Assembly: GCA_919902995.1 (NCBI GenBank)
Contig: CAKKSD010000010.1
Location: forward strand, 2,646 to 26,645
Reading direction: 5' to 3'
Length of the DNA stretch: 24,000 nt
Source: Thermodesulfovibrionia bacterium
GTDB taxonomy: Bacteria > Nitrospirota > Thermodesulfovibrionia > JACRGW01
Every line of letters begins with the position of its first letter. Position 1 is the stretch's first letter. Below the pieces are notes generated by a model. The model was not told the DNA's origin and searched no databases. It saw nothing but the letters and a program-made list of their open reading frames with translations. The translations under genes and the position numbers were made by a program. Positions 1-24,000 of the stretch are shown piece by piece.

Positions 1-75
1 CCTGAATGGGTCAAGTTCCCTTTTTCTCTCTTCACTTATAAGTATATCAATATTCTTTGGATCAAACTTGTGCAT
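1..75 (-). CDS. 5' end (first 25 codons) of a probable class I SAM-dependent methyltransferase; the gene runs off the window start
   Basis: The minus strand reads ATG(75..73) MHKFDPKNIDILISEERKRELDPFR, with an AAGGAGGG Shine-Dalgarno at 79-86. The H-x-FDP...S-x-ER...LDP opening matches how I remember many small SAM methyltransferases starting. Only 25 codons are visible. Confidence 0.4.
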   Translation of the reverse strand, partial: MHKFDPKNIDILISEERKRELDPFR

Positions 76-90
76 TGTCCCTCCTTACCC

Positions 91-180
91 GAACAATTCC
101 CCCTGTAATTTCTGGCTTGTAATGGCCGATGGCTCGTAGGGAATGCTCGGCATCAGGGTAAAAGGTCTTTTTACTTTCAT
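91..180 (-). repeat. Junction-repeat (JR) copy A: leader part plus left-half core (CTACGAG+CCATCGGCC) plus tail, ending just upstream of the methyltransferase SD
   Basis: Aligns by eye with 3119-3239 and 2125-2190. Shared strings on the + strand are caatttctggcttgt(g/a)atggccgatggctcgtag and aaggtcttttt..ttcat. Confidence 0.65.
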
Positions 181-303
181 ATCATAGTAACTCTTTGTAT
201 TTCAAATATAATTCCCCTTCTTCCCAATTATGCTTATTATAAGTAGCATATTTGTGGAACGTTGTAAAGGGCTTTATATTTAAAGGAGTTACGCTTTCCT
301 GAT

Positions 304-353
304 TACAATTATCCCCTAAATGCCTTATCAAGTCTACGACCAATAAGGAATAC
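304..353 (-). repeat. JR copy with right-half core only (GTCTACGA at 332-339) plus tail
   Basis: + strand caattatcccctaaatgccttatcaagtctacgaccaataaggaatac aligns with 3076-3120, 2912-2950 and 4958-4990. Confidence 0.55.
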
Positions 354-404
354 AATTACGCCTACCCCTCTAATGTTTTGCTACTTATTTAAAACACTCT
401 TTTC

Positions 405-433
405 TTGACAATACTAATACAAATAGCTAAAAT
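405..433 (+). promoter_or_regulatory. Sigma70-type promoter for the protease operon
   Basis: TTGACA (405-410), a 17-nt spacer, then TAAAAT (428-433). It lies 30 nt upstream of the ATG at 463. Confidence 0.5.
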
Positions 434-462
434 TTGACCATACCGCAATTGGATGAGACTAT

Positions 463-1485
463 ATGAATAGGGAAACAAGAATACAACTTATTAAAGAAAT
501 TGGAAAAGACCGAGGTTCGCGAGTTTTATGTTATCTAACAGGTGATCGGCGAGGATTTGAAACTCGCATTGCTCCAGATGTCTTTCCATTGCTTTACGAA
601 CACCTGTCCAAGGTTGGAAAGACCAAATCAATAGATCTTTTTTTATATAGTACAGGTGGTATTACTATAGCAGGTTGGGGGTTAGTAAATCTTATCCGTG
701 AATTTTGTGATAAATTTTCAGTCATTATTCCATTTAAAGCTCATAGTACAGCTACATTAATTGCTTTGGGTGCGAATGAAATAATTATGTGTAAACCTGG
801 TCAATTGAGCCCTGTTGACCCCTCAATAACTTCTCCCTATAATCCTGTAGCTCCTGGGATACAACAGCCAGGGGGAGTAAATCTCTTGCCGGTCAGCGTT
901 GAGGATGTTATTGCTTATTTAAGTCTTGCTAAGAAAGAGGCTGAATTAAAAGATGAGCCATCTATTGCAGAAGTTTTTAAGATTCTTTCAGAGAAAGTCC
1001 ATCCTCTTGCATTAGGGAGTGTATTCCGTGCAAGAGAACAAATAAAGTTATTGACAGAAAAACTTTTAGGCTTTCATATGCCTAAGGCTCAAGAAAAGAA
1101 AATTGGTAAAATTATTTCTACTTTAACAAAAGAGTTATATTCTCATGATTATTTAATTGGCAGAAAAGAAGCAAAAAACACTATTAAATTGAAAGTCATT
1201 GATGTAAAACCAGAATTAGAAAATAAAATCTGGCATCTATATAAGGCATATGAAAATATGTTAGAATTAAATATATCATATAATCCAGATACTTTTTTGG
1301 GAAATGAAGAACAAAAAATTGGGCGTTTTAATAGAGCCGTGATAGAATCCGAATTTATAACTGATGTCTTTATTACTGAAAGAGAGATTAAAAAGGTACA
1401 AGTCTCACAGCCAGGTATGCCTATACCAATGACGGGGGTTCAAGAAAGAACGATAAGTGAAGGTTGGGTAAGAGAAAGTTTTTAA
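463..1485 (+). CDS. SDH-family ClpP/SppA-fold serine protease (Clp-fold serine proteinase, Pfam SDH_sah-like)
   Basis: 340-aa ORF. The N-terminal half (VLCYLTGDRRG...IDLFLYSTGGITIAGWGLVNLIREFC...IIPFKAHSTATLIALGANEIIMCKPGQLSPVDP) matches my memory of the SDH family Clp-fold proteinases, including the H-S nucleophile context. Confidence 0.7.
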   Translation: MNRETRIQLIKEIGKDRGSRVLCYLTGDRRGFETRIAPDVFPLLYEHLSKVGKTKSIDLFLYSTGGITIAGWGLVNLIREFCDKFSVIIPFKAHSTATLIALGANEIIMCKPGQLSPVDPSITSPYNPVAPGIQQPGGVNLLPVSVEDVIAYLSLAKKEAELKDEPSIAEVFKILSEKVHPLALGSVFRAREQIKLLTEKLLGFHMPKAQEKKIGKIISTLTKELYSHDYLIGRKEAKNTIKLKVIDVKPELENKIWHLYKAYENMLELNISYNPDTFLGNEEQKIGRFNRAVIESEFITDVFITEREIKKVQVSQPGMPIPMTGVQERTISEGWVRESF

Positions 1486-1500
1486 TAAAGGAGGCTTAAA

Positions 1501-1752
1501 ATGCATGTAAGCACTGCAGGATTAGCTACAGCCAGATTATATGAAACTACCGGTGAAAAAAGGATTGAAATTAAAGAGGCACCCGTTTTAGTTAAAATAA
1601 AACTCAAGTCCTATAATAATGTTATTGGGTTTTACTTGCTAATGTTAGCTGGTAATGTTTTTTGTTTGCCTGATAACACTTACATCATCCCTGAAGGTAA
1701 CCTTCGTATCCTTGATAGCTATCGAATAACTTACGAAATAGTTGATTCTTAG
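1501..1752 (+). CDS. Small hypothetical protein (83 aa), second gene of the protease operon
   Basis: Strong SD AAGGAGG at 1488-1494, 6 nt before the ATG and 15 nt after the protease stop. No domain recognised. Confidence 0.6.
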   Translation: MHVSTAGLATARLYETTGEKRIEIKEAPVLVKIKLKSYNNVIGFYLLMLAGNVFCLPDNTYIIPEGNLRILDSYRITYEIVDS

Positions 1753-1773
1753 GTTGTCAGAGAAAACAATTGA

Positions 1774-2085
1774 GTGAAAGTATACGATATTTATCTTCCT
1801 TTAAGATATAACGATGATAGAGAAATTGAACCATCAAAATTTGATCAAACTAGAAAAGAACTTATAGATAGATTCGGAGGACTATCAGTATTACCAAGTC
1901 AAGGTGCAACAATAGAAGGTTGGTGGAGATTTAAAGAAGAAATAGTTAGAGATGAAATACGAATTTTCCGAGTCTTCACTGGATCTGAAGATGATGATTT
2001 TTGGAAGAAGTATAAGACTATTTTAAAAGATCGATTCCAGCAAGAAGAGATTTTTATTTTATCTTATGATGTTTCTATAATATAG
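1774..2085 (+). CDS. Hypothetical protein (103 aa), third gene of the protease operon
   Basis: GTG start directly after an in-frame TGA, 21 nt after the previous stop, with a weak SD. The sequence MKVYDIYLPLRYNDDREIEP...FGGLSVLP...EGWWR...IFRV resembles a conserved small protein type I recall only as hypothetical. Confidence 0.5.
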   Translation: MKVYDIYLPLRYNDDREIEPSKFDQTRKELIDRFGGLSVLPSQGATIEGWWRFKEEIVRDEIRIFRVFTGSEDDDFWKKYKTILKDRFQQEEIFILSYDVSII

Positions 2086-2124
2086 ATAACGCAACCTTCC
2101 TGGTTTTTATGTCATTAATCGCTA

Positions 2125-2190
2125 TTCATACAAACAACTCCCCCTGCAATTTCTGTAATATCTTTTGTTGCAATTTCTGGCTTGTGATGG
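2125..2190 (-). repeat. JR copy B (tail part only), truncated 29 nt from the hepT stop
   Basis: + strand ttcatacaaacaactccccctgcaatttctgtaatatcttttgttgcaatttctggcttgtgatgg is near-identical to 3153-3220. The homology ends abruptly at 2190. Confidence 0.65.
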
Positions 2191-2219
2191 AGTTGAAAAT
2201 CTGTACCTTATCCTAATTG

Positions 2220-2561
2220 TCATGGCTCGCTATCAGTTATCGTTTTTATGTCTCTTAGTAAATCGGGGAGCTTATTTTTGATAATATCCCACATAATCTT
2301 ATGGTTTATTCCAAAATATTCATGGATAAGAACATTCCTGAAATCAGATATTTTCCTCCATTCAATAAAAGGATATTTGTCCTTTATCTCCTGTGGTATT
2401 TTGCTTGATGCCTCTCCTATTATTTCAAGATTTCTCAAAGTGGCATCTATCCTCATTCTATCCTTTTTAAGCTCCTCAAAGGTAAGATTGCCCACATAGC
2501 CCTGAATGTTTTTTGCAGATTCCAGAATATCCTCAAGATAAAGTAGATAAGTCCTACGCAT
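2220..2561 (-). CDS. hepT: HepT (DUF86/HEPN) RNase toxin of a type VII HepT-MntA pair
   Basis: 113 aa with the R-x4-H-x-Y motif (FRNVLIHEY). It overlaps the upstream nucleotidyltransferase gene by 8 nt. Confidence 0.9.
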   Translation of the reverse strand: MRRTYLLYLEDILESAKNIQGYVGNLTFEELKKDRMRIDATLRNLEIIGEASSKIPQEIKDKYPFIEWRKISDFRNVLIHEYFGINHKIMWDIIKNKLPDLLRDIKTITDSEP

Positions 2562-2838
2562 AGACTACTTCCTGTAAGATATCATCTTTTAACTGAGGTT
2601 TGAGTGCCTCAACGGTTACTAAATCCACTTTTCTCCCAAATAAGTCTTCAAGGAAATACTTGAGGTCCATATAATTGTCGAAGGTCTCATATCCATCTTC
2701 CAACTCGATAAGAACATCAATATCGCTTCCCTTTTTCCCCTCACCTCTTGCAAAGGAACCGAAAATACCTATCTTTTTTACACCATATTTTTTCTTTATG
2801 GCGCCTTCTTGTCTTTTCAGTATTTCAATTGCATTCAT
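2554..2838 (-). CDS. mntA: MntA minimal nucleotidyltransferase antitoxin
   Basis: 94 aa with the GIFGSFARGE...GSDIDVLIE (G-S-x10-D-x-D) nucleotidyltransferase signature. SD GAGGGG lies upstream. Confidence 0.9.
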   Translation of the reverse strand: MNAIEILKRQEGAIKKKYGVKKIGIFGSFARGEGKKGSDIDVLIELEDGYETFDNYMDLKYFLEDLFGRKVDLVTVEALKPQLKDDILQEVVYA

Positions 2839-2877
2839 TTTTTACCCCTCTCTTCTATCTCAAGGTCTTTGACCCTT

Positions 2878-2906
2878 ATTTTACCTGCTATCAGAAGGGA
2901 AAGCAA
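2878..2906 (-). promoter_or_regulatory. Candidate promoter for mntA-hepT
   Basis: The minus strand reads TTGCTT (2906..2901), a 17-nt spacer, then TAAAAT (2883..2878), about 40 nt upstream of the ATG at 2838. Confidence 0.35.
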
Positions 2907-2911
2907 AGATT

Positions 2912-2950
2912 TTCCTTAAACACCTTATCCGGTCTACGACTCATAGAGGA
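2912..2950 (-). repeat. JR copy with a near-complete palindromic core (2933-2947) plus tail
   Basis: + strand tctacgactcataga has 7-1-7 arms with one mismatch. The tail ccttaaacaccttatcc aligns with the other copies. Confidence 0.6.
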
Positions 2951-3011
2951 TGCACGGCTGCCCTTGAAACACTTCTGGGTCAATTGTAATCCTGTCTAAG
3001 GTTTTAAACAT
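2934..3011 (-). pseudogene. Truncated DUF433-like gene (N-terminal about 21 codons) fused to the JR core
   Basis: A GGAGGTGG SD is followed by ATG(3011) MFKTLDRITIDPEVFQGQPCI, then LYES*. The R-I-x-x-DP-x-x-x-x-G-x-P-x-I string is the DUF433 opening, but the expected (R/K)GTRI... continuation is missing. Confidence 0.5.
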
Positions 3012-3075
3012 TGTTCCACCTCCTCGTTCCTATTCTAACATCAAATAAGCTGGTTTCAAAATTAAAATATATCTA

Positions 3076-3239
3076 CAACTCTCCCTTAACCGCCTTGTCG
3101 AGTCTATGACCCATTGGGAATGCCCGGTAGCAGGGCGTAAGGTCTTTTTTATTCATTCAAACAACTCCTCCCCCTGCAATTTCTGCGAAATCTTCTGCTG
3201 CAATTTCTGGCTTGTGATGGCCGATGGCTCGTAGAGAGG
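3076..3239 (-). repeat. JR copy C: two tandem units (3076-3118 right-half core + tail; 3119-3155 leader; 3156-3239 left-half core + tail with an internal caatttctg duplication)
   Basis: Aligns with copies A and B nearly base for base across caatttctggcttgtgatggccgatggctcgtagag, and with 304-353 across ctcccttaaccgccttgtcgagtctatgac. Confidence 0.65.
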
Positions 3240-3297
3240 AGATGTGGTCTGAGATTATCTGGTCGATTAATTCTCTGAGGGCATTATTAACCAGCTT

Positions 3298-3531
3298 TCA
3301 CGCTGCGTGAGTTAAAGATCTGACTGAAATTATATCTGCTGGCTCAACAGGTCTGACTTCTTTATCAGATATTGTAACAACTGCAAGCGTTTCTCCTGAG
3401 GCCTTCACAAACTCGACCTCAAGACCGTCAGGCTCGTAAACCTCTACAACAGTCCCTAAATCCCCAGAACGCAATCCAAAATCAGGTAAATCGTGTATCA
3501 AGACTACACAATCCAGTAGTTTATATTTCAT
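3298..3531 (-). CDS. DUF4926 domain protein (77 aa)
   Basis: MKYKLLDCVVLIHDLPDFGLRSGDLGTVVEVYEPDGLEVEF... fits the DUF4926 pattern as I remember it. It starts 11 nt after the upstream gene ends. Confidence 0.7.
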   Translation of the reverse strand: MKYKLLDCVVLIHDLPDFGLRSGDLGTVVEVYEPDGLEVEFVKASGETLAVVTISDKEVRPVEPADIISVRSLTHAA

Positions 3532-3542
3532 GACTTTCTCTC

Positions 3543-4247
3543 TTAACTTTTAAAACCTTCCATTAAATAACTACCATACCACTTCATATATTCTTCAGTT
3601 TCTTGATCTAAAATTTTACCATTCACAAATTTTAACAGATGGCATAGTAATACCCAATATGGTTCCTTCGAAAGGCATACAGGTTTCTTTTCGCCATAAC
3701 AGAAAAAGGGGTCTAAGCAGTTTCTAATCACAGGCTGAATCATTTCAAACCTTATTGCAGATTCTTCAGGGCAACCGTTTATATCAGGAGGCATATAAAA
3801 TAAGCTTGGATATAAAAATCCCTGGGTTTTTATTATCATTTCCTGGCTATGTGCTGGTTTAAAAGTAAATATAGGTGCGCAAATTAAATATTCTTGAGGA
3901 TTGTCTTTAAACCAACCACTCTCTACACGACCTAATACTACAACAAGTCTACGTTTGCCCTTATAAACATAGAAAAGCTCGCCTTCGCGCAGTTTAAGTT
4001 CTTTTACTGGATAATGTTTTTCATCACCATCGCTATAAGGGCTAATAGCAAATGTAGTGTTTCTTTCATTTCGTGGGTCATATTTAATCATTTTCAGAAT
4101 TTGAGGATGTGTTTCGGGATATGCTATGTGAGAATAAAATAGTTGACCAGGGCGAAAAGCCCAATCATCATCAGGATCTTGGAGAATTTCGTAAAAAGGG
4201 TCATATATTAAATCGACAGAGCCTCTACGAGTCATCCTTTCTTTCAT
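3543..4247 (-). CDS. Uncharacterised 234-aa protein, putative toxin partner of the Panacea-domain protein
   Basis: Its start overlaps the upstream gene by 23 nt. Faint MazF/PemK-like strings are present (GELFYVYKGKRRLVVVLGR ... YLICAPIFTFK). The assignment is inference only. Confidence 0.55.
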   Translation of the reverse strand: MKERMTRRGSVDLIYDPFYEILQDPDDDWAFRPGQLFYSHIAYPETHPQILKMIKYDPRNERNTTFAISPYSDGDEKHYPVKELKLREGELFYVYKGKRRLVVVLGRVESGWFKDNPQEYLICAPIFTFKPAHSQEMIIKTQGFLYPSLFYMPPDINGCPEESAIRFEMIQPVIRNCLDPFFCYGEKKPVCLSKEPYWVLLCHLLKFVNGKILDQETEEYMKWYGSYLMEGFKS

Positions 4248-4911
4248 TCTCCAAGCTTACAGTCACCTGTCCTGCCAACCTGTTATTTGATATTTCATCA
4301 TCCCACACTTTTATACAGTCGAGGTACCCTTTATCTGTAATCTGAAATGTCGGTTCTATTTTAGAGATCTTTTTTATATGAGGAAGGTATTTATTTTTTA
4401 AGGCAGATAATTTCTTTTTGTCTATACGAACATTTTTAACTTTTTCAGGAGACTCCCAGGGTTTTATCTTTGTAAAATCTAACAACTCCCCTCTCTTCGC
4501 ATCCCTCATAGGCTCTGTTTCGAAATAGACATAGTCTAATAATTTATTTAAATCGATATCACCCCATTCTTTGACTACATGATCAATAAGTCTTTTTGCA
4601 TCTGAAGAGAGGTAGATTTCAACCTCTTCTTTTACAAGGCCGTATTGACTGCCAAGTTTACCGCCACCTAAGACGAATGGTATTTCATCTAAATCGGGAG
4701 AGCCAAGAATCGACTCGATTTCGGATGTATAAGGCCCATAATGGTAAAACTGCCATTTCAAATCTGTAAGTCGTTTCTGATGGTGTTTGTAATATTCTAT
4801 CTCAATTAAATAAAGAAGTTTAATAAGTCTCGTTTTCGCAGGAATATTAACATCCTGCTCTTTTGCAGATTTGATGATTTGTTGAATCATGCTCAGCACA
4901 ACTGATTGCAT
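4225..4911 (-). CDS. SocA/Panacea (DUF4065)-domain protein, putative antitoxin
   Basis: 228 aa. The N-terminal KTRLIKLLYLIEIEYYKHHQKRLTDLKWQFYHYGPYTSEI matches the K-L-x-K-L-L-Y...GP(V/Y) Panacea/DUF4065 pattern. Confidence 0.65.
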   Translation of the reverse strand: MQSVVLSMIQQIIKSAKEQDVNIPAKTRLIKLLYLIEIEYYKHHQKRLTDLKWQFYHYGPYTSEIESILGSPDLDEIPFVLGGGKLGSQYGLVKEEVEIYLSSDAKRLIDHVVKEWGDIDLNKLLDYVYFETEPMRDAKRGELLDFTKIKPWESPEKVKNVRIDKKKLSALKNKYLPHIKKISKIEPTFQITDKGYLDCIKVWDDEISNNRLAGQVTVSLENERKDDS

Positions 4912-4957
4912 TTAGTCTTATTTTATCAGAAATTTGGAGAAAAAACTTTTATTTTCT

Positions 4958-5008
4958 TATAATTCTCCCTTAAATGCTTTATCCAGAATACTCGGTATCA
5001 GGGCATGA
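4958..5008 (-). repeat. JR copy (tail plus part of the leader; core deleted)
   Basis: + strand tataattctcccttaaatgctttatccagaatactcggtatcagggcatgac aligns with 3076-3140 and 129-160. Confidence 0.5.
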
Positions 5009-5124
5009 CTCGATTCTTGAAATATATCTGTCCCTTTTTCAGTACAAATTACCAGAATCAAAAAGCAATTTATTAAGTCTGTGATTGTAGGATGTAAATA
5101 TGATGCACATGAAATGATGTACTA

Positions 5125-5547
5125 TTATTTAGATTTTTCTTTAGAAATATATTTATCTATTCTTTCCTCAAGCCTATTGATTCTTTCATTGATTGATTGT
5201 TTTAGTTCTCTGAGATTGGAGTTTGTATGGTTAAGACCTTCTTTTAAAGAAGTATAGTTAGAGACTATAACACCTACGAATATCAAAATTCCTATTATAC
5301 CCCCAACAATGCCTATGATATAGTGGGTTTTTGTTAGTTTTTGCCCCTCTTTAACTGGTTCTTTTGTTAATTGTAGAGGGGCTTGTTCGATGGGTGGAAT
5401 TTTATCTGTTCCATCTAATGCTTCAATAATCGGTATTTCTGTTTCTGCAGTGCTGGAAACCTGTTTCGTAGCAAGTCCCTTACGATAGTCTGACCTCACT
5501 AATTCCTTTGTCTTTCTTCTTGGCGGATTTATTCTTTTACTACCCAT
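5125..5547 (-). CDS. Single-pass membrane protein (140 aa) with a C-terminal coiled coil
   Basis: It has a basic N-terminus, one hydrophobic span (YIIGIVGGIIGILIFVGVIVSNY), then the heptad-like LRELKQSINERINRLEERIDKYI. It overlaps the upstream gene by 8 nt. Confidence 0.6.
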   Translation of the reverse strand: MGSKRINPPRRKTKELVRSDYRKGLATKQVSSTAETEIPIIEALDGTDKIPPIEQAPLQLTKEPVKEGQKLTKTHYIIGIVGGIIGILIFVGVIVSNYTSLKEGLNHTNSNLRELKQSINERINRLEERIDKYISKEKSK

Positions 5548-6283
5548 GAATTTTCTTTACCTCTTCCAGATTAGAAAGATTTGATTTTTTAAGATGCGTA
5601 TCCCAATATTCAATAGTTTCGTTAAAATGGTTTTCGATTAAAACGTTTTTTAAAGTTCTCTGAGGTTCATAATATATTTGGTAGTCAACAATTAATCTAA
5701 TCCTGTCAGGTGGTTTTGTTTCTCCTTCTTCAGTTTTATCCGAGTTAATTTGAATAATCACATTTTTATAGTCTTGTTTTTCTTCTGGATTGACTATTGC
5801 CTCAATAGCAGGGTTTTTAAGAGCAAGTCTCAGAACTAAATTATCCGGGATACCTTTTAGATCAAGGTTTAATAGATTTGTAAAAATAGTCTTGGCTGCG
5901 TTCTCATAACCTTGAAAAAGAAATTGGTTAATTATACCTATTCTATTAATACTTTCAGAACCGCCTGTCAATGGAAGTATTATGTTAACTATCTGTAAAA
6001 ACATTTTTGTAATATCTTCAATGGTTAATTTGGGTTCTGCGTCCATATCACAGGTTAAAATTACTCCGTCTATATTACAATTAACAGAAATAGTGTTTTC
6101 TTTATCGTAAAGAATTATTGACATATTATCAGGCCTTCCAATACGCTCGAAACAATTACCAGGAAATGGGCCATAGCCCTGTAATGGGGCAAGTTTATCA
6201 ACAATTTCTCCAAGAAAATCAGAAACTCTAAATAATCTTTTATGCCGTATTCCAACTATTAGTTTTTCAGAATGCCATTCCAT
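5540..6283 (-). CDS. Uncharacterised 247-aa soluble protein
   Basis: AAGGAG SD before the ATG at 6283. There is only a faint resemblance (INRIGIINQF) to the TIGR04255-type R-I-G-L-R-Y motif, so the protein is not confidently assigned. Confidence 0.6.
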   Translation of the reverse strand: MEWHSEKLIVGIRHKRLFRVSDFLGEIVDKLAPLQGYGPFPGNCFERIGRPDNMSIILYDKENTISVNCNIDGVILTCDMDAEPKLTIEDITKMFLQIVNIILPLTGGSESINRIGIINQFLFQGYENAAKTIFTNLLNLDLKGIPDNLVLRLALKNPAIEAIVNPEEKQDYKNVIIQINSDKTEEGETKPPDRIRLIVDYQIYYEPQRTLKNVLIENHFNETIEYWDTHLKKSNLSNLEEVKKIHG

Positions 6284-6309
6284 TTTATGCTCCTTTTCAA
6301 AGATGTTTT

Positions 6310-6318
6310 ATTATAACA
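6310..6318 (-). promoter_or_regulatory. Extended -10 promoter element for the 247-aa/140-aa pair
   Basis: The minus strand reads TGTTATAAT (TGnTATAAT), about 27 nt upstream of the ATG at 6283. Confidence 0.35.
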
Positions 6319-6424
6319 GATTTATTTTCTCACACTTTAACAGCCATATTTTTAAAAATCAATAGAAATGTAAAATTTATTTCTGCTCTTGCTCTTTATC
6401 TGAAATTATCTATTCTATTATTGT

Positions 6425-7951
6425 TCACCTTCTGAACCTGTTCCTTACAGCAAGGGCAAAGAGGGCGGCTTGTAGGGGAATAAGCAACTTAGCAGCGATC
6501 TTTAAGAACCAATTTGAAGGAATAAAATCAGGCTTTGGTTCAAAAGTAGTATACTGCAACGTAGCTTTTAAGTAGTCCAAGTTCCAGATTTCAGACAACT
6601 CTCGAATTTTAATGACATCATCAGTATATAAAGATTTTATTCCTGTTAAGCCTAAAATAACAGATATAGCAATTATCAGTAAAACGAGTACGATTCCCGC
6701 TCTTAAAGGTCTTTCACCGTAACCGCTCGAAACCCAATAAAGATTTAAGAGATAAAATGAGAAGTTTTTCCAACTGCTTCCTTTTCTTTGCATTTCCTTT
6801 TCGCCATAATGCCAGTTAGAGACTTCATATTCGTTGTGGTCCTCTTTGCATTTTTGTTTAAGCTGTCGATAAAGGGTTTCTACTTTTTCGATTTTAGTCT
6901 TAAAATCCTTATCCTTTTTATTTTTGAAAAGTTCAATTTCATCATATAAAACTTTTCGCCCATCTTTCTTAGGAGGCCACTTGCAGTTTATAAAATCAAA
7001 TTTTCTTAAATCGGAATCCAAGAAGGAGATTGCTTCGAGATTGGCTCCTTCAAATCTGATCTCCTTTTCTATATCGAGAATTGTAAATTCTCCATCATTA
7101 ACAAATTCGCTCTTAAAAAAGTTTGCTTCTTTGACGAATGTAGCATGCCGGAAGTGTGCTTCTCCACCAAATATAGTCCATGCAAAGTCTGCCTCTTCTT
7201 TGAATTTAACATTAAAGAAATTTACTCTCCTAAAGAATTTAGCGTCTGAGAAGTCTGTCTTTTCGATGAATTCAGCCCATGGAAATTCTGCCTCTTCGCA
7301 AAACTCTGCTTTTGAAAAATTCGCCTTTCCATTAAATATAGCCTGGTGTCCATCAGATGAAAAATTTGCCTTTTTAAAGAATTTGGCCTTAGAGAAATCT
7401 GCCAATTGGTTAAATGTAGCCCCTAAGAAGTCTGCCTCTTTGTTGAATATTGACTTTAAAAAGCTTGCTTTTTCGTTAAAGGTGGCATATGCGAAGACCG
7501 TATTTTTGTTAAATTTAGCTTCTGAAAAGTTTGCATATTTACGAAATATGGCTGAAAAAAAGGATGCATTCCCCAGAAATGTGACTAGGAAAAATGCCTC
7601 ACTGTCGAACATAGCTCTTGAAAAGTCTGTATCATCGCTCAAAGTACCTATGAACCATGCTCGTCCGCTGAATGTAGACGATGAAAAGTTAAGACCAAGT
7701 AGAAGATTGTCTTTGCCTAGATCAAAGGTTATATCTCCTTCAAAAACTGTACCTGATAAATTACAGGATTTACTCTCTTTATTTGCTTCATCAATTCTTT
7801 CAAAAATGAGTTTATTAAAATCTTGGAGTGTTATACCCTTTTCTCCTTTAGGTGCATGAAAGATACAATACTCATTGTCTTCTACATCTTTGTAACCAAC
7901 AACAGAAAGATCTCTACACCACTTATATTCTTCAGCCTTACAGCAGGGCAA
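6425..7951 (-). CDS. Pentapeptide-repeat protein with a Cys/His-rich N-terminus and C-terminal transmembrane helices
   Basis: 508 aa with a TTG start (7951..7949) and a GGAGG SD. A long run of A(D/N)(L/F)xx-type repeats (ANFSEAKFNKNTVFAYATFNEKASFLKSIFNKEADFLGATFNQLADFSKAKF...) covers about 7021-7774. The N-terminus is MPCCKAEEYKWC...EYCIFHAPKG. Hydrophobic spans are AGIVLVLLIIAISVILGLTGI and FLKIAAKLLIPLQAALFALAV. Confidence 0.85.
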   Translation of the reverse strand: MPCCKAEEYKWCRDLSVVGYKDVEDNEYCIFHAPKGEKGITLQDFNKLIFERIDEANKESKSCNLSGTVFEGDITFDLGKDNLLLGLNFSSSTFSGRAWFIGTLSDDTDFSRAMFDSEAFFLVTFLGNASFFSAIFRKYANFSEAKFNKNTVFAYATFNEKASFLKSIFNKEADFLGATFNQLADFSKAKFFKKANFSSDGHQAIFNGKANFSKAEFCEEAEFPWAEFIEKTDFSDAKFFRRVNFFNVKFKEEADFAWTIFGGEAHFRHATFVKEANFFKSEFVNDGEFTILDIEKEIRFEGANLEAISFLDSDLRKFDFINCKWPPKKDGRKVLYDEIELFKNKKDKDFKTKIEKVETLYRQLKQKCKEDHNEYEVSNWHYGEKEMQRKGSSWKNFSFYLLNLYWVSSGYGERPLRAGIVLVLLIIAISVILGLTGIKSLYTDDVIKIRELSEIWNLDYLKATLQYTTFEPKPDFIPSNWFLKIAAKLLIPLQAALFALAVRNRFRR

Positions 7952-8015
7952 TTAAATACCTCCGAGGATTATTCCCTTAAATATTAACTATCTAAAATTC
8001 CCCCCTCACCCCCGC

Positions 8016-8036
8016 CCTCTCCCGCAAGGGGAGAGG
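8016..8036 (-). terminator. GC-rich hairpin just downstream of the RM gene (candidate terminator or REP-like hairpin)
   Basis: cctctccc-gcaag-gggagagg forms an 8-bp stem 14 nt after the stop at 8050. On the minus strand it is followed only by a weakly T-rich tract. Confidence 0.4.
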
Positions 8037-8049
8037 ATTGAGGATCGAA

Positions 8050-11000
8050 TTACGTCTTTAAAATCCCCCTCACTATCCCATCAATCTCTTTAATCTCCTC
8101 TTGCAGTTCAGCCTTTATCATTTTTCTCAGATTGCCGATGGATGCTGAAACGAGTTCAGCACAAGTTTTTGTGGGAGTGCCTTTTGAGAGGAGCTTTGAA
8201 ACCTTCTTTGTGCATTCTTCGCTGAGTCTTGCAAGTTCGATATGGTCTTTATTTGATGAGTCGAATTCGGGGATTGGGAGTTCCCAGACTTTTTTAACGA
8301 TATGCCTTGGTCCAAAAAGCCCTCTGGCTTGCATTGGTTTTAAGCGTTCATCAATTGTAGGAGAGTTGAGGATCGAACAAAGATAATAAGCCTCAGGCTT
8401 TTTATTTGTCTCATAATAGTACTCGGTATAATCAGACACAAACTCCTGAAGCTCAAATTCCTGATCTTCAATCTCTATTTTTATTTCCTTTCTTTCGACC
8501 ACACACCCACACAAATATGTTGCTGATGTTGGGTATAAAACCTTATATTTAGCCTGCCTTTGCTCTGTCAACTTATGCCTGTAATCAAGCCAGTCAACGG
8601 CATCCATGCTTTCCGCCTTCTCTCCTCTTTTCTCTTCCCACAATTTCTGTGCCTTATGGAGCCATTTTGAGAGATGGACGAAACCTTTTTTGCTTGCCTT
8701 AGATTCTTTTATGATAAGGTATTCCCCTGATTTGTCATGCTGAACTCGTTTCAGCATCTCTTGAGACCCTGAACCAAGTTCAGGGTGACATTTTAGATCA
8801 ACTAAGGGGAGCACAACAACCCTGAAATCAAGATAGCCGAATGGCACTATATCAGTCGAAAGGAGGGTTGCATAAAGAAATTCCTTCTCAATATTTCCCT
8901 TCAAAGATATTCCTTTGTAGGTTTCTTTCGCAGTCTTTTCAGAAGCCTCTGATGTCTCGACATAAGGCGTTGATGGGTTAATCCCGAACATCGAATGGGA
9001 TTTTATATCCACGAACCAGAAATTGCGAGGGACGATTGTAGCGCCTTGTTTGAACGCTGTATGATAGGGACTCCGCTGTATTCCAATATTTCCTTCTTCG
9101 GATTGTGAGAGAAAACTCCTCTCGCCTTTAATGCTTACATATAGATTCCCTTCGTCAACTTTTAAAGATTCTTCCGCCTCGATAAGTCCCGTATTTTTAC
9201 TTTCAAGAATCCCTGATATAAATTCAGCCTTATATGGCGAAACCGTGCCAATCCCTTTCTTTGCGATAAAAACAGATGTCGGGACATTGAATAAGGGCTT
9301 GACCTTCTCTATATCCCATATCTCGGTAAATCCAAGTTTTAGCGGATACTGCTGGCTTCTAAAGGTATGGTGCTGATCCGCAGTAAATATACTCCTCGGC
9401 ATTATGAACGCAATCATTCCTCCATTCTTGAGGTAGAGGTCCGCGGTTCGCAGATAAAACAATGTTGCAAGCTCCATATGGGTAATCAACTCAGCCTTAA
9501 CCTTCATCTTTTCGCCTGCAGATACGCCGCTGAGGAGTTTGTATGTATTCACAATCATTTCCTTCAGAAACTTCTGGTATTCGCTTTTATCAACATAACG
9601 ATAACTAAGCCACGGCGGATTGCCGATGATGACGTCAAACCTCTCTTTGAGGAATAATGGCTTGTACATATTTTTCATAATATATGCCCAGATGCTGTCC
9701 TTTTCTTCCTCAATAAGCTCTTTCATCGCAATCGCTGTGTAGAAGAGCATATCAATAGTATTTTTGTCGCTGACCTCCGGAATATGCTGTCTCAAAAAGT
9801 TTTCATAAGTTTCAAGGGTCGTTCCCCCCTTGCCTGCAAAATGTTTTGCAAATTCTTTTGTAGTGTCTATAACGGAGTCGTATGTTGAAGGGTCATTGAT
9901 TATAGTGTCAGGGATATATACATCCTTTTCAGCAATTTTTGTATGATAACTTGGAACACGGGTCAGCAAACTATGCTCCATCTTCTCTTCAGGCGGGTTT
10001 ATGGAGTCTGCAAGATACACAGGGATCTGAACCCTCTTCGTGCCTCTTTTTTTAATAAGGTCTCCGAGGGCAAGGAGATAATTGGTCTTTGCAGTGATTA
10101 CAGCAAGGGGATGAATGTCAATGCCTACAACGTTATTGATTATATGTTCAAGGGTTTCCTGAGTTTCATAGAATTCTGTCTTTTGACTCGTTGGAGATAA
10201 CTTTTTTGTTCCAAGTGCATGCCTTTTAAATCTTATGGCCATGTAAAGGAATGTCCCCGAACCGCAGGAAGGATCGAGGACAGAAACGGAGGGATCGTCC
10301 TTTAGAATATGCTCCACCATCCTCTGCGCAAGCCAGTCAGGTGTATAGTATTCTCCGAGGTCATGTCTTGTTTCAGGGTCAACAAGTTCCTGATAAAGGG
10401 ATTTCAGGATGTCTTCTGAAAGTTCTCTCAGGTTGTAATTTGCGAGCTGGTTAATCAGTTTTCTCGAAATATCAAGTCCTGTCTCTTTGGTTTGCTCTCT
10501 TACAATCCATGAAAAGAAGTCCTCTTCGAGGAAGTTGTCAATCCCCTGCTCGATGAAGAATTCGCCCTCAAGGATTTTAATAATTATTTCTGAAGAGGGA
10601 ACCGCGCTGTTTTCCGAAAGACGCATATAGACAATGAGCTTTGTAAATACTGCAAGGTAGGAATGTCTGAGAAAAAGTTCTTCATCTGCGACAAGACTTC
10701 CGTAGGTAATCCTCAGATACTTTTGCCAGTTATCGTATATGACCTTAAAATCGCTTCTGTCCTTTAGATTATTCCATGTTCCTTTAAAGACATTAAGGCT
10801 ATATCTGAAGGCAGGGCTTTTTATTCCGAAGTCCCTGACTATTTCTTCGGTCTTAGGATGAAGCTGCGTTTTTCTGAAGAAATATCTGTCAAGCCAGAAA
10901 TACGCTTGATATGGTTCTATCTTTGTTAAATCTATCTTTTCTATCTCCTCAAGCTCGACCTCATTATTGGTTTTTATCTTGGGCAAATAGGCATAAAATA

Positions 11001-11406
11001 AAATCCCGTCTGTCGCAAGGCATAAGTAGCTTGCCTTCTCTCCTGCCTGTATAAGATAGGATGTATAGCGTTTTAATTGTTGCGCTGCTTCATTCAGGCT
11101 TTTTCTTAAATCCTTCTCGAATTCTATTATCAGATTGCCGTAAAGGGCATCGATCTTGCCTCTCAGGATAATATCCTTCTGCTTTATGCTTACATACTTT
11201 TCAACACCATGAAGATAGTCCTCAACAAATCCGGCATCAACATTCTCAAAGATGTCTTTTAATAAGATAAGAAACCTCTGGGCTTTAGCAGGTTCGGTAT
11301 TTAACTGTGAGATTTGCTCTATGTATTCTTTAAATTTCTGAGATATGTTCTGCTCTGAGATGTCAGGTATTCTTGAAGGCTTTTCGGTGAGTTTAGTCTT
11401 CTTCAT
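8050..11406 (-). CDS. Fused type IIG-like restriction-modification enzyme (N-terminal nuclease-like domain, gamma-class N6-adenine methyltransferase, C-terminal target-recognition domain)
   Basis: 1118 aa. It carries GEYYTP (motif X), VLDPSCGSGTFL (motif I, aa 376-387) and FDVIIGNPPW (motif IV, aa 590-599). The N-terminal GKIDALYGNLIIEFEK is like the D...E-x-K nuclease motif of MmeI/Eco57I-type enzymes. The C-terminal YYLCSILNSP...WELPIPEFD resembles an HsdS/TaqI-like recognition domain. Confidence 0.8.
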   Translation of the reverse strand: MKKTKLTEKPSRIPDISEQNISQKFKEYIEQISQLNTEPAKAQRFLILLKDIFENVDAGFVEDYLHGVEKYVSIKQKDIILRGKIDALYGNLIIEFEKDLRKSLNEAAQQLKRYTSYLIQAGEKASYLCLATDGILFYAYLPKIKTNNEVELEEIEKIDLTKIEPYQAYFWLDRYFFRKTQLHPKTEEIVRDFGIKSPAFRYSLNVFKGTWNNLKDRSDFKVIYDNWQKYLRITYGSLVADEELFLRHSYLAVFTKLIVYMRLSENSAVPSSEIIIKILEGEFFIEQGIDNFLEEDFFSWIVREQTKETGLDISRKLINQLANYNLRELSEDILKSLYQELVDPETRHDLGEYYTPDWLAQRMVEHILKDDPSVSVLDPSCGSGTFLYMAIRFKRHALGTKKLSPTSQKTEFYETQETLEHIINNVVGIDIHPLAVITAKTNYLLALGDLIKKRGTKRVQIPVYLADSINPPEEKMEHSLLTRVPSYHTKIAEKDVYIPDTIINDPSTYDSVIDTTKEFAKHFAGKGGTTLETYENFLRQHIPEVSDKNTIDMLFYTAIAMKELIEEEKDSIWAYIMKNMYKPLFLKERFDVIIGNPPWLSYRYVDKSEYQKFLKEMIVNTYKLLSGVSAGEKMKVKAELITHMELATLFYLRTADLYLKNGGMIAFIMPRSIFTADQHHTFRSQQYPLKLGFTEIWDIEKVKPLFNVPTSVFIAKKGIGTVSPYKAEFISGILESKNTGLIEAEESLKVDEGNLYVSIKGERSFLSQSEEGNIGIQRSPYHTAFKQGATIVPRNFWFVDIKSHSMFGINPSTPYVETSEASEKTAKETYKGISLKGNIEKEFLYATLLSTDIVPFGYLDFRVVVLPLVDLKCHPELGSGSQEMLKRVQHDKSGEYLIIKESKASKKGFVHLSKWLHKAQKLWEEKRGEKAESMDAVDWLDYRHKLTEQRQAKYKVLYPTSATYLCGCVVERKEIKIEIEDQEFELQEFVSDYTEYYYETNKKPEAYYLCSILNSPTIDERLKPMQARGLFGPRHIVKKVWELPIPEFDSSNKDHIELARLSEECTKKVSKLLSKGTPTKTCAELVSASIGNLRKMIKAELQEEIKEIDGIVRGILKT
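8141..8161. repeat. Hairpin repeat (tgctgaa-acgag-ttcagca), a perfect 21-bp inverted copy of 8738-8758
   Basis: The reverse complement of 8141-8161 is tgctgaactcgtttcagcatc, identical to 8738-8758 when checked base by base. Confidence 0.7.
8733..8790. repeat. Double-hairpin palindromic element embedded in frame in the RM gene (aa 873-892, CHPELGSGSQEMLKRVQHDK)
   Basis: Hairpin 1 is atgctgaa-ctcgt-ttcagcat (8737-8757). Hairpin 2 is accctgaac-caa-gttcagggt (8766-8786). The outer tgtca (8733-8737) and tgaca (8786-8790) are inverted. The peptide motif resembles translations of small palindromic repeats I have seen in many genomes. Confidence 0.6.
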
Positions 11407-11820
11407 CTATAGTTTTCTTTCCTTAATAAAATCTTCTGGAGTAATAATTTCAATATCTTTGTATTTCTTCACAGACAGCAAACTCTTATCACCTGTGATT
11501 ACAAATTTTGCATTAGCGGATAGGGCACATTCAATGAACTTGTTATCTTCTGGATCATTTGTAACTTTAAGATATTTTTTATAGGCGTAAATATCAGAAT
11601 ATGCAAGAACAAATTCTAAAATGTTTGTCTGAATCTCTTGAGGGAATTCAAGTTTTGGATAAGAAACAGAACGACTAAGCTCGGCGAGTATCTCTGAAGA
11701 AATACAATTTCTTATAACACCTTTTTCTAATAACCCGATGATTTTTAAAGGCTTGCCACCCCATCCAAAAGCTGAAATGAAAATATTTGTATCAATTACT
11801 ACTTTTTCGCCCTTGCCCAC
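11407..11820 (-). CDS. vapC: PIN-domain toxin (TIGR00305-like)
   Basis: 137 aa with VVIDTNIFISA at the N-terminus and a C-terminal FVITGDKSLL motif. Its stop codon TAG (11409..11407) directly abuts the RM gene ATG (11406). Confidence 0.8.
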   Translation of the reverse strand: MGKGEKVVIDTNIFISAFGWGGKPLKIIGLLEKGVIRNCISSEILAELSRSVSYPKLEFPQEIQTNILEFVLAYSDIYAYKKYLKVTNDPEDNKFIECALSANAKFVITGDKSLLSVKKYKDIEIITPEDFIKERKL

Positions 11821-12026
11821 TTAACAGCCTCTTCTGCAACCTTCGATGGAAGCTTTTTACTTTTTGTAATTTCCGAGGCTTTCTTATATATGCTTTTTGC
11901 AGTCGGAGGATAAAATAGTTTTTGTTGGATCAAGGAGTCCATTATATCTTTTATTTCCTTAAATGAAAGGGTTGAAAGCCCTTGCACTAAATTTTCTTTG
12001 GATAGTTTTATGGCTACTTCAGGCAT
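11799..12026 (-). CDS. Putative antitoxin partner of the PIN toxin (75 aa)
   Basis: It overlaps the PIN gene by 22 nt and has an AAAGGAGGGG SD upstream. No domain is recognised, so the call rests on position. Confidence 0.5.
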   Translation of the reverse strand: MPEVAIKLSKENLVQGLSTLSFKEIKDIMDSLIQQKLFYPPTAKSIYKKASEITKSKKLPSKVAEEAVKWARAKK

Positions 12027-12039
12027 ATACCCCTCCTTT

Positions 12040-12121
12040 TTATTCTTTATTATATTCCTTTACCACCTGATTAACAATTCTTCTTGCAATCTCAAATGCT
12101 GCTGCAATTCTGATAATCTTA
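12040..12121 (-). pseudogene. radC: Start-less 3' fragment of the radC N-terminal-domain ORF (KIIRIAAAFEIARRIVNQVVKEYNKE*)
   Basis: By hand alignment, 12065-12121 matches 12911-12967 at 50 of 57 positions. It begins exactly at the stop of the DUF2283 gene, in a different frame. Confidence 0.6.
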
Positions 12122-12334
12122 AGCAACAACTTTTTCTTTACTTTTGAGCTCGTAAACTATCTCCTGAGGGTCTGATATCTGTTCTGAGGCATCGAGGATT
12201 TCCATGGATACAATTTTTCCGTCCTTACTGTAATCTATAATCATGCCCTCTCTTACTTCATCGCTTTCAGCTATCTGGTCTTCTCTAAAGATAAGGCTTA
12301 GCGTATCAGTTTCTGGATCAAATATGACCTTCAT
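12119..12334 (-). CDS. DUF2283 family protein (71 aa), no adjacent toxin
   Basis: MKVIFDPETDTLSLIF...IIDYSKDGKIVSMEILDAS is the typical DUF2283 pattern. Confidence 0.75.
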   Translation of the reverse strand: MKVIFDPETDTLSLIFREDQIAESDEVREGMIIDYSKDGKIVSMEILDASEQISDPQEIVYELKSKEKVVA

Positions 12335-12358
12335 TTATCCACCTCCACCCAATATTTG

Positions 12359-12384
12359 CTGATTCTTCTTGAAATCTCAAAGGC
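12359..12384 (-). repeat. Degenerate third copy of the radC 3' fragment
   Basis: ctgatt-cttcttgaaatctcaaaggc aligns with ctgattaacaatccttcttgcaatctcaaaggc (12913-12945), with a 7-nt gap and one mismatch. Confidence 0.45.
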
Positions 12385-12392
12385 CTTTATTG

Positions 12393-12599
12393 TTATTTTT
12401 TACCTGTAAGAGATACCTCTATGGGATGATCTTTAAGAGAACTTACTTTTAGTATCGAGAACCCAATAACATTGCCTTCCATATCAACCTTTTCCATTAT
12501 CTGGTCAGATTCTGTTTCTTTGAAGTAACCTTCCTTCTTTTCGAACATAACCTCAAGATAATCTCCTTCAGGGTCATACCATACTTTTACTTTCTCCAT
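12393..12599 (-). CDS. DUF2283 family protein (68 aa), putative antitoxin
   Basis: KVWYDPEGDYLEVMF...DMEGNVIGFSILKVS is the DUF2283 pattern. It overlaps the upstream gene by 13 nt. Confidence 0.75.
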   Translation of the reverse strand: MEKVKVWYDPEGDYLEVMFEKKEGYFKETESDQIMEKVDMEGNVIGFSILKVSSLKDHPIEVSLTGKK

Positions 12600-12892
12600 A
12601 TCACATCTCCTTTTTTAATGCTATCTGTAAAATAGGCTGTGACAATAAAGGCATCAGCCTCTTTATATTTTACCACAATGCAAAGATATTTATTCCCTAT
12701 AGAAAGATTCTCATAATATCTGGAACATAACCTCACTTTTTCATCGGTTCTTGATTTAACAACAATATCAGGACTTGAAAGAGTCTCGTTTATTTTTTCA
12801 GTATGTATGACCATCTCAGGATGCTCTTTTATATGGGCGAGCCTTTCCTCCGTCAGGCGTATAATGTTTCCATTATAGTCAGTTAAATTCAT
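12587..12892 (-). CDS. Putative toxin (101 aa), possibly a RelE/BECR-fold nuclease-like protein
   Basis: IRLTEERLAHIKEHPEM...TLSSPDIVV...KYLCIVVKYKEADAFIVTAYFTDSIKKG resembles small DUF2283-associated toxin-like proteins. Fold assignment is from memory only. Confidence 0.45.
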   Translation of the reverse strand: MNLTDYNGNIIRLTEERLAHIKEHPEMVIHTEKINETLSSPDIVVKSRTDEKVRLCSRYYENLSIGNKYLCIVVKYKEADAFIVTAYFTDSIKKGDVIWRK

Positions 12893-13182
12893 TCATCCTT
12901 TTCCTTTAAAACCTGATTAACAATCCTTCTTGCAATCTCAAAGGCAGCGGCGATCCTGATAATCTTTACATCCCCGAGCCCTTTAAACTCAAGAAATTTC
13001 TCCAGCGGCTGATTTGCCATGCCTTTGAATGACCCGAATTTATCGAGGATTTCTTCAGCTATTTTCTCGGCTGATTTTCCTTTTGTGCCTGTGGAAATAA
13101 GAATAGATAAAAGTTCAGCATCTGTTAGTGATTCAGCCCCATGTTCCCTAAGTTTACCCCCTGGATGTGTCCACGTTTTCAT
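12889..13182 (-). CDS. radC: RadC/UPF0758 N-terminal helix-hairpin-helix domain only (97 aa), with no JAB/MPN domain
   Basis: LREHGAESLTDAELLSILISTGTKGKSAEKIAEEILDKFGSFKGM...FKGLGDVKIIRIAAAFEIARR matches the RadC N-terminus. The ORF ends before any HNHPSG-type region and overlaps the next gene by 4 nt. Confidence 0.8.
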   Translation of the reverse strand: MKTWTHPGGKLREHGAESLTDAELLSILISTGTKGKSAEKIAEEILDKFGSFKGMANQPLEKFLEFKGLGDVKIIRIAAAFEIARRIVNQVLKEKDE

Positions 13183-13286
13183 AAAATCTTCTTAAAAACT
13201 TCATTTACCCTCAACTCTCCCTTTTCCCTGCCAGAAAATTAGCCTTAGTAAATTTAGTTGTTTTTCAATTTCAAAAAATGCTATAT

Positions 13287-13700
13287 TTACTCTTTAGTTT
13301 GTTTCCAGAATTTCAAAAACTCATCGGGTATCATGATTTTAAGTCTTTTTGTATATTTCCCCTTAAAATGACGCTTATTGCCTGTAATCAAAACCTTTGC
13401 AGAGCCGTTCAAAGCCACCTCAACAAATGGGATATCATCTTCATCTATAAGCGGTTCATTGATGGGAATGGAAATTATTTTTATACCTTGTGCTTCAAAA
13501 AAATCTAAAAGATCATTAACATCCTTTTCTTCAAAGCCGAATTTTGGTCTTAAAAGAACCTCACGGTATTCAAAAAAAATCCTGTCATCATAGAGTATCT
13601 GTAGTTCTCCAAGTAAAACCATATCAAGGATTCTCGCTGCATTTCCAAAGGGTGTTATAAGTGCTGAAACCAGGATGTTGGTGTCCAGAACTATTAACAC
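13287..13700 (-). CDS. vapC: PIN-domain toxin (TIGR00305-like)
   Basis: 137 aa with MLIVLDTNILVSAL and a C-terminal LITGNKRHF motif. Confidence 0.8.
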   Translation of the reverse strand: MLIVLDTNILVSALITPFGNAARILDMVLLGELQILYDDRIFFEYREVLLRPKFGFEEKDVNDLLDFFEAQGIKIISIPINEPLIDEDDIPFVEVALNGSAKVLITGNKRHFKGKYTKRLKIMIPDEFLKFWKQTKE

Positions 13701-13984
13701 TATTTCCTCATCTTTCTTGTAGCAGTGATCTCTGTTTCAATCTCCTTTGTGGTAAACTTAGACAGCCCTTTCTGAATAGCAGCTTTACGCATCCTTGATA
13801 CAGCAAGTTCTGCCTTTGCACGGCGGAGAGCCATTAATGCATCATCAAGAGCAACGTCACTCACACCAGTTAAAAGCGCTATAGGTTTGCCATTTGATGT
13901 AATTACCACTTCCTTGTTCTTTTCAAGGCTATCCCAAACACTGCCTGGTCTTATTCTAAAATCTCTCACCGTTACAAATTTCAT
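13700..13984 (-). CDS. Phd/YefM-type antitoxin
   Basis: MKFVTVRDFRIRPGSVWDSLEKNKEVVITSNGKPIALLTGV is the Phd/YefM pattern. I prefer the ATG at 13984 (GGAGGTG SD at 13990-13996) over the GTG at 14002 in the ORF track. Confidence 0.75.
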   Translation of the reverse strand: MKFVTVRDFRIRPGSVWDSLEKNKEVVITSNGKPIALLTGVSDVALDDALMALRRAKAELAVSRMRKAAIQKGLSKFTTKEIETEITATRKMRK

Positions 13985-14018
13985 TTTTTCACCTCCATCC
14001 ACTTCTTGTCCTACAATA

Positions 14019-14047
14019 AGTCTACAATATAGCTATAATTCTGTCAA
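14019..14047 (-). promoter_or_regulatory. Candidate promoter for the Phd-PIN pair
   Basis: The minus strand reads TTGACA (14047..14042), a 17-nt spacer, then TAGACT (14024..14019). Confidence 0.4.
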
Positions 14048-14050
14048 CAT

Positions 14051-14103
14051 TTTTACAGCTTAAACCTCTCCCTCTTCCCACCCAGTCTACGACTCGTAGA
14101 GAA
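14051..14103 (-). repeat. JR copy with a perfect palindromic core
   Basis: + strand tctacgactcgtaga (14086-14100) has perfect 7-bp arms around one central base. The tail cttaaacctctccctcttccc aligns with the other copies. Confidence 0.6.
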
Positions 14104-14247
14104 ACTTCGCCTTTGTGAGTTTTAATTGCTTATCGATCTCTGAAAAAATCTTATTTACTTCTTCCTCTGTATATTCATAAGAACTCTTGTTAGAGCAGTT
14201 GCCGAGTATCATTATTTTCTATTTTTGCCGAGATTTTAGGTTCTAAT

Positions 14248-14805
14248 TTATCTCTTTGAACCAGCTTTTATTTTCCTTTTTAGAATCTTCCATTTCCTTC
14301 TGGTCTTCAGGTCGTAAACATCCTCTCCTTCTCTGACAAACGTGGTTCCTTTGTATTTAAATCTCTTAACAAGGAATTTAATTACAGAAATAGGATAAAG
14401 AACCTCAAACCCCTGCACTTTTATCTGCCCTTTCTGTTTCACAAACATAGGAAATATTAAATCCTTTTCCATTCCATCAATAACAAAACCAGTTGTCTTA
14501 AGAAAATCTACTGAAAATAGTTCTGTGCGCTCGCATGAATCTATCGAAACGGACTCAATCCTTTTTGGAAGATTCAAGGTCTTCTTATAGCGCGTTTTCA
14601 GATAGTCAATAATAAATACCCTCGGATCAATAACAAAACCGGTCAGATACTTTTTCCCGTTTTTATGGACATCTATCTCAAGATATCCATAGTCGAAGTT
14701 AAACTTTTCCTTCCCAGAATCAAGCCAGTCCTTACCATACCAGTCCATGCTGTAGAACTTAGCAATTGATATATGCAACTTATTCTTTTCTATAACCGCA
14801 TACAT
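14248..14805 (-). CDS. Uncharacterised basic protein (185 aa from ATG 14805; the ORF track extends it to 14859)
   Basis: The first 18 codons of the 203-aa track ORF are an out-of-frame reading of radC-homologous DNA. Unique sequence starts at about 14808, next to the ATG at 14805. An internal TGFVID duplication is present. No domain recognised. Confidence 0.5.
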   Translation of the reverse strand: MYAVIEKNKLHISIAKFYSMDWYGKDWLDSGKEKFNFDYGYLEIDVHKNGKKYLTGFVIDPRVFIIDYLKTRYKKTLNLPKRIESVSIDSCERTELFSVDFLKTTGFVIDGMEKDLIFPMFVKQKGQIKVQGFEVLYPISVIKFLVKRFKYKGTTFVREGEDVYDLKTRRKWKILKRKIKAGSKR

Positions 14806-14807
14806 AT

Positions 14808-14919
14808 GCTGTCTTGCCTTTTGTGCCTGTAGAGATAGGTATTGCCAAAAGTTCGGCATCTGTGAGTGATTCCGCTCCGAGTTCCCTTAATTTGCCGCCT
14901 GGATGGTCCATGTCTTCAT
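14808..14919 (-). pseudogene. radC: Frameshifted 5' fragment of the radC N-terminal-domain ORF
   Basis: It aligns by eye with 13069-13182 and has two 1-nt deletions. From ATG 14919 the reading is MKTWTIQAAN*, and the shifted frame gives KLRELGAESLTDAELLAIPISTGTKGK. Confidence 0.6.
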
Positions 14920-14994
14920 AGAGCCTTCTACAAAGTTTATTCAATCACAGGACCTAATTTTATATCCATAATCTTATACGGTCAATAAAAGAAT

Positions 14995-15585
14995 CTATAG
15001 CTGTCTTTTTTGACTGATAATCCTGTTTAAATATTTTTGTGTATACTTCGGGAACCTCTTTGAGAATTCTTTCAGTGCGACCATTGAAATCCTCTTTATG
15101 TAGAGTTCATCTAAATCTAATGACCCAATTCCCCTTGACACAAGATAGAGAAGGTCAAGAAATGCCTTTTCAGGTTTCGCAATATAGATCCCACCCTTCA
15201 TCTCATAGCCCCAGAAGAGGTCTTTCTTAATCTGCCTGAATTCTATATCCCTCCCTTCTATCGTAAACCTCTTTGTCTTTCTTGTAGTGGCAAAGGTTAT
15301 CGTGTAGGGTATGAGTGTAAGGATGCCATATCTTGACAGCACCGATTCAAAAGAAAGGTAGTTCGGCATGTAAAGGGATGCTGCAATCTTTTCTATTTGT
15401 GCCTTTGCTGTAAAGGGGCGATAAATACCTGCGCCTATTCTTTCTAAAATCCCTCTATCAACAAGGCGTTTAATCGTTACATAAAGACTCTTCCTTGAAA
15501 GCCCGGTTATCTTCTCTATATCAGAGATGGAATAAAAGGGACTGTTAAGCCGTTCCAGACCCTTTATAAGTTCTATCGCCTTCAT
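14995..15585 (-). CDS. abiEi: AbiEi-family antitoxin/transcriptional regulator (wHTH plus C-terminal domain)
   Basis: 196 aa with ISDIEKITGLSRKSLYVTIKRLVDRGILERIGAGIYR (wHTH), then PNYLSFESVLSRYGIL and IAKPEKAFLDLLY, typical of AbiEi. Confidence 0.75.
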   Translation of the reverse strand: MKAIELIKGLERLNSPFYSISDIEKITGLSRKSLYVTIKRLVDRGILERIGAGIYRPFTAKAQIEKIAASLYMPNYLSFESVLSRYGILTLIPYTITFATTRKTKRFTIEGRDIEFRQIKKDLFWGYEMKGGIYIAKPEKAFLDLLYLVSRGIGSLDLDELYIKRISMVALKEFSKRFPKYTQKYLNRIISQKRQL

Positions 15586-16247
15586 GCCTTCAGTCTATCT
15601 ATCACAGACCAGAAATCCTTAGGGAGGTACTTTCTTAAATCCCGTATAAGTTCTTTTTTTGAAATTGTGATCTTCTCGGGTTCATATGGTTTTTTAAGTT
15701 TCTGGCATATATACCATAAATCAAAAATATCCTTTGGTTTTGCCCTTTCTTTTATACATGAAAGCTTATCCCTGTAAAACTGTTCGAGAGTAGCCACCCT
15801 CCCGAGACACTGTATAATTGAGACAGGTGATGTAATTAGTGAGAGATCAGACTTATAACCCCTTTCACGCCTTTTGGATATCTCAATCTTTATCCGGAAG
15901 GGAAGCGACAGATAGTCCTGAGTAACTTTGATCTCTCCAAGGTATGTATAATATTTTTCTTCCAGGTCTGTTATTGTAAGCTCCGGATATGGGAAAATAA
16001 TCCTTTTGATAAGAGGTTTGAATTTCCCCTTTAGGGTATCCTCTGAAAGTAGAAAGTCGAGGTCTTCAGAGAACCTTGGTGAGCCATAAACAAGCCTTAG
16101 GGTAGTTCCACCTTTAAAAATAAGGAACTTTCCTTCAGGAGATTCAAAAAGCCCCTTCAGCATCACGATCTCCCAGAATTCCCTGACAACCTGCATAATA
16201 TCGATCTTTAGATTACTGGCCTGATTCTCTGCTATTTCTCGTTCCAT
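15582..16247 (-). CDS. abiEii: AbiEii/AbiGii-family nucleotidyltransferase toxin (DUF1814)
   Basis: 221 aa with FKGGTTLRLVYGSPRFSEDLDF and ERAKPKDIFDLWYI motifs. It overlaps the downstream abiEi gene by 4 nt. Confidence 0.8.
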   Translation of the reverse strand: MEREIAENQASNLKIDIMQVVREFWEIVMLKGLFESPEGKFLIFKGGTTLRLVYGSPRFSEDLDFLLSEDTLKGKFKPLIKRIIFPYPELTITDLEEKYYTYLGEIKVTQDYLSLPFRIKIEISKRRERGYKSDLSLITSPVSIIQCLGRVATLEQFYRDKLSCIKERAKPKDIFDLWYICQKLKKPYEPEKITISKKELIRDLRKYLPKDFWSVIDRLKA

Positions 16248-16278
16248 AATTATTAACAGATTTGTTAAGTTTTAAAGA

Positions 16279-16308
16279 ATTATAATATTAACATGCCAGA
16301 AATGTCAA
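16279..16308 (-). promoter_or_regulatory. Near-consensus sigma70 promoter for abiEii-abiEi
   Basis: The minus strand reads TTGACA (16308..16303), an 18-nt spacer, then TATAAT (16284..16279), 31 nt upstream of the ATG at 16247. Confidence 0.5.
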
Positions 16309-16354
16309 GAAATTTAAGTGGTTCGCAGGCCTGGTTTTCGTGAGGATTTAAGAT

Positions 16355-18286
16355 TTATCTATACAGATTCAGTAGTCCGCCTGCAAGGAGGATCTTTCGT
16401 TCTCTTTCAGTAAATCTATTGACCATCTTCAGGGTTTTACCCTTTGTGATGTTCTGGACAGTTATCGGAGAGCCTTCGGAAAATTCCCTTTTTACTGATG
16501 GAAGGTTTATTCTGTCTCCCTGTTCGATAAGGTTGTAATCTTTCTCATTTGAAAATGTGAGTGGTAGGATTCCGAAGTTTATGAGGTTACTTCTGTGAAT
16601 TCGTGCAAAGGACTTTGCAAAAAAAACCTTTATACCGAGATACATCGGTGCAAGGGCTGCGTGTTCCCTGCTGCTTCCCTGTCCATAATTTACCCCTCCT
16701 ATGATGAACCCCCCGCCTGACTCTTTCGCCCTTTTTATAAATTCATGGTCTATCCTCTCGAAGACATATTCAGAGATGGCGGGGATGTTTGACCTGAGAG
16801 GGAGGATCTTTGTACCTGCAGGCATTATATCGTCGGTTGTTATATTGTCTCCTAACTTAATAAGTATCTGACCTGAAAGAGACTCTTCCAACGGACCCCT
16901 ATGGGGTAGTGGTTTTATATTCGGCCCCCTTATGACCTCAACCTCCTCCCTGTGGGTCGGGTCTTCGACAGGTCTCTCTGCAGGAGATATCATCATGCTA
17001 TCGTCAATCAGATATTCATCGGGAATGGAAATCAAAGACGGTTTACCGAGTTCTCTCGGATCTGTAATAACACCTGCTATTGCAGATGCAGCAGCAACTG
17101 CAGGGTTTGCAAGATAAACCCTGTCATTAATTGTCCCGCTCCTTCCCGGGAAATTCCTGTTAAATGTCCTTATAGAAATCCCTCCTGTTGGAGGCGCCTG
17201 ACCCATCCCTATACAGGGTCCGCATGCATTCTCAAGTATCCTTGCACCTGCATCTATAAGATCAGCAAGTACACCATTCCTTGCAATCATCTCAAGAACC
17301 TGCCTTGATCCAGGACTTATTGTAAGGCTAACAGAGGGATGGACCTTTTTCCCCTTAAGGATCGAAGCAACGAGCATAAGGTCCTCATAAGAGGAATTAT
17401 TACAACTGCCTATACAGACCTGATCAACCGGTTTACCTGCGATCTCTCTTACTGAAGAGATATTATCAGGGCTTGAAGGTTTCGCAATTAATGGTTCCAG
17501 TTCAGAAAGGTCAATTTCTATTATCTTACTGTAGGACGCATCTTTATCCGGGCCAAGTAGTATCCAGTCCTTCTCCCTCTTCTGAGCCTTAAGATATAGT
17601 CTTGTCTTTTCATCGCTCGGGAATATCGATGTCGTTGCACCGAGTTCTGCACCCATGTTCGTGATTGTTGCCCTTTCAGGGACAGTTAAAGAAATTATAC
17701 CTTCACCTCCATATTCGAATACCTTTCCCACCCCGCCTTTCACAGTAAGCCTTTTCAGGAGTTCAAGGATTACATCCTTTGAAGAGACCCAGGGTTTGAG
17801 TTTCCCCTTTAGTTTCACAAGCACGACCTCCGGCATAAAGAGATAGAATGGTCCCCCTGCCATAGCTACAGCAACATCGAGTCCGCCTGCCCCTATTGCT
17901 ATCATCCCCATAGCACCTGCATTAGGTGTATGGCTATCAGAGCCGAGAAGGGTCTCTCCTGGTTTTGCGAACCTCTCAAGGTGGATCTGGTGGCAGATAC
18001 CATTTCCAGGACGAGAGAAATAGATACCGTATTTTTCTGCTACTGACTGCAGGAACCTGTGGTCATCGGCGTTTTCGAAACCTGTCTGGAGTGTGTTATG
18101 ATCAACATAACTTACCGAGAGTTTTGTCCTTACATTTCTGACCCCCATTGCATCGAATTCGAGATATGCCATTGTACCTGTAGCGTCCTGTGTAAGGGTC
18201 TGGTCTATCTTTATCCCGATCTCTTCGCCTGGAATCATCTTCCCTTCTATGCGATGTTCTTTAATAATCTTCTCGAAAACAGTCAT
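16355..18286 (-). CDS. Aconitase-family hydratase (fused large+small domains, about 640-aa aconitate hydratase type)
   Basis: 643 aa with IDQTLTQDATGTMA, GSDSHTPNAG, IGSCNNSSYEDL and ENACGPCIGMGQAP Fe-S cluster ligand motifs, plus a C-terminal swivel domain (GGVNYGQGSSREHAA). Confidence 0.9.
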   Translation of the reverse strand: MTVFEKIIKEHRIEGKMIPGEEIGIKIDQTLTQDATGTMAYLEFDAMGVRNVRTKLSVSYVDHNTLQTGFENADDHRFLQSVAEKYGIYFSRPGNGICHQIHLERFAKPGETLLGSDSHTPNAGAMGMIAIGAGGLDVAVAMAGGPFYLFMPEVVLVKLKGKLKPWVSSKDVILELLKRLTVKGGVGKVFEYGGEGIISLTVPERATITNMGAELGATTSIFPSDEKTRLYLKAQKREKDWILLGPDKDASYSKIIEIDLSELEPLIAKPSSPDNISSVREIAGKPVDQVCIGSCNNSSYEDLMLVASILKGKKVHPSVSLTISPGSRQVLEMIARNGVLADLIDAGARILENACGPCIGMGQAPPTGGISIRTFNRNFPGRSGTINDRVYLANPAVAAASAIAGVITDPRELGKPSLISIPDEYLIDDSMMISPAERPVEDPTHREEVEVIRGPNIKPLPHRGPLEESLSGQILIKLGDNITTDDIMPAGTKILPLRSNIPAISEYVFERIDHEFIKRAKESGGGFIIGGVNYGQGSSREHAALAPMYLGIKVFFAKSFARIHRSNLINFGILPLTFSNEKDYNLIEQGDRINLPSVKREFSEGSPITVQNITKGKTLKMVNRFTERERKILLAGGLLNLYR

Positions 18287-18292
18287 GGGTAA

Positions 18293-18321
18293 AGGATATA
18301 TTTTTCAGGATATTTTGTCAA
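18293..18321 (-). promoter_or_regulatory. Candidate promoter for the aconitase gene, predicting a leaderless mRNA
   Basis: The minus strand reads TTGACA (18321..18316), a 17-nt spacer, TATCCT (18298..18293), 6 nt, then the ATG (18286). There is no SD. Confidence 0.4.
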
Positions 18322-18345
18322 TGAGGACAAATATTCATATTATAC

Positions 18346-18374
18346 TTGACAAGAGGGAATATATATCCTATAAT
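18346..18374 (+). promoter_or_regulatory. Consensus sigma70 promoter, predicting a leaderless mRNA
   Basis: TTGACA (18346-18351), a 17-nt spacer, TATAAT (18369-18374), 7 nt, then the ATG at 18382. Confidence 0.55.
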
Positions 18375-18381
18375 TGCACTG

Positions 18382-18675
18382 ATGGATAAGCTAAAATTCC
18401 TCAAAAGGTTTGAAGATACAAAGGCCTACAGGCAACTTAGCTCTGAGGAACTGAAACTTTATATATTCCTTTTAATGTGTGCGGATGGAATAGAGATAAA
18501 AGGGGCAATAGACTCAAGATTATTGAGAAAGATCATGGGAAGAAAGCTAAACCTTGATAACCTAAAGATGATCGCATCTAACTTAGAGAGATATGGCCTG
18601 GTGGATATAGTCATACCCGAGGATGGAAAGGAACTATGCTTCATCCTCCATGAGATAAAGGATGAATCAGTATAA
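18382..18675 (+). CDS. Small hypothetical protein (97 aa from ATG 18382)
   Basis: The TTG start at 18346 in the ORF track coincides with a -35 box, so I prefer the ATG at 18382 (MDKLKFLKRFED...). It overlaps the next gene by 14 nt. Confidence 0.55.
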   Translation: MDKLKFLKRFEDTKAYRQLSSEELKLYIFLLMCADGIEIKGAIDSRLLRKIMGRKLNLDNLKMIASNLERYGLVDIVIPEDGKELCFILHEIKDESV

Positions 18676-19165
18676 GCAATTGAGAAGGCTTGAGGACCTT
18701 ATCATCAAGATGAGGGGCAGGATCATCGAGCTCCATAATTATAACAGGATGATGAAAATCTTAAATTCGATCTCAGATGAGAAATCCTTTGAGAGGGTGC
18801 TGAAGGTTCTGAGTGAAGGGTTTAAGATTGATGGCTGTAGCCTCATGGTTTTTGGAGGTAATAAGTTAGAGACAGTGGCCTTCTATGGGTCGCACCAAAC
18901 AGCCCAGATCTTAACTGGAAAAGGGACATTATTCTTTAGTGATAAGACCTTAAAAGACGTAAAAGTTCAAAGAATGAGGACAAATGCAGGAATCCTCCTC
19001 TGTCTTCCAATAATAAAAGGGGTAGGGTATACCCTCGGGGTTCTTAACCTTTACAGGAATTCGGTCTTTTCTGATGAAGCATTCTCAGAAACAGACCAAA
19101 GACTCTTCAATGATATTGCCAACCAGATAGGCGTAGCCATAGAAAGAATCCTCTCTGTCGGCTAA
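18662..19165 (+). CDS. GAF-domain protein
   Basis: 167 aa. The C-terminal LGVLNLYRNSVFSDEAFSETDQRLFNDIANQIGVAIERI is typical of GAF domains. Confidence 0.65.
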   Translation: MNQYKQLRRLEDLIIKMRGRIIELHNYNRMMKILNSISDEKSFERVLKVLSEGFKIDGCSLMVFGGNKLETVAFYGSHQTAQILTGKGTLFFSDKTLKDVKVQRMRTNAGILLCLPIIKGVGYTLGVLNLYRNSVFSDEAFSETDQRLFNDIANQIGVAIERILSVG

Positions 19166-19190
19166 CCAAATATTTAACTCTTTCAGCTTA

Positions 19191-19219
19191 TTGACAATCT
19201 TTCTCAAAAAGAGTAATTT
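19191..19219 (+). promoter_or_regulatory. Candidate promoter for the XRE regulator gene (very short leader)
   Basis: TTGACA (19191-19196), a 17-nt spacer, then TAATTT (19214-19219). The ATG lies 11 nt further on, with no SD. Confidence 0.4.
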
Positions 19220-19230
19220 AAAAGTCTATT

Positions 19231-19674
19231 ATGGAAATGACTTTAAAGAAAGAGATAGGGGAAAGACTGAGGAAGTTAAGGAAGGAGAAGGCATTAACTC
19301 AGAAGGAACTTTCTAAAAGAGTAGCGGTAGATTATTCCTACATAGGAAAGATTGAAAGAGGAGAGCAGCTCCCTTCTATAAAGATGTTAATAAGGATTTC
19401 CGAAATCTACTCGGTACCGATTGGTTACTTTTTTCATGAAGATCCTCTCATAGGCCTCCTTGAACATCTTCCAGAGGAGCTGATAGATATTGCTGGAGAT
19501 AAGAAGAAAAGGATATTCCTGAAACTTCTTAAAGATATTGATGAAGAAGACATCCCCCTTATTATAGAGATCCTCCGCCTACTTAATGAACATAAAAGGG
19601 CATATAGGTATAAGGGAAGACTCTTAAAGGTAGCTGAGCATAGGAGGCCCTACAAGAAAAAGCACCTTAGTTAA
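19231..19674 (+). CDS. XRE-family helix-turn-helix transcriptional regulator
   Basis: LRKLRKEKALTQKELSKRVAVDYSYIGKIERGEQLPSIKMLIRISEIYSVPIGYFF is a canonical HTH_3 domain. Confidence 0.85.
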   Translation: MEMTLKKEIGERLRKLRKEKALTQKELSKRVAVDYSYIGKIERGEQLPSIKMLIRISEIYSVPIGYFFHEDPLIGLLEHLPEELIDIAGDKKKRIFLKLLKDIDEEDIPLIIEILRLLNEHKRAYRYKGRLLKVAEHRRPYKKKHLS

Positions 19675-19718
19675 CCTAAACTTGAATCCTCAAATCCTTT
19701 TGTTTACAAATTGAAGGT

Positions 19719-22700
19719 ATGATTTTTAAGGAAGGAATCCCCCTCCCTCTTTTAGATGCCATAAAAAGGGGCGAAAGGAAGATAAAGGTTCAGGGACTTG
19801 CAGGTTCTTCCAAGGCCCTTTTCTTATCGCAGATACCCAAACCCCTTGTGGTAATCACATCCTCACAGGAAGAGGCTGAAAGACTCTACGAGGATCTAAG
19901 GTTTTTCAGAAGCCTTTTTCCTAATACTGATTTCGACGAGCCCATCTTTTTCCCTTCAACTGATATTCTTCCTATAGGGATATCAACGCCTGATCATAAA
20001 ATCATCGGTGAAAGAATAAAGATACTTTCTGTATTGAACGATGGGGGAAAAATTAATCTTATCACCCATATAGAATCAATAATGGGGTTTTTACCAGGGA
20101 AGAATGATATAAGTATTAAAAGGATAATCTTTAAACCAGGGGACTCTATTAGCAGAGATACCATAGGAGAAAGATTAGTTGGGATTAACTATAGAAGGGT
20201 TCCTATGGTGGCTGAGGCAGGAGAATTCAGTATTAGAGGGGGGATAATAGATATCTATTCCCCTTATCACCTTAACCCTGTAAGGATAGACCTCTTCGGG
20301 GATGAGATAGAGTCAATAATGGAATTCGACAAAGGTACACAGAGGTCAGTTAAGGGCCTGGATGAAGTGATAGTCCTTCCTTTATTAGAAGATACCAGTG
20401 ATTTAAAGGAGACTTTTTTCGACTATTTAACCGAGGAGTACCTTGTTGTACTTGATGAACCTTTCAGGATTGACGAAAAGATTAAGGATAGAGGCATCGA
20501 GATGGAAAAGGGTCATTATCTCAGTACTAAGGAAATAAATCATAGGGTAACCAGATTCCAGTCAATTATATTGGAGCTTCTTGTGATTTCAGGGAAGGGA
20601 ACGATATTTAACTTAGATACAGAATCTATCGAAGGAACGGATTTAAAGGGTATAAGTTCGCTTGCTGAGAGAATCAGGGAATGGAGAAGGATATACAAAG
20701 TCTTCATTGTATGTAATACGACTGGACAGGCAGAAAGACTGAGGGATCTACTTATAGAATATGATGTAGGTTCTTATTTACAGTTCATAGATCACTGTTC
20801 AGAGATTACTATCACAGATTCAAATTCCCTCTTCCCTGTAATCCTGGTTGGACACCTCTCGAAGGGATTTGTTTTCCCTTCACTCGGCGTTGTATTTATA
20901 ACCGAGGCTGAAATATTCGGAGAAAGGCTCAGGCGAAAAGTCCCATCAAAGTCGAGACTTGAAGATTTCCTGAAATCGATAGAAGAGATTCAGGCAGGTG
21001 ACTATATAGTCCATATAGATTATGGAATAGGTCAATATCTTGGGATAAAGAGGTTACGGATAGATGGCTATGAATCCGATTTCCTCCTGATAAATTATGC
21101 CGGGGACGATAAACTCTATCTACCTCTTGACAGGATTGATAGGGTTCAGAGATATGTAGGACCTGAGGGTTCTACACCTGAACTCCATAGGCTTGGAGGG
21201 ATTTCGTGGCAGAAGACAAAGGAGAGAGTAAAGAAGGAGATGGAGGACATGGCGAAGGAACTAATCGATCTCTACGCATCAAGGGAGGTTCTTGAAGGTT
21301 ATTCCTTTTCACCCGATAGTTATCTTCATAAAGAGTTTGATTCCTCATTTGAATATGAAGAGACGCCGGATCAGATAGATGCCATAGAAGATATTAAAAG
21401 GGATATGGAAGGAAGAAAGCCTATGGAACGCCTTATATGCGGAGACGTAGGTTATGGAAAAACAGAGGTGGCAATGAGGGCATCATTCAAGGCTGTCCAT
21501 GACAGTAAACAGGTGGCTATACTCGTTCCGACAACTATACTCGCTGAACAGCACTTCCGGACATTCTCTGAAAGGTTCTCAGCCTTTCCTGTAAGAACCG
21601 AGGTCCTCAGCAGATTCAAGAGTAGAAAAGAACAGAATAAGATCCTTGGTGAACTTGAAGCTGGAACAATCGATATAATTATAGGAACCCACAGACTCCT
21701 CCAGAAGGACGTAAAATTTAAAGACTTAGGATTGCTGATTATTGATGAAGAGCAGAGATTTGGTGTGAGACATAAAGAGAGACTCAAGGAATTGAAAAAG
21801 AATGTAGATGTACTCATACTTACCGCAACGCCCATCCCGAGGACCCTCCATATGGCCCTGTCAAAAGTAAGGGATCTGAGTATAATCAACACACCTCCTG
21901 AAGACCGTCTCTCAGTTAAGACAATCATAACCAGATTTGATAAAAGGGTTATAAGAGATGCAATAATGAAGGAACTTGCGAGAGGAGGACAGGTTTTCTT
22001 TGTCCATAACAGAGTAAAGACTCTGGAAAGGATGTTCGATTACCTTAAGAGGATAGTCCCTGAAGCAAGGATTGGTATAGCCCATGGACAGATGAAAGAA
22101 AAGGACCTCGAGAAGGTGATGGTCTTGTTTCTGAAAAAAGAGTTGGATCTACTTCTTTGCTCTGCTATTATCGAGTCAGGTCTTGATATACCTTCTACGA
22201 ATACAATTATTATTAACTATGCGAATAGGTTCGGCGTTGCAGATCTATATCAACTGAGGGGAAGGGTGGGAAGGTCAAATAAAAGGGCCTATGCATATTT
22301 TTTGATTCCAGGTGTCCAGGTCCTTACAGGGGATGCAAGAAAGAGACTGAGGGCAATGCAGGAGTTCTCCGAACTCGGCGCAGGGTTTAAAATTGCGCTA
22401 AAGGATCTCGAGATAAGAGGGGCAGGTAATCTCCTCGGTCCTGAGCAGTCAGGTCATATCGCAGCAGTCGGTCTCGACCTCTATATCCAGATGCTTGAAA
22501 GGGCTGTACTGAAGATCAAGGGTGAGGAGGTCCCTCCATTAGAAGATCCACTTATGGATTTAAAGATCTCTGCCTTCATCCCTGAGGGTTATATTCCGGA
22601 TGTAGCCCAGAGACTCTATTTTTATAAAAAGATCGCTTCTGTCAGGACAGAGGATGGAATTCAGGATGTTAAAGAAGAACTGAGGGATAGATTCGGTGAA

Positions 22701-23000
22701 ATCCCTGAGGAGACATTAAGACTTCTTGATATTATGGATCTAAAGATCCTCGCAAGGCAATTAAGGGTAAAAAGAATAGAAAAAGGATGGGAGGGGATAA
22801 ATATTGTTTTTGATGAAAAGGTTGAAATCACTCCTGATAAGATCCTCAACCTTTTAAAAAGTAGAAATAAATCTATCAGGTTTATCCATGAATATACCAT
22901 ACAGCTTGCTTTAGGTGATAAGGGGTGGGATGAGGTTTACAGGGAAACGAAAAAGTTCTTGCAAGAAATCCTTGGATGTGTTACAAAAGAAAAATTTTAA
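19719..23000 (+). CDS. mfd: Transcription-repair coupling factor Mfd
   Basis: 1093 aa with a UvrB-homology N-terminus, the CarD-like DYIVHIDYGIGQY, and the helicase motifs GDVGYGKTEVA, DEEQRFGV, TATPIPRTL and QLRGRVGRS. Confidence 0.95.
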   Translation: MIFKEGIPLPLLDAIKRGERKIKVQGLAGSSKALFLSQIPKPLVVITSSQEEAERLYEDLRFFRSLFPNTDFDEPIFFPSTDILPIGISTPDHKIIGERIKILSVLNDGGKINLITHIESIMGFLPGKNDISIKRIIFKPGDSISRDTIGERLVGINYRRVPMVAEAGEFSIRGGIIDIYSPYHLNPVRIDLFGDEIESIMEFDKGTQRSVKGLDEVIVLPLLEDTSDLKETFFDYLTEEYLVVLDEPFRIDEKIKDRGIEMEKGHYLSTKEINHRVTRFQSIILELLVISGKGTIFNLDTESIEGTDLKGISSLAERIREWRRIYKVFIVCNTTGQAERLRDLLIEYDVGSYLQFIDHCSEITITDSNSLFPVILVGHLSKGFVFPSLGVVFITEAEIFGERLRRKVPSKSRLEDFLKSIEEIQAGDYIVHIDYGIGQYLGIKRLRIDGYESDFLLINYAGDDKLYLPLDRIDRVQRYVGPEGSTPELHRLGGISWQKTKERVKKEMEDMAKELIDLYASREVLEGYSFSPDSYLHKEFDSSFEYEETPDQIDAIEDIKRDMEGRKPMERLICGDVGYGKTEVAMRASFKAVHDSKQVAILVPTTILAEQHFRTFSERFSAFPVRTEVLSRFKSRKEQNKILGELEAGTIDIIIGTHRLLQKDVKFKDLGLLIIDEEQRFGVRHKERLKELKKNVDVLILTATPIPRTLHMALSKVRDLSIINTPPEDRLSVKTIITRFDKRVIRDAIMKELARGGQVFFVHNRVKTLERMFDYLKRIVPEARIGIAHGQMKEKDLEKVMVLFLKKELDLLLCSAIIESGLDIPSTNTIIINYANRFGVADLYQLRGRVGRSNKRAYAYFLIPGVQVLTGDARKRLRAMQEFSELGAGFKIALKDLEIRGAGNLLGPEQSGHIAAVGLDLYIQMLERAVLKIKGEEVPPLEDPLMDLKISAFIPEGYIPDVAQRLYFYKKIASVRTEDGIQDVKEELRDRFGEIPEETLRLLDIMDLKILARQLRVKRIEKGWEGINIVFDEKVEITPDKILNLLKSRNKSIRFIHEYTIQLALGDKGWDEVYRETKKFLQEILGCVTKEKF

Positions 23001-23014
23001 ATTTGGGAGGAGTA

Positions 23015-23866
23015 ATGAAAAAGGCAGTATTTTTAATTGTTATAGCGCTACTCTTAGGTTGTGCAAAGGATAAAGGAGAGGTTCTTGCTAAATTTAAGGG
23101 AGGCAAGGTAACGTCTGATGAATTTAAGAAGGAACTCAGCAAGGTACCCGACTTTGCTAAGGGTATATTCGAAAGCGCTGAAGGTAAAAAGAGGTTTCTC
23201 GAAGACCTGATAAGCCGTGAACTTATATACTTCGATGCCAAGAAAAAGAAGATCGATAAAGAGAAAGAGTATCTCGACATGGTCGAGAGGTTTAAGAGGG
23301 ATGCGCTTCTTGAGATCCTGCTTAAGAGAGAAGTAGAAGATAAGGCCAAGGTCGATGAGTCAGAGCTAAAGGCATATTATGATTCCAATCCCGAGGAATT
23401 CAGACTGAACGAGGAGGTGCGTGTAAGCCATATTCTTGTCAAGACTGATGCCGAAGCCAGAGATGTTATTAACAGACTCAAAGGGGGGACTGATTTTGGT
23501 AAACTCGCAATAGAGTTATCCCAGGATCCCGCCTCTGCAAAGAAGGGAGGAGAATTAGGATATTTTAAGAGAGGGAAGATGGTTCCGGAATTCGAGAGAG
23601 TCGCCTTCAAACTAAAGCAGGGAGAAATCAGTGAACCGGTAAGGACAAATTTCGGTTATCACATAATAAAACTCACAGGAAGAAAACAGGGGCAGTTAGT
23701 TGAATATGCAAAGGTAACAGAGGTCCTCCGTCAGCGGCTTCTTAGAGAAAAACAGAAGAAGATATTCGAAGAATGGGTGGCAGGTCTTAAAAAGGATGCC
23801 AAGATAGATATTAATGAGAAAGCCTTCAAATCCCTGACCGAAGAAAAGAAGGAATCACCGAAATAA
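23015..23866 (+). CDS. Parvulin-type peptidyl-prolyl isomerase lipoprotein (PpiC/PrsA/SurA-like)
   Basis: I prefer the ATG at 23015 (GGGAGGAG SD), giving MKKAVFLIVIALLLGC with a lipobox. The parvulin core is VRVSHILV...GGELGYF...FGYHIIKL. Confidence 0.85.
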   Translation: MKKAVFLIVIALLLGCAKDKGEVLAKFKGGKVTSDEFKKELSKVPDFAKGIFESAEGKKRFLEDLISRELIYFDAKKKKIDKEKEYLDMVERFKRDALLEILLKREVEDKAKVDESELKAYYDSNPEEFRLNEEVRVSHILVKTDAEARDVINRLKGGTDFGKLAIELSQDPASAKKGGELGYFKRGKMVPEFERVAFKLKQGEISEPVRTNFGYHIIKLTGRKQGQLVEYAKVTEVLRQRLLREKQKKIFEEWVAGLKKDAKIDINEKAFKSLTEEKKESPK

Positions 23867-24000
23867 GAAACCAGATGAGGATAGTTTTTTAAAACACCTC
23901 ATATGTTTTGAATTTGCAGATAAACGATGTCAAAAGACTCTGAGATCCAGAGTTTCAATAAAAGATACCTCACAGTTTTAACGAAAAGGTGAGTCAATGA

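Follow-up and report, generated by a model that had tools for sequence, protein, structure and literature searches.

The repeats at gene junctions in this DNA are pseudogene remnants of the 3′-terminal coding ends of restriction-modification (R-M) specificity genes. They lie in a window (the whole stretch of 24,000 nucleotides analysed) that is a defence and toxin-antitoxin (TA) hotspot, found in syntenic form on many metagenome contigs from groundwater and sediment. The array was probably built by serial gene replacement and insertion through general recombination in this hotspot, with the R-M tails acting both as scars and as recombination anchors, and there is no sign of a dedicated integration site behind the repeats.

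Junction repeats match the ends of two R-M genes

Of the nine copies that an earlier note had assigned to one same-orientation junction-repeat family, seven were confirmed, each of them intergenic and on the minus strand; the two weak traces, 13208-13232 and 7968-7985, gave no match in an nhmmer profile search at E ≤ 10. The units form two subtypes. Subtype 1 (copies B, D, E2, F and G) corresponds to the last 18-25 or so codons of a Type I hsdS gene (..DLDALMPSILDKAFKGEL-stop), and its peptide aligns with the very C-terminal end of annotated HsdS proteins from Vibrio (..ELEALMPSILDKAFKGELI-stop) and Leptolyngbya (..ELNALLPSILSKAFKGEL-stop). Subtype 2 (C and E1) corresponds to the last 20-45 or so codons of a Type IIG restriction-methylase of about 1,170 amino acids, called RM-A (..SDHISSITSQKLQNKILQKLQGELFG-stop), which occurs full-length in other metagenomes.

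85-180, minus strand: copy A, a hybrid of an hsdS-type leader (..KRPFTLMPSI), CCCTACGAG plus CCATCGG, then a Type IIG tail, AITSQKLQGELFG-stop
301-360, minus strand: copy B, hsdS-type 3′ remnant with 16-nt insert CCTTATTGGTCGTAGA and tail ..RRLDKAFRG-stop; nhmmer E = 2e-12
2121-2190, minus strand: copy C, Type IIG (RM-A) 3′ remnant, SITSQKLQQKILQKLQGELFV-stop, with no start codon
2902-2974, minus strand: copy D, hsdS-type remnant with insert CTCTATGAGTCGTAGA; nhmmer E = 2.8e-16
2934-3011, minus strand: truncated DUF433 N-terminus, MFKTLDRITIDPEVFQGQPCILYES-stop; PF04255, E = 0.0057, profile positions 1-14
3069-3152, minus strand: copy E2, hsdS-type remnant with leader and degenerate 16-nt insert CCCAATGGGTCATAGA; nhmmer E = 3.1e-20
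3153 to about 3293, minus strand: copy E1, Type IIG (RM-A) 3′ remnant of about 45 codons (..ALRELIDQIISDHISS / ITSQKLQQKISQKLQGEELFE-stop)
4955-5008, minus strand: copy F, hsdS-type remnant in frame and with no insert (..HALIPSILDKAFKGEL-stop); nhmmer E = 1.1e-11
14051-14212, minus strand: copy G, decayed hsdS-type remnant (repeat unit 14051-14111) with an exact CTCTACGAGTCGTAGAC at 14085-14101; nhmmer weak, E = 0.034

The repeat copies are far above chance, each tail pattern having 0.00 expected chance occurrences. A subtype-1 nhmmer profile gave E values of 3e-20 to 1e-11 for E2, D, B and F, which are partly circular because these four copies seeded the profile; the leader of copy A scored 3.5e-4 and copy G only 0.034. 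Matches to HsdS C-termini were also obtained for copy F by tblastn. Copy G forms the end of a 41-codon open reading frame (ORF; ..EIDKQLKLTKAKFLYES-stop), copy C is truncated 29 nt past the HepT stop codon, and copy E1 begins immediately past the DUF4926 stop codon. It had been proposed that indels break every frame, leaving no conserved peptide. Instead, A, C, E1, F and their relatives can be read in frame as C-termini of real proteins, and the only frame-broken units are copies carrying the 16-nt insert.

A search with a degenerate 23-nt pattern for subtype 2 returned 37 metagenome loci, this being an exact-pattern scan that favours well-preserved copies. In about half of them the subtype-2 tail is the end of a gene that is full-length or of an ORF cut off by the contig edge. 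Complete RM-A ORFs encode 1161-1177 amino acids with N6_Mtase, Eco57I and MmeI_Mtase domains (PADLOC REase_MTase_IIG, 1e-48). The remaining loci carry a tail fragment of 23-52 codons behind unrelated genes, with varied 5′ ends whose truncation points differ by 0 to about 100 nt from locus to locus. Consistent with a coding past, synonymous changes make up 83% of codon differences among fragments versus 77% among full-length gene ends. Between RM-A alleles, DNA identity rises from 0.5-0.6 upstream to 0.75-0.95 across the final 580 nt or so, and drops to 0.3-0.45 just past the stop codon.

A length-variable insert in the tail

The anatomy of leader, core and tail described earlier was roughly right, except that two subtypes with differing tails exist and that the core is, in a MAFFT alignment, a 16-nt indel relative to copies without it. 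The tail takes, at a single site, an insert of variable length (0, 16, 18, 21 or more nt, or doubled), and the palindromic 'core' is this insert rather than a crossover core. Copy E1 is broken by the 16-nt insert CTCTACGAGCCATCGG, and an identical insert variant is present in the recovered loci L031 and L033.

Three observations count against reading the units as remnants left by general recombination. The 9-nt sequence CTCTACGAG is common to insert-bearing copies of both subtypes, and in copy A, whose Type IIG tail lacks the internal 24-nt duplication, a subtype-1 left part meets a subtype-2 right part exactly at this sequence. The 'hybrid half-sites' noticed previously are genuine in this copy, which joins both subtypes at CTACGAG; chance microhomology accounts only loosely for the sharing of CTCTACGAG and for this joint. 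About eight diverged copies, drawn from several metagenomes, keep the insert at exactly 16 nt, which is unexpected under neutral decay, and the apparent length of subtype-1 units is fairly constant.

Hotspot layout and a second family of gene-end duplicates

The hotspot has a recurring order of UPF0758_N, small TA-like cassettes, one Type IIG gene (RM-A or RM-B) and variable cassettes.

8050-11406, minus strand: RM-B, an intact Type IIG R-M gene that fills the slot held by RM-A in other genomes
12055-12120, minus strand: UPF0758_N 3′-end duplicate, 88% identical over 66 nt, translating as LKIIRIAAAFEIARRIVNQVVKEYNKE-stop
12362-12384, minus strand: shorter UPF0758_N 3′-end duplicate, 91% over 23 nt
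14808-14905, minus strand: UPF0758_N 5′-part duplicate, 80% over 98 nt, with a 43-amino-acid gene matching PF20582

RM-A and RM-B are alternative alleles in the slot after UPF0758_N. Tail fragments of RM-A lie downstream in RM-B loci, loci with RM-A in turn contain tail fragments of RM-B, and pieces of the RM-B C-terminus recur behind RM-A tails elsewhere. UPF0758_N itself has left comparable pieces. From its source gene at 12889-13182, one duplicate sits between a DUF2283 cassette and the next gene and the shorter one between two DUF2283 genes; the piece at 14808-14905 is a leftover on the hotspot's upstream side. In L011 and L032, UPF0758_N directly abuts RM-A, which is apparently the empty state. 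That UPF0758_N leaves pieces like the junction repeats favours a general recombination process over one dedicated site.

Strain variants break at the repeats

The repeats do mark the edges of variable modules, as had been expected: each of the three recovered strain variants stops resembling the window at a repeat or within one. These variants are short, low-coverage metagenome contigs that may be chimeric at repeats. The earlier note had suggested testing for breakpoints in the core. The breakpoints lie instead at 2958 in the leader of copy D (L006), at 2175-2190 at the start of the tail of copy C, with a further end at 2121 (L008), and at 5006, the 5′ edge of copy F (L004).

L008 differs from the window at one position over 2716-2175 and densely from 2174 on, which indicates a crossover inside the tail of copy C, mapped to 2175-2190. 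The peptide of copy C is kept in L008, with changes that are almost only synonymous (8 codons), and an ORF in L008 joins MAGTFTHWMIVEE to the RM-B C-terminus. In the window, the 5′ part of copy D is joined to the truncated DUF433 gene through a shared 10-nt microhomology, GCCGTGCATC; L006 carries an unfused version of this junction. The divergent tract of L004 spans copy F and SocA and ends at about 4221-4256, so copy F is not itself the crossover point there. By the earlier note's own account, decayed copies of a single ordinary gene with no breakpoint polymorphism among strains would have spoken against integration. The copies are indeed decayed fragments of ordinary genes, yet breakpoint polymorphism is present.

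Origin of the repeat array

We consider general recombination the probable source of the array. High DNA identity between divergent R-M alleles would be limited to the final few hundred bases of the gene, with unrelated sequence beyond the stop codon. With identity confined to the gene end, crossovers would tend to resolve in or next to the tail. Incoming DNA could replace or insert genes by RecA-type homologous recombination, with microhomology often closing the other end; or a circle bearing one copy of the tail might integrate by a single crossover. Every such event would leave or duplicate one tail fragment in the same orientation, and repetition would stack tails between cassettes. Existing direct repeats could then drive the loss, gain and exchange of cassettes between strains, and neither a dedicated recombinase nor an att site would be required.

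It is conceivable, if rather unlikely, that the tails are instead kept as portable anchors of a homology-based cassette system, RecA-run and integron-like with no integrase. Recombination between two tails would loop out a cassette plus one tail, and the circle would re-insert Campbell-style at another tail in the same or another genome. Consistent with this, units are co-oriented in the window and in all nine independent loci that hold both subtypes, tails bracket cassettes, and UPF0758_N 3′-end duplicates flank small cassettes. The fixed 3′ end and varying 5′ ends of the fragments are what Campbell products would give, one crossover falls inside a tail, and peptide and stop codon are intact in fragments. 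However, this preservation could reflect ascertainment by the exact-pattern scan and the recent origin of the fragments, several junctions were joined illegitimately through microhomology instead of tail to tail, and the tails flanking one cassette often differ in subtype (D/C, F/E1). Both the circles and selection on the fragments are hypothetical.

Tandem site-specific integration, as first proposed for this array, now appears improbable. It would make the units att scars at R-M 3′ ends, with crossover at CTCTACGAG|TCGTAGAC by a recombinase encoded elsewhere. In its favour, some elements are known to insert at gene 3′ ends and supply a replacement copy, the strain differences fall at repeats, the near-palindromic 17-nt core pattern occurs at two sites versus 0.01 expected by chance, and three of the four left-by-right combinations around CTAYGAG exist (D and G; A; E1, L031 and L033). 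Yet many units lack the core (F, L004, L010, L017, L023, L031), and in the others its length differs (16, 18 or 21 nt, or doubled), its arms being only 1-3 nt apart with no normal spacer. Breakpoints at 2958, 2175-2190 and 5006 fall outside it. Moreover, the units are hsdS and Type IIG 3′ coding remnants with variable 5′ truncation points, and the junctions include one 10-nt microhomology fusion and one homologous crossover within a tail. In keeping with what had been noted before, neither an attC signature nor a recombinase was found in the window, and no tyrosine or serine recombinase or IntI-like protein was found there or in about 290 kb around the 37 related loci. A cluster of attC sites lacking an integrase (CALIN), with the repeats as divergent attC sites, deserves almost no credence. 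Its small, TA-rich, mostly co-oriented cassettes are indeed separated by a same-orientation repeat family, but none of the junctions has an R″(RYYYAAC)...R′(GTTRRRY) pair; four such pairs occur in the window versus 6.4 expected, all in coding DNA at 11.8-12.9 kb. No copy folds better than shuffled sequences on either strand (z-scores −1.4 to +0.8), Rfam gave no match, and the units translate as R-M protein C-termini.

Functional small genes encoding peptides of 27-31 amino acids (ORFs in A and E2, or MNFHNDHISSITSQ.. in L016, L028, L037 and L042), or 5′ leaders or ribosome-binding sites, are very improbable. Copies A and E2 do hold complete ATG ORFs, the ATG overlaps the upstream stop codon (ATGA) in five loci, and the Gly-Glu codons GGGGGAG look like a Shine-Dalgarno sequence. 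Against this, most fragments have no start codon, ORFs A and E2 are different frames of the same DNA, the genes opposite copy C are on the other strand, and the gap to the next start ranges from 9 nt (copy A, upstream of the methyltransferase start at 75) to about 75 nt. Two large protein libraries yielded no homologues, and the 31-codon ORF of copy A has no genuine homologue among 1.84e9 representative proteins; the 27-codon ORF of copy E2 is probably fortuitous. An ordinary dispersed REP or MITE element is scarcely credible. The family is short, repeated and intergenic with a small palindrome, but it lacks terminal inverted repeats, keeps strictly one orientation and consists of coding remnants restricted, in the recovered loci, to one syntenic hotspot; when 185,579 species genomes were scanned with a subtype-1 pattern, a single match came up, probably by chance.

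Relation to known systems

Earlier work on H. pylori reportedly described insertion and allelic substitution linked to R-M genes. Such rearrangements include 'insertion with long target duplication' and allelic substitution (Furuta, Abe and Kobayashi 2010, PMC2853133), in which genes are inserted or replaced with no mobile-element gene, inserts are flanked by direct repeats of more than 30 bp that are target copies of variable length, and different R-M types act as alleles at one locus. The UPF0758_N 3′ duplicates (66 and 23 nt), the RM-A, RM-B and hsdS tails, and the empty-site appearance of L011 and L032 resemble this, although for the array at 91-5008 the likeness comes without a clean empty-site comparison. 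In contrast to those rearrangements, the inserts here are mostly TA or other defence cassettes rather than R-M genes, three different specificity-gene tail remnants are stacked as an array, and the repeats flanking a cassette are often of different subtypes.

The hotspot shares with integron arrays and CALINs its small, TA-rich, mostly co-oriented cassettes, a single same-orientation repeat family and strain-level cassette differences, but its repeats are protein-coding remnants with no attC inverted-repeat boxes, hairpin or integrase. Tandem arrays of integrative elements form at the 3′ ends of tRNA or protein genes, where displaced 3′-end copies are attL and attR, and have fixed-length att sites and integrase genes. 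Same-orientation partial gene 3′ ends likewise bracket successive acquired pieces here, but they differ in length, the joins involve homology or microhomology, and no integrase was detected. In the minimal mobile elements of Neisseria, variable genes are swapped by homologous recombination in conserved flanks. Cassette-like replacement between conserved anchors with no dedicated mobility genes is common to both, whereas the anchors here are gene-end remnants of 20-160 nt inside the island rather than intact flanking genes; the source organism is not known to undergo natural transformation. Phase-variable shufflons of hsdS or Type IIG genes involve inverted partial genes with whole target-recognition domains and a linked recombinase, and generate new functional alleles. 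Here, by contrast, the copies lie in direct orientation and span just the final 18-45 codons; they are frequently frame-broken, and no recombinase accompanies them. In both cases partial specificity-gene copies adjoin an R-M locus. Inverted repeats inside S genes are also mentioned for R-M loci (PMC2853133).

Repeat copies in the defence island

A defence and toxin-antitoxin island fills positions 1-16300 of the window, with nearly all of its genes on the minus strand, and the core genes aconitase, mfd and ppiC lie beyond it. The island carries an SDH-type protease operon, MntA/HepT, DUF4926, a SocA/Panacea protein, a pentapeptide-repeat protein, the 1118-aa Type IIG R-M enzyme called RM-B, two PIN genes, a Phd antitoxin, two DUF2283 genes, DUF4258, UPF0758_N and AbiEi/AbiEii. 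A family of same-orientation repeats between the cassettes had been described in an earlier note, and its existence is borne out by a repeat finder, pattern searches and a profile hidden Markov model (HMM), with all copies intergenic and on the minus strand.

Junction repeats, all between genes and recovered by the repeat finder and pattern searches
85-180, minus strand: copy A
301-360, minus strand: copy B
2121-2190, minus strand: copy C
2902-2974, minus strand: copy D
3153-~3293, minus strand: copy E1
3069-3152, minus strand: copy E2
4955-5008, minus strand: copy F
14051-14111, minus strand: copy G

The 17-nt core pattern occurs at two sites in the window where 0.01 are expected, and the expected number of chance occurrences is 0.00 for each tail pattern. 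A profile HMM of the group called subtype 1 reports copies E2, D, B and F at E values of 3e-20 to 1e-11, all four being also among its seeds, as well as the leader of copy A (3.5e-4) and, weakly, copy G (0.034). Two fainter traces listed in the earlier note (13208-13232 and 7968-7985) go unreported by this model at E<=10. The note's observation is nonetheless largely right, and its interpretation, which invoked site-specific integration, is right in part.

Among 185,579 species genomes, a set from which the source genome is absent, the subtype-1 pattern has a single match (locus L002, 297-323, a Ruminococcus MAG). Over 32 nt, the match is 91% identical to copy B; it apparently lies in G+C-rich coding sequence and was treated as a chance occurrence. 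Two pattern scans of viral contigs gave no matches, and Rfam has none in the window at gathering thresholds. Terminal inverted repeats are absent from the family, whose copies in the recovered DNA occupy a single orientation and a single hotspot.

The units are ends of R-M genes

Translated on the minus strand, the copies are protein C-termini. Subtype 2 (C, E1 and the tail of A) ends in ITSQKLQQKILQKLQGELF before the stop. Searching with a degenerate 23-nt pattern taken from this tail picks out 37 JGI and ENA metagenome loci; this exact-pattern scan is biased towards well-preserved copies. In about half of these loci, the tail terminates a full-length gene or an ORF running off the contig. 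The full-length protein, called RM-A, ends in IDRIISDHISSITSQKLQNKILQKLQGELFG. Its complete ORFs have lengths of 1175 aa (L011), 1161 aa (L023) and 1177 aa (L045) and share the C-terminus SDHISSITSQKLQNKI[LM]QKLQGELF[GK], with L023 stopping after GELF. The L011 protein matches PF02384, PF07669 and PF20473 (N6_Mtase, Eco57I and MmeI_Mtase) and is called REase_MTase_IIG by PADLOC (1e-48). Thus, subtype 2 belongs with the Type IIG enzymes, as the same tail also ends full-length proteins with methylase domains. The remaining loci resemble the window in retaining nothing of RM-A but its last 23-52 codons, which immediately follow unrelated genes. The truncation points of these fragments differ, lying 0 to ~100 nt 5′ of where the conserved tail starts.

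Subtype 1 (B, D, E2, F and G) reads most cleanly in F, L004, L010 and L031, where it ends in (K)DLDALMPSILDKAFKGEL before the stop. A tblastn search with KKDLDALMPSILDKAFKGEL yields 89% identity to the last residues of an HsdS from a Vibrio campbellii plasmid and 70% identity to a Leptolyngbya HsdS, with both alignments reaching to within 0-1 residue of the stop (annotated C-termini ELEALMPSILDKAFKGELI and ELNALLPSILSKAFKGEL, respectively). The subtype-1 peptide matches the very end of annotated HsdS proteins, a conserved stretch, and the 'optional leader' of the earlier note is therefore the preceding hsdS codons. No subtype-1 unit in the window or the related loci terminates an intact hsdS with Methylase_S domains, the longest ORF ending in such a unit having <=56 codons. 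The window itself yielded neither hsdS nor its partners hsdM and hsdR, and the subtype-1 units are remnants rather than genes. Both tail types share the ending AGGG(G/A)GA.TTGT, which encodes Gly-Glu-Leu.

A derivation of the leader from DUF433, suggested by a 'PC.R' likeness, was rejected on the grounds that copies D and E2 differ in register and that the variant contig L006 shows the true leader to be hsdS sequence. In Pfam and NCBIfam, the short peptides have one weak match, to DUF433, and no others. Word-index protein searches with the chimeric tail peptide and a 42-aa fragment from L024 returned no candidates, and tblastn against plasmids with the in-frame insert variant and the RM-A tail returned no matches. 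For ORF A (31 aa), an exhaustive HMMER search of 1.84 billion representative proteins found no genuine homologue, the two proteins returned being repetitive and unrelated.

The earlier note held that indels between copies break every reading frame, which is true only of copies with the 16-nt insert described below and wrong for the family as a whole, because codon differences between copy C and its L008 variant and among 15 fragments are mostly synonymous. Specifically, the 10 differing positions across tail C comprise eight synonymous codon changes, one Val to Gly change and an altered stop codon. The synonymous share of codon differences is 83% among the 15 distinct fragments (outside the search pattern), a figure open to the scan's bias towards well-preserved copies, and 77% among the ends of 12 full-length genes.

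The same ~250-aa gene, ending in YEEMKSLKRLVESLVR, lies 5′ of the RM-A tail fragment in L016, L019, L028, L037 and L042. Its stop is overlapped by an ATG (ATGA) in all of these except L019, opening a 30-38-codon ORF that begins MNFHNDHISSITSQKLQ and may be either fortuitous or a coupled small ORF.

The core is a segment of variable length

A MAFFT alignment sets units with the core apart from those without by a 16-column indel, which falls in the hsdS tail at AGCATT^CTGGATAAGG. This site has no insert in F, L004, L010, L017, L023 and L031, and 16 nt in B, D, E2, G and two units of L037. Inserts of 18 nt in L016 and 21 nt in L024 stay in frame, giving C-termini of SILVASRRLNMAIKGES and SILFASRFRLDKIFKGEL, and L036 and L046 have two insert units each, ~32 and ~37 nt in total. 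A related 16-nt insert, CTCTACGAGCCATCGG, splits the RM-A tail in E1, L031 and L033, and copy A consists of an hsdS leader joined at CTACGAG to an RM-A tail variant of the CTCTACGAGCCATCGG type. The shared 9-mer and the hybrid copy reported earlier are therefore both real, but lengths of 0, 16, 18 or 21 nt or a doubled unit do not fit a fixed crossover core. Rather, the core behaves as a length-variable segment within a coding tail. Candidate origins for the 16-nt insert are a tandem duplication of neighbouring codons, a hairpin-type break-repair scar and heptad-length variation in the helix at the C-terminus of HsdS (compare the in-frame 18- and 21-nt forms of L016 and L024).

Strains diverge at the repeats

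Three short, low-coverage contigs that share exact proteins with the window (L004, L006 and L008) depart from it at the repeats. L008 shows one difference from the window over 2716-2175, 11 differences within the tail (2174-2123) and no similarity past 2121, a pattern that places the crossover at 2175-2190, where the conserved part of tail C begins. Farther downstream, at 592-816, L008 encodes a 74-aa fusion ORF whose start, MAGTFTHWMIVEE, is that of the gene following a 140-aa gene in L034 and L035, and whose remainder is the last ~55 residues of RM-B, joined at GA(G/A)GAA.

From 2958 down to 106, L006 and the window are identical. Upstream of 2958, L006 has the 3′ end of a pentapeptide-repeat gene and then a fuller hsdS leader, where the window instead has a truncated DUF433 gene (2934-3011, minus strand, 26 codons, Pfam E 0.0057). 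The DUF433 N-terminus is fused to the hsdS remnant of copy D at a common 10-nt sequence, GCCGTGCATC, and this join is a microhomology junction. In L004, similarity to the window stops altogether at 5006, where F has its 5′ edge. Divergence is 8% across F and SocA as far as ~4221 and falls to 0.13% between there and 1874, indicating that F lies inside an imported tract and not at the end of one. None of the three breakpoints (2958, 2175-2190 and 5006) falls within the core.

One R-M slot with alternative occupants

Exact-protein matches to the window come from groundwater metagenomes (Hainich ENA assemblies, Logan ERR3858122 and JGI 3300045072), and look-ups of the SDH protease, Phd and a 247-aa protein return solely contigs collinear with the window. 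When the ORFs of the 37 loci are labelled against the window's proteins, a syntenic order appears: UPF0758_N, sometimes DUF2283-type small genes, RM-A or RM-B, and then variable genes. Loci with RM-B (L033 and L036) have RM-A tail fragments downstream, and loci with RM-A (L020, L024, L042 and L044) have RM-B tail fragments directly after the RM-A stop. A third tail type, consisting of the last ~14-16 RM-B codons (EIKEIDGIVRGILK) and often in another frame, occurs immediately 3′ of RM-A tails in L020, L024, L027, L030, L036, L038, L042, L044 and L046. Subtype-1 units in the related loci are always co-oriented with the RM-A tail and lie downstream of it, the sole exception in position being an extra unit in L037. 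Between RM-A alleles, DNA identity rises from 0.5-0.6 in the variable region to 0.75-0.95 over the last ~580 nt, and then drops to 0.3-0.45 just past the stop. Thus, the tail is the last homology before the variable region.

A second gene leaves the same footprint

The 3′ end of UPF0758_N (12889-13182) is duplicated twice in the same orientation between the DUF4258/DUF2283 cassettes, in copies that the earlier note did not list.

Duplicated parts of UPF0758_N
12055-12120, minus strand: 3′ end, 88% over 66 nt, reads LKIIRIAAAFEIARRIVNQV
12362-12384, minus strand: 3′ end, 91% over 23 nt
14808-14905, minus strand: 5′ part, 80% over 98 nt, a 43-54-codon fragment upstream of a 203-aa ORF

That a different gene has left the same footprint argues for a general process. 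In L011 and L032, UPF0758_N adjoins RM-A directly, which looks like an empty state. Rearranged R-M loci have been classed as 'insertion with long target duplication' and 'allelic substitution' (PMC2853133), the former being recognized by direct repeats of >30 bp that are single-copy at a related empty site, with no mobility genes. UPF0758_N fits this class in outline, through the 66-nt duplicate and the adjacency in L011 and L032. The history inferred for the tail array would match both classes, although no clean empty-site genome for the 91-5008 array is among the recovered loci. A Logan contig of the same strain ends at window position 14451, inside the 203-aa ORF and ~350 nt from the duplicate at 14808-14905.

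Tests for a dedicated recombination system

Pattern, folding and protein searches agree with the earlier note that the window has no canonical attC and no recombinase. DNA folding of eight copies on the minus strand and four on the plus strand is no better than that of shuffled sequences (z from -1.41 to +0.81). A simple pattern match, distinct from the covariance model of IntegronFinder, finds four pairs of attC boxes (RYYYAAC...GTTRRRY, 50-160 nt apart) in the window, none of them at a junction, compared with 6.4 +/- 4.0 in shuffles. A Pfam summary of 138 neighbouring ORFs covers the top 25 families, which a lone recombinase could escape, and a local phmmer search was therefore added, comparing XerD, IntI1 and gamma-delta resolvase queries with all six-frame ORFs from the window and the related loci. 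This search recovered the annotated resolvase of a control plasmid locus at 5e-21, a positive control for the serine class, and no other serine recombinase below E 0.3 in the window and related loci. The XerD and IntI1 queries found nothing below E 0.3 in the same DNA for the tyrosine class, which had no positive control. By integron attC/CALIN standards, the junctions have neither box pairs nor a stable hairpin, and no IntI-type protein was found in the window and related loci, though a CALIN lacks one by definition. By the standards of att repeats, there is no fixed length, no fixed crossover position and no recombinase in the window and related loci.

Origin of the tail array

The array is a known kind of recombination scar, in an unusually legible form. 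The comparisons establish the identity, position, orientation and variable truncation of the units, their two junction types and the allelic R-M slot, and they reveal no attC signature, stable fold or linked recombinase in the window and related loci examined. We infer from these data that successive replacements and insertions in a defence hotspot built up the array. Crossovers would resolve in the conserved gene end through homologous recombination, and the other end would sometimes be sealed by microhomology; alternatively, a circle with a tail copy could insert by a single crossover. Every such event would leave or duplicate one tail. Following the broader view of the group behind PMC2853133, R-M-inflicted breaks could drive these events.

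Two other explanations stay alive because CTCTACGAG is shared, copy A is a hybrid and the insert length is constant at 16 nt. Site-specific integration at a core composed of CTCTACGAG and TCGTAGAC, as originally proposed, is very improbable given 5′ ends that vary by 0 to ~100 nt, breakpoints outside the core and the failure to find a recombinase in the window and related loci. A RecA-driven cassette system that actively uses the tails as anchors is unlikely; if real, it would provide a simple route to defence-gene shuffling. It is also unlikely that the C-terminal tails of hsdS and Type IIG genes have been selected as portable homology anchors, with cassettes looping out and re-inserting elsewhere by RecA single crossover. 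If they have, the result would be recombinase-free, integron-like cassette exchange at a hotspot common to many groundwater bacteria.

Under serial replacement and insertion, the stacked tails would form a readable fossil record of the assembly of one defence island, in which each remnant marks either an adjacent insertion or a gene that earlier filled the R-M slot (first hsdS, next RM-A, then RM-B), and the same hotspot can be traced across dozens of environmental genomes. Cassette modularity and strain differences at junction repeats could then arise from ordinary homologous and microhomology recombination without an integrase, with the last conserved stretch of a fast-evolving gene as the recombination site. 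Direct repeats between cassettes need not be att sites.

Other features of the island

The window has no tRNA or tmRNA genes. Promoter and terminator scans of 1-5400 give counts at the level of shuffled sequence. Individual sites in this region are as follows.

Promoter- and terminator-like sites
405-433, plus strand: strong sigma-70-like match, TTGACA-17-TAAAAT, just 5′ of the plus-strand SDH-protease operon
3059-3032, minus strand: strong sigma-70-like match, TTGAAA-16-TAGAAT with TG extension, 5′ of the DUF433 remnant and MntA-HepT
3120-3138, plus strand: terminator-like hairpin

RM-B contains a perfect 21-nt inverted repeat (8141-8161 and 8738-8758, with 576 nt between the arms) that is absent from its homologues in L033 and L036. 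One arm falls in the part coding for the C-terminal tail, where it specifies CAELVSAS, and the repeat could be an inversion switch or a relic of rearrangement.

Follow-up and report, generated by a model that had tools for sequence, protein, structure and literature searches.

What does a locus encode in which a gene for a Panacea-type antitoxin is followed, in an overlapping reading frame, by a gene of no recognizable family and then, a few nucleotides further on, by a third small gene? Such a locus lies in a 24,000-nucleotide stretch of a Thermodesulfovibrionia bacterium contig (CAKKSD010000010.1, assembly GCA_919902995.1), hereafter called the window. Three genes are read from its minus strand: panA (4225..4911, 228 aa), panT (3543..4247, 234 aa) and a gene for a DUF4926 protein (3298..3531, 77 aa). 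This three-gene arrangement, together with the 23-nt overlap of panA and panT (counted from the ATG at 4247) and the 11-nt gap between panT and the DUF4926 gene, had been set out in a preliminary description of the sequence, and each of these positions was found to be exact. The interpretation offered there, a new Panacea-neutralized toxin that might belong to a tripartite system, fared less evenly. We consider it likely that positions 3548-5006 are a mobile type II toxin-antitoxin cassette of two genes, panA-panT, whose MazF-type RNase toxin would be neutralized by PanA and to which the DUF4926 gene does not belong.

The reading frames themselves point to a coupled pair. The first residue of most panT homologues corresponds to M5 (MTRRG...), and it is for this reason that the true start of panT is probably the ATG at 4235, giving a predicted protein of 230 aa; the overlap with the panA stop then measures 11 nt (sequence ATGACTCGTAG). 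The frames overlap under either start, which implies that both genes are translated together, and PanA would be translated just ahead of PanT. A scan for promoters and terminators returned counts no higher than those of shuffled sequences, with no convincing promoter for panA, and Rfam matched no RNA family in the window.

The identity of the first gene is readily established. PanA matches Pfam PF13274 (SocA_Panacea) over residues 29-131 (E=4.4e-11, 44.1 bits against a gathering cutoff of 25.7), so the SocA/Panacea (DUF4065) domain attributed to the 228-aa protein in the preliminary description withstands a profile search. The more specific NCBIfam SocA equivalog, NF047745, requires 190 bits, and PanA scored 15.7. 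Following the domain is a C-terminal extension of ~95 aa with a DK...IWDE motif, which is present in most homologues and absent from two (L027 and L037). Judged by its sequence, PanA is a Panacea/DUF4065 antitoxin-type protein.

The product of panT, in keeping with its earlier characterization as a protein of no clear family, matched nothing in Pfam, NCBIfam, PADLOC, PHROGs or the PDB sequences, and no Pfam model, PF02452 (PemK_toxin) included, matched any of 116 full-length members of the family to which it belongs. A word-seeded search with PanT recovered 18 relatives, all of them unnamed, and an exhaustive search with a profile, covering 1.84 billion representatives, recovered 314 members at E<=1e-3 (143 of them at E<=1e-10), each standing for a cluster at 50% identity; they are mostly 210-270 aa long, and the matches are nearly full-length. 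Two profiles were drawn from this family: A2, a broad one of 116 sequences, and A1, a narrow one of the close subfamily. HMMER searches of the PDB sequences with PanT and with A1 returned only iodotyrosine dehalogenase, which at E=0.1-0.2 was treated as a chance match.

Structure prediction was far more informative. An AlphaFold2 model of PanT built on the 18-sequence alignment (pLDDT 78.5, pTM 0.70) and a second built on the 116-sequence alignment (pLDDT 95.4, pTM 0.90) share one topology, and when they were compared with the PDB by Foldseek, the top 26 matches of the first (probability 1.00, TM 0.56-0.71 per MazF length) and the top 31 of the second (probability 0.97-1.00, TM 0.45-0.70 per MazF length) were all MazF-family. 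For both models the matches consist almost exclusively of MazF, EndoA, MoxT and PemK structures, at E-values of only 1e-3 to 1e-2. No CcdB structure appeared within the top 50 of either search, nor did a competing fold, and the comparison with toxin folds proposed in the preliminary description points to MazF. Many of the alignments span 170-200 columns on targets of ~115 residues, and therefore a large insertion interrupts the MazF core. A viral fold library offered just weak matches (TM<=0.35) to long phage "PemK-like" proteins.

The same relationship appears at the level of profiles when the profile is broad. As a template we used the sequences of BsMazF, EcMazF and Kid, checked to be identical to PDB entries 4me7, 3nfc and 1m1f, and hhalign aligned A2 to this thin, three-sequence alignment over 87 columns with a probability of 73.8% (E=2.9e-5); hmmsearch of A2 against BsMazF gave E=1.5e-5 at Z=1, and hhalign of the narrow profile A1 made no link to MazF (0.1% probability). 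In the A2 alignment the PanT segment GKRRLVVVLG falls on GGVRPVLVIQ, placing R100 on BsMazF Arg25, and ESAIRFEMIQ falls on DSVILLEQIR, placing S163 on Ser73 and E168 on Glu78, while the C-A-P-I-F-T strand falls on beta3 and the helix that follows on the MazF C-terminal helix. The faint MazF/PemK-like strings remarked upon in the preliminary description (KGKRRLVVVLGR and YLICAPIFTF) were well chosen, being located on two core strands of the fold. As predicted from sequence and models, then, PanT is a highly divergent, enlarged protein of the MazF/PemK fold.

The inferred layout of PanT would begin with beta1 (residues ~35-43) and a family-specific insertion (~44-95), continue through the K98-x-R100 strand, the C123-A-P125-x-F-T128 strand and the strands bearing S163, E168 and Q171, and end in a MazF-like C-terminal helix (194-209) and an extra C-terminal helix (215-233). 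Conservation across the 116 family sequences is concentrated on these elements: K98 and R100 are each present in all 116, with a proline directly after R100 (P101) in 80; P125 is found in 115, F/Y127 in 112 and S/T128 in 97, and, further upstream, E/D90 in 116 and G34 in 111. The catalytic arginine of beta2 (BsMazF Arg25, EcMazF Arg29) accordingly has its counterpart in R100. Its partner in catalysis is less tidily placed: the catalytic threonine, BsMazF Thr48 (EcMazF Thr52), aligns with Ile126, and the conserved S/T128 follows two positions later, with glycine at 128 in 11 of the 116 members.

Set beside the canonical MazF/PemK/Kid/EndoA proteins (PF02452; 4me7, 3nfc and 1m1f), PanT shares the core fold and keeps the Arg-Pro beta2 strand with its invariant arginine, the S..E..Q strands and the C-terminal helix, and its C-x-P beta3 strand resembles the CVPCTT of E. 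coli MazF. It differs in being twice as large, in having no PF02452 match, in lacking the catalytic threonine at the aligned position, in its extra C-terminal helix (beyond residue 193 the family has a median tail of 43 residues, modeled as helical for the window protein) and in its presumed antitoxin, a Panacea protein where the canonical toxins have MazE, PemI or Kis. Above all, a 47-70-aa insertion stands in for the short beta1-beta2 loop; the span from the first strand to the K-x-R strand measures 47-70 residues, with a median of 56, in every family member. In MazF, access to the active site is controlled by the beta1-beta2 loop, which MazE displaces.

The linkage of the two genes was followed through related loci. 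We examined 19 distinct genomic contexts, the window included, which comprise the close subfamily (96-36% identity) and five distant members (~22-26%); the genome scan, having been run with profile A1, covers the close PanT subfamily only. In 18 of the 19, among them those of the five distant members and of one member from a Promethearchaeota MAG, a Panacea gene stands directly upstream of the PanT family gene, a result that answers the question of co-occurrence with DUF4065 raised in the preliminary description. All 18 of these upstream reading frames match PF13274 at E<=0.01; they lie on the same strand, encode 183-246 aa and are spaced -41 to +21 nt from the toxin start, and in the 17 contexts other than the window they are full-length PanA homologues of 88-25% identity. 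Kurata et al. (2022) required of such pairs that the two-gene arrangement recur across species and that the genes lie <=100 nt apart, and by this measure panA-panT qualifies in 18 of 19 contexts. The exception, P0015, has no Panacea neighbor; it lies inside a toxin-antitoxin island, and its toxin is joined at the N terminus to an HSDR_N_2 fragment. The two proteins also diverge in parallel, PanA declining from 89% to 37% identity as the toxin declines from 96% to 36%.

Among the hosts of the PanT family are Nitrospirota, Nitrospira, WOR-3 and Latescibacterota MAGs together with one archaeon, a Promethearchaeota MAG, and beyond the pair itself the neighborhoods of the copies are unrelated. All 20 clusters sampled for their sources trace back to metagenomes or MAGs and lack a RefSeq accession, a further word-seeded profile search gave 28 metagenomic proteins and zero from RefSeq, and tblastn of PanT against 72,556 plasmids and 50,697 phage genomes gave no match. 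When PanA was compared with plasmids, only cyanobacterial PemK pairs emerged, whose toxins are of another family than PanT.

The extent of what moves can be read from nucleotide comparisons. By blastn, the conserved two-gene block (3548..5006, minus strand) matches the Nitrospirota MAG L020, the closest genome, at 90.8% identity (1463 nt) and five groundwater contigs (L015-L019) at 92.7% (1456 nt); homology is confined to window 3548/3551-5006, bounded on one side by the stop codon of the toxin and on the other by a point ~95 nt ahead of panA. At its 5' edge the cassette keeps a remnant of a type I restriction hsdS gene, its last ~15 codons (4962..5006, minus strand; translation ending in HALIPSILDKAFKGEL and a stop), and in L020 an intact 391-aa Methylase_S protein, encoded after an N6_Mtase HsdM, finishes with this tail. 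Elsewhere, copies of panA-panT immediately follow Type IIG, Type ISP or methyltransferase-helicase genes. Restriction-modification loci often enclose or adjoin the cassette, and this position suggests a role in phage defense. A shared open reading frame length of 643 aa had also been considered as a sign of synteny between the window and L020, and was rejected when the two proteins proved unrelated.

How new, then, is the pairing? Panacea proteins with PemK/MazF-type toxins were reported as clusters T5, T6, T8 and T25 (Kurata et al., 2022, PNAS; PMC8832971), with representatives WP_116809181.1, WP_083201923.1, WP_085051346.1 and WP_026646888.1, respectively. The T25 toxin is annotated as PemK, and those of T5, T6 and T8 are "hypothetical proteins" without CDD matches that were tied to MazF only via HHpred (PMC8832971). 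Two were validated, the T6 PanT of Pseudomonas moraviensis ("Pse. mor.") and the T25 PanT of Bifidobacterium ruminantium ("Bif. rum."), both of which inhibit protein synthesis and are neutralized by PanA; T8 includes a Nitrospirae genome, and its F. xanthum PanT showed no toxicity in E. coli (PMC8832971). The window family resembles these clusters in its upstream Panacea gene, its antitoxin-toxin order, its short overlaps and a remote link to EndoA/PemK/MazF. It differs in the probability of that link, which is 99.5-99.7% by HHpred for the published representatives and, even with the 116-sequence profile, 74% against our thin template. These likenesses to T5, T6, T8 and T25 are drawn from published descriptions.

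A second point of comparison is furnished by the cyanobacterial plasmid pairs, such as WP_104910153/WP_104910154 of Nostoc pNLP1, in which a SocA-domain antitoxin accompanies a 200-aa "PemK/MazF family toxin." Here too the Panacea gene lies upstream and the MazF protein is enlarged, by a ~40-aa insertion after beta1. These toxins differ from PanT in matching PF02452 at 42-44 bits, in being named by PGAP and in the Cys-rich, zinc-ribbon-like character of their insertion, and they lie at the edge of what the PanT family HMM can detect (E=0.003 at Z=1). The claim of a new Panacea-neutralized toxin therefore stands in part: the partner is unannotated and tied to Panacea in 18 of 19 contexts, but the novelty was overstated, MazF-like pairs having been published already (PMC8832971). 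As far as comparison by description with the nearest clusters allows, panA-panT is an unannotated new family within the known class of PanA and MazF-like pairs. The MazF superfamily and the list of Panacea partners thereby each gain an unannotated family with several hundred clusters, the Panacea-MazF pairing is extended to candidate phyla and an Asgard archaeon, and a new Pfam or NCBIfam model for PanT would be justified; the current picture of toxin-antitoxin biology is unchanged.

On the mechanism that we favor, PanT would cleave RNA sequence-specifically and thereby arrest translation, making use of a catalytic-arginine strand that appears to be retained as an invariant K-x-R (usually K-x-R-P) together with the C-x-P-x-[FY]-[ST] strand. 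PanA, by analogy with validated PanA antitoxins, would neutralize PanT by direct binding, an effect that may depend on the Panacea domain itself or on the semi-conserved extension at the C terminus of PanA. PanA is known to form complexes with its toxins (PMC8832971), and neutralization directly via Panacea and via appended domains are both documented (PMC10440598). We infer the toxicity of PanT, its RNase activity and its neutralization by binding from this combination of fold, residues and gene linkage.

The alternative that survives best, though we regard it as improbable, is that PanT has the MazF/CcdB-type barrel and is not an RNase, being instead a CcdB-like gyrase poison, a non-catalytic nucleic-acid binder or a protein that is not toxic at all. 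The threonine position is not cleanly conserved, the large insertion replaces the very loop that gates the active site, and one MazF-like PanT of cluster T8, that of F. xanthum, lacked toxicity in E. coli. Yet neither fold search placed a CcdB within its top 50, the arginine aligned to the catalytic one is invariant in 116 sequences, as is K98, and the tested MazF-like PanTs inhibit translation (PMC8832971). Strict linkage to an antitoxin-type gene in an overlapping frame, moreover, implies an activity in need of neutralizing, and we retain the RNase reading of PanT.

The third gene is where the preliminary description and our analysis part company. Its 77-aa product matches PF16277 (DUF4926) over its full length (E=2.2e-20, 72.2 bits, cutoff 29.1), and, as it lies 11 nt downstream of the toxin with no terminator in between, it is probably co-transcribed and co-expressed with panT here. 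That DUF4926 might be a functional third component, as a second antitoxin, a chaperone or a regulator, gains something from this tight same-strand spacing, from the usual place of DUF4926 downstream of a toxin as a presumed immunity protein, and from the accessory third genes found for some PanAT clusters (Kurata et al.; PMC8832971). Nonetheless we judge such a role very unlikely. By tblastn, DUF4926 was found at none of the 18 other contexts of the PanT family, those with 96%- and 92%-identical toxins included; its gene lies outside the nucleotide homology block, which stops at the toxin stop; and DUF4926 is mentioned neither in the two Panacea papers (PMC8832971, PMC10440598) nor in the Kurata supplements. 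A dispersed ~60-nt repeat is equally telling, for it lies ~35 nt past the toxin stop in L020 and beyond the DUF4926 gene in the window (3163..3220, minus strand; other copies at 2133-2190 and 103-142), so that DUF4926 is an indel between toxin and repeat. The same repeat, which follows toxin-antitoxin modules, was considered as an integron attC and rejected, its single-strand DNA folding no better than shuffles (z -0.8 to +0.5).

The company that DUF4926 keeps elsewhere leads to the same conclusion. In plasmid records from Tolypothrix, Meiothermus and Nitrosococcus its gene lies directly downstream of, and overlaps, a DUF6883 gene, and in Thermus, Deinococcus and Mycobacterium plasmids it stands alone. 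A 2026 preprint identifies DUF6883 as the RNase toxin BECR-Tox3, with DUF4926 as its presumed immunity partner. The window resembles that pair in that DUF4926 directly follows a toxin gene, and differs in that this toxin is MazF-like and not DUF6883, of which tblastn with three DUF6883 proteins found no remnant in the window (best E=1.6). Because DUF4926 is absent from the 18 contexts, lies outside the homology block and otherwise occurs with DUF6883 or alone, the tripartite proposal is left unsupported; a small third gene lying close by is not enough to make a system tripartite, and DUF4926 looks like an orphan immunity-type neighbor rather than a conserved component of the module.

Least credible of all is a SocAB-like type VI arrangement, in which PanA would act as a proteolytic adaptor handing the toxin to a Clp-type protease: although the Panacea domain was first characterized in SocA and a gene for a ClpP-like SDH-type serine protease occurs in the window (463-1485), the SocA equivalog reaches 15.7 bits where 190 are needed, the toxin is MazF-like and unrelated to SocB, the protease gene is outside the cassette and missing from related loci, and the PanA antitoxins studied so far form complexes with their toxins (PMC8832971) by direct interaction or through appended domains (PMC10440598).

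Returning to the two-gene cassette, an insertion shared by the whole family, at the very loop by which MazF activity is normally controlled, makes PanT a reasonable structural target for asking how one antitoxin domain copes with many toxins. More speculatively, and with considerable reserve, the beta-rich insertion of 47-70 residues may mark a separate MazF subclass, serving as a docking surface for Panacea or as a new RNA-specificity module; in uncultured bacteria and Asgard archaea the cassette could then act as an abortive-infection switch linked to restriction, in which Panacea would sense a phage cue. The surroundings of the cassette in the window deserve mention in their own right, as they form a dense island of defense and toxin-antitoxin genes that holds MNT/HepT, a Type IIG restriction enzyme, two PIN genes, Phd/YefM, PBECR2, AbiEi and the SDH-type protease.

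The window is, over its whole length (1-24000), a dense island of toxin-antitoxin and defence genes. Outside the cassette formed by panA (the Panacea-domain antitoxin gene) and panT (its toxin partner), it carries a ClpP-like SDH protease (463-1485), a HepT/MNT pair (2220-2838), a pentapeptide-repeat protein (6425-7951), a Type IIG restriction-methylase (8050-11406), a PIN gene (11407-11820), PBECR2/DUF4258 with UPF0758_N (12587-13182), a second PIN gene with Phd/YefM (13287-14002) and AbiEi (14995-15585).

Upstream of panA, what is left of a type I restriction HsdS is its C-terminal tail (...ILDKAFKGEL*; 4962-5006, minus strand), and downstream of the DUF4926 gene is a collapsed 27-aa ORF ending ...LDKAVKGEL* (3073-3156, minus strand). 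In L020, the corresponding locus of the closest relative, a Nitrospirota MAG, an intact HsdS ends in the same tail as the upstream remnant, and the gene order is hsdM-hsdS-panA-panT. The cassette of L020 is followed on its 3' side by a 643-aa protein (L020 4619-6550) in which a QueC-like domain is joined to a restriction endonuclease domain of the DpnII/MboI type; this protein is unrelated to the 643-aa ORF of the window. PanA itself (residues 4-130) weakly matches the C-terminal part of the PADLOC Type I specificity-subunit profile PDLC03184 (positions 410-536; E=0.011), which suggests, from this alignment, that a Panacea-like domain may be fused onto some HsdS proteins. Such a fusion would agree with the restriction-linked position of the cassette. 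A truncated 25-aa ORF (MFKTLDRITIDPEVFQGQPCILYES; 2934-3011, minus strand), situated between DUF4926 and the MNT/HepT pair, has the look of a DUF433 antitoxin-type N-terminus and would then be a decayed gene fragment.

A dispersed repeat of ~60 nt (CCATCACAAGCCAGAAATTGCAG...GCAGAAATTGCAGGGGGAGTTGTTTG) occurs in three minus-strand copies in the window (103-142, 2133-2190 and 3163-3220), against 0.03 expected by chance, and once more in L020 (3739-3800). A toxin-antitoxin module precedes two copies. Because the repeat ends in GGGGGAG with an ATG a little further on, it looks, on sequence grounds, like a 5' leader or promoter common to its copies. No significant hairpin was found in the repeat, and an attC-like identity was therefore rejected.

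Among the 19 genomic contexts of the toxin family examined, the sole member without a Panacea neighbour is P0015 (329 aa; L004-L006), which is found in several independent metagenomes, within a toxin-antitoxin island. It bears a 95-aa HSDR_N_2 fragment (HsdR N-terminal, nuclease-like) fused N-terminally to the toxin; this copy may have decayed, or it may be under different control. A distant member, P0069, belongs to a Promethearchaeota (Asgard archaeon) MAG (L027), where it is paired with a short PanA (183 aa). The pair has a Type ISP restriction gene as its neighbour at one end, and at the opposite end an NYN-domain gene together with a phage-type integrase; the presence of the pair in an Asgard MAG amid such flanks indicates a mobile element that has moved between domains of life.
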